A stretch of 64,000 nucleotides of DNA, from the NCBI GenBank assembly GCA_035708745.1, contig DASTFJ010000250.1, forward strand, positions 76,987 through 140,986, in the 5' to 3' direction. Position numbers and translations under genes: made by a program. This document shows, one piece after another, positions 1 through 64,000 of this stretch. How positions within the stretch are numbered: the first letter of the stretch is position 1; each line of letters begins with the position of its first letter. The notes beneath the pieces are model-generated. The model was not told where the DNA came from and ran no database searches. It saw only the letters and a program-made list of their open reading frames with translations. Source of the DNA: Thermomicrobiales bacterium. Lineage in GTDB: Bacteria > Chloroflexota > Chloroflexia > Thermomicrobiales > UBA6265.

Positions 1-323
1 AGCGCGTCGACGGCGTCACGCTCAACGGGCCGGCGCTCGATACCGATCGACTCGCGAACAATTTGAATCTGACGATCGACGGCGTCCAGGGCGAAACGGT
101 GTTGCTCAATCTCGATATGACCGGTATCGCGGCATCAGCCGGATCGGCCTGCACCACGGGAAACGTGCAACCGAGTCATGTGCTCAAGGCGATGGGATTC
201 TCCGACGAGCAATGCCGCACCAGCGTTCGACTCACCGTCGGCCGCTGCAACGACACGGACCAGATCGCGGATGCAGCCGAGAGTCTGGCCGACGCGGTGT
301 TACGAATTCGCCAGCTCGCCTGA
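1..323 (+). CDS. Cysteine desulfurase (IscS/NifS family), C-terminal fragment; 5' end lies outside the window
   Basis: The frame is open from the window edge. The translation GIAASAGSACTTGNVQPSHVLKAMG...VRLTVGR shows the active-site Cys loop and C-terminus typical of class-V aminotransferase cysteine desulfurases. Confidence 0.85.
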   Translation, partial: RVDGVTLNGPALDTDRLANNLNLTIDGVQGETVLLNLDMTGIAASAGSACTTGNVQPSHVLKAMGFSDEQCRTSVRLTVGRCNDTDQIADAAESLADAVLRIRQLA

Positions 324-980
324 ATCGTCCGCGGCGACGAGCACCGACGCCCCGATCAGCTCGAACTTCGGTTCGGCTTGTTCTGCTTCATCGATCTTGG
401 CTTGCAGCACATCGCCCAGGGCCACACCATCGCTCGTACCGAGCGGTGGTAGCTCGTCCAGCGACGAGAGACCGAAATGCTGCAGGAAGGCGGGACTCGT
501 CACGTATTGATACGGCTGCCCGGGGGTATCGGCCCTACCCCCAGTTTCGATGAGACCGCGTGACAGCAACGTGGACAGCACCCCGCTCGAATCGACGCCC
601 CGAACCGCTTCGATCGTGCCGCGGGTTACGGGTTGCCGATAGGCAACGATTGCCACCGTCTCCAGCGCAGCGCTGGAAAGGCGCGCTTCTCGTTCCAGTC
701 CCAGGAAACGCCGGATTTGACCGGCAAATCGCGGTGCGGTCGCAAGCTGCACCTGATCGCGATGCCGCTGCACCACCCAACCGCGATCCTCGATCGCGAT
801 CAGCCGGTCCACCGCATCGTCGATCTCGTCGAGACGGGCACCCGAAACCTCCGCCAGATCGCCGATTGCTACCGGGCCCGAGGCAACCAGCAACAGCGCC
901 TCGATCAATGCCGGCAGCTCGGTTTCGATTTCTCGTGGATCGCGCATCTCGAGCGCAATCACCTGTTCGGTTTCAACCAT
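300..980 (-). CDS. scpB: Segregation and condensation protein B
   Basis: 226-aa ORF. The LIEALLLVASGPV...IAYRQPVTRGTIEAVRGVDSSGVLSTLLSRGLI pattern is typical of ScpB, and the gene lies downstream of scpA. Confidence 0.85.
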   Translation of the reverse strand: MVETEQVIALEMRDPREIETELPALIEALLLVASGPVAIGDLAEVSGARLDEIDDAVDRLIAIEDRGWVVQRHRDQVQLATAPRFAGQIRRFLGLEREARLSSAALETVAIVAYRQPVTRGTIEAVRGVDSSGVLSTLLSRGLIETGGRADTPGQPYQYVTSPAFLQHFGLSSLDELPPLGTSDGVALGDVLQAKIDEAEQAEPKFELIGASVLVAADDSGELANS

Positions 981-1066
981 CTGTTCGTATCCACTCCAGC
1001 CAGTGGGCGAGTACCCAGTCGCTCGATCGTGCTCGAGGTCCTCGTCAATCTGTCAACAGAGATCAA

Positions 1067-1118
1067 GTGTCCAGAGTCCAGAGCCACGCTTAGGAGTCAG
1101 CTACCGGACTCTGGACAC
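1067..1118. repeat. Perfect 13-bp inverted repeat in the scpA-scpB spacer
   Basis: GTGTCCAGAGTCC (1067-1079) and GGACTCTGGACAC (1106-1118) are exact reverse complements separated by 26 nt. Confidence 0.6.
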
Positions 1119-1157
1119 CCGACCCTGGACCTCAAATTGGCCCTTGCAAACACTCCC

Positions 1158-1934
1158 CTAGAACTCCTCGATGTTTTCGAAGAACGGCGTCGGGTCGTCT
1201 CCGAGTCGCCGAACCGTAATCGGTCCAAATGGCTCGTCCTGCTCAGCATCGGCTGCGCCCCGCCGGATCATGACGAGCAATCCGAGAAAAAGCGCACGCC
1301 GTTCCGACGCATCCGAGCAGGACTGCGCGGCGATACGCTCGAATGAGTGCATCCCTCCGCTCAGGGCGTCGCTCAACCGGCCGATCATCTCCCGCAGGCT
1401 TACCGCCGGTTTGACCAGCACCATCTGGCGGACCGGCTCGACCACCACCAGCTTACGCTGCAATGCGCGTGCCAGCCACGACGCCTCGTGCCGGCCGAGC
1501 GGCAGCTCCTTCGGTTTGTCTGGCAGCTCGATCGCATCGGTGCTGGGAGAAAACGCCACCAACCCAAGCTTATCGATCTGCGCGAACTGTTTCGCTGCTT
1601 CCTTGATCGCCTTGTATTCGAGCAGCTGCACCACCAGGCCCTCTTCGTCGATGTCCTCGACTGGCGCCGGCGGGCGAGGAATCAGCGAGCGCGCTTTGAT
1701 CGCCACCAACCGGCTGCCAACCGCCGTGAATTCCGCAACGGTTTCCGGCGCCGATCCATCGAGCTCGCGCGCCGCCTGCAGGAACTGTCCGCTTACCAGT
1801 GCCAGCGAAACCTCGGAGATCGGGAGCTGTTGTTTTTCGATCAGACGCAGGAGAACATCGAGCGGCCCTTCGAAGGTCGGAAGGTGCAGCTGCCAGGTAA
1901 AGGCGGTGTCGTGGTCGAAGGTGATCGCGCTCAT
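1158..1934 (-). CDS. scpA: Segregation and condensation protein A
   Basis: 258-aa ORF. The N-terminal FEGPLDVLLRLIEKQQLPISEVSLA signature is typical of ScpA/kleisin. Confidence 0.85.
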   Translation of the reverse strand: MSAITFDHDTAFTWQLHLPTFEGPLDVLLRLIEKQQLPISEVSLALVSGQFLQAARELDGSAPETVAEFTAVGSRLVAIKARSLIPRPPAPVEDIDEEGLVVQLLEYKAIKEAAKQFAQIDKLGLVAFSPSTDAIELPDKPKELPLGRHEASWLARALQRKLVVVEPVRQMVLVKPAVSLREMIGRLSDALSGGMHSFERIAAQSCSDASERRALFLGLLVMIRRGAADAEQDEPFGPITVRRLGDDPTPFFENIEEF

Positions 1935-1970
1935 GCGGGGACGATTGTACGCAGCGGAGGGGCCGTTGGG

Positions 1971-2522
1971 CTACGACGCAAAGTCGGCGCCCTGCAAGCG
2001 CGCGAGATCGGCGTCATCCAGATCGCTCTCCGCCTCGTGATGTCGGATCAGCCAGCACGTCCGCTCACTACAACCCAATTCCCGGGCGGTCTGGGCGCCG
2101 ATCTCTGAATGCCGCATCGTTAACGCGAGACCTTTGAAATGGCCGTTTGGATATCCTGCGGCGATCCTCTGCAACACCCCTGGACAACATCGCTTCAACA
2201 GCACCTTCCCAACCCGGTCGGGCAACCTGACGCAAGAGCCACGATCGCACTTTCCGATGTCGTGCAGCAAGCCGGCGACAATCACATCCGGATCTGACAC
2301 TCCTTGGGCAATGAGGTGGTTGGCGACCCTGCAGAGATGTTGCTGATCGAATGCCGGCATTTGCTCGAACCGGGTGCGCTGCACCGGAGTCAGATAGTGC
2401 AGCGACGACCGATCGACATGCGCTCCGGCCCAACCTGGAACCAGACCACGAAGCCCCTGCAGGAGGCGTTTTCGGGCGAACGCGGCGGTCGATTGATCGC
2501 TCATGACGATCTCCGCGTTCAC
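1971..2522 (-). CDS. HD-domain protein (metal-dependent phosphohydrolase family)
   Basis: LLHDIGK motif. The start is either GTG at 2522 (GTGA overlap with the upstream stop) or ATG at 2504. Confidence 0.7.
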   Translation of the reverse strand: MNAEIVMSDQSTAAFARKRLLQGLRGLVPGWAGAHVDRSSLHYLTPVQRTRFEQMPAFDQQHLCRVANHLIAQGVSDPDVIVAGLLHDIGKCDRGSCVRLPDRVGKVLLKRCCPGVLQRIAAGYPNGHFKGLALTMRHSEIGAQTARELGCSERTCWLIRHHEAESDLDDADLARLQGADFAS

Positions 2523-3271
2523 AACAGCAACCGCACCAGCAGGTTGCGCACGGGATCGATCATCTCGCTGGTGAGTGACGAACCAATCCGCCCACCCAGG
2601 AAGAAGATCAGGAACAGGATCAGGAAACCGTAGCGTTCCAGCGGAGCCAGCACCGGGGTCCAGAACCTCGGCAGGATACCGACCATGATCTTATAACCGT
2701 CGAGCGGCGGCAGCGGGATTGCATTGAACGACGCCAGCAGGACATTCACCCAGAAGAACCAATACGCCACATATCCGAAATCACTGGTGTTTGCATTGGT
2801 GTTTCGCACGACGACTGCCGCAAGCGCCGCCAGTACGACATTGGTCAGCGGGCCGGCCAACGCCACGAGCGCCATGCCCCGGTGCCGCTGGTCTGGCGGC
2901 AACACCCGAAGCTGGCTTGGATTGACCGGAACCGGTTTACCCCATCCGATGAAGTTGTACCCCAATGAAATGAGCACCATGCCCATGAAGCCGAACGGCT
3001 CGAAATGGGACACCGGATTCAGCGTCACTCGCCCCTGCCGCTCGGCCGTGGTATCGCCCAATCGGAGCGCTACCACTGCGTGCATGAGCTCGTGCACAGA
3101 GATCGCCACCACAAAGCACAGCAGCACCGTGACGATCTGTTTGGTTGGCGGCAGCGTGTGATTGTTCAACAGCTGCCCCAGGAGCAGGAGCAGCATGATG
3201 ATATAGATCCCGGAATTCGGACTTCCGCGGCTTACAAAATGCAGCTTATGCCGGTCGGGATCGTGCAGCAC
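2519..3271 (-). CDS. Site-2 protease family zinc metalloprotease (peptidase M50)
   Basis: HELMHAVVA (HExxH) motif inside a polytopic membrane protein. GTG start at 3271. Confidence 0.8.
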   Translation of the reverse strand: MLHDPDRHKLHFVSRGSPNSGIYIIMLLLLLGQLLNNHTLPPTKQIVTVLLCFVVAISVHELMHAVVALRLGDTTAERQGRVTLNPVSHFEPFGFMGMVLISLGYNFIGWGKPVPVNPSQLRVLPPDQRHRGMALVALAGPLTNVVLAALAAVVVRNTNANTSDFGYVAYWFFWVNVLLASFNAIPLPPLDGYKIMVGILPRFWTPVLAPLERYGFLILFLIFFLGGRIGSSLTSEMIDPVRNLLVRLLL

Positions 3272-3274
3272 CGG

Positions 3275-4314
3275 CTATGCGCCGGAACCCGGGTAGAGAT
3301 GGCACGCGACGAAGTGCTCGTTACCCTGATCGGCCAGGATCGGGTCGATCTGCTTACAGACATCCATCACATACGGGCACCGAGTGTGGAAATGACACCC
3401 GCTCGGTGGATTGATCGGGCTCGGCACGTCACCGGTCAGGATGATCCGCTCCCGCTTTCGCTCGATGACCGGATCCGGAATCGGAACTGCGGACAGGAGT
3501 GCTTTCGTATAGGGATGCAACGGATCGTCATACAACGCGTTCCGCCCCGCCAATTCGACGATCTTGCCCAGATACATCACGGCTACGCGGTCGGAGATAT
3601 GGCGCACGACCGAGAGGTCGTGGGCGATGAAGAGATACGTCAGACTGAATTCGTTCTGCAGATCTTCCAGCAGGTTAACGATCTGCGCCTGAATCGACAC
3701 GTCCAACGCGGAGACCGGCTCGTCGCAAACGATGAAGTCCGGATTCGCCGCCAGCGCCCGGGCAATGCCGATCCGCTGCCGCTGACCCCCGGAAAACTCA
3801 TGCGGATAGCGATTGGCGAAATATGGATTGAGACCGACCGTCTGGAGGAGCTCCTGCACCCGCTGGTTGCGCTGATTTTTCGGCACCAGATTGTGAATTT
3901 GCATTGGCTCGGAGACGATGCTGCCGACCGTCATACGTGGATTCAGCGACGCATAGGGATCCTGGAAGATCATCTGCAGGTGGCGGCGCATCTTGCGCAT
4001 CTCGCCACCATTCAACTTGGTGAGGTCCTGACCGTTGAAGATCACTTCGCCCGCCGTCGGCTTGTACAGCTGCAAGATCGCGCGGCCGGTGGTCGACTTG
4101 CCGCAACCCGACTCTCCCACCAGTCCGAGGGTCTCGCCTTTCTTGACGGAGAGCGACACGCCATCCACGGCTTGCACCGCGCCGACCTTCTTCTGGAAAA
4201 TGATTCCTTGGGTCAGCGGAAAGTGCATGACCAGATTGCGCACGTCGAGCAGCGGTTGCTGTCCATCGACGTTGCCGCTGGCGGCAATCGCAGACGTCTG
4301 GTTATCGACCGCCA

Positions 4315-4315
<1 letters not shown>
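3275..4315 (-). CDS. Oligopeptide/dipeptide-type ABC transporter ATP-binding protein (OppF/DppF-like)
   Basis: Walker [10 protein letters not shown], signature FSGGQRQR, Walker [13 protein letters not shown], and a Cys-rich Opp-type C-terminal tail. I chose the ATG at 4315, which overlaps the upstream stop (TGATG), not the longer track ORF. Confidence 0.85.
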
Positions 4316-5391
<1,076 letters not shown>

Positions 5392-5714
5392 CTTTCGCCC
5401 TTTCAACGGGAATCGAACGTAGTTCTCGTCAGACTAACAGGAGCGTTCCTGCTCCGTTTGGTCATCCGTCACGCACCCAGCGTCGACCGCCGGTCAGCCA
5501 CCATCGAAGCTGCTTTGATTCAACAGAACGGACGCGCGGCGAATATAACACGCCCTCGACGAACCAGAAAAGGGTGTTGCGGCATGCTGAAACATTATCT
5601 CACAGCCGCGTCAGCGAGATTCCAGCCACGCATCAATCCGAATATCGTTTCGTCTGCCATGGGCGGTTTACGGAATCCAGCAACGGCTGCCTGCACCGTC
5701 GATTGCACGCAGGG

Positions 5715-5748
5715 CAAAACACCCACTGGAGTCCAATCCAGTGGGTGT
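5715..5748 (-). terminator. Intrinsic terminator after the DUF2807-like gene
   Basis: 11-bp perfect stem (5719-5729 / 5738-5748) with an 8-nt loop, followed on the minus strand by a short U run (UUUG). Confidence 0.55.
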
Positions 5749-5777
5749 TCCATCGAGAGCCCGTTCGAACGCGACGC

Positions 5778-6512
5778 TCAAGCACCGAGTGCTTCGAACG
5801 GCAACTGCGTGACCTTGGCCGCGTCTTCCGTACTGACCGAAACGGTGCCCGATTCGGTCATGTAGTCGATGACCGCGGCGTCTTCCGCCTGGCCGGTCAA
5901 CGTTTCCGAGAAGCGCACCTTGCTGTGAGCATTGCCTTCGGCCTCGATCTCGATCGTCTTGCTATCGAGCTGCAGTGCGTCGAGGGTGGCATTGTCCTCG
6001 GTTTGGACCTGCTGCGATTCCGCGCTGCCCGCGATCGACACGCTCGCGTTCCCTTCGACCTGGGACTCCAGGCGCTGGACCGCAAGCTTCGTGACTTGCA
6101 AACTCGTATTGTCTTCTACCGAGATCTCGAGCGAATCGACGGTCAGTCCATCGACTTCAGCGGTAACGGCTCCCTCGAGCTCGATTTGCGAGAGCGACGG
6201 AACGGTGATGTGATAGACCAGATCGGCGCCGGACGATTGGTTGTCATCGTCGTTCGGCTCGATCTCCAACGTGTTGAACCACACCTGCACCTGCAGATTC
6301 GAGATTTGGTCCTGCGGACCAGACACCGTCACCGCCGCCGGCGACCCGATGGTGATGATCGCATGCCCGGCTCCCTCGATTTGCAGCTGAGAGAAATCAC
6401 TCACCTCGAACGGCGTGCCATCGGCCTGCGCCGACGCCGACCCATACCCCACGCCCGTCATCAATACGGCCGCGGCCGCCAATGCGCCAATTCTTGACCA
6501 CGACGATTGCAT
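5778..6512 (-). CDS. Secreted repeat protein, DUF2807-like (putative adhesin head/GIN-type beta-helix)
   Basis: ATG at 6512 (MQSSWSRIGALAAAAVL, signal-peptide-like) is preceded by AGGAGG. The sequence has repetitive G/N/S-rich beta-strand periodicity. Confidence 0.7.
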   Translation of the reverse strand: MQSSWSRIGALAAAAVLMTGVGYGSASAQADGTPFEVSDFSQLQIEGAGHAIITIGSPAAVTVSGPQDQISNLQVQVWFNTLEIEPNDDDNQSSGADLVYHITVPSLSQIELEGAVTAEVDGLTVDSLEISVEDNTSLQVTKLAVQRLESQVEGNASVSIAGSAESQQVQTEDNATLDALQLDSKTIEIEAEGNAHSKVRFSETLTGQAEDAAVIDYMTESGTVSVSTEDAAKVTQLPFEALGA

Positions 6513-6864
6513 TTCGCTTCCTCCTGGCGCCGGCTGGCGCTGATTCGTTCCAGCTTGCCTCTCATTTTGTTTGTGCCCGTCCAGGCGTTCACGCATTGTA
6601 ATGAGGGGCGTTCACCACCAGCAGCCCAAAACTCTGGTTCCCCGCACAATATCGGATCGGATCGCTCTTCGTCTCTCCTGCAAATGGAGGGTATTTCGTC
6701 CGAGGCGGTCACTTCAGGCGTCAGCAATAGCTGAGGAGGCCATTTGACGCCGCGCGCTGCGTACGTACGCTTTGCGGACAATTTTTGGGAACGCCCAGAA
6801 TTACATAGAATTTTCGTCCACTGGGTGTATGTACATTGACTCGGAGTCATGCTATTCTGCCTCT

Positions 6865-7317
6865 GCATTGGTTTTGCCTAGCCGGTGTGCTGAAGCAGTA
6901 AAGCTCAGTCGCCTCGGTCACAACAGGGAACACGCGGGGCGTGAAGTTCATCCCCCGAGTGATGTGACCGGTACCCAGCGAGACATCCGACGCTACGTAA
7001 GGTATCGTGCGACGGATGGAGAGCTTCGACAGCTCCCGCAGTCGTTCTCGGACGACGGCACTTCCGCAAGGAAGCCCCATTCCTTACGAATGGCGGGGAG
7101 AACTGGATTACGTTCCAGCAACGGCAGCAAAAGTGGCGGTCGAGCGTACGGCGCAACCTTCACGGGCAACGGCGCACGAATCGATTGAAGCCAATCGAAG
7201 CAAAGCGGAACGCAAGTGACGCAATGTGGAGAACGGTGAAATTCCAATCAAATGGACCATGCTGCTGATAGGCTGGTACGTCCCCAAAGGCTTCGGCCAG
7301 AGGGGGCGTACTTTTTT
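6865..7317 (+). ncRNA. Candidate large structured non-coding RNA, family unknown; 5' end uncertain
   Basis: No credible ORF. There is an array of tight hairpins, including GNRA (GCAA) and UUCG loops that read correctly only on the plus strand. The unit ends at a strong terminator. A possible promoter is TGTACA-N17-TATTCT at 6830-6858. Confidence 0.4.
7276..7317 (+). terminator. Rho-independent terminator
   Basis: 10-bp stem GUACGUCCCC / GGGGGCGUAC (one G-U pair) with an inner GGC-UUCG-GCC cap, followed by UUUUUU (7312-7317). Confidence 0.75.
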
Positions 7318-7364
7318 CCCCAGGACACCGTTTTCCATGACCCATTGGCACAGTCCAGCCCTAG

Positions 7365-7956
7365 ATGGCGTACGGGTTCGCCCGACCGCGCGTCCTGCTC
7401 ATCGACCGGCGCGGCTGCGCCCTCCTCTTCTGCGCGGCCGGTTCCGATGGGCAGCCGTTCTGGTTCACTCCCGGAGGCGGGCCCAAACCAGATGAGACAC
7501 CGGAAGCTGCAGTTCTCCGGGAGCTCGAAGAAGAAACCGGACTCCGCCACGCCGGAGCTCGAACGAGAAATCTGGTGGCGCACGCTGCATATCCCATTCG
7601 ATGGAGAAGTGCGCGAGATCCACCAGCGATGGTTTCTCGTTCGTACCGATCGCTTTGTGCTCTGCACCTCCGTTTTCGATCAATTGGAGCTCGACACTAT
7701 GATCGAGCACCGCTGGTGGACTGCCAGCGAGCTTCGAGCTACCTCCGACCGAATCGTTCCGGCAGATCTCGGCGCCAGGTTGGCCGATCTGCTGCGCGGT
7801 GGTTCACCCGCGATTCCCGTGGATATCTCGACCGGTCACGTTCGATTGCGGTGTCCTGAATTTCACTGGGTCGAGCTGCATGCTAGGCTGGCGCTTGGGT
7901 GGCCGTGGGCACTCGCCGAACGCCTTCCGATTCAATTGCCATCCTTCAGCATTTAG
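7365..7956 (+). pseudogene. Nudix hydrolase with an apparent +1 frameshift near 7551-7553
   Basis: The Nudix box GGGPKPDETPEAAVLRELEEETGL is in the frame starting at 7365. The conserved C-terminal part (ELEREIWWRTLHIPFDG...HRWWTASEL) continues in the frame that ends at 7956. Confidence 0.7.
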
Positions 7957-7963
7957 AGGAACC

Positions 7964-8716
7964 GTGAATCCCTCGACACGACCCAACGGTCAAGAGGCAG
8001 CCACGCCAATGCACGTCACAGGACACGACCTCGGCGAAATCCGTCTCTTCGCCCACCTACCGGTCACGACGCTCCAGGCGATTGCCGAGCGAGGCCGCAT
8101 CGAGCGCGTTCATCGCGGAGACTTCCTCTTCTTCGAAGGAGATCCGGCCACCAGCGCCCATTTTCTGCTCGACGGCCGAGTGAAAATCGTCCACGAAACG
8201 GAAGACGGACAAGAAGTCATTCTTCGCCTGGTCCAGACCGGGGATATTTTCGGTGGCGCCGGCGGTTGGGGCGATCGTGTCTATCCCGCGACGGCCATCG
8301 CGTTGGACGATGCCCTCATTTTCATCGTTCCGGTCTCAGCATTCACCTTGCTCCTCACCCGCTATCCCGAATTTGCAATGGCGATGATCCAGGAAATGGG
8401 AACGCGCCTGCGCGAAGCCGAGGCTCGCATTCGCGAATTGCAAGCCGAACGCGTCGAACGCCGCATCGCTCGCACCCTGCTGCGATTGGCCGGCAAAACC
8501 GGAACGAAAACCAACGAGGGCATCCAGATCGAACTTCCGCAGTCCCGCCAGCATTTGGCGGACCTTTCTGGCGCCACGCTTAGCACAGTCAGCCGGGTCC
8601 TGAGCGAGTGGGACCGCCAGGGGCTGATTGTCGCTGGCCGTGAGCGCCTGACCATCGCAAAACCTCATCAACTCGTCATGATCGCGGAAGACGCGACCGC
8701 ATCCGACCAGGATTGA
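7964..8716 (+). CDS. Crp/Fnr family transcriptional regulator
   Basis: cNMP-binding-like N-terminal domain and a C-terminal HTH (QHLADLSGATLSTVSRVLSEW). GTG at 7964 follows AGAGGA. An alternative ATG lies at 8009. Confidence 0.85.
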   Translation: MNPSTRPNGQEAATPMHVTGHDLGEIRLFAHLPVTTLQAIAERGRIERVHRGDFLFFEGDPATSAHFLLDGRVKIVHETEDGQEVILRLVQTGDIFGGAGGWGDRVYPATAIALDDALIFIVPVSAFTLLLTRYPEFAMAMIQEMGTRLREAEARIRELQAERVERRIARTLLRLAGKTGTKTNEGIQIELPQSRQHLADLSGATLSTVSRVLSEWDRQGLIVAGRERLTIAKPHQLVMIAEDATASDQD

Positions 8717-8733
8717 CTTTCCATTTCGCTTCT

Positions 8734-8747
8734 TTGCGCTAGCGCAA
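8734..8747. promoter_or_regulatory. Perfect 14-bp palindrome TTGCGCTAGCGCAA (Crp/Fnr-type box, TTGCG-N4-CGCAA)
   Basis: Seen directly. It lies 18 bp after the regulator stop and about 60 bp upstream of the next gene start. Confidence 0.6.
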
Positions 8748-8807
8748 CGACAACTCCTCACCGAAGTGAGAGCCTGAGACTGAAATGAGAGGTCGCAGGA
8801 GTCGCTG

Positions 8808-9038
8808 GTGCCCAAACACGCGGAAACAATCACGAGCGAAACCGTAATCGATTGGGTAATGACCACCTACCCGAGCACGGTTTCCGTGTTTCTCCACTGG
8901 CGCATGCAGTGCGTCGGTTGCCCAATCGCAAGGTTCGAATCGATTGCAGACGCCTGTCTGATGCACCAGCGACCGGTTGGGCCATTCCTCACCGAGCTCC
9001 GCATGGCAGCAGCTGAAGTCATCCCGGAACAGTTATGA
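8808..9038 (+). CDS. DUF1858-type redox-disulfide domain protein (hybrid-cluster-protein-associated type)
   Basis: 76 aa with CVGC (CxxC) in the MQCVGCPIA context. GTG start at 8808 is preceded by AGGAG. Confidence 0.7.
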   Translation: MPKHAETITSETVIDWVMTTYPSTVSVFLHWRMQCVGCPIARFESIADACLMHQRPVGPFLTELRMAAAEVIPEQL

Positions 9039-9054
9039 CGAGCGCAAGGGAACT

Positions 9055-9366
9055 ATGGAAACAATGACGGAAACCGAAGCCTCCGTATGGGACGTGCTTC
9101 ACAGTGTCATCGACCCGGAGGTGGGTATCAACATCGTCGATCTCGGATTGGTGTACGGCGTCGATATCGACGGTGACGATGTCAAGGTCACCATGACCCT
9201 GACCACACCCGGCTGCCCGCTGCACGACACCATTGCCGAGGCAGTCGATACCTCGATTCACTATTTCGTTCCCTATTGCGAAAACGTTAGCATCGACCTC
9301 GTCTGGGAGCCGCGCTGGTCCCCGTCGATGATTACCGAGGCTGGTCTGAAAGCGCTGGGTTGGTAA
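9055..9366 (+). CDS. DUF59/MIP18-family metal-sulfur cluster assembly factor (SufT/PaaD-like)
   Basis: VIDPEVGINIVDLGLVY and TLTTPGCPL motifs. ATG at 9055 follows AAGGGA. Confidence 0.8.
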   Translation: METMTETEASVWDVLHSVIDPEVGINIVDLGLVYGVDIDGDDVKVTMTLTTPGCPLHDTIAEAVDTSIHYFVPYCENVSIDLVWEPRWSPSMITEAGLKALGW

Positions 9367-9368
9367 AG

Positions 9369-10238
9369 ATGGCTTCTCCCTCTTCGGTATCCGCGGCCGC
9401 CCCTATCACCCCCAACTGGAAGATCAGCGAGGTGTTGCAAGTTCACCCAGAGTTGCTCGATGTCCTCATCGAGACGGCGCCAGAATTCAAGAAGTTGCGC
9501 AATCCGATCTTGCGACGCGTCCAGAGCAAACTCGTCACCGTGGGCCAGGCAGCCCAGATCGCCGGTCTCGAACCCGCCTATCTGGTCGACCGTCTCAATG
9601 CGGCGGCTGGTATCCAGGGTCCAGTTGCCGACAAGTCCGAGGATTCGAGCTCTTCGATACCGAAACCCGAACCACCGTGGGTAGATGCAGCAACTATCGC
9701 CCAGTGGATCGATGTTCGACCCTACCAGCAACGTGGCGAAGAACCGTTCAGCGCCATCATGGCCGCCATCCGCGAGGTGCCTCGGGGACAGGTGCTGCTG
9801 TTGCGCAATACCTTCGAACCAACTCCCTTGTACGACATTCTCGGCCAACGCGGATTCGAGCACTGGGCGACGCAACTGGGAGAAAGCGACTGGGAAATTC
9901 GCTTCTTCCACGCCGGATCGGCTCGTACGTCGCAGCAACCCGCGAATGCGCCGGACACTGCGCGAGCTCATGACACTTGGGACGACCCCACTTCCACGCT
10001 GACGATCGATGTAAGCGAGCTCGTTCCGCCTGAACCGATGATTCGGATCCTGACCGCCCTCGAGGAGCTACCGGATGGCGCGAGCCTGCTCGTCCATCAT
10101 GTCCGTCGCCCGATGCATCTTTATCCCCGCCTGGATGAGCTCGGATATCACCATGACACCCGCGAGATCGGGCCTGCACAGGTCGAAATTCTCATTGAAA
10201 AGCCTGCAGCCCCAGTCCCGGTGATAGGTGCGCGATGA
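9369..10238 (+). CDS. Fusion protein: DUF1858-like N-terminal domain plus two DUF2249-like domains
   Basis: The N-terminus resembles the 8808 product but lacks CxxC. Two repeats of about 70 aa match the pattern of the 81-aa product at 11578. Confidence 0.75.
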   Translation: MASPSSVSAAAPITPNWKISEVLQVHPELLDVLIETAPEFKKLRNPILRRVQSKLVTVGQAAQIAGLEPAYLVDRLNAAAGIQGPVADKSEDSSSSIPKPEPPWVDAATIAQWIDVRPYQQRGEEPFSAIMAAIREVPRGQVLLLRNTFEPTPLYDILGQRGFEHWATQLGESDWEIRFFHAGSARTSQQPANAPDTARAHDTWDDPTSTLTIDVSELVPPEPMIRILTALEELPDGASLLVHHVRRPMHLYPRLDELGYHHDTREIGPAQVEILIEKPAAPVPVIGAR

Positions 10239-11581
10239 CAGGCGGTCCCGGGGGGCTGAGCTCGAAGCACGGCCCGGCACTCGATCTTCCCGGTCGTTTC
10301 ATGGCGCTCGCCATGCTGATGCTGGCCGTGGTTGCCGTGGTGTCCCCCTGGGCGTATCGATGGCTCATCGATGGGTTCTATGCCCCACAACTCCTGGCGT
10401 TCGTCCATCTCAACACGCTGGGCGTCATCGCGGCCGTGCTCATGGGAGCCAGTTACCAACTCGTCCCGGTGGTCTTGCAGACCCCGATCGCCTCAGTGCG
10501 GCTTGGCCGCCTGTCGTTTTGGTTCTATCTCGCGGGCATCGTCCTGTTCCTGCCCGGTCTGCTCGAACATTGGCGTCCCGGCATAGCCGCCGGTGCCGCG
10601 TTGGTGTTCTCAGCGTTGCTCGTCTATCTCGGTATCGTGGCGCTGACTCTGCACCGGGCGCCATCGTCCGATGTGGTCTCCTGGCACATCGCCGTTTCAC
10701 TCGTCGGCTTGGCTGGAGGCATTGGGGCCGGTTTCCTGCTCGCGCTGAACAAGGGCGCGGGATTCCTCGAGTCCGCAACATTTCGCGTGCTCGCTGCTCA
10801 CGCAACGCTGATGCTGGCTGGCTGGGTCATCATCATGTTGAACGGAGTGGCCTATCGCCTCGTCGGCATGTTCACCCTGTCCGAAGACCGCCTGTGGCGC
10901 CCGGTCGCGTGGGCTGAGCTCGCATGCTCTGCTTCCGGCGCGTGGCTCCTCGCTACCGGCCTCCTTCTGAATGCCCCCCGGTGGTTGCTCGCGGCTGGAG
11001 CGCTAACGATTGTGGGTGGCCAAGCGCTCTTTGGCGCCCAACTGATCCATCTCTACCGAGTGCGCCGCAGGCGCGGATTCGACATTCATATTCAGTTTGC
11101 GCTGGCGGCAATCACCTGCGGGCTACTCTGTTCCGGCTTGCTGGCCGGAGGTCTCCTTACTCACCGTTCGATCGACTCGCCCGTCTGGATAGCGGTGGGC
11201 TGGCTGGCAATTTCCGGAGTGGCCATTACCGCCATTCAGGGGTTCTTCTACAAGATTGCGACCTTTCTCATTTGGCTACACCGATATGCACCCATCGCGG
11301 GCCGCAGCCGCGTTCCTCGTCTCGAGGATCTGTACGACCGGCGAATCGCGAAGACTGGTTGGGCGTTCTGGGTATCCGGGCTGGCGAGCTCGCTCGTCGC
11401 CATCCTAATTTCGAACCGTTCCCTGGCAACGGCCGCGGGTGTCGTGGCACTTGCAGGGTTGGGTTGTTTTCTCGCAAACGCCGGGCGTATCGCCGCACAC
11501 GCGCGGCCCGGCACTGCGGGGAGTGAATTTTCGGCTCGGATTCGGTTTTCCGGAACGGGCAAGGAAGGACAGGTTTCATGA
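10235..11581 (+). CDS. 12-TM integral membrane protein with intramembrane histidines, family unassigned
   Basis: 448 aa. I count about 12 hydrophobic helices. ATGA overlaps at both ends (10235-10238 and 11578-11581). Confidence 0.75.
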   Translation: MTGGPGGLSSKHGPALDLPGRFMALAMLMLAVVAVVSPWAYRWLIDGFYAPQLLAFVHLNTLGVIAAVLMGASYQLVPVVLQTPIASVRLGRLSFWFYLAGIVLFLPGLLEHWRPGIAAGAALVFSALLVYLGIVALTLHRAPSSDVVSWHIAVSLVGLAGGIGAGFLLALNKGAGFLESATFRVLAAHATLMLAGWVIIMLNGVAYRLVGMFTLSEDRLWRPVAWAELACSASGAWLLATGLLLNAPRWLLAAGALTIVGGQALFGAQLIHLYRVRRRRGFDIHIQFALAAITCGLLCSGLLAGGLLTHRSIDSPVWIAVGWLAISGVAITAIQGFFYKIATFLIWLHRYAPIAGRSRVPRLEDLYDRRIAKTGWAFWVSGLASSLVAILISNRSLATAAGVVALAGLGCFLANAGRIAAHARPGTAGSEFSARIRFSGTGKEGQVS

Positions 11582-11823
11582 CCGACAAGACCGCTGCTAC
11601 CGTCGAGGTCGACGTGCGAAACATGGTGCCACGCGAGCGGCATCCGTTGATTTTCGCCACCATCGATGAGCTCGCCGCCGGCGAAACGATGCTGCTCATC
11701 AATGATCACGATCCCAAGCCACTGTATTATCAACTGATGGCCGAGCGCGCCGGTCAGGTTGGCTGGGAATATATCGAAAACGGCCCCACGGTTTGGCAGG
11801 TTCAAATCACAAAGCTCGGTTGA
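11578..11823 (+). CDS. DUF2249 domain protein
   Basis: 81 aa. The pattern VDVRNMVPRERHPLIFATIDELAAGETMLLINDHDPKPLYYQL is typical of DUF2249. Confidence 0.75.
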   Translation: MTDKTAATVEVDVRNMVPRERHPLIFATIDELAAGETMLLINDHDPKPLYYQLMAERAGQVGWEYIENGPTVWQVQITKLG

Positions 11824-11836
11824 ACTCGTAACGATT

Positions 11837-11869
11837 CGGCATCTGGCGACGTTGTGTCGCCCGATGCCG
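11837..11869 (+). terminator. Strong hairpin after the operon; no U tract
   Basis: CGGCAUC-U-GGCGAC / GUUGU / GUCGCC-C-GAUGCCG gives 13 bp with one mismatch. Confidence 0.45.
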
Positions 11870-11905
11870 CCCGCCAATCCCTAGGCAGGCCGCAACCGCA
11901 CCCAC

Positions 11906-12163
11906 GTGCGCGGACAAGACTTTGTGACGAACGAGCAACGCAAGCGACATGGCGCCGGTGGGAAGTCGGAAGACTCAGCGTCCCGCCCTCAACAGCAACT
12001 CGATCGACCGCCCAAATCGGGTACCGGTCGGGTCGTGCAAGGCAATCCGGAAAAGAAAACATCGTCAGAACGTCCAGATGTTGTCGAGGAAGCATCGGAA
12101 GATTCGTTTCCAGCAAGCGATCCCCCGAACTGGGCAACCGGACAGCAACGAAACCCCGGATGA
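11906..12163 (+). CDS. Small hydrophilic protein with a C-terminal DSFPASDPP motif
   Basis: 85-aa ORF with a GTG start. The SFPASDPP motif recurs in small conserved bacterial proteins (from memory). The start is uncertain. Confidence 0.45.
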   Translation: MRGQDFVTNEQRKRHGAGGKSEDSASRPQQQLDRPPKSGTGRVVQGNPEKKTSSERPDVVEEASEDSFPASDPPNWATGQQRNPG

Positions 12164-12227
12164 CACCAACCGAAGCGAAGAGCCTTGGTTTCCTGGCTCA
12201 TCCCGATGTGCGAAATGAGTTTCACCG

Positions 12228-13379
12228 ATGACAACCCCACTCCCCGACTGGGATCCTCGCGATCCCGCGATTTTGCAGGACCAGCGCGCGGCCTACGATG
12301 CCATGCGCCAGCGCTGCCCGGTCGCCTATAGCGAGTTTCTGGGCTGGTCGCTCTTCAGGCACGACGACATCGAACGCGTCCTGGACGATCCAGCGACATT
12401 TCGAAGCGCATCCCGCCACAGGGCAGTTCCCAATAGCCTGGACCCACCCGAGCACACTCTGTTCCGGCAGGCAATCGAACCGTTCTTCGAAGCCGAAACG
12501 ATGCTGGCATTCGAACCCCGCTGTCGGACCATCGCCGCCGAACTCACCGTCAACTCGATCCGCCGGGGCGAATTGGAATTCGCTCAGGAATTTGCCGAAC
12601 ACTTTGCACTTCGCTCGGCATGCGCGTTTCTTGGCTGGCCCGAGGACGATTGGATCGACCTGCAAGGCTGGACGCATGGCAATCAGGATGCGGCGCTCTC
12701 GCGTGACCGCGCTGCCGGACAAGCTCTCGCCGCGCAATTAGAACGCCACGTCGATACCGCCATTCGCGCGCGCAGAGCCGGCGCCATTCGATCCGACCAC
12801 GATCTCACCACTTGCCTCATGGCAACCCAGGTGGACGGGCAGGCCCTCTCCGACGATGACATAGTGAGCATCCTGCGCAACTGGATCGCCGGACATGGCA
12901 CCGTCGCAGCAGGATTGGGCATTCTGGTCTTCCACCTGGCACAGGATCTCGACCTGCAACACCGACTCCGCGCTGATCCCGCGCTCATTGGACCGGCCGT
13001 GGACGAGATTCTGCGCGTCGATGACCCACTCGTCGCTAATCGCCGCACCACTGCGCACGCGGTCGACATCGGCGAGCGTCACATTCCCGTTGACGCAAAA
13101 CTGACCTTGATGTGGATTGCTGCTAATCGCGACGAAAACGCATTCGCCAGCCCCGATGTCATCGACCTCGATCGCGATCAGCGGCAAAATCTCGTTTTCG
13201 GCGCGGGCATTCACGATTGCGTTGGTGCGCCGCTGGCTCGTCTCGAGTTGCGAGTCGCGTTGGAAGAGCTCCTTGGCCAAACGTCGGCAATCGCGCCGGG
13301 AACGTCGGACGCTCCGGTTCGCGCCGTCTATCCGGGCAACGGCTTCCGGAAGTTGCCGATCAGCTTGGCTGGCGCGTGA
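12228..13379 (+). CDS. Cytochrome P450
   Basis: Heme-binding loop FGAGIHDCVGAPLA (FxxGxHxCxG) and EILRVDDP (ExxR). Confidence 0.9.
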   Translation: MTTPLPDWDPRDPAILQDQRAAYDAMRQRCPVAYSEFLGWSLFRHDDIERVLDDPATFRSASRHRAVPNSLDPPEHTLFRQAIEPFFEAETMLAFEPRCRTIAAELTVNSIRRGELEFAQEFAEHFALRSACAFLGWPEDDWIDLQGWTHGNQDAALSRDRAAGQALAAQLERHVDTAIRARRAGAIRSDHDLTTCLMATQVDGQALSDDDIVSILRNWIAGHGTVAAGLGILVFHLAQDLDLQHRLRADPALIGPAVDEILRVDDPLVANRRTTAHAVDIGERHIPVDAKLTLMWIAANRDENAFASPDVIDLDRDQRQNLVFGAGIHDCVGAPLARLELRVALEELLGQTSAIAPGTSDAPVRAVYPGNGFRKLPISLAGA

Positions 13380-13576
13380 GTATCGACTCCAGTCGCAAAG
13401 TTTCGAACGAATGAGAGAAGGATTCACCTGGCTCAGTTCGAACTGTCCTGGCCGCCTTCGAACCCAACCTGGCCCGGAGCCCGTGGGTAAATACAATCAG
13501 CGAGAAGTCACTGAGTGGCCGGCTGGAGTAGAATGCACCAGGTTGCCGGGAACCGCGGTTTCCCGCCAGCGCATCT

Positions 13577-13649
13577 GCGCCCGTAGCTCAGTGGATAGAG
13601 CGCTTGCCTCCGGAGCAAGAGGTCGCGTGTTCGAGTCACGCCGGGCGTA
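13577..13649 (+). tRNA. tRNA-Arg (anticodon CCG)
   Basis: Hand-folded cloverleaf: acceptor GCGCCCG/CGGGCGU (G1-U72 wobble), D arm GCUC-AGUGGAUA-GAGC, anticodon arm CUUGC-CUCCGGA-GCAAG, T arm GCGUG-UUCGAGU-CACGC. No encoded CCA. Confidence 0.9.
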
Positions 13650-13667
13650 CCCCTAAAGCCCCAGTGT

Positions 13668-14040
13668 TTATGCGAGTTTCTCCCAATTGTGACAACTGTC
13701 GCGCTTGGGTGTTTTTCCTCTTGTGCACGATTTGTTCACGCGCCAGGTCAGGTCACTCGTAGTCGACAGCCGCAAGTGACCTGAGCGCTCACTCACCACC
13801 CTGAGTGGCACCGTCCGCAAAATGAGCCAGCGGGTGTGTCGCAAATCGTGAATCTGGATCCTCCGCACGAAGGTATCCTCGATGATGCGTAGAAGCGCGC
13901 GGGGACGGTCCGCATCGCCGTGGACGAGCTTAAACCCACGACAGGCTCACAATTTGACTTTGTGGCCAGCCATACCACCTTCAGCAGATCTGAACAGTGA
14001 CGAGCTGCCCGGAATTTCACGAATTCCATTTTGTCGCATG
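13668..14040 (-). pseudogene. Tyrosine recombinase (phage-type integrase) relic, C-terminal part only
   Basis: IHDLRHT...VVSERSGH...STTSDLTWRV, where the expected catalytic Tyr position reads Thr. The upstream box-I-like part (SSSTAMRTVPA, RHCSDLLKVVW) is in another frame. The N-terminus is missing because the next gene starts at 14224. Confidence 0.65.
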
Positions 14041-14223
14041 TCCGCAATACGCCTTTTGGGTGACCGCGCGCATCGATCTCCGCGACATACTGGATACAGC
14101 CAGGAACGGCCAAGTGCCAAGCGGGGCACACGCAGTTCGAGGCCCGGGTTCGACAGCATGCTGTGGCGCCCGCTGATCGACACGTCGACTCTAAGGTGGA
14201 AACATCTGGATGGAGACCACACC

Positions 14224-14739
14224 ATGAGCGAAACGACAACCACTCTGATGGCAGCCACATACCCCAACGAGGAACACGCGCGGACCATCCTCGATATGCT
14301 CGAATCGATGTATCGTGCCCTGACGATCGATCTCAAGGACGCCGTTATGGTGACCAAAGAGGACGATGGCAAGATTAAGGTGCACGAGACGACCGATGTC
14401 TCCACCCGCAAAGGGCTGAAGCGGGGCGCCATTGCCGGCGGGGTGCTCGGCCTCATCTTTCCGCCCAGCTTGCTCATAACCGCGGCGGCGGGCGGCGGTA
14501 TCGGCGCTCTGTGGGGCAAGATCAAGGACAGCGGCGTGAAGCACGACGACGTCAAGAACCTAGCCGACAAGCTGGCGCCCGGTCAGGCAGCGCTCATCGT
14601 ATTGGTCGACAACGGGAGCGTTGTTGCCACACAGCTGGCGTTAGGCTCTTACGAAGGGGAACTGGTGACGAAACCCGTGAGCGACGCCGAGCTCAAGGAA
14701 CTCTATGAGCGGCAAGGGCGGGAATGGACTTCAGAATAG
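14224..14739 (+). CDS. DUF1269-family membrane protein (paralog 1)
   Basis: Soluble N-terminal domain, central glycine-zipper segment GAIAGGVLGLIFPPSLLITAAAGGGIGALWG, and a C-terminal domain. Confidence 0.8.
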   Translation: MSETTTTLMAATYPNEEHARTILDMLESMYRALTIDLKDAVMVTKEDDGKIKVHETTDVSTRKGLKRGAIAGGVLGLIFPPSLLITAAAGGGIGALWGKIKDSGVKHDDVKNLADKLAPGQAALIVLVDNGSVVATQLALGSYEGELVTKPVSDAELKELYERQGREWTSE

Positions 14740-14855
14740 GTAGCGTCTGTCTCTTTCGACCGGTGCTCACTCAGGGTCCCAGTGCGCGGATCGAGAATGG
14801 TATTCGTATTCTCATGGAGACCGCAGGGTAGAGCTGGGCCCTGGATGGACCGGCA

Positions 14856-16280
14856 TTAGAGGGAGGAATCGTCGCCACCCATAATCTGCTGATCCTCGGA
14901 GCGCTCATCGATCAGGAAATGCCCCGCATCGCCGCGCTGAATTGGTTCGTCGGAGGTGTGGCGGAAACTGTAGCGCACCAGCAGCAGCACAATGCCGCCG
15001 GATACCAGCGGCGCTACGAGGAACACATACTTGGGCCCAGTAAAGGTGGCGACGATACCCAAAATAAAAACTGAGGCGAGATTGAATGCATTTTGCTGAA
15101 CTTGCTGTAGACCGAAGATGCCTCCCTGCTCGATGATCGGTACGTGGCGATTGATATAGACCTGCACCGACTGGCTGGCTGCGGTCGAACCGAGGTTGGC
15201 AGGCAACGCGATAATTCCAGCGGCTAGCACAAGCTGGCTGAGTTGGATTCCGAATAAGGGTTCGAGGAGTCGCAGCGGGTTTAGCCAAGCGACATACGGC
15301 GCCACCGTGTCGATTGCACCGAGCATGAACGCCCCGACAATCATGAGAACGAGCGAGTAGACCGCCAGACGCCGCTCACCGAAGCGATGGATCAGTCGAG
15401 GTCCGCCTACCGCCCCGATAAGGTAACCAATGCCGGCCGGCGCGAAGATATAAATGCTATTTGCAGGATCCTCATCGAGCACTTCGCGCACATAGACAGG
15501 CAGAAGCGAATTGATTCCTTCGAAAAGCGCAGCGCACGTAATACCGACAAGAAGCATCGACCCAACGGGGCGGTGAGTCATGAGCCAGTTGGCGTTGTAT
15601 TTGAGGGAGAGCGCTCTCGGTTTCCAATTCAACACAGTGATGGATTCCCGCAGGCTTTTGCTCCCCGCCGCCTCCTTGTTCGGAAGTTTGTAAATACGGA
15701 CCGCGCCGATCAGGTACAAAAGGCCGCCAACGAGAAGGACGGCATTGATGCTGAAGAATTTGATCAAGAGGGGGGCGATAAACGATGAGCCGATAGCCGA
15801 ACCAATAGAGCCGAGCACGTTTACCAATGCGCCGGTGGTGGCTACCTCTGACGGAGTCGAAACAACCGCCACGATTGATTTCAAACCGGGGGAGATCACC
15901 TGGGCCATCGCGCTGGTCAAGAAGATCAGCACCAGCATGGGGACGATTTCAGTTCCAAAAAGTAGTGGAAGAACCAGGCAAAGCGAGGCTTGAATGATGA
16001 AGCTGATGGCCAACGTTCGCTGTTTTGGAGCACTATCGGCCAGCATGCCTCCTTGCAAGCCGAAGAGCAACGCTGCCAGATAAGACGCTGAGTTTGCTAG
16101 CGAGATCTGGAATTGAGAGGCGCCCTCTGTGGCTAGAAAGACCATGACGCCATAGGAAAGTGTCGACCCCGCCATTTTCGCAGCGAAGCGTGAAACCGAG
16201 AGGATCCGGACCTCTGCCTGTTTCAGGACATCGCGATACGTGACAGGTGCTGAGGTAGGCACTGAAGCGGCGTCGATCAT
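14856..16280 (-). CDS. MFS transporter
   Basis: 474 aa, with about 12 TM helices by eye. Confidence 0.85.
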   Translation of the reverse strand: MIDAASVPTSAPVTYRDVLKQAEVRILSVSRFAAKMAGSTLSYGVMVFLATEGASQFQISLANSASYLAALLFGLQGGMLADSAPKQRTLAISFIIQASLCLVLPLLFGTEIVPMLVLIFLTSAMAQVISPGLKSIVAVVSTPSEVATTGALVNVLGSIGSAIGSSFIAPLLIKFFSINAVLLVGGLLYLIGAVRIYKLPNKEAAGSKSLRESITVLNWKPRALSLKYNANWLMTHRPVGSMLLVGITCAALFEGINSLLPVYVREVLDEDPANSIYIFAPAGIGYLIGAVGGPRLIHRFGERRLAVYSLVLMIVGAFMLGAIDTVAPYVAWLNPLRLLEPLFGIQLSQLVLAAGIIALPANLGSTAASQSVQVYINRHVPIIEQGGIFGLQQVQQNAFNLASVFILGIVATFTGPKYVFLVAPLVSGGIVLLLVRYSFRHTSDEPIQRGDAGHFLIDERSEDQQIMGGDDSSL

Positions 16281-16453
16281 CGCAGTCTCAGGGTGTCAAT
16301 TCCGATACGTCGTCGCCAGCATATCCCGGCTGTGGGGGAATGTAATTCCACCTAAAGAGGTATTCGATTCGGTTCGGCGTCCTGATAATCTGAAGCTGTT
16401 GTCGCATTTGCGGCGAGATAGTCCGAGCTGCTTCAGGAAAGTGGGATGCCACG

Positions 16454-16756
16454 ATGTGCTGTATCTTTTCGATCCTCGTCTTTCTTGGGCCGCGCTTCGG
16501 TCTGATCGTCTGGTATCTGTACCAACCAGGTCGCTTCGACCGTGTGTTCGACGGCTGGATTGCCCCGGTTCTCGGCTGGATTTTCTTGCCTTGGACCACG
16601 CTCATGTGGGTTTCGGTCGGGCTTAGCGGCGTGAGCGGCACCGATTGGATCTGGATCGGTCTGGCACTGCTTGCAGATATCGCGACCTATGCGGGTGGCG
16701 GCTGGCGCAACAAAGATCAGGTCAGCGGCTACGCTACCCAGTACACCGCTCGGTAA
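16454..16756 (+). CDS. Small Trp-rich membrane protein
   Basis: 100 aa with 3 hydrophobic segments, followed by a strong terminator. Confidence 0.55.
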   Translation: MCCIFSILVFLGPRFGLIVWYLYQPGRFDRVFDGWIAPVLGWIFLPWTTLMWVSVGLSGVSGTDWIWIGLALLADIATYAGGGWRNKDQVSGYATQYTAR

Positions 16757-16774
16757 CGAGGGTTAACGAACTGG

Positions 16775-16809
16775 CCAGGCCGTGCCGAAAATGGCGCGGC
16801 CTGGTTTTT
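16775..16809 (+). terminator. Rho-independent terminator
   Basis: 12-bp stem (16775-16786 / 16793-16804, one G-U pair), loop GAAAAU, then UUUUU. Confidence 0.8.
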
Positions 16810-17089
16810 GCCGGGTGCTTGGAAGATCCCTGTGTGAACCCCAGACTCATGCAGATTCTCGCCGCTGGACGAGCAGGTTCATTCCGGCGTGCCCGGCCCT
16901 TCCATGAGACTTCCTCTCCTGAAGAGTTCGGTCCGTCGAAGCACCGAGCGACAAGAGAGGCACGAATACTCTGAATGGAATTAAGCTCTCACTGTCTGCT
17001 GTGATCAGCGGACATCTTCGAGATACGGTTCGGAGCCATCGCCGAAGGAATACCAGAACCGGATGTTGCCACGGGGTCAGGGCCGACGG

Positions 17090-17836
17090 TTAGCTGACAC
17101 TTGGAAGTGAGACGCTCAATATGGTCAGCGGCTGCTCTCGGCTTTCTGGCTTGCCCATGACAACAAAGACATATGAGGTGTTCGGCTCGATTTCGACTTG
17201 TTCCTGTTCGAGGACGACATTGTCTGTCCCGGCCTCTGTTACGCGTAGATCGAAGCTCCCGGTCCGCGTGGGGCCGCCCGCGGTCGAAGCGCCATATTGC
17301 AGATCCTCGACGAGCGGAGTCAGATTGCCAATCGGAATCCGACGGCTGGATTCGGAGGCATAGAGGTCGAGCGCCGGCGCCTCGGCCGCGGCATGGACTC
17401 CGATCGAACGGGCGTCGCCGATCAAAGGTTTGCGGAGGTCGAGGAGGACCGGGATGACGAAAAAGTCCGAGATCACAACCACGTAGGTCTGTCCCGGCTC
17501 GGTTGGGATCATTGTGTTAAAGATGTCGCGGTCGACCCCCCACGAGACGTTCTGTCTGATGATCACAACAGTCCCTGTCGCTGTTCCCTGGAGCTCGTCC
17601 GACGTTTTACCGTAGGCGAGTTTTTCAACCACACGGTGCTCGCTCGAGTCACCATTGATGTAGACATCGACATTGTCGAGCGCAGTCAAGGCATTGACAA
17701 ACACTAGCCCGACCACGGGTTCGCCGCTTTCCGGGCTGGCTTCTTGAGCCGACATGCCGATTCCCGGAGCGCCCAATAACAGAACGAGTACCAAAAACCC
17801 ACCGGTACAGATCTTGTTGAACCCATTGATCCACAT
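17090..17836 (-). CDS. DUF4397 domain protein, secreted (paralog 1)
   Basis: ATG at 17836 (MWINGF) follows AGGAGGA. Signal-like N-terminus. VDVYINGDS...LAYGKTS pattern. Confidence 0.75.
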   Translation of the reverse strand: MWINGFNKICTGGFLVLVLLLGAPGIGMSAQEASPESGEPVVGLVFVNALTALDNVDVYINGDSSEHRVVEKLAYGKTSDELQGTATGTVVIIRQNVSWGVDRDIFNTMIPTEPGQTYVVVISDFFVIPVLLDLRKPLIGDARSIGVHAAAEAPALDLYASESSRRIPIGNLTPLVEDLQYGASTAGGPTRTGSFDLRVTEAGTDNVVLEQEQVEIEPNTSYVFVVMGKPESREQPLTILSVSLPSVS

Positions 17837-17986
17837 GCCGTCATCCTCCTTCAGTTGAGTCAAGACACCACCAGCCAAATACAACGTGGCGGTGGTTCAG
17901 GACGCGGAAGGTCGCTCGGATTTGCGACTAATTTGCTAATTCCGCTGAATGACGCTCGTTCGCCAAATTGAACCCCTCCATCATGT

Positions 17987-18742
17987 CTATGTGAAGTCGA
18001 TAGCAGCGGAGTTCGGCAGGGCGGTTTCACGAATGACGACCATTGCGATAAAGTAGAGGATTGGAATCCCGGCATAAATCCCAAGACTGATCGTCGGTCG
18101 TTGATCTGCCAGGACGATCGCAATGCCGCTGCAAGTGACCTGTGCGACCTGCAGTCCACTGCCGATCCGGCGCGAGCGACGATCGATCGGCGCGAAGAGG
18201 ATGTACGGCTTTCCCGTCGCATAGAACCAAATCGCCAGTCGCGATATCGAGACCCCGATGAGGAGCGCCCCATAGAGCTTCAGCGCAGTCGCATCACGAT
18301 CGAATTTGGCGAGCAGCGAAGCACCGAATGGGATCATGCAGAGGGGAAGCAGATAGATGATATTTAGCCAGACCAGTGTGGGATTTGTGCGTTCGATCAA
18401 AGCGAAAAGATCGCGGTGTCCCGCCCAGGCGATAGCAACAACGACGAAGCTAATGAGAAAGGCGATAAACGATGGCTGGATTTCCCGGACAGCGTCGGAG
18501 AGCGATTGCCCGGCGTTGAGATCCGGTACATGGATTTCGAGCACGAGCAACGTCAGGATGATGGCGAAGACGCCGTCGCTCAGGGCCAGTACCCGCCCCG
18601 GATCTCGGGTCCGCTCGAGGAGAGCGGAATCGGTTGTACTCTGCATCGTACCTGTCTCCGCTTGCACCGCAACTTGGCCACGGCGCCTATTGGCATCTAC
18701 GGGAGTTATCCTGCGGCCCGCAGCCTCCGGATCGTCGGACAT
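17987..18742 (-). CDS. TMEM175/DUF1211 family potassium channel
   Basis: RVLALSDGVFAIILTLLVLE signature. Confidence 0.8.
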   Translation of the reverse strand: MSDDPEAAGRRITPVDANRRRGQVAVQAETGTMQSTTDSALLERTRDPGRVLALSDGVFAIILTLLVLEIHVPDLNAGQSLSDAVREIQPSFIAFLISFVVVAIAWAGHRDLFALIERTNPTLVWLNIIYLLPLCMIPFGASLLAKFDRDATALKLYGALLIGVSISRLAIWFYATGKPYILFAPIDRRSRRIGSGLQVAQVTCSGIAIVLADQRPTISLGIYAGIPILYFIAMVVIRETALPNSAAIDFT

Positions 18743-18752
18743 GAGGTGCTTT

Positions 18753-19019
18753 CTACGATCGCCGATCTTCTGACCAGTTCATGAACGCAAAGAACATCAG
18801 AATGCCGCCTACCCCAGCACCGGCGAGGGCAACGGCGCCGCCAATCAATTCGAAACCAAGCTGCCAAATAACCCAACCAATCAGATACCCAACGGCAGCG
18901 CCGACGAGCACGCAGGCGATCCAGATCGCGATAAGTCTCCAACCTTGCACGGGTTGCTCTCCTCTCCTAACTCTGCCGGTTCGTCGACGCTTGCCAAAGC
19001 AATCTTTCGCTTGAGCCAA
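18753..19019 (-). CDS. Small glycine-zipper membrane protein
   Basis: 88-aa ORF with two hydrophobic segments. Only a TTG start is available. Confidence 0.4.
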   Translation of the reverse strand: MAQAKDCFGKRRRTGRVRRGEQPVQGWRLIAIWIACVLVGAAVGYLIGWVIWQLGFELIGGAVALAGAGVGGILMFFAFMNWSEDRRS

Positions 19020-19034
19020 GGCAACGGCGCTTCA

Positions 19035-20765
19035 TCATCGGACACCGGTCCTCTCGCCCGATCGGCATCGCGTGAGATACGCATCGACGGCGTCGCTCAC
19101 GTCGAGGTGAAACTTTTCCGGTCCGATCTCAGCGACGACTCCGTCACGTTCGAGTACCTCCAGGGCTGATTTCTTCACCCGCGAAAGGTGGAAAGCAATA
19201 TTTCTAGCTGCCAAATATCGATAGATGCGACTGATTTTTTCAGCTCCCTGGGCGTCGATGAAGTTCACGCTTTGACAGTCGAGAATCACCAATTCGAGTT
19301 GCTCCTCACTTTTGTCGATGAGCTGGTGAATCCGTTCCTCGAGTGAATCTGCGGTGGCGAAGAACAACGCGCCCTCCAGGCGGATCGCCAGCACTCCGGG
19401 GACTTGCTCATCGCCCGGAAAGTCGTCCAGATCTCGAAAAACATGTGTTCCACTGGCCCGCCCAAGCAGCGGAATCGACGGCGATGTGGTGACCCGCAGC
19501 AGCCAGATCAGTGAAAGGAGAACTCCAATGAGCACTCCCGCGAGGACGCCGAATAACACGACACCGCTCAGTGCCGCGATGGCGATATAAAAATCTGAGC
19601 GTTTCACCGCAAAGAGCCGGCGAAGTTCCGGCACGTCCATCATCCCCAGAGTGACGGCCTCGATGACTACCGCCCCGAGGACAGCCTTTGGCAGTTGGGA
19701 GAAGAGCGGAGCGAGAAAGATCAATGTGAGAACAATGGTGCCACCGGTCACTAACGAGGCGATTGGGCTCTTTGCCCCGGCGCGATCGTTCAGTGAGCTG
19801 GCAGAAAGACTGGTCGAAACAGGAATTCCCTGGAAGAGCCCGGCTCCGATATTCGCAGCTCCCTGCGCCAACGATTCCCGGTCGATATTGACTTGATAGC
19901 CGTTCTTCGCCGCGAAGAAACGGGCATCCCCGGCACTTTGCGAAAAACCGATCATGACAATGGCCGTGGCTGCCAGAGCAACGAGACCAAAGTGATCGGC
20001 GACGACATGCAGATCAGGCACTTCTATCGAAGGTAGGCCGCGTGGCACATCACCCACTAAGGCCACGCCGCGCGCCTTCAGATCGAGCGCCGTGGAGACC
20101 AATAGACCAACGGCAACGACAATGAGCTCACCCGGGAGGCTTGGAGCCGCTGCATGCAGGCCAAAGAGCACAGCCAGGGAAAGCACCCCCACGAGCGCCG
20201 TGGTACCGTGAAGGTCCCCAACTCCTTCGAACCAGCTCCAGAGTTCCTGCCAGGCGTTGTCGCCGTCTGCTTCGGTACCGGTAATCTTGGACAGCTCTCC
20301 GACGATAACGTCGATAGCTGCGCCGAACAGGAACCCGGTAATCACCGCTTTCGAGATAAATTGCGAAATCCACCCCATCCGGAGCAAGGACATCGCGACA
20401 AAGATTATTCCCGCAACCAGGGCGATCGCGGCAACGAGTGCTGCCGCATCGGCGTCCGTACCGAGACTGGCAGCAAGTACTGTGCTCCCGGCAACTGCGG
20501 CAAGTCCGGAGCTGGGGCCGGTCGAAATCTGGCGGGATGTGCCGAAGATCGCATAAAGAATCGCACCGGCTGCCGCCGCATACAAACCGTTCTCGATGGG
20601 AACGCCGGCGATCTCGGCATATCCAAGGTTTTTCGGCACGACCAGCGCGGTGACCGTGACGCCCGCGATGAGGTCCGGTCGCAGAAACGAACGGTCGTAC
20701 ATCCGGATCCAGCGCGGGAACGTGAGCACTCCAGATGTCGACGTTTCAGTTCCTGGAGAGCGCAT
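19035..20765 (-). CDS. SulP family anion permease with a C-terminal STAS domain
   Basis: The conserved N-terminus FPRWIRMYDRSFLRPDLIAGVTV and the STAS-like tail support the call. I chose the ATG at 20765. Confidence 0.85.
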   Translation of the reverse strand: MRSPGTETSTSGVLTFPRWIRMYDRSFLRPDLIAGVTVTALVVPKNLGYAEIAGVPIENGLYAAAAGAILYAIFGTSRQISTGPSSGLAAVAGSTVLAASLGTDADAAALVAAIALVAGIIFVAMSLLRMGWISQFISKAVITGFLFGAAIDVIVGELSKITGTEADGDNAWQELWSWFEGVGDLHGTTALVGVLSLAVLFGLHAAAPSLPGELIVVAVGLLVSTALDLKARGVALVGDVPRGLPSIEVPDLHVVADHFGLVALAATAIVMIGFSQSAGDARFFAAKNGYQVNIDRESLAQGAANIGAGLFQGIPVSTSLSASSLNDRAGAKSPIASLVTGGTIVLTLIFLAPLFSQLPKAVLGAVVIEAVTLGMMDVPELRRLFAVKRSDFYIAIAALSGVVLFGVLAGVLIGVLLSLIWLLRVTTSPSIPLLGRASGTHVFRDLDDFPGDEQVPGVLAIRLEGALFFATADSLEERIHQLIDKSEEQLELVILDCQSVNFIDAQGAEKISRIYRYLAARNIAFHLSRVKKSALEVLERDGVVAEIGPEKFHLDVSDAVDAYLTRCRSGERTGVR

Positions 20766-20920
20766 ATCGTGCCCCAGACGAGAGTAGGGAAACGGTCTGT
20801 ACCGTTCGGACCCGGGAGACGTGCGGAACGAACACTTCAAACAGGTCGGACCGATTTACGACGACGCCCTCACCACCCAGGTGGTGCTGGATCTATTCCG
20901 ACGTGGCGTCGGTGCTAGCG

Positions 20921-22393
20921 CTAGATCCCCGTTTCGGCCACGATCCTGCCGGAATTGACCGCTGCCAGGAGGGACGCATGGTCGGCTTCGGTCTGATCCG
21001 CGTACTTCAGAGCAAAGCGCGCTATTGCCTCGTCGAACTGTTCGTTCTTTCCGAGATATGCGCTGATTTGCAGCGGGTCGCCTGATCTGGCATGGGCTCT
21101 CGCCAGGATTTCGCTGCAAACGCCGACATAGGAAGAGAAAATCGACGCCTTCATCGAGGTCAGATCGGCGGACGCCTTCATGTTGAAAAGCTGCCGGAAG
21201 TAAAGATCTCGTCCCGTCGTATGGTGTACCCAGCCGAGAAAAGGATCGGAAACCGACTGGATGAGCCGCTGCCCCTGGACTACCCGCTCGCCTTCGTTGC
21301 GGTATGCCTTCGAGGGAACATACTGGGCCAATACGGAGCTGACCGCCTCCTTGAGTTGCAGCACCAGTGGATCGCTATTGTCTTTGCCGGCGAGAACGAC
21401 GATGTAACAGCGCATCCCGACACTGCCGACACCACCCACGCGGATTGCCGAATCGACGTAGTGGTAATGATCGAGGAGCGCCCGGCGGTCATCCGAGAGG
21501 GTCTCCATGTATTTTTGAAAGACCGGTTGGACCACAGCCTCGACTTCCGCTTCTGGGAGCCGTTCGATGAGCGGCGGGCGCTCGATGATGCGGAGGTCAC
21601 CATGCGCAGCATCGGTGAACTTCGCGGCAGCGAATTGGCTGTCCTTGTTTTTTGCCTTTTCCATCTTTGCTAGCACATCTTTTCGGCGACGCGACCCGGG
21701 GATGAAATCCAGCAATGACTCGGCTGTCATGTGCGAATACCAGATCTCCAGCGTGGTCATTTCCGAAAACTCGGCCAACCGCTGGCGGTATCGCCGCACA
21801 CCGGCCCGCGCGACGTCCAGGCAGGTAGAGTCGGACAGGCCAATGCTGCGACCCGCAAGCGCCGCGCTCGCAGCGAGCCGTTTGACATCCCATTCGAATG
21901 GTCCAGGCATGGTTTCGTCGAAATCATTCATGTCGAACATGAGGACACGCTCGGGCGAGCCGAAGAACCCGAAGTTCGAGACATGGGCGTCACCGGAGAG
22001 CTGAACGGCGAGATCTGAGCTGGGTGTATGACTGAGATCCCACGCCATAACCGCTGCTGATCCCCGGAAGAAAGCAAAAGGCGATGCAAGCATCCGGCCA
22101 TAACGAATCGGAAGCAGATGTTGCAGGCGATTCTCGCCTTGCTGCACCAGTATCTCCACTGGATCTGGCCGGTAACTGCTCTTTTCGTACGTCTCGTGGA
22201 CCATGCGCGGGGTGGCAACGCGCTCGGCGCGCCCTTTCGCTCTGCGCTGTTCGGGAGTGAACAACTCGGCTCGTCCAGAAACGGATCGATATTCGGCCAC
22301 ATGGCCGTTCTTCGCGTTACGCACAGTTGGCTCAGCTGCAGGCGGACGGTGTCCCATCGTCAGATGTTCCTTGTAACTACTGGGACGCGCCAT
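20921..22393 (-). CDS. DUF2252 family protein (kinase-like fold)
   Basis: IRYGRMLASPFAFFRGSAAVMAWDL and SGDAHVSNFGFFGSPE patterns. Confidence 0.8.
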   Translation of the reverse strand: MARPSSYKEHLTMGHRPPAAEPTVRNAKNGHVAEYRSVSGRAELFTPEQRRAKGRAERVATPRMVHETYEKSSYRPDPVEILVQQGENRLQHLLPIRYGRMLASPFAFFRGSAAVMAWDLSHTPSSDLAVQLSGDAHVSNFGFFGSPERVLMFDMNDFDETMPGPFEWDVKRLAASAALAGRSIGLSDSTCLDVARAGVRRYRQRLAEFSEMTTLEIWYSHMTAESLLDFIPGSRRRKDVLAKMEKAKNKDSQFAAAKFTDAAHGDLRIIERPPLIERLPEAEVEAVVQPVFQKYMETLSDDRRALLDHYHYVDSAIRVGGVGSVGMRCYIVVLAGKDNSDPLVLQLKEAVSSVLAQYVPSKAYRNEGERVVQGQRLIQSVSDPFLGWVHHTTGRDLYFRQLFNMKASADLTSMKASIFSSYVGVCSEILARAHARSGDPLQISAYLGKNEQFDEAIARFALKYADQTEADHASLLAAVNSGRIVAETGI

Positions 22394-22434
22394 CCGTCGA
22401 CTGGCGGCGCGTCCCGTAACAGAGTCTTTTCGGA

Positions 22435-23181
22435 CTAGGAGGCCGCTAACGCCTCACTGACTGGCAAAACCGTCAAAGGATGGTCAGATGAGCCGGGACT
22501 CCCAATGACGACGAACGTATACGATTGGCCTGCGTCGATCGCAACGCCGCTGCTTTCGACCGCCACGGTGTCCGTTCCGGTTGCTTTGGCAGTGATGTCG
22601 TACGTGCCGGCGACAGTTTCGCCAGTATCCGTGGCGCTTCCAAAACGAATGTCGGTCGCTACCGGGCTGAGATCGCCGACGACAGTGGAATCACTGGCGC
22701 GCGTCAGGTAGAAATCGAGGGACGGTGACTGAGCGGCGGCATTGACAGCCCGAACACGGGCCCCCCCGTCTTCCGCTGCGGTCAGATTCATCTCGGTCGG
22801 AATAATCAACAGATCTGACACGATCACCAGATAATCCTTGCCAGCTTCGGTTGGGACCACCACCTGGTAGAGGTATTGGTCGAACCCGTTATTCTGGTTC
22901 TTCTTGATAACCACGCCGGTGAGCGGCGAAGTGCCCTGATAGGCCTCCGAAACAACGCCATACTCGAGCCCTTCGGCCACGCGCTGTTCCTTTTCGTCGC
23001 TGTTGATATAGACATCGATCTTGTCAACAGCCGTCATTGCATTGAGGAAGCGAATGTTCACCGGAAATTGGTTCTCCGGCGTCGAGTCTTGGGCTCGTGT
23101 TACGGGCATCGCGGCAAGAAAACCGACGCTGAGCGCAACCACGGCGAGAACAGCGAGCATCCTCGAACGGAACGTTTTCAT
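22435..23181 (-). CDS. DUF4397 domain protein, secreted (paralog 2)
   Basis: Signal peptide and an IDVYINSDEKE...LEYGVVS pattern. AGGAGG lies upstream. The start is ATG 23181 or GTG 23184. Confidence 0.75.
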   Translation of the reverse strand: MKTFRSRMLAVLAVVALSVGFLAAMPVTRAQDSTPENQFPVNIRFLNAMTAVDKIDVYINSDEKEQRVAEGLEYGVVSEAYQGTSPLTGVVIKKNQNNGFDQYLYQVVVPTEAGKDYLVIVSDLLIIPTEMNLTAAEDGGARVRAVNAAAQSPSLDFYLTRASDSTVVGDLSPVATDIRFGSATDTGETVAGTYDITAKATGTDTVAVESSGVAIDAGQSYTFVVIGSPGSSDHPLTVLPVSEALAAS

Positions 23182-23203
23182 CACTGTTTTCCTCCTGGAT
23201 TCA

Positions 23204-23215
23204 CAATTCGAATTG
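23204..23215. promoter_or_regulatory. Perfect 12-bp palindrome CAATTCGAATTG upstream of DUF4397 paralog 2
   Basis: Seen directly, about 20 bp upstream of the start codon. Confidence 0.4.
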
Positions 23216-23366
23216 ATCCGAAGAGCCGGTTGAAGGCGAAACGGGAGCGTTGGTTACCCTGTTTCGTGAACTCATGGTCTGCACATTCATGGGCCTCCGA
23301 TCTGCGAGATTGACCCGCCGAGGTCACTCGGGATACGCGCTGAGCGAAGCGGTTGCGGCCGAGGTT

Positions 23367-23864
23367 TCATGCGTCTTCGCCAAACGCATCTCGAAGCGCC
23401 GCTTCCTGCTCAGCTGAGAGGTTGCTGGCGATCAACTCAGGCGAGAGGTCGGCATCCCGCAATGACTGGATGACGCGATCGCGAGCGGTCACGTCTCCCA
23501 GAAGAAAGAGCGCTGAGGTTCCGGGAGTCACCTGGCTTTGCACGCTCTTGATGAAGTTGTCGTCGATGCCGTAGTCCTCGAAACTGGCAGTCAGCGCGCC
23601 CGCTGCGGCGCCAATGGCAAGCCCGAGAAATGGAATGAAAAAGAGAAGTCCAAAGAGCATTCCCCAGAACGCTCCACTCAGGGCGCCCGTGCTCTTCAGG
23701 TGAACGAGCTGTTCCGTTTTCGGCTTCTTCTTGCCGACGTCCCAGCGGACGATGGCGCCGTCCTGAATGGAAACGATTTGCTGTGCTTGCAGACTCTTCA
23801 GGACGGCCAGCGCCCGGTCGGCACCCTCTACGGTTGAAAACTTCCAGGCGGTTAAGGTAGCCAT
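23367..23864 (-). CDS. DUF1269-family membrane protein (paralog 2)
   Basis: MATLTAWKF start. Glycine-zipper segment GALSGAFWGMLFGLLFFIPFLGLAIGAAAGAL. Confidence 0.8.
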   Translation of the reverse strand: MATLTAWKFSTVEGADRALAVLKSLQAQQIVSIQDGAIVRWDVGKKKPKTEQLVHLKSTGALSGAFWGMLFGLLFFIPFLGLAIGAAAGALTASFEDYGIDDNFIKSVQSQVTPGTSALFLLGDVTARDRVIQSLRDADLSPELIASNLSAEQEAALRDAFGEDA

Positions 23865-23976
23865 GAGTTCAATCCTTTCGATGACGTGAGCGAATCGGTG
23901 ACCCACTGTTTCGGGCTATGCCCGCCGCGGCAATGTCATTCCTTTCAGCGTTCCTCTGCCTCCTCCGGATCACGAG

Positions 23977-24486
23977 CTATTGCAGTAACGGGCTGGTACG
24001 CCGGACCATCTGCGCGAGCATTGCTGGGGAAATCCAACAATGCGCTAGCACATGGCCCCTGGCCTCGAATGCAGCCATAAACAAATCCGCGGTCCAGAGG
24101 TGCTCGACCAGCAGGACAAGGGCACGCGAGTTGGTCGGGATCAGGTCGGCGATTTCAAGAAGTTGTTCTTCGGTAACACAGAGCTCTGGAACTGGTCGAA
24201 TCCCTGAATTGCTCACAGGCAAGGTGTCCGCGTTCCAGCTGGACGGGACGTTCGATCCAAGCAGGGAACGAGCCAGCACGCCACTCCAGACCAGCTCGCC
24301 TCGAGGAGCGTCGAGAGTATCGATGGCTACCAGCCGTCCTTCGTCTCCCTTAACGGTCACCAGACTATCGAGCATCCGCACGACACCACGCCGGCGAAGG
24401 TCGTCGAGCTGCGCATGAACCAGTGGCGGCAGCACGGCACTTTCGAAATCGATGACGATAAGTTGCAATGGTCCGACCGTGTCCAT
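23977..24486 (-). CDS. Soluble DUF1269-N-domain-like protein (DUF6325-like, paralog A)
   Basis: LQLIVIDFES...LDDLRRRGVVRMLDSLVTVKGDEG resembles the product at 30036. ATG at 24486 follows GAGGG. Confidence 0.6.
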   Translation of the reverse strand: MDTVGPLQLIVIDFESAVLPPLVHAQLDDLRRRGVVRMLDSLVTVKGDEGRLVAIDTLDAPRGELVWSGVLARSLLGSNVPSSWNADTLPVSNSGIRPVPELCVTEEQLLEIADLIPTNSRALVLLVEHLWTADLFMAAFEARGHVLAHCWISPAMLAQMVRRTSPLLQ

Positions 24487-24527
24487 GAATGCCCTCGACG
24501 CCGTAGCCTGCCCGCAGCGCGGCCGGA

Positions 24528-25115
24528 TCAAGCTGTTCCCAGGATCATCTGATCGAGAACCACAAGGCTCGTCAGCAGAAATCCATCTTGCTGGCCCGAC
24601 AGAATTTCCACGCCATAGGAACCACGGGCCCGGAACCACTTCTGTGAAACTTCTGCGACTCGCCCATGCGAATCGAAAATTGAGAACTCATGCTTTATGA
24701 CATTGCCGTCCACGCTCAGCTGTTTCCCGCTCGATAATTCGATGGCGAATCGATCGCGTAACGGGCTGACTGGCTGCCGGACCACCCAGCCGATCTCCAT
24801 CCCGATCGCATCGGTGATGACGATCCGGCTTTGTTTTCGAGCCGCATGGGCATAGGCCTCATAAAGGACATGTCCATGCAAGTCTTCGAGCTGGACCGTG
24901 TCGTCGTTTGAGATTGCCCGGCCGTTGATGCGAAATGCGTGTTCTCCGGCATCATTCAAAACTAGAAAATCGACGCCCTGCGCCGCCAGACCCGTAGACA
25001 TGCGGTAGCGCGTGTTCCGGCTTCGTGGGGTCTCGGGCGATCGCTGAACAGCTCCCTCGTAATCGCTGCCCTCACTCCGTTCATCGTCAGGTTCGCGATC
25101 GCCACGGGGCGTCAT
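24528..25115 (-). CDS. LURP-one-related (tubby C-terminal-like, scramblase-fold) protein
   Basis: RYRMSTG...FLVLNDAGEHAFRINGR...VAEVSQKWFRARGSYGVEI pattern. Confidence 0.7.
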   Translation of the reverse strand: MTPRGDREPDDERSEGSDYEGAVQRSPETPRSRNTRYRMSTGLAAQGVDFLVLNDAGEHAFRINGRAISNDDTVQLEDLHGHVLYEAYAHAARKQSRIVITDAIGMEIGWVVRQPVSPLRDRFAIELSSGKQLSVDGNVIKHEFSIFDSHGRVAEVSQKWFRARGSYGVEILSGQQDGFLLTSLVVLDQMILGTA

Positions 25116-25246
25116 TGCGCCACTACCTCCGGCCTTTGCGCAGAATCCGCTGAAATCACGCTAATAGGCGGCAATGGCCTGTGACCATCACTGAAAAGGG
25201 GTAATTGGTGCGATCGAGCTGATGCGATGGAAATTCTTGGGAGGGG

Positions 25247-27946
25247 TTAGAGCAATCCCAGCTGCTGTGCTCTGCGGATAGCCTGGGTTCGGCTGGAAAC
25301 TTCTAACTTATCGAAGATGCGGCGCAAGTGCGTCTTAACGGTTTCTTCGGAGACGAACAGGGCGTCCCCGATCCCTTTGTTCGAGAGACCTTCGGCAACC
25401 AGGCGTAGAACGTCCCGTTCCCGCGCACTGATGATCGCGGGCACCTCTGGTACCTGGGGGAGCGGCTGAGGCACGCTCTCGCCGCTCAGTTCCAGCAGTT
25501 TCATCGCATAATCGCGCTGCGGGCCATGTTCACGAGCTGCCATTCTCAGCAGGGGAATGACGTTGGGTCCTTCATCTAAATAGCTCCGGAGGTACCCCTC
25601 ATTTGCTCCTAGCTCTAGTGCAGCGTCGATGGCAGAGCGAGCGGTGGCTTCGTCGCCTCGCTGGTTTTCGACGACGGCTCGAAGGAGGAGTATGGGCAGC
25701 AGGTGGTGCTTCCAGTCACTTCGAACTGCGAGATCCTGAAGACGCCCGAGGAGTTCTGCCACCTCATGGCCACGCGACTCGTGGATGCGAACGCGGATGG
25801 CAGTGAGCGTTGTATCGAGGTCTTCGTATCGCGTCGATGTCAGCGCGGTCGGGCCGATTTGCAGAAGCCACCCCTGGGCCAGGGTGAGCTGGCCAACTGC
25901 GAGCCATATCCGGCATCTCCTCTCCTCGAAACCGGCAATGTATCCGAAGAGTCCGCAGTCGGCACAGATCGCGATCGCGCGTTCGATTTCATCCAACGCC
26001 AGATTCCACTGCTGGTCGATTGAGGCCAGCGTGCTCAGGATGGCATGGGAAATCGGGAGGTAGATCGGGGTGTCGAGCTTGGTGGCAAGATCGATAGCCT
26101 TCGCCGCACCTTCACGGGCTTCCTCGAGACGGTTCCACTCCAGCATTATGGTGGCGAGCCGGAGGTGCGCGTTCAGTACGGGAAGATCATTCCACTCGTC
26201 GCCTATGGCGATGGTGCGCGAATAGAGCGCTGCGGCCTCCGACAGCTTTCCCATCGCAAAAAGCAGATCGGCGCTGACGTTATGCTCGAGCACATGAAAC
26301 GCGCGCATGCCGAGCCTGCTATTGATAACGCGTGCCTCTTCGAGTGAAGCTTCCGCACCGAAGAGATCGCCTTCTGTTTCCTGCAACAGGGCGAGCATAA
26401 TTTGCGTGCGCGAACGGTCCGCGGACTGATCCGGCCCGAGCGACTCGAGCAGCGCCTTGGCGCGAACCTGGCCACCCCGCGCATCCCAATTGAAGAGGCT
26501 CCGGAGCACTTCAAGCTGATCCGACGTTTGCTCTAGCCGCGGATCGTTCAAGGCGATCACAGCACTTCGCCCAAGCTCCGTCGGACGAACGGCAGCTTGC
26601 CAATGCCCGCTTCGCAGTTCCGCCCATGCCAGCCAGTAGGCGAGCGTCGGCTCCAGGAGAAACGGTTCATCGGGAAGGTCATGGAGCCAGGAACGCAAGC
26701 TGCTCATGCGACCCTGATCGTAGAACTCTTGGCAAATTCTTATGAGGTACCGCGCAGCGTGTTCCCAGTCGCGAGCTTTGATTGCATGATTCGCCGCTTC
26801 CTGGACGTATCCGTGCTCACCGTACCAGGCCGCTGCACGCGAATGCAGTTCGAGAAGCGACGACTCGTCGACAGATTCGTGGAGACGCTTCCGAAGCACC
26901 TCAGCGAAGAGATGGTGATAGCGATACCAGTTGCCCAAGCCACCCAATCTGGAAACAAAGAGATTGTCCCGAGCGAGATTTCTCAGGAGCACCCCGAAAT
27001 CACCACCGCCAGTGATTGCGCTGGCGAGCTCCGGATTGAATTCTTTGAGGATGGACGTTTGGAGCAGAAACGATCGCTGCTCCTGCGATCGGTTCTCCAG
27101 AATTTCATCCCAGAGGTAGTCACCGAACATGTCGACGTTCTGAGGAAGCTCTCCGAGGAGTGCACTGATTTGGTCCTGCGAGTGGCCGCGCGCAATTTCC
27201 GAAAACAATCGCAAAGCTACCGGCCAGCCATCTGCCCAGCGAGCTATTTCTTCGAGCTCAGTTGCCGTCAAATCGAGTCCTTGTTGCTCCACGAGGAATT
27301 GCGACACCTCGGCATCATTGAAGCTCAGATCCGCGGGCCCCAACTCTCGCAGCTCGCCCCGCGCGATCATTTTCATCGTAGGAAGTTCAGGCTCTAGCCT
27401 CGAGGCAATAACGACAGCCATGTTGCTCGGCATCCCCTGGATGAATTGCAGGAGCGCACTTTGTACTTCGGACGAAGTAATGACGTAATAGTCATCGAAG
27501 ATGAGGACATACGGCCGGGTCGATTCGGCCACCTCGTTGAGGATCGTACGAATGAGCGTCTGCATCGGAGGACGGGACGGCGCCTCCAGCATGGACGCCG
27601 TTTCCAGGCAAATACACGGGTCGATTGACTGGATTGCCGCAACCACGTATCCGATGAAAACGAAAAAGTCGTTGTCCGCCGAGTCGAGCGTAACCCAACC
27701 ACTCGCCCGCTCTGTACGGCTCTGCCACTGACTGAGCAAGCTGGATTTCCCGTAACCGGGCGGAGTCACGACCAGGGTCAGCTTCCGATCGACGCCTTGC
27801 TCGATTTCGGCTAACAGGCGTGGACGGATGACCTCATTGGCCGCGGCTCTTGGGGCGCGTAGCTTGGTCAGGAGCAATTGCTTGCTCCATTGCGGCTGTC
27901 TGCTTCCGCCGGGGGTGGGTTGGCTCTCCGAAGAGTCGACCATCAT
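25247..27946 (-). CDS. MalT-like STAND ATPase / LuxR-family transcriptional regulator
   Basis: Walker A PPGYGKSS, a long helical-repeat middle region, and a C-terminal LuxR HTH (ERDVLRLVAEGLSNKGIGDALFVSEETVKTHL). Confidence 0.85.
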   Translation of the reverse strand: MMVDSSESQPTPGGSRQPQWSKQLLLTKLRAPRAAANEVIRPRLLAEIEQGVDRKLTLVVTPPGYGKSSLLSQWQSRTERASGWVTLDSADNDFFVFIGYVVAAIQSIDPCICLETASMLEAPSRPPMQTLIRTILNEVAESTRPYVLIFDDYYVITSSEVQSALLQFIQGMPSNMAVVIASRLEPELPTMKMIARGELRELGPADLSFNDAEVSQFLVEQQGLDLTATELEEIARWADGWPVALRLFSEIARGHSQDQISALLGELPQNVDMFGDYLWDEILENRSQEQRSFLLQTSILKEFNPELASAITGGGDFGVLLRNLARDNLFVSRLGGLGNWYRYHHLFAEVLRKRLHESVDESSLLELHSRAAAWYGEHGYVQEAANHAIKARDWEHAARYLIRICQEFYDQGRMSSLRSWLHDLPDEPFLLEPTLAYWLAWAELRSGHWQAAVRPTELGRSAVIALNDPRLEQTSDQLEVLRSLFNWDARGGQVRAKALLESLGPDQSADRSRTQIMLALLQETEGDLFGAEASLEEARVINSRLGMRAFHVLEHNVSADLLFAMGKLSEAAALYSRTIAIGDEWNDLPVLNAHLRLATIMLEWNRLEEAREGAAKAIDLATKLDTPIYLPISHAILSTLASIDQQWNLALDEIERAIAICADCGLFGYIAGFEERRCRIWLAVGQLTLAQGWLLQIGPTALTSTRYEDLDTTLTAIRVRIHESRGHEVAELLGRLQDLAVRSDWKHHLLPILLLRAVVENQRGDEATARSAIDAALELGANEGYLRSYLDEGPNVIPLLRMAAREHGPQRDYAMKLLELSGESVPQPLPQVPEVPAIISARERDVLRLVAEGLSNKGIGDALFVSEETVKTHLRRIFDKLEVSSRTQAIRRAQQLGLL

Positions 27947-28113
27947 AGCCCGGACTTCGTGATCCTTTCGATGGCCTCAAAGCGGCGTGCGGCGGCGAAC
28001 TCGAAGCTCCTTTGTGCAGTTGCAAGGGGGGATTCCGATAAATACAATCTACCAGAGTCCTGCAACCCCCTTAGCTACGTCCCGGTGGATACCCAATTTA
28101 CAGCCTGGGCAGT

Positions 28114-29790
28114 TTGAAAGGCGAGCCGATATTGTGCACTCGCTTCAGCAGAGCCGATCTATCTTTGTCCCTGAGCCGCCGGTCTCTATTGGCTCGCACG
28201 ACCGGAGCAGCATTTGCCTCCCCAATTGGCGGTCTGAGCATTCCAGCCCGCGCGAGCGCCGATCCGGCTGACGCTTCATCTACGTTGACGATTGCCTCGA
28301 ACTGGCCAGTAATCGATATGGATCCTCAAAGTATCTATGAAGGTGGGTCGGCGCAGGCGATGGCCGGTGTGTTCGAAGGTTTGATCAAACTGCGGCCGGG
28401 AACGCCTTCCGAGTTTGTGCCATCGCTTGCCGAGTCGTGGGAGTCCAATTCGGACAAGAGCGTCTGGACGTTCCAGCTTCGTCCTCATCTTCGGTTTCAC
28501 GACGGTACGCCGCTCGACGCCGCTGCCGTTCGTGCGTCATTCGACCGGCTCTTTACCCTGTCGCTCCCTCCCTCGTCGGTGCTGGGGCGGTTCCTGCAGT
28601 CTGCCGAGCAAATTCACGAGCGGGACGGACGAACGATTGTCTTCGATCTCGGACGCCCCCAGCCGATGTTCGAGTCGGCGATGGCCGCTCCCTTTGGCAC
28701 CGCAATCGTCAATGCGGCCCTTGCGAAGTCCCACGAGATCGATGGCGACTGGGGTCATGCGTGGGCGGCGACGGACAGCACTGGCTTGGGCACAGGACCG
28801 TACCAGGCAACCCGCTCCGAAGCCGGTGATTCTACCGAGCTGACCCGATTCGATGACTACTGGGGCGGCTGGGATGGTGCTCACTTTAACCATGTCGTGC
28901 TGCGAGCGGTGGGTGACCCGCAGACACGACGCGAGCTCATAGAGCGTGGTGACGCGGACATTATCTTCAATGTTCCGCTCATATCGATCGCAGACTTGGA
29001 GCAGAATCCCGATGTAGTGGTCATGCACCAGGCTGATCTTCGAGTCCAATACTTCGCGATGACGATCGCCGGCCCGCTCGTCGACGTGCTGGTTCGGAAG
29101 GCGCTCTGTTGGGCATTTCCATATGAAGAGGTGCTCTCTGGTGTGCTGTTGAACTACGCCAAGCCCGCGCGGGGTCCAGTCAATGAGAACTGCAGAGGGT
29201 TTTCATCCACTGCGTTCACCTACTTCACGGACCTGGATCGCGCCCGCCAGCTCCTGGACGAGGCCGGACTCCACGAACAGCTCACGCTTTCGGTGGCAAT
29301 TGCGAACGGAAATGCTGAGAACCAGGCCATTGCTGAACTCTTTCAGGCGAACCTCGAACAGATTGGGGTCGAACTCGAAATAGAGAACCTCGACATCGCC
29401 AGCTACGTCGGAATGGCGTTTGGGGATCTGCCGGCCGAGGAGCGCGTGTCGTTTTTCCCGGCCAGCTGGGGGCCAGATTACGACGACGCATACAATCATC
29501 TCTGGCCAGCGGTTTCTTGCGACGCGTGGAATTCAGGGAATGCGGGCCACTATTGCAACCTGCGCGTCGAAGAGCTTCTCGAGGAAGCGCGAAACGCGGC
29601 CGATGAAGCGTCTTACGATAAGGCGCTGGAAGAAATTCAGCGAATTCTGAGCGATGACGACCCCGCCGCAATCTATTTCGCGCAGCCGGAGTGGATCACT
29701 GTCCTCCGATCTGACATCGGCGGCTATGTCATGAATCCGATCGTGAGTTCGTTGTTCGACTACTACGCGCTGCACAGAGTGCCGTCCTGA
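28114..29790 (+). CDS. ABC transporter substrate-binding protein, family 5 (peptide/nickel type), Tat signal
   Basis: SRRSLLARTTGAAFA twin-arginine leader. TTG start. No permease or ATPase gene is adjacent. Confidence 0.85.
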   Translation: MKGEPILCTRFSRADLSLSLSRRSLLARTTGAAFASPIGGLSIPARASADPADASSTLTIASNWPVIDMDPQSIYEGGSAQAMAGVFEGLIKLRPGTPSEFVPSLAESWESNSDKSVWTFQLRPHLRFHDGTPLDAAAVRASFDRLFTLSLPPSSVLGRFLQSAEQIHERDGRTIVFDLGRPQPMFESAMAAPFGTAIVNAALAKSHEIDGDWGHAWAATDSTGLGTGPYQATRSEAGDSTELTRFDDYWGGWDGAHFNHVVLRAVGDPQTRRELIERGDADIIFNVPLISIADLEQNPDVVVMHQADLRVQYFAMTIAGPLVDVLVRKALCWAFPYEEVLSGVLLNYAKPARGPVNENCRGFSSTAFTYFTDLDRARQLLDEAGLHEQLTLSVAIANGNAENQAIAELFQANLEQIGVELEIENLDIASYVGMAFGDLPAEERVSFFPASWGPDYDDAYNHLWPAVSCDAWNSGNAGHYCNLRVEELLEEARNAADEASYDKALEEIQRILSDDDPAAIYFAQPEWITVLRSDIGGYVMNPIVSSLFDYYALHRVPS

Positions 29791-30035
29791 CTCTGCTTCG
29801 CCAAGCGCGCACATTCGGGCCGCTAGCAGGGAACCGTCTCACCACCGCATACATACCAATGACCCGCCGGGGAGGCTCGGATTGATGCCGGATTACCACT
29901 TTGTGGTGATACCGGTCCGTAGCGCTCGTGGCTAGTTTACATATCACAACGTGGCAGATCACACCGGCCCCACCGCACGAGGGTCGAGATCGGATTTCGG
30001 TCGCCACCCGATACTGTCGAAGAAAGGCGAGCACG

Positions 30036-30470
30036 ATGGCGTACGGTCCAGTCGAAATGCTTGTGGTGAAGTTTCCAGGGAACCAATTTTCTGGCGAGAT
30101 CGTGCCTGCCCTCGAGGAACTGATCGAATCGGGAATGGTCCGAGTGATCGATCTCCTTTTCGTACTGAAAGACAGCGACGGCGCAGTCTTGATGTACGAG
30201 ATGAATGGATGGGGAGATGAGGTCGCGGCGGTATTCGAGCCGATCGTACAGCCGGACGACGAGCTGTTCTCACGAGAGGACGCCGAGAGCATAGGCGTCT
30301 TGTTGGAGCCCAATTCCTCCGCCGCCATGTTGCTTTTCGAAAATGCCTGGGCAGCGCGGTTCACCACAGCAATGGCAGATGCAGCTGGCGAAGTCATTGT
30401 CAATGCGCGCATTCCGCGCGAAGTCGTCCAACAAATTGTCGCCGAATCGGCCTTCAGCGCCAACGGTTGA
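30036..30470 (+). CDS. Soluble DUF1269-N-domain-like protein (DUF6325-like, paralog B)
   Basis: VEMLVVKFPGNQFSGEIVPALEELIESGMVRVIDLLFVLKDSDG. Confidence 0.65.
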   Translation: MAYGPVEMLVVKFPGNQFSGEIVPALEELIESGMVRVIDLLFVLKDSDGAVLMYEMNGWGDEVAAVFEPIVQPDDELFSREDAESIGVLLEPNSSAAMLLFENAWAARFTTAMADAAGEVIVNARIPREVVQQIVAESAFSANG

Positions 30471-30506
30471 TCGACCGGTCGAACAAGCCGAGAGAGGACG
30501 AGAGAC

Positions 30507-30851
30507 ATGTTGAGGAGTCGAGGCGGTCGGGGAATTATTGGCACCATGGCAACCACCGCGGTTGTCGCGGGAACGGCCGGGGCGGTGCATCACCGACAGG
30601 AGAATCGTTACCAACAGAAGGCGATGGAACAACAGCAGGACTATCAAACCCAGCAGGCCGCATATGACAGCCAGGCGCAGATTGCCGACTTGCAGGCGCA
30701 AGTGAGCTCGATGCAAGCGCAGCAGGGATCGCCGCCTGCCGGCGGTTCCGACATGATGGCGCAACTGCAACAGTTGTCCACGATGCAAGCAGCCGGATTG
30801 CTGACTCCCGAACAATTCGAAGCGGCGAAGAACAAACTTCTCGCTAACTAG
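30507..30851 (+). CDS. SHOCT-domain protein with a Gln-rich linker
   Basis: N-terminal hydrophobic segment and C-terminal GLLTPEQFEAAKNKLL (SHOCT pattern). Confidence 0.7.
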   Translation: MLRSRGGRGIIGTMATTAVVAGTAGAVHHRQENRYQQKAMEQQQDYQTQQAAYDSQAQIADLQAQVSSMQAQQGSPPAGGSDMMAQLQQLSTMQAAGLLTPEQFEAAKNKLLAN

Positions 30852-30952
30852 CGTTGCCGGTCCGCGAACGGTCGTGAACGATACCCAGCCTCCGGAATAT
30901 CCATCCAGCGATCGATATTTCGCTGTCACGGCCGTTCGACGCCGGCCTTCTT

Positions 30953-30986
30953 GAAACGAGTGACGTTCTGCTGCGTCACTCGTTTC
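30953..30986. repeat. Perfect 13-bp inverted repeat
   Basis: GAAACGAGTGACG (30953-30965) and CGTCACTCGTTTC (30974-30986), 8-nt spacer, no U tract on either strand. Confidence 0.5.
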
Positions 30987-31062
30987 ACGTTCAGTGCTTC
31001 CACCAGATCGGGCTGTGAGTTAGTTCGCCACGCATTCCTGAGCACCATGGAGGCGGGAACCA

Positions 31063-32397
31063 ATGGAACAACCAGCGAGTCGCGGCAAAATTAGCATGTT
31101 CAGCGCGGCGTTCATGGGCATCGGCGCGATGGTTGGCGCAGGGATCTTTGCATTGCTCGGCGAGGCTGGCGCGATCGCCGGCACAGCCGTCTGGCTCTCG
31201 TTCTTGATCGCGGGCCTTATCTCATTACTCCAGGGGTACTCGTTTGCCAAACTGGGGCGCAAATACCCGTCTCGGGGTGGCATGCTCGAATTCTTCGTCC
31301 GGGGATTTGGCAACGGTCACCTGACAGGAAGCACTGCTTGGCTCTTCTATTTGGTTGGTCAGCTGATTTCGGTCATGGTGGCGTTGTCATTTGGCAGCTA
31401 TGCCGGCGCGTTGTTCTTCGGAGACGATGTCACGCCGGAAGCGGAGAAGCTGCTTGCGATCGTCATCATCATCGTGATGGCGCTCCTTAATCTCGAACTA
31501 GCTCGAGGCGCAGTCGCCCGAGTGCAGACCGGCATCGTCTGGGCCGTAATGGCCATACTGGGCGGATTCGCCTTTATCACACTGCGAAACGCCGATTATT
31601 CCCTGCTCTCCCCAGATGGATATCCGGGTATCTCGTCCATTATTTCTAGCGTCGCTATCACGTTTTTCGCGTTTCTCGGGTTTTCGGTTGTCGCGTTTGT
31701 GGGACCCGACATGGAAGATCCCGACAGGAATTTGCCGAGGGCGATGTATCTCTCATTGATTCTCACTACCACGCTCTACGTGGCGATCGCGATCGGCGTG
31801 TTCGGAATGCTGACTCTCGACGAGGTCATAGCGGCGGGCAATACGGCGATTGCCGCTGCTGCCGAGCCGGTGCTGGGCGCCGCTGGATTCACCATCATGA
31901 CCGTTGCGGCGGTTTTTTCAACCTCATCAGCAGTCAATTCGCAATTTTTTGCGACGACCGGTGTCACCGCGTACCTGTCAGAAATCGGGCAGTTCCCTCC
32001 CGCGCTCGGTCGGAAGACTGGCACATATGGAAACCTTGGCACCGCTATCTCGACTGTGGTCGTAGTTGCCCTCACGTTGATGTTCGATCTTTCGGCGATC
32101 GCTTCGATCGGCAGTGCGGTTGCCCTCTTGATCTTCATGATGGTTGGAATTGCCCACCTGCGGCTCATTAGCGAGACGGGCGCGAAGCGATGGATTATCT
32201 ATCTGTCGATCATCACCGTCGTTGTTACCTTGCTGGTATTCACATTCGTGACGCTGGTGGACGAGCCTGCAACTGCTTTCGCCATGTTGGGCTTCATTAT
32301 TGTGGCGGTTGTGATCGATCGTTTCTGGCGCGGGATCGCATTTCTCAATCGCGCTACGACGAGCGAAGCGACCACCCCGGACGCCGCTGGTTCCTGA
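31063..32397 (+). CDS. APC-family amino acid permease
   Basis: 444 aa, about 12 TM helices, GIGAMVGAGIFALLG motif. Confidence 0.85.
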   Translation: MEQPASRGKISMFSAAFMGIGAMVGAGIFALLGEAGAIAGTAVWLSFLIAGLISLLQGYSFAKLGRKYPSRGGMLEFFVRGFGNGHLTGSTAWLFYLVGQLISVMVALSFGSYAGALFFGDDVTPEAEKLLAIVIIIVMALLNLELARGAVARVQTGIVWAVMAILGGFAFITLRNADYSLLSPDGYPGISSIISSVAITFFAFLGFSVVAFVGPDMEDPDRNLPRAMYLSLILTTTLYVAIAIGVFGMLTLDEVIAAGNTAIAAAAEPVLGAAGFTIMTVAAVFSTSSAVNSQFFATTGVTAYLSEIGQFPPALGRKTGTYGNLGTAISTVVVVALTLMFDLSAIASIGSAVALLIFMMVGIAHLRLISETGAKRWIIYLSIITVVVTLLVFTFVTLVDEPATAFAMLGFIIVAVVIDRFWRGIAFLNRATTSEATTPDAAGS

Positions 32398-32598
32398 CCG
32401 CGCCGCGCGATCGACCCAGGAGCCACCGGGTCGAATCGCCCCCACTGTGTTCCGTCCAACGGCTCCAGCCAACCTTTTGGTTTGCCCTCAGCGTTATGCC
32501 CAAGCCAGTGAGCGAGTTGCTCGCTGCTTTCTATGCCGTGTGATTGCGGCGGCGGAGAGACAACATTCCGGTGCAACCTCGGGGGTTAACCCCTCGAT

Positions 32599-32628
32599 GA
32601 CATCGCTTTACCACTTTTCAGCGATGTC
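32599..32628. promoter_or_regulatory. 9-bp inverted repeat GACATCGCT-N12-AGCGATGTC upstream of arcA
   Basis: Seen directly, 84-113 nt upstream of the arcA ATG. The palindrome GGGGTTAACCCC lies next to it at 32582-32593. Confidence 0.35.
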
Positions 32629-32711
32629 GACCCGTTCCTCCTGCGCATAGCATCGGAACCCACGAAGCAATGCAGACACGACTTGGTGCGCTTGGCAGCG
32701 AGGAGTTCAAG

Positions 32712-33974
32712 ATGAGCATGTATGGAGTGAGTTCCGAAGTTGGGGCCCTGCGCAAGGTCATCGTCCATCGGCCCGAACTAAGCCTGAAACGACTGACTCC
32801 TGGCAATCATGACGAGCTGCTCTTCGATGATGTGCTCTGGGTAGAACAGGCGCAGCGCGAGCATGACGCGTTCGTTGAAGTCCTGCGCAGCCGCGGTGCC
32901 GAGGTCTATTACGTCCAGAACCTTCTCTCCGAGGCACTGGCCGCAAGCGATGTCGGCCGGGACAAGATCATCGAGCACGTCGCCGGCGCGTACACGGTCG
33001 GCTGGTCAGCCTCAGACGAGGTCCAGACATTGCTCCAGGGCCTGAAGCCTGATGTGCTGGCCAAGCATCTTCTCGGCGGCATGACCATCGGTGAGTCCGG
33101 ACTGGACATGAAGGCCCTGGGCTCGGTTTCACTGTTGGCCGCGGCGAGCGACGACGAAGACGCATTCCTGTTACCTCCGCTGCCCAATACGCTCTTCACG
33201 CGCGATTCCTCATGCTGGATCTACGGCGGCGTTTCGGTAAATCCAATGTACTGGCCCGCCAGACGCCGCGAAGCCTTCAACATGATGATCATCTATCGCT
33301 ATCACCCGATGTTCGATGGGGCCGATTTCGAATGGTGGTACCCCGACCGTGACTCCGAAGGCCAGGCAGTCCTGACCGATTTCGGGCAGGCATCCCTTGA
33401 AGGTGGCGACGTGCAACCGATCGGAAACGGAACCGTTCTGATCGGAATGAGCGAGCGCACAACGGGGCGCATGATCGAACACATCGCGCACGCCCTGTTC
33501 AAAGCTGGACAGGCCGAGCGTGTCATTGCGGCCGTGATGGGGAAGGACCGGGCGCACATGCACCTGGATACCGTCTTCACACTACTCGACCGGGACGTGG
33601 TCACCGCCTATACCGAGGTCGTAGACAAGATCCAGGCGATCAGCCTGCGGCCGGGTAAACGAGATGGCGATTTTCACGTCACCAGGGAGCCTAGCTTCCT
33701 CAAAGCGGTTCAGAACGCACTGGGAGTCTCGAAGCTGCACGTCGTTGGCACAGGTGGCGATCGCTACCAGCAAGCCCGCGAGCAGTGGGACGACGCAAAT
33801 AACACGGTTGCGCTCGCGCCCGGTGTGGTGATTGCGTACGAGCGGAACACGTTCACGATCTCGAAGATGCGTGAGGCTGGTATCGAGGTCCTTCCGATTC
33901 AGGGATTCGAGCTCGGCAAGGGACGTGGCGGTGGTCACTGCATGACCTGCCCAATCCTGCGGGATCCAATCTAG
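32712..33974 (+). CDS. arcA: Arginine deiminase
   Basis: [19 protein letters not shown]-terminus and C-terminal GGGHCMTCP catalytic Cys motif. GAGGAG lies upstream of the ATG. Confidence 0.92.
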
Positions 33975-33990
33975 GCGGAAGGGAAGCACG

Positions 33991-34494
33991 ATGCGTGGAT
34001 GGAGCAGTCTCTTCGCAATCCTTATAGGAATCGCGATCGTGGCGTTGATCGTGACCAATAACCGCGTGGACGGCGAAACCGTCGCTCCGCAGGCAGGTAA
34101 CACAACTGCTGGGTTGGCCGCCGGCGCGTTTCAGGCCGCCATAGGAGTCCTCTCGCCGGCGACATCTCTTCAACTGATGATCGACGGCGGAACGCTCCCC
34201 GAGGCGGCGGTGGCGCCGTTGACCGATGCTGCCGACCAATACCAACAGGCGCTCTCACTGCCTCCCGCGGAGGCAGAAGTCCTGCTCCAGCAGTCGCTTG
34301 CCAATCTTGACGAGGCGCAATCCATCGTCAGCGCTGCGGCAGAGGACGCCTCGAATCAGGTCAGTCAGGAAACATTGAAACGAAGTGCGGCCGCCATCGG
34401 GGCAATCGGGGACAGAGTCGAGTCTGACTTGCAGCTCATTCAGCAAACCGGCAGCCCGGTGCCATCGGTCGTCGTTGAGGGAGAAGAGAAATGA
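33991..34494 (+). CDS. Membrane-anchored hypothetical protein inside the arc operon
   Basis: One N-terminal TM helix followed by an Ala/Gln-rich helical region. ATGA overlap with the next gene. Confidence 0.55.
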   Translation: MRGWSSLFAILIGIAIVALIVTNNRVDGETVAPQAGNTTAGLAAGAFQAAIGVLSPATSLQLMIDGGTLPEAAVAPLTDAADQYQQALSLPPAEAEVLLQQSLANLDEAQSIVSAAAEDASNQVSQETLKRSAAAIGAIGDRVESDLQLIQQTGSPVPSVVVEGEEK

Positions 34495-36008
34495 CAGCAG
34501 CTGCCACTCCTGCTCCCACCCAGCCGCCTGCGACGCCTGTCGAAGAGAAGAAGCACCGGTTCAAGATGCCGGGTGCGTACACCATCCTCTTCATTTTGAT
34601 CGTCGTGGTCGCCATTTCGAGCTATTTCATTCCTGCCGGCGTGTATGACCTCGACGGCGAAGGGGCGCCGATCCCAGGTACATACCATGAGGTCGACGCC
34701 AACCCGGCGAGGATTGTTCGCGACACGCTTCGGGCCCCAATCGAGGGCATGTACGGTGTCCAGGACGAGACTGGCAACGTCAACGCCTTCAACTACGGCG
34801 AGCTCTATGGAGCGATCGACGTGGCCTTGTTCGTCATCATCGTCGGCGGGTACCTCGGCGTCACGATGAAGACTGGGGCGATCAACACGGGGATCAACAG
34901 CCTGGTGCGGTCACTCAAGGGTCGGGAAAAACTCATGATCCCGGTTCTGATGATCGTTTTCGCGTTGGGCGGCACATCGTATGGCATGGCCGAAGAAACC
35001 CTCGCGTTCTATCCGCTCATCGTGGCGGTGATGATCGCGGCGGGATATGACGCGCTCACAGGAGCCGCCATCCTCTTGCTTGGAGCTGGCATCGGCGTGC
35101 TGGGCTCGACCATCAATCCCTTTGCGACGGGGATCGCGTCTGGCTTTGCCGACACGTCGATCGCCGATGGGCTGGCGGGTCGACTGATCATGCTCGTTGT
35201 CGGAACGGCCATTGGCATCTTTTGGGTCATGCGCTATGCAGAGCGGGTGCGCAAGGATCCAAGTAAGTCGCTGGTGTACGACATGAAGGAGGCGAATGAA
35301 GCCAAATTTCTCTCCACGGGTTCTGGAGCGGAAGAAGAGTCGCTGAACGGAAAGCAAAAGATCGTTCTCGTTCTTTTCTTTCTCGGCTTCGTCGTCATGA
35401 TGTATGGCGTGATCCCCTGGTCAGACCTGGGTATCGACATACCAACGCTTTGGTGGTGGTTCCCCGAGATGAGCTCGTCGTTCATCCTCTTTGCGATCCT
35501 CATCGGAGTCGTGGGCGGATTGGGTGAGGAAGGGCTCACTAGCGGGTTTATCGACGGGGCTCGCGACCTACTGGGAGTCGCCCTCATCGTCGGTGTTGCG
35601 CGCGGAATCTCGGTCGTCATGAACAACGCGCAGATCACCGATACGGTGCTCCATTGGACCGAGGACGCAGTGAGCGGGCTGGGAGGAGGGAAATTCCTGA
35701 TCATCCTCTTCCTGCTCTTCATTCCGCTCTCGTTTCTCATCCCCTCCAGCTCCGGGCTCGCCACCGTAACCATGCCCATTATGGTGCCGCTTGCCAGCTT
35801 CGCCGGCGTGTCGAGCTACCTCGTAGTTACGTCCTATCAATTCGGGTCGGGGCTTGTTGCTCTGGTCACGCCAACGTTTGCCGTGGTCATGGGAGGACTG
35901 GCAATCGCGAGAGTGCCTTATCCAATCTGGCTGAGGTTTGCGCTTCCGGTTGTCGTGGTGCTTGGAGTTCTGAGCGCTCTGATTCTGCTGGGTGGCAACG
36001 CACTTTGA
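34491..36008 (+). CDS. YfcC/DcuC-type anaerobic carrier family transporter (candidate arginine/ornithine exchanger)
   Basis: 505-aa polytopic protein. This family occurs as ArcD-type carriers in some ADI clusters. Confidence 0.8.
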   Translation: MTAAATPAPTQPPATPVEEKKHRFKMPGAYTILFILIVVVAISSYFIPAGVYDLDGEGAPIPGTYHEVDANPARIVRDTLRAPIEGMYGVQDETGNVNAFNYGELYGAIDVALFVIIVGGYLGVTMKTGAINTGINSLVRSLKGREKLMIPVLMIVFALGGTSYGMAEETLAFYPLIVAVMIAAGYDALTGAAILLLGAGIGVLGSTINPFATGIASGFADTSIADGLAGRLIMLVVGTAIGIFWVMRYAERVRKDPSKSLVYDMKEANEAKFLSTGSGAEEESLNGKQKIVLVLFFLGFVVMMYGVIPWSDLGIDIPTLWWWFPEMSSSFILFAILIGVVGGLGEEGLTSGFIDGARDLLGVALIVGVARGISVVMNNAQITDTVLHWTEDAVSGLGGGKFLIILFLLFIPLSFLIPSSSGLATVTMPIMVPLASFAGVSSYLVVTSYQFGSGLVALVTPTFAVVMGGLAIARVPYPIWLRFALPVVVVLGVLSALILLGGNAL

Positions 36009-36065
36009 GTTTATTGTCGAGACGTTTAGGTACGGCGGTCACCGCCGTCGGAAGGGAACCTCACT

Positions 36066-37067
36066 ATGAAATTCGACTTTTCCGGTCGCGACTTGCTCGA
36101 TGTCGGGCAGCTCAGCAAAGAGGAGTTCGTGGCCTTGCTGGACCTCGCGGCCGAACTCAAAGCGGCGAAAAAAGCCGGGAATGAATATGAGTACCTTGCC
36201 AAAAAGGAGATCGTGCTGATCTTCGAGAAGACCTCGACTCGGACGCGCTGCGCGTTCGAGGTCGCCGCATACGACCAGGGCGCTCACGTGACCTATCTCG
36301 GGCCTGATGGTTCACAGATCGGTCACAAGGAGTCTATGAAGGACACAGCACGGGTGCTCGGACGCATGTATGACGCGATCGAATATCGCGGCTTCTCGCA
36401 AGAGATGGTCGAAACGCTGGCGGAGTTTTCGGGCGTACCGGTCTACAACGGCTTGACCGACGAATTCCACCCCACGCAAATGTTTGCTGACGTGCTCACC
36501 ATGCGCGAGCACAGCAACAAGCCATTGGAGCAGATCGCATTTGCATTTCTTGGGGACGCCCGCAACAACATGGGCAACTCCTTGCTCGAATCAGGCGCCA
36601 AGCTGGGGATGGACGTACGCATTGTCGCGCCGAAACACCTGTGGCCGCACGACGACCTGGTCGAGAAATGCCAGACCTGGGCCAAAGCAAGCGGCGCCCG
36701 GGTGACTCTCACTGATGATATCGACGAAGGCGTCAAAGGTGTCGACTTCGTGCACACCGATGTGTGGGTCTCGATGGGCGAGCCGATGGATGTATGGGGC
36801 GAGCGTATCGACCTTCTGCGACCCTATCAGGTCAATGCGGATGTGCTCAAACGAACCGGTAATCCCGACGTCAAGTTCATGCATTGCCTGCCTGCCTTCC
36901 ATAACAACGAAACCAAGGTCGGCAAAGAAATCGAAGCGAAGTACGGCATCGTCGGCCTGGAGGTGACCGATGACGTCTTCGAATCGCCCCGATCGATCGT
37001 TTTCGATCAGGCAGAGAACCGCATGCACACGATCAAGGCCATCCTGGTCGCGACGCTTGCCGCCTAG
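36066..37067 (+). CDS. arcB: Ornithine carbamoyltransferase
   Basis: STRTR, HPTQ and HCLP motifs. Confidence 0.92.
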
Positions 37068-37100
37068 GAGTTATCCGAAAGTACGCGCAAGAGAGCAGAC

Positions 37101-38630
37101 ATGTCCGACGATCCGGTCCGTGCTGAATCTGAAAAGCCGGTCACTGCGCCATCGCTGGTCGAGGCGTTGATCCCGGTATGTCTGCTCATTGTTCTTCTCG
37201 CCCTCTCGGTCTATCTGTATGGGCTGGATTCGAGCGGCGGTCCCATACAGGTCAGCCTTTTTACGACATCACTTTTCGCGGCGATGCTCGCCGCACGGCG
37301 TGGCGTGGTGTTCGACAAGCTACGGATCGCAGTGATCGAAGGAATCTCAGCCGGATTGAGCGCGATTTTCATCCTCCTGGCAGTAGGAGCTCTCCTTGGC
37401 ATCTGGAATATGGGGGGCACCATCGCGACGGTGATCTATTACGGGCTCGATCTCCTGAAGCCGAGCTACTTCTACTTCGCGGTCAGTATCGTCTGCGCGG
37501 TTACCGGTCTCGTGACCGGGAGTTCGTGGACGACCGCTGGTACCCTCGGCGTGGCATTCGTCGGAATCAGCAAAGTACTGGGAATGGATCCCGCGATTAC
37601 GGCAGGTGCCGCGATCTCGGGCGCCTATATGGGCGACAAAATGTGTCCACTTTCTGAAACGACCGTATTAGTGCCCAGCATTACTGGAGCAAAATTGTCC
37701 GCGCATATTCGCGCGATGATGTGGACCGTGCTCCCCTCCTTTGCCATTGCCGCCGCGCTCTTCCTGGCGCTCAGCTTGCGCGCCAATCCTGCAACGACTG
37801 CTCTCGACACTTCGCAGGCTAAAGCAGCTCTCGACTCGACGTTCAACATCGGGCCAATCACGCTCTTGCCGATCGTCATCCTGATCGTGCTCAGCGTCCT
37901 CCGATATCCACCGTTCATGGCGATTTTCCTGACCGCACTCGCATCCGGTGTGCTTGCCTGCTTCACACAGAAAGGTGTCGTGGATGCCTTTGTGAATGAC
38001 CCCAACCTCGGTATCATTCTGACTTCGATCAAGGCAATTATTTCGGCAGCCGGTACCGGGTTCGCGCTCGACACAGGCAATCCCTCTATCGACACGCTCT
38101 TCAGCGGGGGTGGCATGTCCAGCATGCTCACTACCCTCTGGCTCATCATCGGTGCGCTGACATTCGGCGCGGTTATGGAGCGCGCCGGCTACCTGAACGC
38201 GCTTGTTACTCCGCTGTTGGATCATGCGACATCCGGCGGACGCTTGACCCTTGCCGTAGCCGGAAGTGCGATCGGCCTGAACATTCTCGCCGGTGACCAG
38301 TACGTAGCAGACGTGATTCCGGCGCGCACCTTCAAGGATGAGTTCCGCCGCCGCGGCTACCGTCCGGAAACGCTCTCCCGCATTGTCGAAGACAACGGTA
38401 CGGTGACCTCCGTGCTTATACCGTGGAACACCTGTGGCGCGTATCACGCAGCCGTATTGGGTGTCGCCACCTTCGATTACCTGCCTTATTGCTTTTTCAA
38501 TCTCGTCAATCCACTCCTCTCCATCCTTTACGGATTTCTCGGGTTCCGTATGGAGAAGTTCAAGAATGGCGAGCTCATCGGCGATGTTGTCCCTGATACC
38601 AGTGCCATAGCCGGAGGAGATGTTTCATGA
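37101..38630 (+). CDS. NhaC-family Na+/H+ antiporter-type transporter
   Basis: 509-aa polytopic protein with NhaC-like sequence. Confidence 0.85.
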   Translation: MSDDPVRAESEKPVTAPSLVEALIPVCLLIVLLALSVYLYGLDSSGGPIQVSLFTTSLFAAMLAARRGVVFDKLRIAVIEGISAGLSAIFILLAVGALLGIWNMGGTIATVIYYGLDLLKPSYFYFAVSIVCAVTGLVTGSSWTTAGTLGVAFVGISKVLGMDPAITAGAAISGAYMGDKMCPLSETTVLVPSITGAKLSAHIRAMMWTVLPSFAIAAALFLALSLRANPATTALDTSQAKAALDSTFNIGPITLLPIVILIVLSVLRYPPFMAIFLTALASGVLACFTQKGVVDAFVNDPNLGIILTSIKAIISAAGTGFALDTGNPSIDTLFSGGGMSSMLTTLWLIIGALTFGAVMERAGYLNALVTPLLDHATSGGRLTLAVAGSAIGLNILAGDQYVADVIPARTFKDEFRRRGYRPETLSRIVEDNGTVTSVLIPWNTCGAYHAAVLGVATFDYLPYCFFNLVNPLLSILYGFLGFRMEKFKNGELIGDVVPDTSAIAGGDVS

Positions 38631-41404
38631 GTAGCGCAGCCCCAGCTCGGGATGAGCATTGGTACAAAGATTCCGCTGCGTCGGTCTGTAAAGAGCTGGG
38701 CGTAACTCCCGACCGAGGATTGAGCCCAGACGACGCCGCCAAGCGACAGAGCGAATACGGCCCGAACAAGCTGGCGGAGCAACCGCCCGAGCCGACCTGG
38801 AAAGCATTTCTTAGGCAGTATCGCGACCTGATGCAACTCGTACTTATCGGCGTGGCAATCATCAGCATCGTCGCGCTGGACGATTTCGGCACCGGCATAC
38901 TCATCTTTGGTCTGACGGTCTTCAATGCGGTTCTGGGCGTGAACCAGGAAGGCAAGGCAGCCGAAAGCGTCGCCGCTCTTCGCAAGATGTTGGTGATGAA
39001 AGCCAAAGTGCGCAGGAGTGGCGAGATCGTGGAAATGCCAGCCGAGGAGCTGGTGCCGGGCGATGTCATCTCATTCGAGGCGGGCGACAAGGTGCCCGCT
39101 GACGGCCGTCTGATCACCGCTGCTTCGCTCCAGATCGAGGAGGCCGGGCTGACCGGCGAGAGCGCACCGGTCGACAAGGACACCGCCGCCATTCCGGCCG
39201 AGAGTGTGCCGCTGGCTGACCGAATCAACATGGCGTTCATGAACACCACGGTCACCCGTGGGCGTGGCGAGATGGTGGTGACCGGTACCGGTATGAATAC
39301 GGAGATGGGGCAGATCTCCGGAATGCTGAGCGGGGTCAAGCAGGAAAAGACGCCACTCACCAAGCAGCTCGATCAGTTGACCATTGCCATCACGATCGCA
39401 GCAGCAGCGGCCCTGGTGTTCATTGTTGCGATTGGCCTGTACCGGGAGCAGTCCGCGCAGCAGATGTTCCTGCTCGGAATCAGCCTTGCCATTTCTGCCA
39501 TTCCGACCGGTATGCCGGCGGTCGTCACCACCCTCTTGTCCATGGGCACGCAACAGCTGGCAGAGAAGGGGGCAATCGTCAAACGGCTCCGCTCGGTCGA
39601 AACCCTTGGGGCCACCTCGGCGATTTGTTCCGACAAGACCGGTACCCTGACGTTGAACCAGATGACCGCGCGACAGTTGGTCATTCCGGGCCGCAAGTAC
39701 GAAATCGACGGTGAGGGATACTCAACGAACGGGCGGATTTTGCGAGTAGCGGGTGAGGGGGAGCCGAACTTCGAGGAAATCCTGATGCCGATGGCGCTCG
39801 CCTGCGATGCGGTCGTGAACGATGGCGAGATCGTTGGCGATCCCACCGAAGCTGCGCTCGTCGTCCTGGCGGCGAAAGGCGGCATCGACGTCGGCGGCAC
39901 ACGTCGCGAATATCCACGAATTGCTGAGGTGCCATTCGATTCAGCGTACAAGTTCATGGCCACGTTTCACGATATGACCGGCAAAGATGGTGAACCGGTC
40001 GTGCAGTGCTACGTCAAGGGCGCGCCCGACGTGATCCTGTCCCGGTCGACCACAGCGCGTCTGGCGGATGGAAAGCTCGAGCCGTTATCGGGTTATCAAC
40101 ACACTGTTCTCGCCGAAAACGACCGGCTGGCCAGTGAAGGCCTGCGCGTGATGGCAGTCGCCGCGCGGGAGATTCCCAAGAAATCCTTCGATCCGGATGG
40201 CGACCTCATGAGCTGGGTGCAAGATCTGCAAATGCTGGCGCTTGTTGGCATCGTCGACCCACCCCGTAAAGAGGCCAGGGACGCGATTGCCCTCTGCAAA
40301 GACGCCGGGATCCGCATTCGCATGATCACCGGCGACCACGCAACTACCGCAGCGGCGATTGCCAAACAGTTGGGCATCCAAGGCGAAGCCATTACTGGCG
40401 CAGAATTCGCCGCAATGAGCGACGAGGAGCTATCGAGCAGGTTGGCAGACATTGGGGTCGTTGCGCGCGTCGCGCCCGAGGACAAGGTCCGCCTGGTGGA
40501 CATGCTGAAAAAACAGAATAACGTCGTCGCCATGACCGGTGACGGAGTCAACGACGCGCCGGCATTGAAGCGCGCCGATATTGGTGTTGCCATGGGAATC
40601 ACCGGCACCGAGGTCACCAAGGAAGCCGCGGAGATGATTCTTACCGATGATAACTTCGCGACGATCGTAAAGGCGGTCGAAGGTGGGCGCGGTCTCTACG
40701 ACAACTTAATGAAGTATGTGCGCTTCCAGGTTGGGGTGCTTGTTGCCTTTATCGCGCTCTTCGTCTTGGCCGGCATCTTCGATATTGCAGACGGGATTCC
40801 CCTAAATCCCCTGCAGGTTCTCTGGATCAATTTCGCCATCGACGTTCCCATCGCCATCGGTCTCGGGTTCGATGCAGCTACCCCCGGTTTGATGAGCCGG
40901 TTGCCGCGGCGGGGCGATGCTTCGGTCTTGCCGCGATCGCTCGCGATTCGCCTCATCTCGGCCGGGCTCATCATGGCGATCACCGTTCTGGCGGTCGTCG
41001 CTTACGGCGAAGACCACTACAACCTCGCGGTTGCATTGACGATGGGCGTTACGACGCTATCGCTCTGCCACGTGGTGGCAGCGATCACCACGCGGGACTC
41101 GGAACGAAGCGCATTGTCGATGAACACCTTCGTTAATCGACGGTTCACGTATCTCACCATCCTGGTTCTCGCCTTGACCGTGCTCTCGACCGAGCTGGGA
41201 ATCCTCCAGCGAATTCTCGACACAGTGTCGATGACGCGCGACCAGTGGGGTATCTGCCTGATAGCCACTGGCATCCTTCTCGCGATCTACGAGGTAGCAA
41301 AGTTGATTCTGGGCCGCACCGGTTGGCTGAGCGTGTCGCCCGCGGCGCCGGTGATGGACCAGCCGGCAGCGTCGGTTGTCACTGGAGAAGTTGTCCCTGC
41401 CTGA
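38627..41404 (+). CDS. P-type (P2-like) cation-transporting ATPase
   Basis: [24 protein letters not shown] motifs and a cation-ATPase N-terminal domain. ATGA overlap with the NhaC stop. Confidence 0.9.
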
Positions 41405-41451
41405 CACGGTCACTGCTTACCTCAGCGAGCGGTAAGCCCAGGAGGCTCCAC

Positions 41452-42363
41452 ATGCGAATTGTCATCGCACTTGGGGGAAATGCATTGCTCAAGCGTGGGC
41501 AGGCAATGTCCCAGGAAAACCAGCAAGCCAATGTGGAAACGGCCGCGCGGGCGATTGCCCCACTGGTCGCTGAACACGAAGTTGTTATCACACATGGGAA
41601 TGGCCCCCAGGTTGGACTGCTCTCGCTCCAGTCGCATGCATATGAACGGGTAGATCCTTATTCGCTCGATGTGCTGGGAGCCGAGACCGAGGGAATGATC
41701 GGGTACATGCTCGAAAGGGAGCTAGGAAATCTGCTGCCCGCCGCGAAACCGCTCGCAACCATCCTGACCATGATCGAAGTCGACCCGAACGATCCCGCTT
41801 TTCGTGATCCGACCAAATTCGTCGGTCCCATTTATGAAAAAGCACAAGCAAACCAGATTGCCACCGAAAAAGGATGGGTGATGAAGCCGGATGGCGATCA
41901 CTGGCGACGGGTTGTTCCCTCTCCAGCTCCGCGCAGGGTCTTCGAGATCCGTCCGATACGGTGGCTTCTGGAAAAGGGGGTATTGGTCATCTGTGCCGGT
42001 GGCGGTGGAATTCCAACGGCCTACACGCCGGGTCGCGAACGCGATCTCGAAGGTATCGAGGCCGTTATCGACAAGGACTTCGCCAGTGAGCTCCTTGCCC
42101 GGGATCTCGATGCCGACCTCTTCATTATGGCGACCGATGTCGATGGGGTCTATCGCGACTGGGGTACCCCTACCCAGATTCGAATCGATGAGATCCGAAT
42201 TTCCGGTCTCGAGACAAGCGATTTTCCAGCCGGGTCTATGGGTCCAAAAGTCGAGGCGGCCGCCCAGTTCGTTCGCCGAGCCGGCAAAGTCGCCGCCATC
42301 GGATCGCTCGATGACATTCAGGGAATCGTGATGGGCACGAAGGGAACCCGCTTTGTCGCGTAA
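41452..42363 (+). CDS. arcC: Carbamate kinase
   Basis: [13 protein letters not shown]...[11 protein letters not shown] motif. GGAGG lies upstream. Confidence 0.9.
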
Positions 42364-42393
42364 TGACGGAAGTACCCCGGGCAGTGATGTAGC

Positions 42394-44025
42394 ATGAACG
42401 GCCGATCCGACGACCTCGAGCTAGACCAGGCACCAGCAGCCGCGGCGGAACCAGGCGCGTTTTCCGCAACCGACCAACGACTTGCGCTGCTTCTCGCAGC
42501 CGCAATGTTCGTCCTGGTGGTCGATACCTCGTTGATGAACGTGTCGATCTCCGCCGTGGTGAAGGATCTCGACACCACCGTTAGTCGCCTTCAATCGACG
42601 ATAGCTCTCGAAGCGCTGATTTCGGCGTCCTTCATTCTCATCAACAGCAAGATTGGCGATCTGATCGGTCGGAAACGCGCATACGTGCTTGGACTGCTCG
42701 CCTACGCGCTTGGTGCGCTTTCCATGGTCTTCTCCGAGAATCTGACGACGATCATCATCTTTTGGGCGGTGCTTGGAGGGTTGGGCGCTTCGTTGCTCCT
42801 GCCGGCCATGCAGTCGCTCATCCATGGCAACTTTGAGGGTGCCGCTCAAACTCGTGTCTATGCCATGGTTGGCGCTTCAGCAGCGATCGCGGCCGCCATC
42901 GGTCCGCTTATCGGCGGATTCATCACCACGTATCTCTCGTGGCGGGTTGGTTTCGCGCTCGAAGTCGTCATCATCGCGGCCGTGCTTTCCGGAATCAAAT
43001 TAGTGAAGGACGTACCGTACACAGGTGAGCGAGGGGTCGACATTCCCGGCGCGATTCTGTCGGTGATCGGGATGGGTGGGGTGGTCCTGGGGGTTCTGGT
43101 CTGGCAAGAAGGCGGCGAAGCGGTTGGGGCCCTGATCGTCATCGGCGCGTCCGCGATCGGCGGCTTGATCTATTGGTTGATGAGGCAGAAGCGTGCTGGC
43201 AAGCAAGCGCTGCTGGACATCGATCTGTTCCGATCGCCGCAGTATCGGCTGGGAATCTCGCAGCAGATGCTGCAGCAACTCGCGCTCGGGGGCGCCATGA
43301 TTGCGCTGCCGATCTTCTTTCAGATGGTCCTGGAATACAACGCGATGAAATCCGGCCTATCGATCGCGCCGCTCTCATTGAGTATGTTTGGCGTTGCAAT
43401 CATCGCCGGGAGAAGGGCGGGGCGGCGGCGGCCAGCGTCCATCGTTCGAGGCGGATTTCTCCTGCTGACCATCGGCGCCTTGTTGTTGATCTTCATCGTT
43501 CCCCGAGCGGAGAGCGGCTGGTCGTTCGCCCCGGCATTGATCGTCATGGGATGCGGGCTGGGACTGCTGGTCTCCCAACTGAACAACTACACCTTGGCTC
43601 CAATATCAGACGACCGCATCAGCGAAGCCGCCGGCGTCAACTCAGCGGCCGGACAGTTCGGTCTGTCACTGGGCTTGGCCGTTGGGGGCGCAATCATGCT
43701 CGCGATGCTCTCTTGGGCATTCACTGACATTGCCAGCCAGAGCGAGGTGCTGACGCCTTCCGAGCAGACGCAGGTTGCGGACGCGCTGGAGAATGACGCT
43801 CAGGTCATGAGCAACACGCAACTGGAGGAGCTTATTGTCAACGCTCCTCCGGAGACCGAAGCAGAAATTATTCGCATCAATACCGAAGCTCGTCCCCTTG
43901 CCCTGCAATTTGCTTTGCTCGTCCCGCTGATTGCCGGACTCGTCGGCCTGCTTCTCTCCTTCCGGATGATACGGCTTCCAGAACTCGGGAATGTTCCCGA
44001 GCGAAGCAACGTGCTCGGCGGGTGA
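42394..44025 (+). CDS. MFS transporter, 14-TM DHA2 (EmrB/QacA-like) type
   Basis: 543 aa, with about 14 hydrophobic helices. Confidence 0.85.
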   Translation: MNGRSDDLELDQAPAAAAEPGAFSATDQRLALLLAAAMFVLVVDTSLMNVSISAVVKDLDTTVSRLQSTIALEALISASFILINSKIGDLIGRKRAYVLGLLAYALGALSMVFSENLTTIIIFWAVLGGLGASLLLPAMQSLIHGNFEGAAQTRVYAMVGASAAIAAAIGPLIGGFITTYLSWRVGFALEVVIIAAVLSGIKLVKDVPYTGERGVDIPGAILSVIGMGGVVLGVLVWQEGGEAVGALIVIGASAIGGLIYWLMRQKRAGKQALLDIDLFRSPQYRLGISQQMLQQLALGGAMIALPIFFQMVLEYNAMKSGLSIAPLSLSMFGVAIIAGRRAGRRRPASIVRGGFLLLTIGALLLIFIVPRAESGWSFAPALIVMGCGLGLLVSQLNNYTLAPISDDRISEAAGVNSAAGQFGLSLGLAVGGAIMLAMLSWAFTDIASQSEVLTPSEQTQVADALENDAQVMSNTQLEELIVNAPPETEAEIIRINTEARPLALQFALLVPLIAGLVGLLLSFRMIRLPELGNVPERSNVLGG

Positions 44026-44130
44026 ATTCGGCATATATCCGAGCGTCGCGCGTCGGATCGATTGGACCAGTGAACGGTTCACAGTGAGGAATTCATCGAT
44101 CGGCCGAAGTGCAAGAAAGGTAAACGCACC

Positions 44131-44628
44131 ATGGCAAATCTCATTGCGGTCACCTACCCCGACCCGGAAACAGCCAAGAAAGCGATGGAACGGGTGGATT
44201 GGGCAGATTTCGACGGGCAGGTCAATGTGCTCGATGCCTGCTGGATGGCAAACGACGGTGGCGAGGTCATCGTCAACCCCCAGGGTCACCCGGTTGTGGA
44301 GAGAGCGGCCCTGTACGGAGCCATGGGGCTCATGATCGGTGCGTTGTTCGCCATTCCTGTCGCCGGCCTCGCAGCCGGAGCAGCAATGGGTGGTTATCGG
44401 GGCAAGCAGAAAGGCCAGCACTTCGACGATGAATTCGCCGAGTCGATCAAATCGATTGTCGCCCAGGGTGGCTCAGCTATCGTGGTGCTTTATGAAGAGG
44501 GAGCGGATACCGAGAGGGCGGGTGCAGATCTGGCTCAGCTGGGAGGTACTGTGCACAGCACCACGATTTCCAACGAAGAATTGGCCGGAATTCAAGCGGC
44601 GCTCGATCGATCTGACGCTAACCGTTGA
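44131..44628 (+). CDS. DUF1269-family membrane protein (paralog 3)
   Basis: MANLIAVTYPDPETAKKAM start. Glycine zipper GAMGLMIGALFAIPVAGLAAGAAMGG. Confidence 0.75.
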   Translation: MANLIAVTYPDPETAKKAMERVDWADFDGQVNVLDACWMANDGGEVIVNPQGHPVVERAALYGAMGLMIGALFAIPVAGLAAGAAMGGYRGKQKGQHFDDEFAESIKSIVAQGGSAIVVLYEEGADTERAGADLAQLGGTVHSTTISNEELAGIQAALDRSDANR

Positions 44629-44795
44629 GCAGGTTTGGGGGGCTTTCCAATGGAAGAGTTGAGATCGAGCGCTGACGCCCGAAATGGGGCGGTGGATGGA
44701 TTGTGCCCAGGTCGGCTGCCCCGAAGCATTACACGTCGGAACTGACGTCGTGACCAAGTGAAAGCGTCTCCCGTCCGTATCTAAGGAGAAGAATC

Positions 44796-45494
44796 ATGAA
44801 CGCATCGTACCAAGGGAAGCGGCGCAGTGGATGGAGAATCTGGATTCTGTCGGTCGTTGGTATCGCATCTTTGCTCGCTTTGCCAATAGCTCGGTCGAGC
44901 GCCCAGGATGCGACACCGACAGCTGTCTTGTCGTCCGATCCAGCAAATTGCATTACCGACCCGATTTCGACCGACCACATGTCCGAACTGCTAGCGACAC
45001 CCGTTGCAACGCCGGATTGGCCGGTATCGGATGGCGGTGTCGTGGTGTTGCCCACAGGGGTTCCGTCGGATGATGCAGAGCTCACCGCGGTGGCATCGAC
45101 GATCGAACAATTGTGGTCGTGCAATAACGCCCGGAACAAGGGCGCCGTCTACGCGTTATTCACAGATGAGGCCATCCAGGAAACCATCGGCTTCACGGAG
45201 GCGGGATCCTGGGACGCGGCAGACCTGCGAGCCGATGTCGCCGCAGCGCTAACGCCGGGTGAACCTCGCACTCAAGAAGAATGGGCGAAGATCGATGCAA
45301 TCGTCAGCGCCACCACCTACTCCGATGGACAGGTCGGGGTGCTGATTCTGAATTCCGATCCGCTGGTAGCGGATGGAGATCAGGTGCTCGATTACTTTCG
45401 ATTCGTGATCACCGACGGCATAGCCAAGGTGAGCGCGGTTGTGCTCGATCCCTATGACCTCACCTCAGGATACGGCTTCGAAAAGGCTGCCTAG
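44796..45494 (+). CDS. Secreted hypothetical protein
   Basis: AAGGAG Shine-Dalgarno and a signal-peptide-like N-terminus ending ARSSAQDA. Confidence 0.55.
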   Translation: MNASYQGKRRSGWRIWILSVVGIASLLALPIARSSAQDATPTAVLSSDPANCITDPISTDHMSELLATPVATPDWPVSDGGVVVLPTGVPSDDAELTAVASTIEQLWSCNNARNKGAVYALFTDEAIQETIGFTEAGSWDAADLRADVAAALTPGEPRTQEEWAKIDAIVSATTYSDGQVGVLILNSDPLVADGDQVLDYFRFVITDGIAKVSAVVLDPYDLTSGYGFEKAA

Positions 45495-45797
45495 GTCGCC
45501 AGACGAAGGGCGTGCAGCCCGATGCGAATGATACGGATCTACCCTGGCGGCGCTGAACGTCGACAGGGTAGATACCGAGAACCGCGCAGTCGATCCCAAC
45601 CTCCCCATCGTTGAAGACCGCAGGCAACGCCGATGGACCCAGCCAGCGAAAAAACAATCGCACGACGCCTCGCGGATCGAGCGGCCGTGTTGGGGCAGCG
45701 TGGACGCCACCTTGCCGTTTCCAACCCTTCGGGGCATCGCGAGCAGTATGCATCGTGGCCGGCAAGCCACTTGATTCAGGGTCGAAAGCAGCCAGGC

Positions 45798-48470
45798 ATG
45801 AAAGCAATTGCAGAGGTCGTCCCACAGTTCGGCGAGCATATTGATGCAGGTTGGAGACGATGGGGACCATATCTTTCTGAGCGGCAGTGGGGAACGGTTC
45901 GTGAGGATTATTCGGAACACGGAGAAGCATGGGACGCTTTACCCCACGATCATGCCCGCTCGCGGGCCTATCGGTGGGGAGAAGATGGATTACTTGGCAT
46001 TTCCGACGACCGGCAGCTTCTCTGCTTCGCCGTTTCGCTATGGAATGGAGTGGATCCAATCCTCAAGGAACGGCTGTTCGGCCTGACCGGTAGCGAGGGC
46101 AATCACGGAGAAGACGTCAAGGAGTACTACTACTACCTCGACGCGACACCAACGCATTCCTATCTCAAGGGTCTCTACAAGTATCCACAGCGGCCATTTC
46201 CCTATCGCGATCTCGTGGAGACAAACCAGAGCCGCGGAAAGCACGACCCGGAATACGAGCTTATCGACACTGGAGCGTTCGCCGACGATCGCTATTTCGA
46301 CGTTCTTGTCGAATATGTCAAAGTCGGCCCTACCGACATCCTCATTCATATAGGCGCAACAAACCGCGGTCCCGACGCGGCAAAACTTGAAGTATTACCG
46401 ACGCTCTGGTTCCGAAACACATGGAGTTGGGGCCGGGACGACCGTCGTCCTGAATTGAGAGCGGTGGCGCTTCCGGGAGCGGGATACGCATTGGTCCATG
46501 CCCAGCATCCTGTGCTCGAGGACTATTGGCTCTCCTGCTCAGCAGAGCCTGAGCTGCTGTTCACCAATAATGAAACCAATCTCGAGCGGCTGTGGGGTGT
46601 GCCAAATCCGGGGCCGTTTGTCAAAGATGGCATTGGAGCCGCCATCGTGGACATGGCGCCCCATACGGTGAACCCGAACGCGACGGGCACAAAAGTCGCG
46701 GCTCGCTACACCCTGGAAATCGGCCCACAAGCGACATGTTCAATCTTTCTTCGAATCTCGAGCGAGCGCGGCGAAGACCCGTTCGCCGACTGCGACCGAA
46801 TCTTCGATTGGCGTCGTGCTGAGGCAGATACCTTCTATGCGTCTTTGTCCGGACCGTCCAGATCGAAAGACGAAGCAAATGTTCAGCGGCAGGCACTCGC
46901 CGGATTGATTTGGAGCAAGCAGTACTTCAACTTCGACGTCAGCGAATGGTTGGACGGCGATCCGTCTGGTCCTACCCCTCCCGAGGCACGGCAGAACGGC
47001 CGCAACGCGCGCTGGCGACACCATCGTAGTGCCGACGTGATCTCTATGCCCGACAAATGGGAATACCCCTGGTATGCGGCCTGGGATCTGGCGTTTCACA
47101 CCATGGCGTTTGGACTGGTCGATGCGGAATTCGCCAAGGAACAGCTTCTACTTCTGACGAATGAGCGATACATACATCCAAGCGGCCAACTCCCTGCCTA
47201 CGAATGGGCATTCAGTGACGTCAACCCGCCCGTACACATTCTTGCGGCGCGAGCACTGGTCATGATGGAAATGGCGCGAGGCGAACGAGCCGATCGTGAG
47301 TTTCTGTCCCGGATCTTCCACAAGCTGCTGCTCAATTTCACCTGGTGGGTCAATCGTAAGGATCCCAGCGATCGCAATCTCTTTGAAGGCGGCTTCCTCG
47401 GGCTCGACAACATCAGCGTTATCGACCGGAGCATGCAGCTTCCGGAGGATTTGACTTTGCAGCAGGCGGACGGCACGGCCTGGATGTCGACCTTCTGCCT
47501 GGGAATGGTGTGGGCCGCACTCGTTTTGGCCGAAGATGCGCCGGTGTATGCCGATCTGGCAACGACATTCTTCGAGCATTACATGTCTATCGGCGACGCA
47601 CTCAATGGATTCAGCGAGGGTGCATCAGGCCTTTGGGACGAAGAAGACGGCTTCTACTATGACGCAATTCAACGTTCCGACGGCGAGCGAAGGCCACTTA
47701 AGGTCCGTTCGCTGGTCGGCCTTCTCCCCATTGTGTCGGCCATTTCTTTAGACGATACACAGGCAAAGCGGCTCGCCCGAACGGTGCCGGTCGTTATCGG
47801 TACTATGACCGATCATCTCGGACGCCATCCGGAGCGGGCGCCGATGATGCAATCCCGTCTGACCGAGGATGGCTCCGAGATTCGAATGCTGACACTCGTT
47901 CCTGAAGAACGATTGCGTCGGGTTCTCACCCGCATCTTTGATCCGGACGAATTTCTCGGCGAGTACGGCATTCGTGCAATAAGCCGGTATCACCTTGAAC
48001 ATCCATATGAGCTCGACGCCCGCGGCCAGCACCTGACCGTTCAATACGAGCCCGCAGAATCGACGACCGGTATGTTCGGGGGAAACTCCAACTGGCGCGG
48101 ACCCATCTGGTTTCCGATGAACTTCATGGTGGTGCAGGGTCTCCGCAATCTCGGTTGCTACTACGGCCAGACCTTCCAGATCGAGTATCCGACTGGTTCC
48201 GGAACGCTTATGGCTCTGAGCGAGATCGCCGATGACCTCGCCCAGAGACTCGTTTCGATCTTCCTGAGGGATGAATCCGGCAGACGACCGGTATTTGGTG
48301 GCGTCGGTGTCATGCAGCACGATCCAAACTGGCGCGACCACCTGCTGTTCTACGAGTACTTCCATGGTGACAACGGAGCCGGCATCGGCGCGAGCCACCA
48401 GACTGGTTGGACTGCCCTGGTTGCCAACCTCATCGAATCCCAAGGGCCATTCCGCGGCTCAACGGATTAG
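45798..48470 (+). CDS. GH63-like glucosidase (large bacterial form)
   Basis: WRRWGPYLSERQWGTVREDYS and SEGNHGEDVKEYYYYLD patterns, plus an (alpha/alpha)6-type C-terminal domain. ATG 45798 chosen. Confidence 0.8.
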   Translation: MKAIAEVVPQFGEHIDAGWRRWGPYLSERQWGTVREDYSEHGEAWDALPHDHARSRAYRWGEDGLLGISDDRQLLCFAVSLWNGVDPILKERLFGLTGSEGNHGEDVKEYYYYLDATPTHSYLKGLYKYPQRPFPYRDLVETNQSRGKHDPEYELIDTGAFADDRYFDVLVEYVKVGPTDILIHIGATNRGPDAAKLEVLPTLWFRNTWSWGRDDRRPELRAVALPGAGYALVHAQHPVLEDYWLSCSAEPELLFTNNETNLERLWGVPNPGPFVKDGIGAAIVDMAPHTVNPNATGTKVAARYTLEIGPQATCSIFLRISSERGEDPFADCDRIFDWRRAEADTFYASLSGPSRSKDEANVQRQALAGLIWSKQYFNFDVSEWLDGDPSGPTPPEARQNGRNARWRHHRSADVISMPDKWEYPWYAAWDLAFHTMAFGLVDAEFAKEQLLLLTNERYIHPSGQLPAYEWAFSDVNPPVHILAARALVMMEMARGERADREFLSRIFHKLLLNFTWWVNRKDPSDRNLFEGGFLGLDNISVIDRSMQLPEDLTLQQADGTAWMSTFCLGMVWAALVLAEDAPVYADLATTFFEHYMSIGDALNGFSEGASGLWDEEDGFYYDAIQRSDGERRPLKVRSLVGLLPIVSAISLDDTQAKRLARTVPVVIGTMTDHLGRHPERAPMMQSRLTEDGSEIRMLTLVPEERLRRVLTRIFDPDEFLGEYGIRAISRYHLEHPYELDARGQHLTVQYEPAESTTGMFGGNSNWRGPIWFPMNFMVVQGLRNLGCYYGQTFQIEYPTGSGTLMALSEIADDLAQRLVSIFLRDESGRRPVFGGVGVMQHDPNWRDHLLFYEYFHGDNGAGIGASHQTGWTALVANLIESQGPFRGSTD

Positions 48471-48523
48471 GCGTTCAGAGCTCGCGGTGATTGGCCCGAT
48501 CGGGCGCCAAAGGAACTCACGAA

Positions 48524-50536
48524 ATGGACCATGCGTCTAAAGACTCCATCCTCGATCGACCACTCATCCATTTTGGAAGAGAGATCTGTGGCGACCTCGA
48601 TGCTGCATTGCGACGCGAATGGTTGGTAACCAATGGGCTTGGGGGATATGCGTCCGCCGCCCTGCCGGGCACACTGACCCGGTCCTACCATGGATTGTTG
48701 GTCGCAGCCCTCGCTCCGCCGGTCGAGCGGACGGTCTTGGTGGCGGGACTCGACGAATGGGCCACGTACTCGGGCGATCGATATCCGCTGTCGACCCACG
48801 AGTTCAATGGTGGATCCGTGGCTCCGGAGGGTTACCGATTCCTGGAGTCATTCCATCTGGAGGGATCGCTGCCTGTATGGACATTCGCCATGGCGGACGC
48901 GCTTCTCGAGAAACGCATATGGATGGGTCACCGACAAAACACGACGTATGTCCGGTACCAACTGCTTCGTAGTTCCGCGGCGCTTGATCTCGAACTAACA
49001 CCGCTCCTTAGCGACCGGAGCTTTCATGCGCTGCAGTCCGGTCAGGGACAAGAAGTAGAGGTCCTGGCTGGCGATCAGGGAGCGGCCATTCGATTTGGCG
49101 ATGCGGGCCACCCATTCTGGCTCTCAATGAATCAGGCATGCTTCGAGCCAGATGCCTCGTGGTGGTGGAACTTCCATTTCCGGGAGGAATCTGCGCGCGG
49201 TCTCGAGGATACAGGTGACCTTTTCGCGCCCGGTACATTCCGAGTTCGGCTGAACGCTGGTGAGTTCGTCCAGTTCGTAGCCACGTCTGAACCAGATCAC
49301 GAAAAGGCACGCCAAGTCGGACCTGAAAGCGCTCGGTCACGACAGCTCGAGCTGTTGCGCTGCGCCAATGCGGAATCGTCGAGTCCCCTGACCCAGCAAC
49401 TGGTGTTTGCCGCGGACCAGTTCATCGTGACCCGGCCGCTGCCCGAAAACCCTGACGGAGAATCCATCATCGCCGGCTATCACTGGTTCAACGATTGGGG
49501 ACGAGACACTATGATCTCGCTTCCCGGTCTCTGCCTGGAAACCGGCAGAACCCGGGAAGCCGAAGCGATTCTGCGAACCTTTGCCAAATACATCGATCAG
49601 GGTTTGCTTCCCAACAACTTCCCCGATCGGGCGGGCATCGTCCCTGGATACAACACTGCCGATGCCACCCTCTGGTATGTCGTCGCGCTCTATCGCTACT
49701 GGCAAGCGACCGGTGATGATGGATTGGCACGAGATCTCCTTCCAATTTTGGAAGACATCGTCCGCCACCATCGGGAGGGTACGCATTTTCACATTGCGGT
49801 CGACCGACACGATGGGTTGCTAGCTGCCGGTGAATCCGGCGCACAGCTCACCTGGATGGATGCGAAAGTCGGGAATTGGGTTGTGACTCCCCGAATTGGA
49901 AAGCCCGTTGAGATCAACGCCCTCTGGTACAACGCGCTAAAGATCGCGGCCGTATTCGAAACCCGCCTGGGAACTCCCGCTTCCGCCGTCGAATTCGAGG
50001 CTCTGTCCGAACAAGTGAGATCGTCGTTCTTGCGACGCTTCCAGTGCGCCGAGCTGGATCACCTGGCCGATGTGATCGATGGTCCCGATGGTGACGACTG
50101 GTCGATGAGGCCGAACCAGATGTTCGCTCTGTCGCTACCGTTTGCACTGATCGATGGCGTAGACGCATGCCGCATTCTCGATACCGTCGGAAGGAAGCTA
50201 CTCACCAGCTGGGGCTTGCGATCGCTCTCCCCGGATGACCCTGCCTACATCGAGACATACGGCGGAGATCAGCTGCGCCGTGACGGCGCCTATCACGAAG
50301 GCACGGTCTGGAGCTGGCTCCTCGGCCCGTTTGTGGAAGCGCACTATCGTCTTCATGGCGATGCGGACGCCGCGTTGCTGATTCTGGCCCCGATGGGCGA
50401 CCACCTGCGCGATGCTGGACTGGGGTCGATTTCGGAGATCTTCGAGGCTCGGGCGCCGTTCCTTCCACGGGGATGTATAGCGCAGGCCTGGGGCGTTGCG
50501 GAGACACTCAGAGTCCTTCGGATGTTGAGCAATTGA
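48524..50536 (+). CDS. Glycogen debranching enzyme, archaeal-type N-domain plus amylo-alpha-1,6-glucosidase domain
   Basis: REWLVTNGLGGYAS N-terminus and GYHWFNDWGRDTMISLPG core. Confidence 0.85.
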   Translation: MDHASKDSILDRPLIHFGREICGDLDAALRREWLVTNGLGGYASAALPGTLTRSYHGLLVAALAPPVERTVLVAGLDEWATYSGDRYPLSTHEFNGGSVAPEGYRFLESFHLEGSLPVWTFAMADALLEKRIWMGHRQNTTYVRYQLLRSSAALDLELTPLLSDRSFHALQSGQGQEVEVLAGDQGAAIRFGDAGHPFWLSMNQACFEPDASWWWNFHFREESARGLEDTGDLFAPGTFRVRLNAGEFVQFVATSEPDHEKARQVGPESARSRQLELLRCANAESSSPLTQQLVFAADQFIVTRPLPENPDGESIIAGYHWFNDWGRDTMISLPGLCLETGRTREAEAILRTFAKYIDQGLLPNNFPDRAGIVPGYNTADATLWYVVALYRYWQATGDDGLARDLLPILEDIVRHHREGTHFHIAVDRHDGLLAAGESGAQLTWMDAKVGNWVVTPRIGKPVEINALWYNALKIAAVFETRLGTPASAVEFEALSEQVRSSFLRRFQCAELDHLADVIDGPDGDDWSMRPNQMFALSLPFALIDGVDACRILDTVGRKLLTSWGLRSLSPDDPAYIETYGGDQLRRDGAYHEGTVWSWLLGPFVEAHYRLHGDADAALLILAPMGDHLRDAGLGSISEIFEARAPFLPRGCIAQAWGVAETLRVLRMLSN

Positions 50537-50606
50537 TTGCACCAGAGGGCCGCATCGCACTTGGCAGCAACACGGCCAGAGTTCAGGAAGTGAGGAACTG
50601 ACTGCG

Positions 50607-51440
50607 ATGAAGCTACGCAACCTCGAGGAACGTTGGGTTATCTGCGATGGTCTCCCTCTCCATTACTGGGCGTCAACCAGCGATCACGCCTCGAATCCAA
50701 CAACGCTCGTTCATATCCATGGCTTTGGGATTTCCGGTCGATATCTACTGCCCACAGCCGATCTCTTGGCAGCTGAGTACCGTACGTTTGTGCCCGACCT
50801 CCCAGGATATGGCCGAAGCGTTCATCCCGAGCGTGTGCTATCCATTCCGCAGCTCGCTGAATCGATGGTGCACTTTCTGGATAAGGTTGGTGTCGATCAC
50901 GCCACCCTGGTCGGAAACTCGATGGGGTGCATTATCGCCATCGAAACCGCCCGTGAGGAACCGGAGCGTATCGATCGAGTCATACTCGTTTCTCCGGCCG
51001 GAGGGCGAAACAACCGCCCTGTCTTCAAAGGAGTCGCCCAGCTCGCACTCGATGGATTTCGGGAGCCACCGAGGATGTACGCCATTGCGGTTCCAGATTA
51101 CCTCAGGTTCGGACTCATCAACGCGGGCAAACTTTTTTGGCAGATGATTCACTACCCGACCGTCGACCGCTTCCGAGAGACCAATTCATCAGCTCTGGTG
51201 GTCCTCGGCGCGCGTGATCCGCTCGTAAGCGAAGAACGCATCGTCAAGGGCACCATGGCCAATGAGCACATCCAGGTGGTTCGGATCAATGGCGCAGCCC
51301 ACGCCATCAACTATTCACACCCTGCAACACTCGCTACGTTATTTCGCCTGTTCCTGGAAGGACGACCACTCCAGGACGACGGGGCCTCCGAAGGCAATCC
51401 GGCCGTCCCCTACGCAACCCTTCCCTTGCCGGCACCATAA
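50607..51440 (+). CDS. Alpha/beta hydrolase
   Basis: Nucleophile elbow GNSMG and an HG oxyanion motif (IHGFG). Confidence 0.8.
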   Translation: MKLRNLEERWVICDGLPLHYWASTSDHASNPTTLVHIHGFGISGRYLLPTADLLAAEYRTFVPDLPGYGRSVHPERVLSIPQLAESMVHFLDKVGVDHATLVGNSMGCIIAIETAREEPERIDRVILVSPAGGRNNRPVFKGVAQLALDGFREPPRMYAIAVPDYLRFGLINAGKLFWQMIHYPTVDRFRETNSSALVVLGARDPLVSEERIVKGTMANEHIQVVRINGAAHAINYSHPATLATLFRLFLEGRPLQDDGASEGNPAVPYATLPLPAP

Positions 51441-51667
51441 GCCCCTGCAGTTGGAGCAATGATGCAGTCTCATCTAACTCTCTAACGATCTACACGGCGC
51501 GTCCTTATCAGCGCTGGTACCACGTCGGCTTCGGGATGGGATCGACCCAAAGCTCGGTACATTCGAGAGGAGGAAACTTCGCATGGTCGTGGCTTGACGT
51601 GTATGGGAACGACCTTTCCTCATGAAGCCCGACGACTGTCGGTCGCTCTCAATCGCCGGACTTGTGT

Positions 51668-52540
51668 ATGAATATGTTGACCGTAACTGCGAAGTTGCAC
51701 GACGCTTTTGAACAAGCCGTCGATCAATTGATAAGCATTGGCATTGGGATCTTGTCGATCGCCGTGGTTTTGTTACTCGCGCGCATTATTATCCGGTTTG
51801 CTAGACACATATTTTGGAGACGCTTTGGCTCGCGACAGCTCAAAGCTGACGCAGTCACGCTGATAGATAACGGCATTAGTTTTCTGGTCTATTTCGCTGC
51901 CACAACGCTGTTGCTGGCCTTGGGGGGTGCGTCCTGGTCTACTCTGCTCACTGCCATCAGCATCAGCACCCTGGCCGCGGTATTGGGTCTTCAGGACCTG
52001 TTGAAAAGCGTCCTCGGCGGCATTTTTGTGGTGCTCGATCAACCGTATAGCGTGGGGGATCGGGTTCTGCTCAATGGTGCTGAGGGTGAAGTCATGACGG
52101 TGCAACTCCGAACTACGATCGTCCGCGCTTCCGACGGCCATCAGGTGTCGATTCCAAATACAGCCGTGCTCACCGCTCCCCTTCACAATTTCGACCGGAC
52201 GATGGAATCAGAGACGATCGTACGAGTTTCAGGCATCTGCGGAAACCGTGAAGAGACTCAGAGCCGGCTTGAAGCGCTCCTGAGCCGACAACCTCCCATC
52301 GACGCGAAAGTCATCGTCACGACCAAGTCCCCCCAACGAGCGAGAACACTCATCACCCGATGGCGTGGTGCACCGCCCGATCGTCACACGAACGAGTCTC
52401 TTGAACAATCTGACTTGCAGATCACGATTCTCTTGGCCGACATTTCCAATTCCGCCGGAGCTGAATCCGATGCCGTGGCTCGGCTGCATGGGGAATTCCC
52501 GGGTGCGGTGGTTTCGGTAAAACACGACTCCGCACATTGA
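51668..52540 (+). CDS. MscS-family mechanosensitive channel
   Basis: PYSVGDRVLLNGAEGEVMTVQLRTTIVRASDGHQVSIPN beta-domain pattern. Confidence 0.75.
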   Translation: MNMLTVTAKLHDAFEQAVDQLISIGIGILSIAVVLLLARIIIRFARHIFWRRFGSRQLKADAVTLIDNGISFLVYFAATTLLLALGGASWSTLLTAISISTLAAVLGLQDLLKSVLGGIFVVLDQPYSVGDRVLLNGAEGEVMTVQLRTTIVRASDGHQVSIPNTAVLTAPLHNFDRTMESETIVRVSGICGNREETQSRLEALLSRQPPIDAKVIVTTKSPQRARTLITRWRGAPPDRHTNESLEQSDLQITILLADISNSAGAESDAVARLHGEFPGAVVSVKHDSAH

Positions 52541-52791
52541 GCTAATCGCTTCACCGACGTCATGCATTCGGACGAGCAGACGACCACGTGTCGAAATCAG
52601 CCGGCCGCTGCACTTGCTTCACCGCCCGGTGCCACAAAGATCGGATAAATCCCTCCTTTGGGTGATGGGCACGCCCCGTGGCGCCGTGACATCGTAGGAG
52701 CGAGCAATTCATCCTACGTCGCAGCCAGGAAGCATTGCTTTCTGCAATAAGAAGTGGTGGTTTGCTGTCCACACGGGTTAGGAGGCAAAAG

Positions 52792-53310
52792 ATGGCATTG
52801 ATGTTGGCATTGATCTACGACACCCCGGATACCGCCGATCGCGCTTTTACCGTGGTCGAGTCGCTCGAATCAGCCCGCTACGTCACCATTCTCGATCGAG
52901 CGCTCTTGACCAAAGAAAAGAACGGTTCAGTCGAGCTGGAAAAAGAAGAGCATCCGGTCAGACACGGCGCAACTGCGGGCGCAGTTCTCGGTGGGATGCT
53001 AGGTCTCATATTCTTGGCACCGGCGGCGGGGGCTGCGGCAGGGGCCGCCGTTGGTGCGGTTGTTGGCCGCAACGCTGACAGTGGGCATCGTGAGTTCAAG
53101 TCGTTTGTAAATAACGTGAAGACCGAAATTCCGAAAGGTGGGAGCGCGATCGTCCTGCTGGGAGATACCGACGCGCCAGATCGGGTGATTCACGACCTCG
53201 GAAGTTTCGGAGGTCGGCTCCTGAGCTACGACCTTTCCGATGACCAGCTTGCTGCACTGCAACAGGAGGTCGATACGGTGGCCAAGCAATCCGGGCACCG
53301 AGAAGCCTGA
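52792..53310 (+). CDS. DUF1269-family membrane protein (paralog 4)
   Basis: AGGAGG lies upstream. Glycine zipper GATAGAVLGGMLGLIFLAPAAGAAAGAAVGAVVG. Confidence 0.8.
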   Translation: MALMLALIYDTPDTADRAFTVVESLESARYVTILDRALLTKEKNGSVELEKEEHPVRHGATAGAVLGGMLGLIFLAPAAGAAAGAAVGAVVGRNADSGHREFKSFVNNVKTEIPKGGSAIVLLGDTDAPDRVIHDLGSFGGRLLSYDLSDDQLAALQQEVDTVAKQSGHREA

Positions 53311-53404
53311 AGCTCATTCCCTGTCTAGCGCGAGCATCAGCTCTGCGAATGAGTCTGCTCTCTCCGAGTCATACCCCGTTACGTGGAAATGGAAGGATCT
53401 ACCA

Positions 53405-53866
53405 ATGACCGACGCTGAACTTACCCAACAACTTGCTGGCATCGATGCAATGTTTGTCCAGGTCGCCTCAGCGACCGAAGCATCCGAGGGACAGCTTATT
53501 CTCAAGGGCGTTGGGGAGTCGACCCTGTTCTTCAGTGACCGCCCGCAGCGAGTGGTCGGTCATATCCATACATCTCAGCTGGTCTCAGTCTGGGACGATG
53601 GGGATAACAGCTTCAAAAGCGACCCGCCAAACGCGGTGCTCTCGTTCGTTGGACGGGGGGACGCTGTCCCGAACGATATCGTCCTTGTGATCAATGATCC
53701 GGTTCTGTCCGGATCGGACCTCAGCTATGCCGTAAGCGTTCTGGACGGAACGCTACCGGTCAGCACGGGCGCTTGCACGCTCTTCATCGATCCGTTTGGC
53801 CGGCCGCTCTCGCCCGTTTCGCTGGCGGGCATGAATCGCCGAGATCGTCGCCGCGACCGACGCTGA
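53405..53866 (+). CDS. Hypothetical protein with an Arg-rich tail
   Basis: 153 aa starting MTDAELTQQ. Its composition looks coding, but I recognise no family. Confidence 0.55.
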   Translation: MTDAELTQQLAGIDAMFVQVASATEASEGQLILKGVGESTLFFSDRPQRVVGHIHTSQLVSVWDDGDNSFKSDPPNAVLSFVGRGDAVPNDIVLVINDPVLSGSDLSYAVSVLDGTLPVSTGACTLFIDPFGRPLSPVSLAGMNRRDRRRDRR

Positions 53867-54096
53867 GGCTGACCCGCGACGAAGCGAGCAAAACGATCGA
53901 CTACTTCTTTGTGGCGATAGATACGAGCCAGCGCAGGGCAAAATTTGAGTGCGTATCGACTGTCGGATCCGCTGAGGTCAACGAAAAGCTCGCGGGCTTT
54001 AGCGCTGAGTTGGCAGAGTGCGTGAGTGGATGGCGGCTACCTGCACAGGTGATTGGTAAGGGCCGGGCCGCGCCGGCCAGCATGTTTACGCGGTTT

Positions 54097-54160
54097 TTGG
54101 TCGGTGAGCAAAACTCGCCTCCTATGCGAACCGGCGTAGGTTCCATTCCTTCCCGGGATA
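54097..54160 (+). pseudogene. tRNA-Arg(CCU)-like relic (D-loop to 3' end, degenerate)
   Basis: Anticodon arm UCGC-CUCCUAU-GCGA, T arm GUAGG-UUCCAUU-CCUUC (4 of 5 pairs, non-canonical loop), 3' acceptor CCGGGAU-A. There is no matching 5' acceptor strand. Confidence 0.5.
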
Positions 54161-54274
54161 CCCGTCTCAACATCCGACCAGCGGTGGCTCGAAAACCGGG
54201 CTCTTGACCTGCTACCTCTCGACCAATGTGACATTTGTCGCATCCGGGAGCTATTGCATGTGTGCACGGTGTGT

Positions 54275-54520
54275 TCACGCGCCACATTGAGAACGCCTGG
54301 TTTGGCCCAATAACGCATCCATCTCCACGGCCGCTTCGGCCTGGCAGCCGGCCAGTGTGTGGGCGTAGAGATCGTTCGTAGTCGTGGTAAGCGGAATCTC
54401 CTGCAGAATCTGCCAGCTTCCTTGCGTATGGCGTAGATGAGGAAGGCGCTGGTAGATCGAACTGCGCGAGCGGCCCGGAAAGGTTGACCATGACGGACGG
54501 ATCGACCCCCGAAGCTCCAG
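54275..54520 (-). pseudogene. Second tyrosine recombinase relic (C-terminal part)
   Basis: The minus-strand frame reads HLRHTQGSWQILQEIPLTTTTNDLYAHTLAG (HxLRHT...TT..xYAH pattern) and stops at 54275-54277. The region 54223-54284 is homologous to 13683-13745. Confidence 0.55.
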
Positions 54521-54668
54521 TCCTCCGACTGACTCGTTCTGAATCAGCGACGAACCGCTGGATTACTACCCGCCATCTTGGCAACCCCTCAGCGACGACG
54601 ACGGCCGCGTCCTCGTCAGCGAGGTTACGTTGGTGTGATCATTCCATCCTGCCAATGTAAGGAATGAC

Positions 54669-56945
54669 ATGACCGGGTTATCACTCTCCGACCAACAGTA
54701 TTCTGCCTTCGCCGATCGCGATCGCTTCACTGCGGAAGACATCGAGGTACTCCTCTACGGTCTCGACCGCACACCTCGGCTGGTCGCCGCTGAATTTCGG
54801 CCGCCGCACAAGATACTCCTCTTTCAGCGAACTGATACTGGTCAGACCGTCGCCATCGAACAGATCTTCAGGCCGTGGTTGATTGCGAGCGACGCAGAAG
54901 CGCTGCGGAACCTTCGCCCGGCGCCGGAGAGCCGGTCCTTGCGCGGCGCCGGGACGCATTCGCTGGCGACGCTGTTCGAGTTCGATTCGTGGGAGCAATT
55001 CCGTCGCGCGTACGATCTCCTGCCACCGCAATCGAGCGGCGCCTATCAGGTCAATTCGCCGGTCAGCCAGTTTTTGATGCGAACAGGTATTACCCTCTTC
55101 AAAGGGATGCGATTCGAGGATCTTCGCCGCCTTCAACTTGATATCGAAACCTTGAGCCTGAATCCGCGGGACGACGACGGTGCGATCGTGATGATTGCCC
55201 TGAAGCAGGGGGCTCACGAGGAGTTGCTCTTTCTCGAGACCAACGAGCGGGACCTCCTTCTCCGATTCTCGGAGGCGGTTCAGCGGCTCGATCCCGACGT
55301 GATCGAGGGCCACAATGTCTTCAATTTCGATTTTCCCTATCTGATCGAACGGGCACGGCGGTGGCAGGCTCCGCTGCGCCTGGGCCGCGACGGATCGCCG
55401 CCACTGGTCAACGAGCAGCAACGGTTTCGCGCTGGACCGGTGTCGTTGCCCTATACGCAGGTTCACGTGCATGGTCGCCACATCGTTGACACCTATCAAC
55501 AGCTCCAACGTTTCGACACCGCCGGACGGCTTTCGAGCTATGCGCTGAAATCCGCAATTCGGTCGCTCGGACTCGAGCGCGAAGCGCGCGAGTTCGTCGC
55601 CGGAGATGAGATCGCTACACTCTGGAGAAATGGCGAACGCGATCGAGAACGCCTGGGCCGCTACGCCCTGGACGATGTGAGAGATGTCGATCTCCTGGCA
55701 AGGATCACTGTTCCCACCGAGTTCTATCAAACCCAAATTCTTCCAATGACCTTTCAGCGAACCACGGTCACGGGCACGGGCCGCAAAATCGACGATCTCA
55801 TGGTTCGCGCCTATCTCGCAGCGGAGCACGCGCTTCCAGAGCCCGGCCGTTCCCGTCCTTACCCTGGCGGATTTACCGAGCTCGTGCGCACCGGCGTGTT
55901 TGGACCGATCGTCAAGGCCGATGTCGAAAGTCTCTACCCATCGATCATGCTGCACGATGACATCGCAGCAACCAGCGACACCCTGGGCGCTTTTCCGGTA
56001 CTGCTGCGTGAGCTGACTAAGCGGCGCATCGACGCGAAGCAGCGGGCTCGCCAAACAGATGGAGAAGAACACGCGCTATGGGATGGCCTCCAGGGCAGCT
56101 TCAAAGTGCTGATCAACTCGTTCTACGGCTACTTGGGATACGGCAGGGGATTGTTCAATGATTTCGATGCCGCCGAGCGGGTGACGCTCGAAGGGCAGCG
56201 ATTGATCCGAAACGTGGTATCAGAGTTGGATCTCCACGGAGCAAAGCCGATAGAGGTCGATACCGACGGCGTCTATTTCACTCCACCCGATGGGGTCACG
56301 ACGGAGGAGGACGAAGAAGCCTTCATCGCCACGATCGGCTCATTGGCGTTGCCCGAAGGCGTGCGATTGGCTCATGACGGTCGTTATAAGAAGATGCTTT
56401 CCCTCAAGCTCAAAACGTACGCATTGCTCGATTACTCCGGATCGCTCACCCTCAAAGGGAGCTCGTTACGCAGCCGCCGCATGGAGCGCTGCTTTCTGCG
56501 CTTCATTCAGGATGCAGCGCGCGACTTCATGCTCGATCGGCGCGAGGACGTCCGCGACCGATACTTCGAGCTGGCGGAGGCAATCCAGCAAAAGACCGTC
56601 GATCCGCGTGAGATCAGCCAATGGACGATGGTGAATCGCAGCTCCCTCGAGAAACAGCCGCGGCTCAAGGCGCTGCTCGACGCCAATCCGGGTCGCTGGC
56701 GTTTCGGTGAGCGCATCGAAGTCTTTGAGCGTGTAGATGGTTCGCTGGGATTCCTGGAGGACTATGCGCACGACGAGAATACGCGCGACCTCCTCCGCCG
56801 CTTGTCCGATACGGCCGCTCGCTTCAAGGAGGCGTTCGCGACGACGGCAGAATTCGAGGCCTTTTTCCCAAAGATCACACCGATGACGCGGTTGAGCGAA
56901 GCACGAGAAATCAGGCCAGTCCATCAGCTCACGCTCTTCGGTTAA
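54669..56945 (+). CDS. polB: Family-B DNA polymerase, Pol II-like, all catalytic motifs intact
   Basis: ExoI LDIET (residues 157-161), ExoII GHNVFNFDFPYL, ExoIII YALDDV, motif A DVESLYPSIM, motif B KVLINSFYGYLG, motif C EVDTDGVYF, KxY motif KLKTYAL. 758 aa. Confidence 0.9.
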   Translation: MTGLSLSDQQYSAFADRDRFTAEDIEVLLYGLDRTPRLVAAEFRPPHKILLFQRTDTGQTVAIEQIFRPWLIASDAEALRNLRPAPESRSLRGAGTHSLATLFEFDSWEQFRRAYDLLPPQSSGAYQVNSPVSQFLMRTGITLFKGMRFEDLRRLQLDIETLSLNPRDDDGAIVMIALKQGAHEELLFLETNERDLLLRFSEAVQRLDPDVIEGHNVFNFDFPYLIERARRWQAPLRLGRDGSPPLVNEQQRFRAGPVSLPYTQVHVHGRHIVDTYQQLQRFDTAGRLSSYALKSAIRSLGLEREAREFVAGDEIATLWRNGERDRERLGRYALDDVRDVDLLARITVPTEFYQTQILPMTFQRTTVTGTGRKIDDLMVRAYLAAEHALPEPGRSRPYPGGFTELVRTGVFGPIVKADVESLYPSIMLHDDIAATSDTLGAFPVLLRELTKRRIDAKQRARQTDGEEHALWDGLQGSFKVLINSFYGYLGYGRGLFNDFDAAERVTLEGQRLIRNVVSELDLHGAKPIEVDTDGVYFTPPDGVTTEEDEEAFIATIGSLALPEGVRLAHDGRYKKMLSLKLKTYALLDYSGSLTLKGSSLRSRRMERCFLRFIQDAARDFMLDRREDVRDRYFELAEAIQQKTVDPREISQWTMVNRSSLEKQPRLKALLDANPGRWRFGERIEVFERVDGSLGFLEDYAHDENTRDLLRRLSDTAARFKEAFATTAEFEAFFPKITPMTRLSEAREIRPVHQLTLFG

Positions 56946-56980
56946 TGGTCACTATCGGTGCTTTTCAGCCATTATCGGCG

Positions 56981-57038
56981 GTAGACGAGCGCTTGCGACC
57001 GAAGCAAGCGGTCGCGTGTTAGAGTCACGCTGGGCGCA
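56981..57038 (+). pseudogene. tRNA-Arg(CCG)-like relic lacking the 5' acceptor strand and D arm (candidate att repeat)
   Basis: 56987-57038 aligns with tRNA positions 13598-13649 without gaps, with 45 of 52 positions identical by hand alignment. The anticodon loop reads GACCGAA. Confidence 0.65.
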
Positions 57039-57126
57039 TTATCTCCGCAAGATCCATAACCAACGGAAATACCCAGCATCAGCTCAATTCGTGCGAGCCT
57101 CGCCGTTCTCGGTACGCGGCAAGGAT

Positions 57127-59085
57127 TTACGTCATGCGCGGCGCGCTCGGTCCACCCAACACCCGAGCGGTACCGGCAGGCGAATCTGCGGCTCGGCGAG
57201 AATGTTCCAATGCGTCGAAACCGAAAAGCACAGCCATACGGGCGGGTAGGCACAGTGCGATGTCCGAACCATCGCTTCGAAGGTAGCGCTCGATTTCGCC
57301 CGGCTCTGGCTTGGGATTCGCCGTGGACATCATGACGCTCCACTGGTTTGCTTCTACCGTGCATGCCAGCTCCAGCTCGCTTGACGGCATCGTGAGCTCA
57401 GCGCCAAAGTTCGCAATCAGGACACGATGTGAGCCATCGCGCCACCGGTGCAGCATCAGCGCCGCACCACCCAGCGGCTGCGCGTGGCTGAGCGATCGGT
57501 TCTGCACCGCGAACACGGGATCCCCGTGTCGAAGCTGGAGCAATCGCTGGTACAGCGCGTACGTGGCTCCGTGCTCATCGCGTTCTGACAGCCGAAGCAT
57601 AGAGGAGCGAAAGGTCTCCTCTGCCTGCGGATCGGGAATATGTCGCTGAGCGCGCTCGTCCGAAAACGCGCGGAACCCGGCGAACTCCTTCCGCCGGCCC
57701 TCGGTGACAAGCCGGCCCAATTCCTCATGATGATCGGTGAAAAAGCGGAACGGCGTCGATGCGGCGAATTCCTGGCCCATGAAGATCAGCGGCGTTTCTG
57801 GCGCCAGCAGAAGGACGCTCGATGCCACCAGAAACCGGTCGCGGTCGATCTCGTGATGGATCCGCTCGCCCAACGGGCGGTTGCCGATCTGGTCGTGATT
57901 CTGCAGGTTGAAGACGAACGCGCTCGCCGGTTCATCGGAGATCGGTGTCCCGCGCTTCCGCTTCCAGAAATCAGAAACGTCGCCCTGGTAGAAGAACCCA
58001 TCGTTCAGCGCCTTGGCAAGATCCTCGACCGAGCCCGAAAAGTCGACGTAGTAGCCCTCCCAGGCATTCGAAAGCAAGACCCACATCTCGTGGTGGAAAT
58101 CATCGGCCCAGACGGCATCGATTCCATAGCCGCCATCGGCCACCGGTGTGATCGTCCTCACTTCGTTGCGCGCATCCTCGGCAATGATCACCACATCCCG
58201 GTCGACCGCTGCGCGCACCCGCTGTTGCAGCTCGGCCAGGAGATGTGGTTCGCTGTCGTCGCGAATGGTATCGACGGCATCGAGTCGCAATCCGTCGAAG
58301 TGATAGTCCCGCACCCATTGGATCGCGTTGTCGATCGCAAAATCCCGTACGAACTGGGCGTTAGGACCGTCGTAGTTGAGCGCATCGCCCCACGGGGTGT
58401 GATGCCGGTCCGTGAAATAGTCCGCGCTGTAGCGCCGCAGGTAATTCCCATCCGGACCCAGGTGGTTATAGACCACATCGAGCAGGACACCCAATCCAAG
58501 CTGGTGCGCCCGATCGACGAGTCGCTGCAGATCGTTCGGATGGCCATAGGCGCGAGAGGGGGCATAAAGTGCGACCCCGTCGTATCCCCAATTCCAGCGG
58601 CCCGGAAAGTCAGCTACCGGCATCAACTCGATGACGCGCACTCCGAGCCGCACGATCGCTTCGAGCTGCCTGCTAAGCGCATCGAACGTACCTTCGGATG
58701 TATAGGCTCCCACATGAAGTTCGTAGATCGACAGATTCTCATTGCGCAGCCCCGGCCACGCATCGTCGGTCCAATCGAACGCGCCCAGATCGATCACCTC
58801 GGAAGGGCCATGCACCCCGAAGGGTTGAAAACGCGAGCGCGGATCCGGCGTACCGGGTGTCCCGTCTACACTGAATTGGTAGCGCGTGCCTGCGGTGGCA
58901 TCGCGAACCAGCGTGGAGTAGATGCCGCGCTCATTGCGTTCCATGGGATATCTGGTCACATCGTCGCCAGCTTCGACAAGCAGATCCATTCGCTCTGCGG
59001 CGGGCGCCCAAATGCCGAACTGGATGCCGTCAGACGTAATGTTGGCTCCAAGGGGTTGGTCTGCCTGATCTGAGGAAGTGCTCAT
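57127..59085 (-). CDS. treZ: Malto-oligosyltrehalose trehalohydrolase
   Basis: GH13 motifs DVVYNH, GLRLDAVD and IAEDA. ATG 59085 chosen (MSTSSDQ), 4 nt after the treY stop. Confidence 0.9.
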   Translation of the reverse strand: MSTSSDQADQPLGANITSDGIQFGIWAPAAERMDLLVEAGDDVTRYPMERNERGIYSTLVRDATAGTRYQFSVDGTPGTPDPRSRFQPFGVHGPSEVIDLGAFDWTDDAWPGLRNENLSIYELHVGAYTSEGTFDALSRQLEAIVRLGVRVIELMPVADFPGRWNWGYDGVALYAPSRAYGHPNDLQRLVDRAHQLGLGVLLDVVYNHLGPDGNYLRRYSADYFTDRHHTPWGDALNYDGPNAQFVRDFAIDNAIQWVRDYHFDGLRLDAVDTIRDDSEPHLLAELQQRVRAAVDRDVVIIAEDARNEVRTITPVADGGYGIDAVWADDFHHEMWVLLSNAWEGYYVDFSGSVEDLAKALNDGFFYQGDVSDFWKRKRGTPISDEPASAFVFNLQNHDQIGNRPLGERIHHEIDRDRFLVASSVLLLAPETPLIFMGQEFAASTPFRFFTDHHEELGRLVTEGRRKEFAGFRAFSDERAQRHIPDPQAEETFRSSMLRLSERDEHGATYALYQRLLQLRHGDPVFAVQNRSLSHAQPLGGAALMLHRWRDGSHRVLIANFGAELTMPSSELELACTVEANQWSVMMSTANPKPEPGEIERYLRSDGSDIALCLPARMAVLFGFDALEHSRRAADSPAGTARVLGGPSAPRMT

Positions 59086-59089
59086 GAAC

Positions 59090-62000
59090 CTAACGAATTC
59101 CCTTCGGAGATCGACTGCCGACAGCCCGTTTCGGGGCGTTTCCAACGAGGGCAACTGGAAAGTTTTCGAGCAATGATTCGACGGCGATGGCGCGCTCTCC
59201 TTCGTGCACATCCGGCCGGAGCCGAGTCCCGGTAAATTCATTGACAGAGCGTTCGTCGGCTAGCGATTCGTCCAGCACGAGATACGTACCGCGCCAGATC
59301 TCGCCGATCGGTGCCTGGTCGGCGCGGTCGATGAGCTCACCGATCAGCCGCGGAACCACCACGATCGCCCACTGGTCACCCCACGATCGACGAAAGGCGA
59401 CCAGGTTTCCAGATCGTGGTCCACGGACCTCCAGCGAAACATAGTCGCCGCGCGCATAGAGGTCCGCGTGCGCCGTTCGATGCGCGAGCGCGCGCGCAGT
59501 GAGGTAGAGCTTGATTCGCCCACTTGGGAGATCGGCCAGTAATTCCCCGGCCAGCTCGAGGCTCGGAGCAGTTACCAGAAGCTCATCGAGAAGGGCATCT
59601 CGGTATTCGAAGTCGACCGGGCGCCGGTTGTCAGGATCGACCAGGCTCAGGTCCCAAAGTTCCGTTCCCTGATAGATGTCCGGCACCCCTGGCGCTGTCA
59701 GCTTGAGCAATTGCTGCGAAAGGGATGAAAACGCGCCGATCTGCATGAATTGCGGCATGAACCCTCGGAAGTCGTCCAGAAAGGTGTTATCCGAACCGGG
59801 GTCGAGCAGCGCGGCCACGAAGTCGGATAACGCGGCTTCATACCTCTCGTCGGGATTGATCCAGCTCGTGTGCGTCTGCCCTTCGCGGGCGGCTTTGATC
59901 ATGTATTTGGTCACGCGCTCCCGCAACGACGCATCGGCAGCCCGATCGTCGAACGGCCAGATACCGACCAGTGTCTGATAGAAGTGAAATTCGTCATTGC
60001 GGTCTGGAGCAGCCCGGCCCTGTATCCGTGATTTGTGCCGCCGGTTCAAGCGGGACCAGCGGTTGACTGCGGCTCGCCATTCGCGCGGCAGCTCCGTCAA
60101 TGCGCTGATGCGGGTACGGGCGTCTTCACTACGCTTGGTGTCGTGCGTCGACGAGGCCAGCAGCGCATTCGGCCACCGCTGCGAACGCGCGACGGCATCG
60201 CGATGAAACTCCTCCACCGACGTGCCGAATGCCGCCGGATCGCTCCCCACTTCGTTGAGCGAGAGGAGCCGGTTGTAGCGGTAAAAAGCCGTGTCCTCCA
60301 CCCCCTTGGCCATGACCGGACCGGTCAGCTGTTGGAATTTCATGACGAACCGGCTGATCGCCGCGCCTTCTTCGTCCGATGCGTCCTCCGGGATTCGAAG
60401 TTGCAGCACTTCGCGAATGAACTCGAAGACGCCGGGATCGGACCCGGGATTGCGCCGCAGCGCCTGATCGACCGCCTGATCGATCGATCGCCGCTCCCGT
60501 GGATCGACCGGCTCGCCGCCAGCGGTGAGGTACGTCCGATAGATCGGAAAACAGGCGATGATCTCGCGCAGCGCATCCCGCAAATTGTTCAGCGTGTAAT
60601 CTCGCGTGCGCCGGTTTTGCTCGGTCAGCCGGTCGAGCGCGCGGGCAAGGACATTGACCTCGCTCACCAGCGCCACCTGCATGATTCGCATCTTCATCGC
60701 ATAGATGAGGTCGTCGACGGAGGTGCGGTCACCCGCGATTCGGGCGTAGATCTCATCGAAGATGCGCCGGTTGCCCGGCTGGACGAATAAACCGGTTACG
60801 ATACGAGCGAACTCGTAGCCAACCGTTCCCGCCACCGGCCAGTCGGCTGGCAGCTGCTCCCCCGCTTCGAGAATCTTTTCGACCACCAGGTAAAGCGGAT
60901 CGATAACGAGCCGGTTCTGCCAGAGCTCGTCCAGCTCTGCCTGCCATTCTTTCCAGGTCGATTCGTCCAGCGGCTTCGAGCGCCGCGACTCGATTGTCGT
61001 GCGAACCTGGGCGAGAAAAGCCGCCTTCTGCAGCGCATGGAGGTATCCGGCCGGATTCCAGAGCCCATCCAGGTGATCGATCCGCACGCCGGTCACCGAA
61101 CCCTCCCCGATTAATGAAAGGAGCAACTGGCTGGTCGTCTCGAAAACGATCGGCACTTCCTGTCGGATTGCGGCCAGTTCGTTGATAGCGAAAAAGCGCC
61201 GGTAGTTGATTTCCTCCGCGGCCACGCGCCAAAACGCCAGCCGGTACGATTGCGCGTCCAGCAATGCCTCGAGCTCGTCGTAGGAAGCCGCGTCACCGGC
61301 GAAGCCATTGACCCGCTCCAGCACCCGGGCGAGGGCATCCCGCATCGGTGCTTCCGCGGCGATCAGGACAGCGAGCCGGTGCTTGCCCAAGAGCTGTTCG
61401 CGCCGCCGATCCGCCAGCTTCTCCGGATCGGTTTCCTCGTTCGGCACGAGCCGCTCGAAGGCGGCGATGATGCTTTCCAACTCCAGCAGGGCGATATCGT
61501 TCGGCTGATACGCATCCTGAACGGCGACGAGCATTCGCCGCAGGAGAAGTGGATACGTCGGCGGGGCGATCGGAAACGGCGTCTCGTAGTAGTCGACTCG
61601 AAAGGCTCCGTCACCGAACGCGAGGCGGAGTTCGCCGCACTCGAGCACTCTGCCGAATTGATCTCCGAGGATCGGCACCAGCACCTGGTCCCGCAGCTCG
61701 CGCTTGAGCGGCAACCAATCGATATCGAAATAGGAGGCGAATTCTGACGCCCGGCCATTCTCGAGCACGTCCTGCCACCAGGGGTTCGCCCCTCCGCCGA
61801 TGCCCATATGATTGGGCACGAAATCCAGGACCAAACTCATTCCATGCGCATCGAGCGCAGCAACCAGCGCATCGAACCCCGCGCGTCCGCCCAGTTCCTC
61901 GTCGATTCGATTGAAATCGACGACGTCATAGCCGTGCATGCTGCCGCTGGTCGACGCCCAAACCGGAGAGGCGTAGAGATGAGAAACCCCGAGCCGCGCC

Positions 62001-62140
62001 AGATACGGCACGATCTCGCGCGCGGCGGCGAACGGAAACTCCGCGTGAAGCTGCAGCCGGTATGTTGCGCGCGGCGCGGGTGACGGGGTTTGCAGGATAC
62101 GTGTCGCAAGCGCGCGATCACGCCGAGTCAGTCCAGCCAC
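59090..62140 (-). CDS. treY: Malto-oligosyltrehalose synthase
   Basis: ATYRLQLHAEFPF...LGVSHLYASPV and LVLDFVPNHMG motifs. GTG start. Confidence 0.9.
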   Translation of the reverse strand: MAGLTRRDRALATRILQTPSPAPRATYRLQLHAEFPFAAAREIVPYLARLGVSHLYASPVWASTSGSMHGYDVVDFNRIDEELGGRAGFDALVAALDAHGMSLVLDFVPNHMGIGGGANPWWQDVLENGRASEFASYFDIDWLPLKRELRDQVLVPILGDQFGRVLECGELRLAFGDGAFRVDYYETPFPIAPPTYPLLLRRMLVAVQDAYQPNDIALLELESIIAAFERLVPNEETDPEKLADRRREQLLGKHRLAVLIAAEAPMRDALARVLERVNGFAGDAASYDELEALLDAQSYRLAFWRVAAEEINYRRFFAINELAAIRQEVPIVFETTSQLLLSLIGEGSVTGVRIDHLDGLWNPAGYLHALQKAAFLAQVRTTIESRRSKPLDESTWKEWQAELDELWQNRLVIDPLYLVVEKILEAGEQLPADWPVAGTVGYEFARIVTGLFVQPGNRRIFDEIYARIAGDRTSVDDLIYAMKMRIMQVALVSEVNVLARALDRLTEQNRRTRDYTLNNLRDALREIIACFPIYRTYLTAGGEPVDPRERRSIDQAVDQALRRNPGSDPGVFEFIREVLQLRIPEDASDEEGAAISRFVMKFQQLTGPVMAKGVEDTAFYRYNRLLSLNEVGSDPAAFGTSVEEFHRDAVARSQRWPNALLASSTHDTKRSEDARTRISALTELPREWRAAVNRWSRLNRRHKSRIQGRAAPDRNDEFHFYQTLVGIWPFDDRAADASLRERVTKYMIKAAREGQTHTSWINPDERYEAALSDFVAALLDPGSDNTFLDDFRGFMPQFMQIGAFSSLSQQLLKLTAPGVPDIYQGTELWDLSLVDPDNRRPVDFEYRDALLDELLVTAPSLELAGELLADLPSGRIKLYLTARALAHRTAHADLYARGDYVSLEVRGPRSGNLVAFRRSWGDQWAIVVVPRLIGELIDRADQAPIGEIWRGTYLVLDESLADERSVNEFTGTRLRPDVHEGERAIAVESLLENFPVALVGNAPKRAVGSRSPKGIR

Positions 62141-62371
62141 GTGTCGTTATTCGATCCGAATGGAAGCGCGGAGCGCTCGAAAAACGATGATCGACAAGAA
62201 CCGGCGTACTATCGGAGTACAAGCTGACCGGCAAGCGACGAGCGCTTGCCCGCACAGACGGTTCCTAACGTCTGGACAACCTTAGTTCAGGCGTTGACCG
62301 CTGACTGTTTTCCGAGAGGTCCGGGCTGGCATCCTGTCCGTTACCTCCGTCGTACCCCTGGAAGCGTCTCG

Positions 62372-64000
62372 ATGCCGAACAAAACCGATTCTCGTCAGGA
62401 CACAGTGCTTCCCGGCGTTCCGTACCCACTGGGCGCCACCCTCGACGAATCCGGCACCAACTTTGCGCTCTTCAGCGAACACGCCACCGCCGTGACCCTT
62501 TGCCTCTTCGATGACGACGGCTCGGAGCGCCAATTTCCGCTCACCGAGGTAACCGCTCACGTCTGGCACGGGTACCTCCCAGGGGTCGCTCCTGGACAGC
62601 TCTATGGTTACCGCGTGGATGGTCCTTATGCGCCCGATGAGGGGCATCGATTCAATGCGGCCAAGCTGCTGGTCGATCCCTATGCCAAGGCGTTGTCAGG
62701 TGAGGTGAATTGGGACGCTCCGGTCTTTGGCTACGCCGTCACCGGGAAGCCCGACGCCGATTTGACCCCCGACGAGGAGGACAGCTCCTGGGGTATGCCG
62801 AAATCGCTGGTCGTCGATCCCACGTTCGATTGGGGCGACACGCGGCCACCCGCCACGCCACTGCACCGCTCGGTTATCTATGAGATGCACGTCAAAGGAT
62901 TTACCGAGCTCCATCCCGAAGTCGATCCGGAGATGCGAGGCACCTATGCGGGTGTGGCCCACCCGGCTGCTATCGCCCACTTGCAGCAACTGGGGGTGAC
63001 GGCGGTCGAGCTCCTCCCGGTTCATGCTTTTCTGACCGGCAAGCACCTGGTCGATAAGGGGCTCACGAACTATTGGGGTTACAACACTCTCAACTTCTTC
63101 GCTCCGGAAGCTCGGTACAGCGGCAGCGGGGACCGCGGGGATCAGGTTCGCGAATTCAAGGAGATGGTCAAGGCACTGCATCGGGTGGGTATCGAGGTCA
63201 TTCTCGATGTCGTTTACAACCACACCGCCGAGGGAAGCGAGCTCGGTCCGACGCTCTCCTTTCGCGGCATCGACAACGCCGCCTACTATCGTTTGGTCGA
63301 GGACGACCCCCGCTTCTACATGGATTACACCGGCACCGGCAATACGCTCGACGCGCACAATCCGCAGACCCTTCAGCTCATCATGGACTCGCTACGTTAC
63401 TGGGTGCTCGAAATGCACGTCGATGGCTTCCGCTTCGATCTGGCATCCGCGCTGGCCCGCGAGCTCTACGATGTCGACCGGCTCTCGGCTTTTTTCGACA
63501 TCATCCATCAGGATCCGGTAGTGTCTCAGGTCAAGCTCATCGCCGAGCCCTGGGATATCGGCGAAGGCGGTTATCAGGTCGGCCAGTTTCCCGTGTTATG
63601 GGCGGAATGGAATGGCCGCTACCGCGATGCCGTGCGCGGATTCTGGCGCGGCGATGAGCGTCACGCCGCCGAGATCGCCTATCGACTCTCCGGTTCGTCC
63701 GATCTCTACCAGCACGACGGCCGGCGTCCTTACGCCAGCATCAACTTCATCACCGCGCATGACGGGTTCACGCTGGCCGATCTGGTCTCGTACGAGCACA
63801 AGCACAACGAAGCCAACGGCGAGAACAACCGCGACGGTGCGGACGACAACCTCTCGATGAATTTCGGTCATGAGGGACCGACGGACGACCCCGCGATCCG
63901 CTGTTTGCGTGCCCGTCAGCAGCGTACGATGCTGGCCACCCTCCTGCTTTCCCAGGGCGTACCGATGATCACGTCGGGCGATGAAATCGGCCGCACCCAG
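62372..64000 (+). CDS. glgX: Glycogen debranching enzyme GlgX, 3' end outside the window
   Basis: The frame is open from ATG 62372 to the window edge, which is why it is absent from the ORF track. [57 protein letters not shown] and GFRFDLA motifs. Confidence 0.9.

Follow-up and report, generated by a model that had tools for sequence, protein, structure and literature searches.

The RNA locus and its neighbours

The window, the whole 64,000-nt stretch of Thermomicrobiales DNA that was analysed, contains an intergenic unit of about 453 nt that lies between a divergent DUF2807 gene and a Nudix hydrolase gene (Table 1). An earlier note on this DNA had described the region as lacking a convincing ORF and had proposed a large structured plus-strand noncoding RNA of about 450 nt, which starts near 6865 and ends in a terminator. 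Both proposals are supported: no credible ORF is present and the ORFs inside the unit match no Pfam family, while homologues, covariation and the absence of Rfam matches speak for the RNA.

Table 1. Positions of the RNA gene, its structural elements and the flanking features in the window.
Feature	Position	Strand	Description
DUF2807 gene	5778-6512	-	signal peptide; Pfam PF10988, E 5.9e-25; divergent from the RNA
Invariant block just 5' of the -10 element	6825-6849	+	two palindromes, ATGTACAT (6829-6836) and TGACT-nnn-AGTCA (6837-6849)
Extended -10 promoter element	6850-6858	+	TG-n-TATTCT; assigned from cross-locus invariance
ncRNA gene	6865-7317	+	about 453 nt; 5' end placed at G6865 by conservation, 3' end at the terminator T tract
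Domain I	6889-7119	+	closed by predicted long-range P2 (6889-6901/7108-7119); holds P3-P7 and the cluster P10-P12
P5	6914-6922/6963-6971	+	pairs 53/104 and 54/103 each double-changed in 3 sequences
P6	6931-6944/6948-6961	+	pair 68/96 G-C to A-U in 3 sequences
PK1, candidate pseudoknot	6940-6946/7158-7164	+	CGUGAAG (P6 apical loop) with CUUCACG (domain II)
P7	6984-7018	+	compensatory pairs 121/153, 123/151 and 132/143
PK2, candidate kissing interaction	6996-7002/7082-7088	+	P7 loop CGUAAGG with P12 loop CCUUACG
P10, P11, P12	7038-7092	+	three adjoining hairpins; 2, 2 and 1 compensatory pairs
Domain II	7124-7265	+	closed by P13/P14 (7124-7128/7261-7265, 7133-7136/7257-7260); interior partly resolved
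P17	7200-7211/7216-7227	+	within domain II; GCAA loop
Intrinsic terminator	7275-7317	+	10-bp outer stem, internal loop, GGC-UUCG-GCC, U6
Nudix hydrolase gene	7339-7956	+	context feature outside the RNA; starts about 22 nt past the T tract

Whether homologues keep the same neighbours had been raised in the earlier note, and for the DUF2807 gene they do: each of the 10 loci that extend far enough has it upstream of the RNA on the other strand, approximately 310-410 nt away (approximately 1200 nt in locus L013). No other neighbour is constant. The DUF2807 product is secreted or membrane-anchored and is unlikely to be an RNA partner. The downstream side is variable. In the window, L011 (27% identity), L012, L014 and L021 the RNA is followed by a Nudix relative, and in the five loci of alignment A1 the terminator precedes a conserved ATGAC..TGGCAC start; the window copy of the gene carries an extra C at 7552 that shifts its reading frame. 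Elsewhere the downstream gene encodes a zinc alcohol dehydrogenase (L017, 430 nt away), an unknown product (L016) or a LuxR-type regulator (L023, approximately 850 nt away).

Homologues, promoter and terminator

Ten homologues were found on metagenome contigs, nine of them full length (nhmmer E values from 1e-107 to 1e-182), either next to DUF2807 orthologues or by means of the RNA sequence pattern, a metagenome scan with which added only two loci. The DUF2807 gene was a useful anchor for finding relatives in place of the Nudix gene: a Nudix scan of genome contigs returned unrelated Nudix genes only, and a search with the Nudix protein gave just one close relative. An exact-sequence look-up of the window DUF2807 protein returned no database record. 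The relatives asked after in the earlier note thus exist, and the RNA is better conserved than the neighbouring coding sequence, with 74-88% nucleotide identity to the window against 67-83% for the adjoining DUF2807 coding sequence, while the neighbouring spacer cannot be aligned. Two more distant DUF2807 homologues (L018 and L019, 64% identity), which sit in another neighbourhood, lack the RNA. The window holds no second copy of the RNA, and neither a viral pattern scan nor BLAST against plasmids and phages returned a match to it; single-copy and syntenic, the RNA is not mobile. Its carriers are uncultured Thermomicrobiales that probably live in soil, and so far the recovered sequences place the family solely in one such group.

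The limits of conservation are sharp. Read 5' to 3' across 11 loci, an invariant promoter block gives way to 5-6 variable bases, after which the RNA opens with the invariant GCATTGG from G6865; conservation ends at the T tract (7312-7317). Within the -10 element T6853, A6854 and T6858 (TAnnnT) are invariant and the TG occurs in 10 of 11 loci, so that the pattern agrees to the base with the -10 sequence TATTCT (6853-6858) that the earlier note had placed upstream of a start at 6865. A simple sigma-70 scan did not flag this element because the -35 region is poor, nor did it give any promoter-like site within 6000-8000. Directly upstream lie two invariant palindromes, ATGTACAT and TGACTnnnAGTCA; GTGTATGTACATTGACT and AGTCA are identical in 11/11 loci, whereas the 3-nt spacer between them varies. 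This block is a candidate operator or promoter-recognition element. From this conservation we infer that the extended -10 promoter belongs to the RNA and drives its transcription from about G6865, and that the two palindromes are probably bound by a regulator.

The strong terminator with a UUCG cap and U tract that had been claimed earlier is real, and homologues carry compensatory changes in its stem (7275-7284/7302-7312): 426/454 (G-C to A-U), 430/450 (C-G to A-U) and 437/444. A T tract follows the stem in all loci, interrupted in the distant clade, and a pattern scan flagged the terminator in part. At the sequence level, the promoter and the intrinsic terminator thus bound the conserved region as an independent transcription unit.

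Consensus structure and candidate tertiary contacts

The structural analysis is based on alignment A3, which holds 11 sequences (the window and its homologues). The consensus has 123 base pairs in 20 helices, and 98.3% of 1322 cells are paired, compared with 34-39% when the partners are slid. Both sides have changed in 22 of the 123 pairs, compared with 1-7 in the slid controls; the sequences belong to a single clade and several of these compensatory changes are shared by subclades, so that each could reflect one event. Of 500 shuffles, none did as well as the real alignment on four of the five measures. Compensation thus exceeds background, as is characteristic of a structured noncoding RNA, and covariation in relatives, which the earlier note had proposed as a check, is present. 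The excess of G.U over A.C cells in the aligned pairs (151 to 9) fixes the plus strand, as had been claimed; the folding z-score of the whole unit is -3.27 for the plus strand, compared with -2.55 for the minus strand. Adenine makes up 38% of the unpaired bases.

In domain I, compensatory pairs occur in P5, P6, P7, P9, P10, P11 and P12, with one to three in each. Pair 72/92 of P6 is A-U, G-C or C-G, with five double changes and none broken. The loops of the three adjoining hairpins are conserved in character: that of P10 is C(UUCG)G in most homologues, that of P12 is CUUAC, CCUAC or CCUAU, and that of P11 stays GNRA throughout despite four different sequences (GCAA, GAAA, GAGA and GUAA). The largest helix, P2, comprises 11 pairs, all of them invariant, which makes covariation uninformative; P2, together with P4, P8 and the 5' hairpin P1, none of which ever varies, is a predicted helix. 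Domain II contains one compensatory pair in P13, one in P14 and two in P17, while P15, P16 and P18 are tentative. On our reading of the sequences, columns 281-300 would form a variable, clade-specific hairpin. Two further readings, an 11-nt GNRA receptor formed by CCUAG/UAUGG and a 5'-3' closing helix GCCUA/UAGGC, involve invariant bases only, on which covariation is silent, and were set aside.

Comparison with the homologues also corrected the hairpins listed in the earlier note. All of them are present in the window no more than 1 nt from the positions given, although the 3' arm of the outer stem is 6963-6970 and not 6964-6971. The array 7018-7118 (101 nt) adopts exactly the fold given there (z = -3.16; 1 of 200 shuffles did as well). 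Compensatory changes bear out the outer stem at 6915-6922, the hairpin 7041-7056 and the hairpin 7061-7074, the loop of which stays GNRA; of the hairpin 7075-7096, it is the CAUUC/GAAUG core that has such support. The inner CACGC/GGG/GCGUG stem is kept only in part, its key pair being present in 7/11 sequences, and the nested alternative P6 is better supported. Three local hairpins are wrong when judged by the alignment: 7018-7037 carries an uncompensated C-to-G change in 5/11 sequences, 7103-7118 an uncompensated G-to-A change in 4/11, and 7182-7197 is not kept in distant sequences. Long-range helices (6902-6906/7021-7025, 7030-7037/7096-7105 and P2) take the place of the first two. It is only the detailed secondary structure that needed correcting.

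Two candidate tertiary contacts emerged. The 7 bp of PK1 are paired in 77/77 cells; one pair has changed on both sides (C-G to U-A), and three single changes are compatible with wobble pairing. The 3' half of PK1 lies inside the near-invariant AACCUUCACGGGC; the apical 4 bp of P6, as well as P15, compete with PK1. The 7 bp of PK2 are likewise paired in 77/77 cells, and an A-U to G-C swap at 136/221 splits the alignment into 4 and 7 sequences. PK2 could be intramolecular or intermolecular. Taken together the two contacts are paired in 154/154 cells, with 2 compensatory and 5 wobble-compatible pairs, which suggests a fold in which the two domains are probably bridged by PK1 and PK2.

Alternative explanations and a possible role

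The alternative that deserves most attention is a long cis-acting leader (a riboswitch, an attenuator or a protein-binding leader) that would gate read-through of the terminator into the operon Nudix - Crp/Fnr - DUF1858 - DUF59 - DUF2249 - P450. In the window's subclade the terminator does directly precede a same-strand coding gene, as in riboswitch and attenuator leaders. The approximately 22 nt between the T tract and the Nudix start codon leave no space for a separate promoter, and the empty promoter scan of 6000-8000 and the retention of this start arrangement in the five A1 loci point the same way. Because the Nudix-Crp/Fnr operon begins so close to the terminator in this subclade, it is probably expressed by terminator read-through. 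However, L016, L017 and L023 carry an equally conserved RNA followed by unrelated genes 200-850 nt downstream; no consistent class of downstream gene was found across the loci, and this variability makes a riboswitch or leader role unlikely. A conserved antiterminator partner for the 5' arm of the terminator was not noticed on inspection of A3 or in the helix scan, and the candidate GUACC/GGUAC is not conserved. With 453 nt and two closed domains, the RNA is also far larger than known combinations of aptamer and expression platform, and it matched no Rfam riboswitch, T-box or leader model. We therefore consider a leader function unlikely and propose that the RNA is not a cis regulator of the downstream gene.

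A divergent or lineage-specific version of a known RNA (RNase P, tmRNA, SRP, a 6S or Ms1-type RNA, OLE, ROOL, GOLLD, HEARO, raiA or a fragment of a group I or II intron) could have been missed by the Rfam models: the size range overlaps those of RNase P and tmRNA, and covariance models miss members of sequence-variable families, 6S in particular. A search of 6500-7450 with the 4227 models of Rfam 15, which include RNase P, tmRNA, SRP, 6S, OLE, ROOL, GOLLD, HEARO, raiA, riboswitches, T-box and group I and II introns, nevertheless returned nothing, even at E<10, except for one chance sR49 match outside the unit and on the other strand. The Rfam check suggested earlier thus came back empty both at the gathering threshold and at E<10; the only gathering-level match in the window is a tRNA. 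The same search of seven homologous loci, which differ by up to 25%, gave nothing at the position of the RNA at E<5, and ARAGORN found no tmRNA in the window, only a tRNA-Arg (13576-13652). Inspection by eye revealed neither the universal motifs of RNase P, nor a tag-peptide ORF with a tRNA-like end, nor the SRP domain IV motif, nor the single long hairpin with a central bubble that typifies 6S, the consensus being two-domain and multi-branched. The RNA is not an intron because no host gene is interrupted. No reverse transcriptase, TnpB/IscB or IS gene adjoins it, and among the neighbouring genes of 10 loci none is the cognate nuclease, recombinase or reverse-transcriptase gene of a mobile-element or defence-system guide RNA (TnpB/IscB omega RNA, IS110 bridge RNA, retron or DRT ncRNA). 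A missed member of a known family is thus very improbable.

A protein-coding origin has to be considered because one plus-strand frame is free of stops over columns 1-140 in all sequences (the window has a 138-aa plus-strand ORF at 6772-7188), and because an antisense frame stays open throughout in L016, L017, L022 and L023; public gene callers predicted antisense proteins of approximately 200 aa over the homologous region in L011, L016 and L023. Variable columns are, however, spread evenly over the codon phases (60/67/69 overall, 14/15/14 in columns 1-140 and 34/33/38 in the antisense ORF), with no excess at third positions. Internal indels are of 1, 2 or 4 nt, mostly 1, and several of the 1-nt indels separate subclades; every frame contains stops in some homologues. 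No ORF in this part of the window matched Pfam and no match is recorded for the called ORFs, whereas base-pair compensation accounts for the substitutions. The Pfam searches, phase counts and indels give no sign of the decayed protein gene that the earlier note had asked about, and a coding or decayed gene, which has next to no chance of being correct, is effectively refuted. Nor does conservation at the level of DNA (for instance in a regulatory region, at a site of replication or segregation close to scpAB, or in what is left of a mobile element) explain the data well, even though the RNA borders a conserved block (DUF2807 - ABC ATPases - M50 - HD - ScpA - ScpB) and has invariant palindromes at its upstream edge. 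Compensation over approximately 450 nt and the G.U excess reported above indicate selection on a single-stranded plus-strand RNA, the compensatory changes in the conserved terminator mark the end of a transcript, and a single-copy, syntenic element that is absent from phage, plasmid and viral collections does not behave like a mobile remnant. We regard a DNA-level element as extremely improbable.

The unit has sharp conservation limits, a compensated multi-helix fold with a GNRA loop, an assigned plus strand and a conserved terminator. We consider it likely that 6865-7317 encodes a stand-alone structured noncoding RNA of about 453 nt from an uncatalogued family, inherited vertically in a clade of Thermomicrobiales (Chloroflexota). 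It resembles intrinsically terminated sRNA genes in its intergenic position, apparent promoter of its own, defined 5' end, and GC-rich stem with a U tract, but it is 2-4 times longer than typical base-pairing sRNAs and lies almost wholly in conserved helices, with no evident single-stranded seed region. The RNA also differs from riboswitch and attenuator leaders, in that its downstream gene is not conserved, it is much larger, no known aptamer model fits and no antiterminator was noticed.

Few bacterial noncoding RNAs exceed about 400 nt and have a dense structure supported by covariation, and we know of very few lineage-specific RNAs described from Chloroflexota; literature searches found no large noncoding RNA of this kind in Thermomicrobiales or Chloroflexota. 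The closest parallels are OLE, ROOL, GOLLD and raiA (for context, PMC12286853, PMC12054373 and PMC9723947), which are likewise stand-alone genes of several hundred nucleotides. Shared features are many covarying helices amid A-rich unpaired stretches of high conservation, GNRA and UUCG loops that are conserved, contacts that are probably long-range or of the kissing type, a narrow phylogenetic range and an orphan status as to biochemical function. The hosts of those RNAs are Bacillota, Lactobacillales or phage, unlike here. The Thermomicrobiales RNA is shorter than OLE, ROOL and GOLLD, does not match the Rfam models of the four families, and has neither adjoining genes for partner proteins of the oapA/B/C kind nor a phage or prophage link. 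By analogy, we propose a trans-acting, compactly folded orphan RNA, most likely a protein-binding scaffold, a component of an RNP or a self-assembling RNA.

The large structured noncoding RNAs that have been characterized turned out to be ribozymes, RNP cores or, lately and unexpectedly, RNA-only assemblies (PMC12286853). We think it rather probable that the present RNA represents a new class of large noncoding RNA that is restricted to one clade of uncultured soil Thermomicrobiales, in which a pseudoknot and a kissing loop bridge two domains and which has a biochemical activity of its own, as an RNP core, an RNA-only assembly or a ribozyme. Such a class would owe its late recognition to the spurious antisense ORFs that gene callers place across it. 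If new, it would supply an independent example, from Chloroflexota, with an alignment and a structure model already in hand, and since at least three homologous loci are publicly annotated with hypothetical proteins over the RNA, recognizing the family would correct these calls.

Relatives and consensus structure of the RNA

The ORFs in the gap of 850 bp that separates the DUF2807 gene from the Nudix gene are short and overlapping, and none has a Pfam match. On the plus strand, the unit (6860–7320) is predicted to fold with z = −3.27, as good as in none of 100 shuffles (minus strand, z = −2.55), and A-over-T skew is strongly positive throughout 6900–7300. All of the hairpins listed in the earlier note were found where it had placed them or at most 1 nt away, and its five-hairpin array at 7018–7118 is exactly the predicted fold of that segment in isolation (z = −3.16; 1 of 200 shuffles as stable).

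Relatives were reached through the contigs of DUF2807 protein homologues, which form a graded series (60–89% identity), and by scanning metagenomes for a 20-base pattern that is invariant in the RNA. The element is present in ten more loci, nine full length and one cut at the contig end (nhmmer E-values 1e-107 to 1e-182). Nudix was a poor anchor: the contig scan yielded unrelated genes only, and the protein search one close relative, with the next at 41% identity. Looking up the downstream DUF59 protein led to near-identical same-species contigs (99.5–99.8% identity). Conservation is box-shaped, with identity to the window of 74–88% in the RNA and 67–83% in the DUF2807 coding sequence beside it; the spacer between them is unalignable.

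RNAalifold analysis of the 11-sequence RNA alignment (A3) predicted 20 helices (P1–P20) with 123 pairs; the interior of domain II (ca. 7137–7199 and 7228–7256) is modelled only in part. Standard pairs fill 98.3% of 1322 cells (one pair position in one sequence), versus 34–39% in slid controls. Both sides change with pairing kept in 22 pairs (63 cells), versus 1–7 pairs in slid controls, the comparative set being 11 sequences of one clade in which several covariations may be single events. Pairing, covariation score and the numbers of double-change pairs and cells each exceed the value in every one of 500 shuffles. Compensatory changes support P5, P6, P7, P9, P10, P11, P12, P13, P14, P16, P17, P19 and P20, while P1, P2, P4 and P8 are predictions only, because P2 (11 pairs, 6889–6901/7108–7119), P4 and P8 never vary and P1 varies on one side only. 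The loop of P11 is always GNRA (GCAA, GAAA, GAGA or GUAA), and A accounts for 38% of unpaired bases. The plus-strand call made from sequence alone proved unambiguous, with 151 G·U versus 9 A·C cells; 98.3% of cells pair when read as plus strand and 87.6% when read as minus strand.

Three of the proposed hairpins were not kept. The one at 7018–7037 meets a C-to-G change without compensation in 5 of the 11 sequences, and its arms pair at long range instead (7021–7025/6902–6906 and 7030–7037/7096–7105). The one at 7103–7118 is broken by a G-to-A change, likewise uncompensated, in 4 of the 11, and its 3′ part belongs to P2. The third, at 7182–7197, is absent as a conserved element from the distant clade. 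The remaining hairpins and the outer stem are borne out by the homologues, the inner CACGC/GGG/GCGUG hairpin only in part.

A scan for further helices outside the nested structure gave two 7-bp pairings that are perfect in all sequences (154 of 154 cells combined). In them, one C-G pair is replaced by U-A, one A-U to G-C swap divides the sequences into groups of 4 and 7, and five single changes are wobble-compatible. Both pairings are candidates for tertiary contacts: one would be a pseudoknot and the other a kissing loop, which could equally form between molecules.

Features of the RNA locus (window coordinates unless a relative's locus, L011–L023, is named)
Feature	Position	Strand	Details
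DUF2807 gene	5778–6512	minus	Pfam PF10988, E 5.9e-25
Extended −10, TG-n-TAnnnT	6850–6858	plus	directly 3′ of the 6825–6849 block
Candidate pseudoknot, CGUGAAG × CUUCACG	6940–6946 × 7158–7164	plus	7 bp; P6 apical loop × near-invariant AACCUUCACGGGC, domain II
Candidate kissing loop, CGUAAGG × CCUUACG	6996–7002 × 7082–7088	plus	7 bp; P7 loop × P12 loop
Intrinsic terminator	stem 7275–7284/7302–7312; T tract 7312–7317	plus	cap GGC-UUCG-GCC; three compensatory stem pairs
Operon, first part			Nudix, Crp/Fnr-type regulator, DUF1858, DUF59 (FeS_assembly_P), DUF1858/DUF2249
Operon, remainder			448-aa protein with faint COX1 signal, DUF2249, P450
tRNA-Arg(CCG)	13576–13652	plus	sole Rfam or ARAGORN match in the whole window
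Public gene calls, antisense to RNA	L011 3185–4039; L016 7014–7610; L023 5060–5542	plus	no Pfam family
Public gene call, RNA's own strand	L013 554–1177	minus	no Pfam family

Predicted transcription signals and neighbouring genes

Upstream of the RNA, the block GTGTATGTACATTGACT-nnn-AGTCA (6825–6849) is identical in all 11 loci and holds the palindromes ATGTACAT and TGACTnnnAGTCA (TGACT-nnn-AGTCA), which lie directly 5′ of the −10 element and look like an operator for some regulator. After the −10 element come 5–6 variable bases and then invariant GCATTGGTTTTGCCTAGCCGGTG from G6865, a pattern that reads as the classic signature of a promoter and transcription start, from which we infer the start site; the 5′ end proposed earlier (6865) agrees with this onset of invariant sequence. 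A simple sigma-70 scan did not flag the RNA promoter, because its −35 element is poor.

The window shares a second upstream block, GTACGTACGCTTTGCGGACAATTTTT (6761–6787), with L011, L012 and L021; L014 retains part of it, and it is not conserved in the distant clade. The block may be part of the divergent DUF2807 promoter or a regulator site. Also in the interval from the DUF2807 gene to the RNA promoter, a pattern scan flagged a hairpin resembling a terminator, CTCTCCTGCAAATGGAGGG with TATTTCG after it (6673–6691, plus strand). In L013 (761–1913) this interval is ca. 800 nt longer than in other loci, the extra sequence being overlapped in part by a 207-aa gene call without a family.

Wherever the flank is long enough (ten loci), the divergent upstream neighbour is a DUF2807 gene, ca. 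310–410 nt from the RNA start (ca. 1200 nt in L013). Beyond it lies a conserved block of two ABC ATPases, an M50-like peptidase, an HD protein, ScpA and ScpB; the last, 6 kb off, is 85% identical to Thermomicrobiales bacterium MAG proteins, which makes an uncultured representative of the Thermomicrobiales (Chloroflexota) the probable host. The RNA-carrying clade corresponds roughly to ScpB identity of at least 80%. L018 and L019 8001–8735 hold a DUF2807 homologue (64% identity) in another neighbourhood (FAD/BBE oxidase, DinB) and lack a copy of the RNA, which indicates that the DUF2807 family is not strictly tied to it.

The downstream side varies. By tblastn, a Nudix relative follows in the window, L011 (27% identity), L012, L014 and L021, whereas L017 has a zinc alcohol dehydrogenase (ca. 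430 nt off), L016 an unrelated 312-aa gene (ca. 200 nt) and L023 a LuxR-type regulator (ca. 850 nt). This lack of a conserved downstream gene favours an independent RNA gene over a dedicated cis-regulatory leader. In the five-locus alignment A1 (window, L011–L014), a conserved ATGAC..TGGCAC start codon lies ca. 20–30 nt 3′ of the T tract; because a promoter has no room there, the operon of the Nudix subclade is probably expressed by read-through of the terminator. This operon (ca. 7339–13500, plus strand) is conserved in the window's subclade (also L001, L011 and L012), and its make-up suggests a nitric-oxide or iron–sulfur-repair stress cluster. An additional C at 7552, absent from the same-species contigs L001 and L010, frameshifts the window's Nudix gene (ca. 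7339–7956, plus strand). The gene is intact in both contigs (in L001, 325–915, a 196-aa protein), and the frameshift reflects either an error of assembly or a pseudogene specific to the strain.

Coding readings and nature of the RNA

Variable columns are spread evenly by phase (60/67/69). A plus-strand coding reading was rejected: one frame is stop-free over columns 1–140, yet its variable sites fall 14/15/14 by codon position. On the antisense strand, a frame that public gene callers have annotated runs fully open in L016, L017, L022 and L023 and is disrupted by stops and 1-nt indels in the window's subclade; with variable sites at 34/33/38 by codon position, it was likewise rejected. Because the open antisense frame lacks codon-position bias, the public gene calls over the RNA are probably spurious.

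The earlier proposal of an RNA of unknown family stands, as Rfam 15 gave zero matches in the region at gathering thresholds and at E<10, and membership of any Rfam 15 family is not supported in the window or the seven homologous loci scanned. ARAGORN found no tmRNA in the window, no second copy of the RNA was found within the 64 kb, and the RNA was not found in phage, plasmid or viral collections. No reverse transcriptase, transposase or nuclease genes adjoin it. In the literature, we found no RNA of this kind described for Thermomicrobiales or Chloroflexota.

The best explanation of these sequence comparisons is a stand-alone, promoter-to-terminator ncRNA of ca. 453 nt with a two-domain, tertiary-stabilized fold, passed on vertically within one clade of Thermomicrobiales. 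The RNA has extensive unpaired stretches that are invariant, among them ACAACAGGGAAC, ACCCAGCGA, AACCUUCAC and CAUAGGCUGGUAC. Combined with its conserved GNRA loop and candidate long-range contacts, these are unlike base-pairing sRNAs and resemble RNAs that act through exact three-dimensional shape, such as RNP cores, ribozymes and self-assembling RNAs. By analogy with OLE, ROOL, GOLLD and raiA (PMC12286853, PMC12054373, PMC9723947), it could act in trans as a scaffold or RNP component. Orphan large structured bacterial ncRNAs have precedents as a kind of object; this RNA appears to be new at the level of the family only, and its mode of action may be conventional.

Follow-up and report, generated by a model that had tools for sequence, protein, structure and literature searches.

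A Crp/Fnr-linked operon in a soil Thermomicrobiales bacterium, with Drp-like genes and a stripped-down relative of the respiratory oxidases

Results

Genes and elements of the locus

The stretch of 64,000 nucleotides that was analysed, here called the window, carries an operon of a soil member of the Thermomicrobiales (the public sequencing runs found for the organism are of soil DNA only). It combines a dedicated Crp/Fnr-type switch and a conserved box with a core that is a stripped-down relative of the respiratory oxidases. Its genes and elements are the following.

8009..8716, + strand: Crp/Fnr-family regulator (Pfam), 235 aa from the ATG at 8009; alternative in-frame GTG at 7964
8730..8751, + strand: predicted operator, made up of the palindrome (8734-8747) and its conserved flanks, CT-T on the upstream and nGAC on the downstream side
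8767..8775, + strand: extended -10-like element TGAGAGCCT, from a fixed-register profile of 31 promoters
8808..9038, + strand: small CxxC DUF1858 protein, 76 aa, GTG start, AGGAG at 8797-8801
9055..9366, + strand: DUF59 / SufT-like protein (FeS_assembly_P), 103 aa, conserved cysteine in TPGCP
9360..10238, + strand: DrpB-like protein, DUF1858 + 2x DUF2249, 292 aa from the TTG at 9360, or starting at the ATG at 9369
10235..11581, + strand: 12-TM homologue of heme-copper oxidase / NOR subunit I, 448 aa (AlphaFold, Foldseek)
11578..11823, + strand: DrpA-like single DUF2249 protein, 81 aa (PF10006, 1e-31)
11838..11868, + strand: GC-rich hairpin closing the operon (folding z-score)

Every domain call of an earlier note on this DNA stands after HMM annotation of the products with Pfam and NCBIfam. 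The ORF coordinates bear out the two ATGA overlaps (10235 and 11578) that it took as translational coupling of the last three genes. The hairpin that it saw after the operon lies at 11838-11868, has no U tract, and sits in 86 nt that fold at -39.5 kcal/mol (z = -3.9).

The regulator matches cNMP_binding (6e-19) and HTH_Crp_2 (4e-16) in Pfam and falls far under the cut-offs of all the NCBIfam equivalogs. In the orthologue alignment it has no cysteine, and hence none of the O2-sensing, Fe-S-binding cysteines of FNR; the cAMP-contact residues of CRP are also absent, and a conserved FGGAGGWG..YPA pocket is kept. Its recognition helix reads T-L-S-T-V-S-R, with T-L-S-T-x-S-R invariant in 19 orthologues. 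By a published specificity rule (PMC1274295), the serine that stands where CRP has Glu181 is consistent with a half-site other than TTGAT.

The 76-aa CxxC protein matches PF08984 (1e-11) and, over the cut-off, TIGR03980 (1e-19), the 'hybrid cluster protein-associated redox disulfide domain'; its homologues with NMR structures, 2k53 and 2k5e, have no function assigned. The 103-aa DUF59 protein matches PF01883 (2e-19) and lies under the cut-offs of the SufT and PaaD equivalogs. The DUF2249 modules of the DrpB-like protein look TusA-like, yet have no cysteine in an alignment of 35 orthologues. The claim that none of the components has an established role has to be given up for DrpA/DrpB, on the evidence of Thermus genetics (PMC6282519), and for DUF59/SufT, whose role in Fe-S protein maturation has been demonstrated (PMC4982691).

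A conserved box and promoter

The palindrome TTGCGCTAGCGCAA is found at 8734-8747, directly after the Crp/Fnr gene as had been described, 18 nt past its stop. The earlier note linked TTGCG half-sites to NO-responsive NnrR/Dnr-type members, which is correct for NnrR, whose published consensus is ctTTGcgnnnncgCAAag (PMC1274295). Thirty-one related Chloroflexota promoters align in one ungapped register, CTcT-TTGCGCyAGCGCAA-aGAC-N16-TGnNAnnCT. Box positions 1-3, 6, 9 and 12-14, and GA at +16/+17, are invariant in 31/31; the 16-nt spacer between the box flank and the -10 element is barely conserved (0.05-0.5 bits per position), and within that element G at -14 is kept in 28, A at -11 in 29 and T at -7 in 26 of the 31. 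The box centre lies 29.5 nt from the start of the -10 hexamer in all 31 promoters, the geometry of a class II Crp/Fnr activator (-41.5). Transcription is predicted to start near 8782. The downstream GAC of the operator doubles as a partly conserved -35 core that the box overlaps, and the -10 hexamer here is poor (GAGCCT).

In orthologous promoters the palindrome persists, with 0-2 mismatches, in 17/17 crp-DUF1858 intergenic regions, and where the gene order differs the box precedes the DUF59 or the ferredoxin gene. Among the 35 loci whose upstream sequence is long enough, it is present in 19/19 that have the regulator gene as against 3/16 that do not (Fisher p = 4e-7, with shared ancestry ignored). 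A scan of the whole genome found the 5-N4-5 pattern 4 times versus 7 for the reversed control, the 6-N2-6 form once versus twice, and one-mismatch sites 36 versus 41 times, with no excess. TTGCGCTAGCGCAA is statistically unremarkable within this genome, and the comparison across genomes strongly marks it as a real cis-element. The full promoter architecture occurs only at the operon site, both in this genome and in five related whole genomes, which points to the operon as the output of the regulator. A second, one-mismatch match at 8918-8931, inside the CxxC codons, has none of the extended features and was judged to be chance. Conserved position, fixed -10 spacing and co-occurrence support the box as the predicted operator of the adjacent regulator.

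An oxidase-like membrane protein

The AlphaFold model of the membrane protein (pLDDT 87) has 12 helices, and its best 35 Foldseek matches in the PDB are all heme-copper oxidase or NO reductase (HCO/NOR) subunit I, with TM-scores of 0.55-0.71; PF00115 gives a weak match of 21 bits, under its cut-off. On this fold the protein belongs to the heme-copper oxidase superfamily, and we place it in the 'HCO homology' type of Pei et al. 2014. Its structural neighbours in the atlas include NnrS (TM-score 0.76-0.82); it has no PF05940 match and is therefore not a member of the NnrS family.

H58 and H189 are the only histidines invariant family-wide in the alignments, H151 and H285 being invariant only inside the Thermomicrobiales group and lying near the cytoplasmic side, and the binuclear-centre histidines are absent. 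With only two invariant histidines, the protein probably binds a single bis-His heme and lacks a catalytic centre. It would be a single-heme b protein rather than a catalyst of O2 or NO reduction, with ligation by H58/H189 resting on fold symmetry and on a weak profile match, in which hhalign aligns the protein to TM10-12 of COX1 (E = 1e-3).

Conservation and neighbouring genes

The set DUF59-DrpB-membrane protein-DrpA recurs in every locus with enough sequence. The DrpA-like gene follows the membrane-protein gene in nearly all loci, the DUF59 gene stays adjacent in distant family members, and the regulator gene adjoins the operon in 22 loci; 16/35 loci with enough upstream sequence keep the module without it. 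Natural fusions join the membrane protein to DUF59 (P0241, P0266) and DUF2249 to the membrane protein (P0134), and atlas clusters pair the membrane protein with DUF2249, and NnrS with DUF1858. A ferredoxin gene is added in 17 related loci and a hemerythrin gene in 11, neither of which is in the window's own operon; together with DUF1858 the two resemble a split RIC/YtfE. CopD-like copper proteins occur in 5 loci.

The module had been said to have no canonical reductase or oxidase partner in the window; in some relatives, however, a quinol NO reductase or an A-type oxidase subunit lies behind the same box. In L036 the box and -10 element lie before a 758-aa quinol NO reductase, the single NO reductase case in 49 loci. 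In L011 and L049 they lie before orphan A-type COX1 genes with GHPEVY and AHFHY motifs. A third locus, L020, carries a 77%-identical COX1 about 2 kb upstream of its only box, and no box was found before this gene. Because the box precedes A-type O2 reductase subunits in relatives and the link to NO reductase is single, an oxygen signal is equally compatible. The window's own genome (96% complete) has an A-type oxidase, no narG, hcp, quinol NOR or nar operon, and a NirK-like gene that scores under the cut-off, so that the organism is not an evident denitrifier.

Discussion

The gene set around the Drp genes and the oxidase-like protein is widespread and linked to nitrogen-oxide stress. The module itself is known; what is new is this Thermomicrobiales member, a clean copy. 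Most likely it is an NO- or low-oxygen-induced system maintaining metal centres, and the earlier proposal of a redox-, O2- or NO-responsive metallocentre-handling module, in its hedged form, is the best fit to the evidence.

We give slightly better than even chances to a regulated membrane complex that acts as an effector. A Crp/Fnr dimer would bind TTGCGC-YR-GCGCAA, a site whose centre is placed some 41.5 bp before the transcription start, and activate the extended -10 promoter in a class II manner, NO or oxygen limitation being the likeliest inducing signal. The transcript would begin near 8782, end with the hairpin (11868) and also yield the small CxxC DUF1858 protein. The membrane protein would keep a histidine pair that matches the low-spin heme site by the three-fold pseudo-symmetry of the fold, and the DrpB-like, DrpA-like and DUF59 proteins would be cytoplasmic partners docking on its cytoplasmic face; ATGA coupling, natural fusions, atlas clusters and the kept DUF59 adjacency suggest such a complex. 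More than a sensor, it would act at the membrane on exposure to nitrogen oxides or a drop in oxygen, protecting, repairing or supplying iron, Fe-S or heme centres, a role analogous to that of NnrS together with RIC/YtfE. The quinol NO reductase of L036, the ferredoxin and hemerythrin genes of related operons, the NnrR-like form of the box, and published work on Thermus drpAB (PMC6282519), Haloferax DUF2249 genes (PMC11218638) and SufT (PMC4982691) speak for a tie to nitrogen oxides and metal centres; a genome that is not evidently that of a denitrifier speaks against it.

Alternatively, the membrane heme protein may sense NO, nitrate or O2, with DrpB and DrpA relaying its state to the regulator, for instance as an anti-activator, and the operon serving as a feedback sensor. 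In Thermus, drpAB deletion makes the nar and dnr promoters nitrate-independent, and expression becomes constitutive once DrpB is lost (PMC6282519); in the present system the regulator gene adjoins the operon in those 22 loci and its product has no recognisable cofactor motif, so that a protein partner could supply its signal. We nevertheless regard this as unlikely: in this genome and five relatives a sensor whose sole full promoter site is its own would serve no purpose, the module outlives the regulator gene in 16/35 loci, and the DUF59, ferredoxin and hemerythrin partners and the DUF59 fusions point to metal-centre chemistry.

Somewhat less probable again is an accessory of oxygen limitation, in which the regulator answers low O2 with no specific nitrogen-oxide link, and the oxidase-like protein and its partners aid heme-copper oxidase assembly or form an alternative or scaffold subunit. 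The COX1 genes of L011 and L049, that of L020 (with no box found before it), the CopD-like proteins, the COX1 homology of the membrane protein, and a genome with an A-type oxidase and without NOR agree with it. Against it are the quinol NO reductase under the same box in L036, a regulator without O2-sensing FNR cysteines, partners (hemerythrin, DUF1858 and DUF59) of a kind typical of systems for NO / Fe-S stress, and the published links between denitrification regulons and genes for DUF2249 and DUF1858 proteins (PMC6282519, PMC11218638, PMC6710368, PMC1274295).

Repression, with the regulator occupying the -35 region and barring RNA polymerase until it is released by a signal, is improbable, for although the box abuts and overlaps an invariant GAC, a plausible -35 core 17 bp from the -10 hexamer, and Thermus DnrT represses some operons too (PMC5748679), a repressor needs no fixed phase, whereas all 31 promoters keep exactly the class II distance, and poor -10 hexamers are typical of activator-dependent promoters.

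Comparison with known systems

ScdA_N-like DUF1858, DUF59 and hemerythrin are what makes up a system that maintains Fe-S centres under NO stress. The operon is like RIC/YtfE/ScdA and SufT in its ScdA_N-like DUF1858 and DUF59/SufT-like proteins, with hemerythrin in the 11 related loci; unlike in RIC/YtfE/ScdA, the parts are separate genes, tied to a putative membrane heme protein.

The 12-TM HCO-homology (HCOH) proteins and NnrS of Pei et al. 2014 reportedly share the oxidase/NOR subunit I fold of three four-helix units, and are said to have only two conserved histidines and neighbourhoods with DUF2249 and denitrification genes. The membrane protein resembles them in its fold, its two family-wide histidines and its DUF2249 neighbours, and differs in the two extra invariant histidines of its Thermomicrobiales subgroup, H151 and H285. 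The DUF2249 link of HCOH neighbourhoods is cited in PMC11218638, where Haloferax denitrification induces DUF2249 genes.

By motif form the operator is like that of NnrR (PMC1274295), and the regulator is like the NnrR/Dnr types in having no FNR cysteines and a class II-type placement. Bradyrhizobium diazoefficiens has boxes such as TTGCGCTATCGCAA and TTGCGCGAGCGCAA before nnrR and hemN2, and its DUF1858 gene adjoining nnrR is expressed less in an nnrR mutant (listed value -29.2) (PMC6710368). Unlike NnrR/Dnr systems, the host is a member of the Chloroflexota, and in most of the genomes covered the regulon amounts to one operon.

By architecture the operon is like Thermus thermophilus drpA-drpB, which are co-transcribed, depend on DnrT and affect nar expression, the 273-aa DrpB being cytoplasmic and partly membrane-associated (PMC6282519). 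The Thermus study gives DrpAB a regulatory, nitrate-sensing role and not one in repair, which counts against an effector (PMC6282519). Both systems pair a DUF1858 + 2x DUF2249 protein (about 270-290 aa) with a single-DUF2249 protein (about 70-80 aa), and as drpAB has a Crp-family activator in DnrT, so the operon here is tied to a Crp/Fnr-family regulator. The Thermus palindrome, TTGACC-N2-GGTCA (PMC5748679), has the same geometry and different bases. Unlike Thermus, this genome has no nar operon, and DUF59 and CxxC DUF1858 genes precede the drp genes, which flank the 12-TM oxidase-like gene and are translationally coupled to it, in the order B-membrane protein-A as against A-B in Thermus.

Results

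Gene content of the operon

The window belongs to contig C250 of a MAG of 4.29 Mb that is 96% complete. Its nearest protein matches come from Thermomicrobiales and other Chloroflexota, from soil, and the sequencing runs containing the locus are of soil DNA only. An ORF listing, together with Pfam and NCBIfam scans, bore out all the gene calls of the earlier note, and overall we judge the feature to be real and the earlier reading of it to be good. The locus comprises the following elements.

Elements of the locus (window coordinates)
8009-8716, Crp/Fnr regulator, 235 aa (Pfam)
8734-8747, box, TTGCGCTAGCGCAA
8770-8775, -10 hexamer GAGCCT, preceded by TG at 8767-8768
8808-9038, CxxC DUF1858 protein, 76 aa (Pfam and TIGR03980 match)
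9055-9366, DUF59 protein (Pfam)
9360-10238, DrpB-like DUF1858 + 2x DUF2249 protein (Pfam)
10235-11581, membrane protein, 448 aa
11578-11823, DrpA-like DUF2249 protein, 81 aa
11838-11868, strong hairpin 3' of the operon, without a U tract

The CxxC DUF1858 gene has a GTG start at 8808 with AGGAG 6 nt 5' of it, and the TIGR03980 model matched by its product describes a 'hybrid cluster protein-associated redox disulfide domain'. The last three genes of the operon are coupled by ATGA overlaps. After the hairpin comes a cytochrome P450 gene (12228-13379), as it does in L005 and L006, the two nearest relatives, and an 85-aa ORF between the operon and this gene (11906-12163) has no Pfam match. Upstream of the regulator, a Nudix gene (7365-7956) matches its model over residues 10-82 only of a 164-aa frame, which is consistent with the frameshift in the earlier note.

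The box and its promoter

Scanning the collection with the membrane-protein alignment gave 49 Chloroflexota loci. The earlier reading depended on the palindrome being present at orthologous promoters, and we found it, with 0-2 mismatches, in every one of the 17 crp-DUF1858 spacers; where the gene order differs, the box precedes a DUF59 or ferredoxin gene. In a single ungapped register, 31 promoters give the consensus CTcT-TTGCGCyAGCGCAA-aGAC-N16-TGnNAnnCT, in which no variation is seen at box positions 1-3, 6, 9 and 12-14 or in the GA at +16/+17; the -10 region has G at -14 in 28 of the 31, A at -11 in 29 and T at -7 in 26. The 16-nt spacer between box and -10 holds just 0.05-0.5 bits per position and this near lack of information shows that selection, rather than recent shared ancestry, has kept the box. 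From the box centre to the hexamer downstream the distance is 29.5 nt. If the hexamer is taken as -12 to -7, the box centre falls at -41.5, the position at which class II activators of the Crp/Fnr type bind. Transcription is predicted to start near 8782. The box may, alternatively, serve in repression and not activation.

Box counts within the window's genome show no excess over control at 0, 1 or 2 mismatches. The 5-N4-5 pattern is not enriched (4 sites vs 7 in the reversed control), and the 6-N2-6 form gives 1 site vs 2, with one-mismatch sites at 36 vs 41, so that on this genome alone the box cannot be called significant. A further match at 8918-8931 was rejected as an operator, as it lies inside the CxxC-motif codons and lacks the extended features.

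The regulator

The regulator is a member of the Crp/Fnr superfamily (PF00027 6e-19, PF13545 4e-16, PF00325 9e-7), and all NCBIfam equivalogs (NtcA, CRP, FixK, Fnr and others) fall far below their cut-offs. FNR has a cysteine cluster that ligates an O2-labile [4Fe-4S] centre. FNR proper was rejected, since the 235 residues of the regulator include no cysteine and none is conserved among its orthologues; the protein is therefore not an FNR-type Fe-S sensor, and it scores 55 bits on the Fnr model vs a cut-off of 228. CRP is defined by the cAMP-contacting Arg82/Ser83 and an R-E-x-x-x-R recognition helix. CRP proper was likewise rejected (76 bits vs a cut-off of 266), the cAMP-contact residues being missing and the recognition helix reading L-S-T-V-S-R. 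Leu and Ser of this helix stand at the positions of CRP Arg180 and Glu181, and T-L-S-T-x-S-R is invariant in 19 orthologues. Judged by the rule that links recognition-helix residues to the half-site in the Crp/Fnr family (PMC1274295), such a helix would fit a TTG-type half-site departing from TTGAT. The orthologue alignment also reveals a distinctive FGGAGGWG..YPA motif in the pocket of the beta-roll, and the nearest solved structures are those of NtcA (2e-23), with DNR scoring 3e-16. Box and regulator gene go together: the box is found at 19 of 19 loci with the gene and at 3 of 16 without it (Fisher p = 4e-7, kinship ignored).

Predicted targets of the regulator and nitrogen-oxide genes

A genome-wide box scan had been proposed as a means of defining the regulon. 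It showed the full architecture at the operon site and yielded no further sites for a wider regulon: across the window's genome and five related whole genomes, complete promoter architecture occurs at the operon's own site only, none of the one-mismatch sites in the window's genome stands out, and the five relatives have no extra box match with a -10 element in register. The regulator is therefore local.

Among the scanned loci, L036 has a second box, free of mismatches and in register with its -10, preceding the gene of a 758-aa quinol NO reductase (2775-5206) with NorB_cytochrome_c-like and COX1 domains, directly upstream of that genome's regulator gene. At L011 the box and a -10 element stand in front of DUF1858-ferredoxin-COX1, and a COX1 gene of L049 follows a box whose -10 is in register; no box was found in front of the 77%-identical COX1 of L020, which lies about 2 kb upstream of the sole box of that locus. 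These three are orphan genes of the A type.

Orphan A-type COX1 genes
L011:2250-4937
L020:2810-4705
L049:3483-5243

GHPEVY and AHFHY are intact in all three, and no subunit II gene adjoins them; the L011 product is a canonical A-type oxidase subunit, and the L049 copy is split over two frames. With such a regulon content (NO reductase, COX1), the signal could be NO, low oxygen or the two together. Alternatively, the operon may serve in respiratory assembly in response to oxygen.

Searches of the 96%-complete window genome for narG, hcp and quinol NOR found none of them. With no quinol NOR in the genome, the operon cannot be the accessory of a resident NO reductase. A NirK-like candidate remains below the cut-off. 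The genome has the following pair of cupredoxin-type genes.

Cupredoxin genes of the window's genome (G000)
C255:1073-3191, two adjoining cupredoxin-type genes, one matching the copper nitrite reductase model (nearly full length, 169 bits vs a cut-off of 296)

The membrane protein

The AlphaFold model of the membrane protein, built with 25 homologues, has 12 helices and a pLDDT of 87. A Foldseek search of the PDB gave subunit I of heme-copper oxidases (HCO) or NO reductases (NOR) in each of its top 35 matches, with TM-scores of 0.55-0.71 (for example cbb3 CcoN, E = 2e-9, and cNOR NorB, 3e-7). In the PDB these homologues are seen by fold search only, a profile search of its sequences having returned nothing. 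A profile comparison with quinol NOR gave no meaningful match, and the COX1 sequence model touches residues 55-106 only (PF00115 21 bits vs a cut-off of 34.8). By the positive-inside rule both termini are cytoplasmic. NnrS was rejected as the identity of the protein, there being no PF05940 match at E <= 0.01. NnrS clusters are structural neighbours in the Atlas, where the neighbours come from Gemmatimonadota, Pseudomonadota, Bacteroidota, Campylobacterota and Actinomycetota.

The family numbers 2818 clusters at 50% identity (E <= 0.001). Among 40 members down to 20% identity (family-wide alignment A2), H58 in TM2 and H189 in TM6 are the sole invariant histidines; H151 (TM5) and H285 (TM9), both close to the cytoplasmic end of the helix, are invariant in the Thermomicrobiales subgroup only, and TM7 and TM10 have no conserved histidines. 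Catalytic HCO and NOR subunits use six histidines to ligate a low-spin heme, a high-spin heme and CuB/FeB. Assignment to this class was rejected, as just H58 and H189 are invariant family-wide. By hhalign against the A-type COX1 that the same genome encodes, residues 50-141 match TM10-12 (E = 1e-3), so placed that H58 aligns with the second His of AHFHY, a low-spin heme ligand, and the first His, a high-spin heme ligand, is replaced by Phe. Under the three-fold pseudo-symmetry of the fold, the TM2/TM6 pair would be the rotational equivalent of the TM10/TM2 low-spin-heme pair. Taken together, the histidine pattern and the pseudo-symmetry suggest that the protein probably holds one bis-His heme and no binuclear centre, and a catalytic O2 or NO reductase role is not expected.

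The window's genome has a second cluster with oxidase homology (G000 C117:15226-17336, L061:3226-5336, minus strand), encoding a ScdA_N (DUF542) protein of 137 aa, a four-helix COX1-like protein of 148 aa (a single evolutionary unit) and a COX1-like protein of 416 aa, all of which match PF00115 weakly.

Conservation of the cluster and its partners

The expectation that the gene set would be conserved as a cluster held: of the 49 loci, practically all that are long enough keep DUF59-DrpB-membrane protein-DrpA, and the regulator and CxxC DUF1858 genes are present in about 22. An 82-aa, two-cluster ferredoxin is encoded between DUF1858 and DUF59 in 17 loci (e.g. L009:6504-6752, L005:6542-6787); the window's operon is without it, having a 16-nt gap at 9039-9054, and the nearest copy in the genome (75% identity) is on contig C78:30316-30555. 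A hemerythrin gene lies 3' of drpA in 11 loci and that of a CopD-like protein in 5. Some long-read MAGs have frame breaks in the DrpB or membrane-protein genes (L009:7147-8013, L048:7167-9267, L053:7170-9289), and these in-frame stops and split frames reflect either faulty assembly or decay of the copies.

In distant family members from other samples DUF59 adjoins the membrane-protein gene, and the Drp genes are often kept too. In two members, P0241 and P0266, the membrane protein carries DUF59 fused to its C-terminus, and in P0134 an N-terminal DUF2249 is fused with the membrane protein, which might be a gene-calling artefact across the ATGA overlap. Atlas clusters combine the membrane protein with DUF2249, and NnrS with DUF1858. 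Fusions, Atlas clusters and ATGA coupling together argue for docking of the soluble operon proteins on the membrane protein from its cytoplasmic side.

On the SufT models the DUF59 protein (PF01883 2e-19) stays below cut-off, scoring 84 on TIGR02945 vs 143 and 90 on TIGR03406 vs 203, and its gene is not beside suf genes. DUF59/SufT aids Fe-S protein maturation at high demand, and DUF59-DUF1858 fusions occur (PMC4982691). No solved relative of the DUF2249 protein is detectable by sequence.

Discussion

The operon belongs to a known gene module that is biochemically unsolved, and we know of no biochemical activity for the oxidase-like family or for the DUF2249, DUF1858 and DUF59 proteins present here. 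New in this work are the definition of a class II promoter, the co-occurrence of box and regulator gene, a signature of two histidines and the evidence that fusions provide for a complex.

The operon may have a signalling role, as has been put forward for Thermus. That it is an effector is more likely, because in most genomes examined it is the only strong target of the regulator, and a sensor with itself as sole output would be pointless. As an effector, the operon would protect or rebuild centres that contain iron when NO or low oxygen causes stress. Its parts point to such a function, as they include a putative heme-binding membrane protein, a SufT-like protein, a ScdA_N-like CxxC protein and TusA-like, cysteine-free DUF2249 modules, to which relatives add ferredoxin and hemerythrin. 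We put forward a fuller scheme tentatively, and with more doubt than confidence: the membrane protein, DrpB, DrpA and DUF59 would form an uncharacterised membrane machine, in which a single b heme, in a pore that is empty in true oxidases, senses or traps NO and drives the rebuilding or delivery of iron or Fe-S centres, and the Crp/Fnr activator would sense through the new FGGAGGWG..YPA pocket, using neither Fe-S nor cAMP.

The oxidase-like family is widespread and recurs with DUF2249, DUF1858, DUF59 and nitrogen-oxide respiration genes. The window's locus offers an unusually clean handle on it, with one dedicated regulator, one operator of defined geometry and one operon, so that direct tests of induction, of mutated operators and of what the two histidines do are feasible; cultured relatives (Sphaerobacter, Thermomicrobium, Nitrolancea) or Thermus are possible test organisms.

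Several known systems resemble this one. The 'HCO homology' proteins of Pei et al. 2014 are said to have 12 TM in three units, a best match to HCO TM9-12 and two conserved histidines; the membrane protein agrees with this description in its 12 TM, its TM10-12 match and its two histidines. The window and Thermus have in common the DrpA/DrpB architecture pair in one operon (PMC6282519). In Thermus thermophilus, DrpA (DUF2249) and DrpB (DUF1858 + 2x DUF2249) are co-transcribed downstream of nar, depend on DnrT, a Crp-family activator, and are required for nitrate-dependent nar and dnr control, DrpB being cytoplasmic and partly membrane-bound (PMC6282519). The Thermus drp genes sit by the nar operon, whereas those of the window do not, no narG having been found in the 96%-complete genome. 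DUF2249 is, we presume, the same family as COG4309. A COG4309 gene family is co-transcribed with nor genes (PMC1274295), and Haloferax DUF2249 genes, one of them fused to an Fe-S carrier NTPase, are up in denitrification (PMC11218638).

In operator form there is a likeness to the NnrR/Dnr group, whose TTGCG-N4-CGCAA type the window's box shares: TTGCGCyAGCGCAA is the consensus of the 31 promoters, one of which stands in front of a quinol NO reductase gene. The earlier note had linked TTGCG half-sites to such regulators, correctly in the case of NnrR, for which the published consensus is ctTTGcgnnnncgCAAag (PMC1274295). Bradyrhizobium diazoefficiens has TTGCGCTATCGCAA at nnrR, TTGCGCGAGCGCAA at hemN2 and TTGCGTCGGCGCAA at norE, and a DUF1858 gene adjoining its nnrR is less expressed when nnrR is mutated (listed value -29.2) (PMC6710368). 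With the window's locus, operator logic of the NnrR type reaches into Chloroflexota.

Follow-up and report, generated by a model that had tools for sequence, protein, structure and literature searches.

A probable resident family-B DNA polymerase gene of the G3 group beside putative tRNA-Arg island scars in a Thermomicrobiales bacterium

We have analyzed a stretch of 64,000 nucleotides from a Thermomicrobiales genome (contig DASTFJ010000250.1 of assembly GCA_035708745.1), referred to here as the window. At 54669-56945, on the plus strand, it carries polB, an intact gene for a family-B DNA polymerase of 758 amino acids. The product matches the Pfam families DNA_pol_B_exo1 (PF03104, E 5.6e-15) and DNA_pol_B (PF00136, E 1.6e-13), both above the cut-offs, and the catalytic motifs of both activities were located and look active: ExoI LDIET (residue 155), ExoII NVFNFDFPY (216) and ExoIII YALDD (332) for the exonuclease, and A DVESLYPS (418), B KVLINSFYG (479), C IEVDTDG (528), KTY (582) and KGSSLRSRR (596) for the polymerase. 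The original prediction of a complete enzyme with every motif intact was therefore correct. These domains and motifs are those of the nucleic-acid-primed assemblage of family B, and the PDB matches are to archaeal, bacterial and eukaryotic members of the family. The protein-primed type, DNA_pol_B_2 (PF03175), was reached only at E 0.024, with 14 bits over 34 residues against a cut-off of 25.8. A beta-clamp motif, QLTLF, occupies residues 753-757 at the C-terminus.

Nucleotide homology to relatives upstream of the gene begins at 54633/54634. The conserved segment of about 36 nt delimited in this way (GTGTGATCATTC...GAGGA, 54633-54668, plus strand) accompanies polB across differing genomic contexts and is probably a -10 element followed by a ribosome-binding site. 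The GC3 of polB is 0.70, like the backbone. Antisense ORFs within the gene (54681-56072 and others) were rejected as genes, shadow ORFs in frame -1 being usual in GC-rich genes; the same frame is found at L007, a polB locus of another species.

The only bona fide tRNA of the window is a tRNA-Arg(CCG) called by ARAGORN at 13576-13652 on the plus strand. It is followed on the minus strand by integrase stub A (13668-13868), a C-terminal fragment of a tyrosine recombinase (HDLRHT...GH..STT) in which the position of the catalytic Tyr has been lost. Its 66 amino acids match Pfam Phage_integrase at E 0.0023 (18.2 bits, below the cut-off), the best PDB match is a XerC-like recombinase (E 0.57), and the flank at 13604-13685 is homologous to the junction of a tRNA-Arg fragment at another polB locus, L083. 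The tRNA-Arg and integrase relic proposed for 13.6 kb was thus recovered, at that below-cut-off score. A second piece of this tRNA, relic 2, was found 41 nt beyond the stop codon of polB (56987-57036, plus strand). It is a direct repeat of the 3' 50 nt, from the 3' side of the D-stem to the acceptor end, as in an att-type scar, and it is 88% identical over 50 nt to 13598-13647 on the same strand (blastn E 3e-13, a score reached in 0 of 2000 shuffles). The 5' part of the tRNA is missing from it and ARAGORN made no call even at 60% thresholds. The tRNA-Arg(CCG)-like relic expected downstream of polB is therefore well founded.

The flank upstream of polB is more degenerate. Relic 1 (54094-54162, plus strand) resembles a tRNA-Arg(CCU), with its 3' two-thirds tRNA-like. 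It was not called by ARAGORN at default settings, in a stringent local alignment with the tRNA it scored no better than shuffles, and Rfam gave no tRNA or other RNA over 53500-57500 at E<=10, truncated tRNA pieces being evidently invisible to this search. On the other side, its ungapped match to the tRNA 3' end (29/49) was the third best of 128,000 positions, over a background maximum of 26, and at 90% thresholds ARAGORN reported it as tRNA-Arg(cct), one of four sub-threshold calls in the window. A sub-threshold call at c[20808-20882], tRNA-Arg(ccg), was unlike the real tRNA (P 0.67) and was put down to chance. Shortly after relic 1, at 54227-54284 (plus strand), lies the second copy of a 58-nt block, repeating 13688-13745, that is, the 3' end and flank of the minus-strand integrase gene next to the 13.6-kb tRNA. 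The two copies are 74% identical and have a 24-mer in common apart from two degenerate positions, with 0 matches in shuffles. No direct repeats in 44.6 kb are longer than this block and relic 2. Relic 1 is placed relative to it just as the tRNA is placed relative to the first copy, and this position plus the sub-threshold call point, weakly, to a tRNA remnant.

A minus-strand tyrosine-recombinase relic had also been proposed at 54275-54520. This putative stub B has a motif-level resemblance only (HLRHT...NDLYAH), with an Arg-to-Tyr spacing about 10 residues too short, and it gave neither a Phage_integrase match at E<=10 in Pfam nor a recombinase among its PDB matches, so that the proposal was not confirmed. 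Its sole link to stub A is the adjoining 58-nt block. We have also scanned viral contigs with the shared 24-mer, which gave no match, and metagenomes with the pattern of tRNA end plus element flank, which gave a single 1.9-kb contig matching the L083 junction and no intact element.

The frame of 2.9 kb around polB that was originally considered is not the relevant unit. At L090, the corresponding locus of a relative, a P450 gene and treZ directly abut, 76 nt apart, and the window is collinear with it at 8082-13360 and again at 57482-64000. The window therefore carries an extra, lineage-specific segment of 43.7 kb (13380-57126), absent there as a whole, that runs from tRNA-Arg(CCG) and stub A to polB and the tRNA repeat. 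It contains transporters, the arginine deiminase pathway, regulators, glycosidases, two DUF1269 genes and polB, its GC is slightly below that of the flanks, and intact mobility genes were not found in it. The junction of the relative is also devoid of a tRNA and hence differs from a textbook pre-integration site, and the polB of that genome lies about 185 kb from it, beside a MR_MLE gene. In other genomes, relatives of its MFS and DUF6325 genes lie close to P450 or polB, and the segment may therefore consist partly of rearranged chromosomal DNA and not of foreign DNA.

As had been suggested from the local layout, the locus has the appearance of the scars left by tRNA-targeting integrative elements. 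An intact tRNA stands at one end with an integrase, here a stub, adjoining it on the other strand, about 50 nt of the tRNA 3' part are repeated directly at the far end, and a second att with an integrase stub lies inside, as in tandem arrays. The transport, stress and catabolic cargo, the slightly lower GC and the absence of the segment in a relative are also those of tRNA-associated islands. The differences are that the integrases are dead stubs, with no functional integrase beside the tRNA, that other mobility genes are gone and that the empty site of the relative lacks the tRNA.

The polymerase itself had been described as Pol II-like, a name that did not survive the comparison. The NCBIfam equivalogs for Pol II scored 96.5, 81.2 and 67.3 bits, against cut-offs of 570, 1103 and 1435, and in the PDB archaeal family-B polymerases were the strongest matches (E 1e-44) and E. 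coli Pol II a far weaker one (E 1e-18). The two enzymes have the DxxSLYPS, KxxxNSxYG, DTD and KxY motifs in common, and both would be accessory, proofreading and clamp-binding, with a C-terminal QLxLF-type motif. In motif C they differ, since E. coli Pol II (group G1) has a YGDTDS-type sequence and the polymerase of the window EVDTDG.

Our analysis indicates that the protein fits the G3 group of bacterial family-B polymerases (defined in Kazlauskas et al. 2020, PMC7544198), as judged by motif C, the clamp motif and the phage relatives; it is neither orthologous to E. coli Pol II nor a polymerase of the piPolB or casposon kind. A Glu in motif C is a synapomorphy of G3, B10 and Pol-epsilon (PolEpsilonN), and the only viral holders of G3 named are Salinibacter and Nostoc phages (PMC7544198). 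Members of the group have intact exonuclease and polymerase sites and a beta-clamp-binding motif (Timinskas et al. 2026, PMC12926913). Here the Glu is found two residues ahead of DTD, the pattern E-x-DTD[GS] appears in 114 of the 114 full-length close homologs, and nearly all full-length homologs end in a QL[GST]LF-like sequence. When 50,697 phage records were searched by tblastn, the matches were to Salinibacter phages (E 6e-91) and to Nostoc, Anabaena and Dolichospermum phages (E 3e-39 to 2e-31). The sole others were three weak Pol II-type matches under Salmonella or Escherichia names (E 5e-12 to 1e-8), one of which is a S. Infantis genome contig annotated as DNA polymerase II. Neither the KGSSLRSRR variant nor the Glu of motif C is an oddity; both are traits of the family.

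The agreement with the bacterial G3 group extends to the canonical layout of N-terminal, exonuclease and polymerase domains and to a patchy distribution over bacterial phyla (here Chloroflexota, Gemmatimonadota, Armatimonadota and PVC, together with Deinococcus and cyanobacterial plasmids), and we found no substantive difference. Going by these motifs and by what is known of the family, the enzyme would be primer-dependent and, because Exo I-III are intact, would proofread, and its C-terminal QLxLF would tether it to the host beta sliding clamp. It would most likely serve the cell in repair, restart or gap filling, as an accessory polymerase like E. coli Pol II, and mobile-element replication would not be its role.

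We have compared 77 genome loci with polB homologs, the Thermomicrobiales ones at 44-88% identity. In about 20 species the gene stands beside the end of an rRNA operon, convergent with tRNA-Met, 5S, 23S, tRNA-Ala, tRNA-Ile and 16S, and at seven loci of close relatives it follows a MR_MLE gene. Within the close clade at least six different contexts were found, always with the same upstream segment. The Phage_integrase domain was absent from every Pfam-annotated polB context in relatives, and att repeats around polB were not found in the other contexts examined. Between the window and 80 polB loci no shared neighbours appeared within 10 kb except weak paralog-level matches. In a comparison with one relative genome, identity was 84% for PolB and 70-86% for TreX, TreY and TreZ. 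A tRNA-Arg(CCG), or a fragment of it, also precedes polB in two further species (L007 and L009/L083), which suggests an old neighbourhood of tRNA-Arg and polB into which islands insert. At L007 it is an orthologous tRNA with a similar 5' leader, 160 nt upstream of the gene. The rrn-adjacent synteny and the att scars are local details apparently not described in PMC7544198 or PMC12926913.

Two properties of the gene might be taken as signs of mobility. Its homology boundaries are tight, from -36 to +16; the same loss of intergenic alignment occurs between genomes that share the MR_MLE-polB synteny, and we therefore attribute it to intergenic divergence and not to a mobile cassette. The divergence of polB from relatives at silent sites is 0.66, about half that of backbone genes (1.1-1.9) and the lowest of seven gene families compared; lineages may have exchanged the gene. 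Values are similarly compressed where polB and MR_MLE are syntenic, and we rejected the low divergence as specific proof of island-borne transfer, the effect being clade-wide and not particular to the genome of the window.

Taken together, we favor the view that polB is a normal, vertically maintained chromosomal gene of Thermomicrobiales, of the G3 group, that stands at the distal edge of the 43.7-kb variable segment with a second, more decayed tRNA-like and integrase-flank stub directly upstream. The relics would be the scars of successive integrations of tRNA-Arg-targeting islands at a rearrangement-prone locus, all inactive now, and polB would have been trapped or juxtaposed by island turnover and would not be the replicase of an element. 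We give the whole of this reading a probability of about 0.7. The conserved clamp motif and the conservation over the order in places free of integrases argue for an accessory enzyme of the host replisome instead of the replication module of a self-synthesizing element. Retention by the host, one of the two outcomes originally offered, was essentially right; the other, an undescribed class of element, is opposed by the same clamp motif and integrase-free contexts. What the original prediction had itself named as evidence against it was largely found, namely a vertical family, synteny without integrase or tRNA relics, and some relics that fail the tests. Several observations run counter to the host-gene reading. 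The gene is inside and not outside the outermost tRNA repeat, and relic 1 and stub B follow the attL-type order (tRNA, then integrase), which by simple integration logic would put polB within an element. The tRNA-free junction of the relative and the low silent-site divergence of polB, with its clade-wide occurrence, also count on this side.

A host-type G3 polB may have come as the cargo of a tRNA-Arg-integrating island made up of relic 1, integrase B, polB and relic 2, delivered possibly from another Thermomicrobiales lineage, and may have been kept by selection while the element decayed. The tight bracket around the gene would be explained in this way, as would the missing segment in the relative with its polB elsewhere, the low silent-site divergence and the several contexts with a single upstream segment, and there are G3 polB genes on megaplasmids of Deinococcus and of cyanobacteria and in a handful of phages. 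Against it, no other context examined has an integrase or att repeats, stub B fails at the protein level, the GC3 of the gene is that of the backbone, and both the boundaries and the silent-site values recur outside the window, the former under shared MR_MLE-polB synteny. We consider such a delivery unlikely. Extended to the whole clade, with G3 polB and its short promoter segment moving between lineages on islands that target tRNA-Arg(CCG) and the window holding the remains of one such island (relic 1, integrase stub, polB and relic 2), the proposal would account for the many contexts, the association with tRNA-Arg in three species and the low silent-site divergence; we hold it to be rather improbable.

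That the relics are chance resemblances around a polB in ordinary intergenic DNA is very improbable. The blank Rfam result, the local alignment of relic 1 and the lack of Pfam or PDB support for stub B would agree with it, and for stub B alone chance is possible. For relic 2 and the 58-nt block it is refuted, since the E value of the one and the shuffles of the other are far beyond chance and the two are the longest direct repeats of the region. Relic 1 sits where the 13.6-kb locus predicts.

The resemblance to self-synthesizing elements is limited to the local layout, a family-B polymerase gene with a tyrosine-recombinase remnant and direct repeats derived from a tRNA in its vicinity. Integration into tRNA genes is known from pipolins too. 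The polymerase of the window is of the PF00136 type, in the nucleic-acid-primed assemblage and with a clamp motif, and is neither piPolB nor pPolB; its locus has dead stubs in place of a pipolin integrase. As originally stated, the ORFs of 13-59 kb that were scanned with Pfam, the small ones in part, include no Cas1 and no meaningful terminal inverted repeats flank polB, which sets it apart from casposons. An undescribed class of integrative element that has a tyrosine recombinase and is replicated by its own nucleic-acid-primed polymerase is thus hardly credible, given the host clamp motif, a gene that is single-copy and chromosomal beside the rrn operon or MR_MLE across the order and integrase-free in all relatives examined, the sub-threshold DNA_pol_B_2 score, the lack of a primase, helicase or other replication gene near polB, and viral contigs with no related locus bearing the integrase-flank pattern.

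The outcome is a clean negative, in which an apparent new self-synthesizing element comes down to a conserved polymerase of the host, from the G3 group described earlier. It brings sequence-level support for Thermomicrobiales polymerases with a clamp motif in G3, a conserved linkage of polB to the rrn operon in this order, and the documentation of a 43.7-kb variable segment anchored at tRNA-Arg with tandem att and integrase scars. If islands do shuttle polB, they would offer a path by which G3 polymerases could have reached their patchy distribution.

The gene at 54669-56945 on the plus strand (polB) is an open reading frame of 758 aa, and its product scores above the Pfam cut-offs for DNA_pol_B_exo1 and DNA_pol_B. 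The exonuclease motifs can be read directly (ExoI LDIET, ExoII NVFNFDFPY, ExoIII YALDD), as can those of the polymerase domain (A DVESLYPS, B KVLINSFYG, C IEVDTDG, then KTY and KGSSLRSRR), which agrees with the original prediction of an intact enzyme with a complete motif set. The 36 nt upstream (54633-54668) hold a conserved GTGTGATCATTC...GAGGA segment, that from -36 to -8 of the start follows the pattern GTG(T/A)(G/C)ATCATT(C/T) and then GAGGA. We compared it among the window and the related loci L002, L003, L004, L006, L009, L010, L025, L087 and L088; it is kept in most close relatives and was not found in L007 or L011. Probably, this segment is a -10 promoter element plus a ribosome-binding site. 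No LexA-type box was evident in the polB upstream regions of the window and its close relatives.

The description of the enzyme as Pol II-like did not hold. It is no ortholog of Escherichia coli Pol II, since the Pol II equivalogs of NCBIfam gave only 67-97 bits versus cut-offs of 570-1435, and among PDB structures Thermococcales PolB (E 1e-44) was a much closer match than Pol II (E 1e-18). An enzyme of the protein-primed or piPolB type was also discarded, the match to PF03175 having an E value of just 0.024. Kazlauskas et al., 2020 (PMC7544198) established the bacterial group G3 of family-B polymerases, which a 2026 study (PMC12926913) took up again. The glutamate of motif C (E-x-DTD), its stated synapomorphy (PMC7544198), is present in the window protein and matches in 114 out of 114 full-length close homologs. 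A beta-clamp motif has been reported for G3 (PMC12926913), and the extreme C-terminus here is such a motif, QLTLF, kept as QL[GST]LF across homologs. The two viral holders of G3 that have been named are Salinibacter and Nostoc phages (PMC7544198); among 50,697 phage records good matches appeared only in phages of Salinibacter and Nostoc/Anabaena, while the plasmid matches were Deinococcus and cyanobacterial megaplasmids. Judged by the motif C glutamate, the clamp motif and the phage relatives, the sequence of this polymerase fits the bacterial G3 group. The KGSSLRSRR variant, previously flagged as odd, turned out to be a trait of the family. Nor is the Asp of KGxxxxRRD known from Pol epsilon.

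To see how polB is placed elsewhere we scanned one genome per species and obtained 77 loci, with identities of 44-88% within Thermomicrobiales and of 37-45% outside the order (Gemmatimonadota, Armatimonadota and PVC bacteria). In 20 Thermomicrobiales species (L012, L017, L020, L021, L023, L024, L027, L029, L030, L033, L034, L036, L037, L039, L040, L050, L053, L058, L061 and L082) polB converges on the end of an rRNA operon (16S, tRNA-Ile, tRNA-Ala, 23S, 5S, tRNA-Met), its stop codon usually lying 55-250 nt from the tRNA-Met. We found no mention of this conserved linkage in the literature consulted. Several further contigs stop directly past polB, as expected from assembly breaks at rRNA operons. 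Within the close clade (80-89% identity) the gene follows an MR_MLE gene in seven loci and has other neighbours in four more. In one close relative (L088, 1327-5219) its neighbours encode an SMC/AAA-type ATPase and a protein with a TCAD9 domain, a pair that looks like a defence system. A Phage_integrase domain was absent from every Pfam-annotated polB context. In the other genomes examined, polB is not part of a mobile element, and the synteny with the rRNA operon and MR_MLE together with these integrase-free contexts bears out the suggestion that the polymerase has been retained by the host.

The only bona fide tRNA of the window is a tRNA-Arg(CCG) at 13576-13652. Directly after it, on the minus strand, there is a decayed tyrosine-recombinase C-terminus (13668-13868) that reads IQIHDLRHT...SGHLRLSTTSDL; it scores under the cut-off for Pfam Phage_integrase (E 0.0023) and its best PDB match is a XerC-like recombinase (E 0.57). 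Downstream of polB, at 56987-57036 on the plus strand, the predicted tRNA-Arg(CCG)-like relic is real: it matches 50 nt from the 3' part of the tRNA at 88% identity (E 3e-13), with a score reached by 0 of 2000 shuffles. It is a 3' fragment rather than a whole pseudogene, and ARAGORN builds no tRNA there even at 60% thresholds. The arrangement of tRNA plus integrase flank is also duplicated near polB as had been proposed: a 58-nt block beside the first integrase stub (13688-13745) recurs at 54227-54284 with 74% identity. Its copies have a 24-mer in common save for two degenerate positions (0 matches in shuffles), and no other direct repeat in the 44.6-kb interval is as long as this block or the tRNA repeat.

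The two remaining pieces are less clear. Neither Rfam (E<=10) nor ARAGORN at default settings recognised the tRNA-Arg(CCU)-like relic upstream of polB (54094-54162, plus strand), and when aligned locally to the tRNA it scored no better than shuffles. In its favour, the ungapped comparison with the tRNA 3' end gave 29/49, which ranks third among 128,000 positions (background maximum 26), outscored solely by the tRNA-Arg itself and the downstream relic. With relaxed thresholds ARAGORN reports a tRNA-Arg(cct) here, among four sub-threshold predictions for the whole window. Three stem pairs are changed in compensatory fashion with respect to the real tRNA, and the relic precedes the 58-nt block in the way that the tRNA-Arg(CCG) precedes the other copy at 13.6 kb. 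A tRNA-derived origin is thus probable, weak as the sequence is on its own evidence. The integrase relic claimed at 54275-54520 (minus strand) stays unproven, resting on motif resemblance and contiguity with the 58-nt block, with no recombinase found by Pfam or PDB search.

These scars delimit a large variable segment. In the related locus L090 the P450 gene and treZ are convergent neighbours separated by 76 nt with no tRNA between them, and the window at 8082-13360 and 57482-64000 is collinear with that locus, so the window holds an extra 43.7 kb (13380-57126). This segment starts with the tRNA-Arg(CCG), the first integrase stub and the 58-nt block, and ends with the upstream relic, the second block, the putative second stub, polB and the downstream relic. 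It codes for transporters, LuxR/MalT-type regulators, glycosidases, MscS, two DUF1269 proteins and an arginine deiminase pathway cluster (32670-42363: arginine deiminase, DcuC-type carrier, ornithine carbamoyltransferase, Na+/H+ antiporter, P-type ATPase and amino-acid (carbamate) kinase). No phage, conjugation or replication genes were found in 13380-57126, and the GC content is about 2 points below that of the flanks. The two DUF1269 (glycine-zipper) paralogs, with weak mutual similarity, lie after the first stub (13882-14739) and before the upstream relic (52735-53310); their adjoining both tRNA/integrase-stub loci may be fortuitous, or they may have been cargo of the elements. The treX-treY-treZ trehalose synthesis cluster (57127-64000) is syntenic in L084, L085, L086 and L090. 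The DNA directly past the treZ stop is different in every genome examined, making this point a hot spot. Between the genomes of L006 and L003 the silent distance of treY and treZ was about 1-1.2 versus 0.41 for treX. At the other side, T-loop-like strings occur directly past the P450 stop (TTCGATCCCGCACCGGCGACCA at 11147-11170 of L090; two TTCGAAC...TGGCC motifs at 13440-13500 of the window) and could mark additional short scars from tRNA 3' ends, or be fortuitous. A contig from another sample (L091, SRR25158421_713347), 99.8% identical to window 7041-13621, ends inside the tRNA-Arg, within the 50-nt att-like part (13598-13647), which may point to differences among strains beyond the tRNA or simply to a short assembly.

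Scars of tRNA-targeting integrative elements are present (the downstream relic, the first stub and the duplicated block). The L090 junction, the candidate empty site, has no tRNA, and the difference with the window may be a rearrangement instead of an insertion. L006 comes from the same genome as L090, and its polB shares a 391-kb contig with the ortholog of the P450 gene that flanks the window's tRNA on the left. About 185 kb separate this polB from treZ; in the genome of L003 and L084 the distance is about 175 kb.

By simple integration logic, the attL-type upstream relic with its stub and the attR downstream relic would bracket polB inside an element. We consider it unlikely that polB is cargo of a tRNA-Arg-targeting element in this genome. 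The four-fold-site distance of polB to the L006/L090 genome was 0.66, compared with 1.08-1.95 for five backbone genes of similar GC4; TreX, the best control because its dN is about the same (0.074 against 0.075), reached 1.33. Such a low value could mean exchange of polB among lineages. When we extended the comparison of 54669-56945 to L006, L003, L009, L011 and others, polB was similarly compressed versus its syntenic neighbour MR_MLE in other pairs, with silent divergence between subclades about half that of MR_MLE and of syntenic backbone genes, while in very close pairs polB was more diverged than MR_MLE. Such a pattern points to one or both genes having recombined or been exchanged between lineages, and its presence in other pairs indicates clade-wide heterogeneity, nothing specific to the window locus. 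Nucleotide homology to close-clade relatives is restricted to 54633-56961, but genomes sharing the MR_MLE-polB synteny lose the intergenic alignment alike, so this tight boundary does not identify a cassette. For a self-synthesizing or otherwise new class of elements we found nothing in support: the Pfam-annotated polB contexts elsewhere lack integrases, and no inverted repeats frame the gene here, as originally noted and different from casposons.

Sequences of tRNA-Arg accompany polB at two other loci. In L007 polB is preceded, at 160 nt, by the orthologous tRNA-Arg(CCG), whose 5' leader is similar. In L009/L083 a tRNA-Arg 3' fragment lies 9 kb upstream of polB, followed by 33 nt homologous to the 13.6-kb element flank (window 13653-13685); this junction is a further scar left by this family of islands, in another species. 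A MazE-PIN toxin-antitoxin pair directly precedes the 48-nt fragment there (L083 167-934, the same locus as L009 and L089). We propose an old neighbourhood of tRNA-Arg(CCG) and polB in which tyrosine-integrase islands would have inserted repeatedly and then decayed. The polymerase would be primer-dependent, proofreading and clamp-tethered, and may serve these bacteria as an accessory polymerase working in repair or replication restart.
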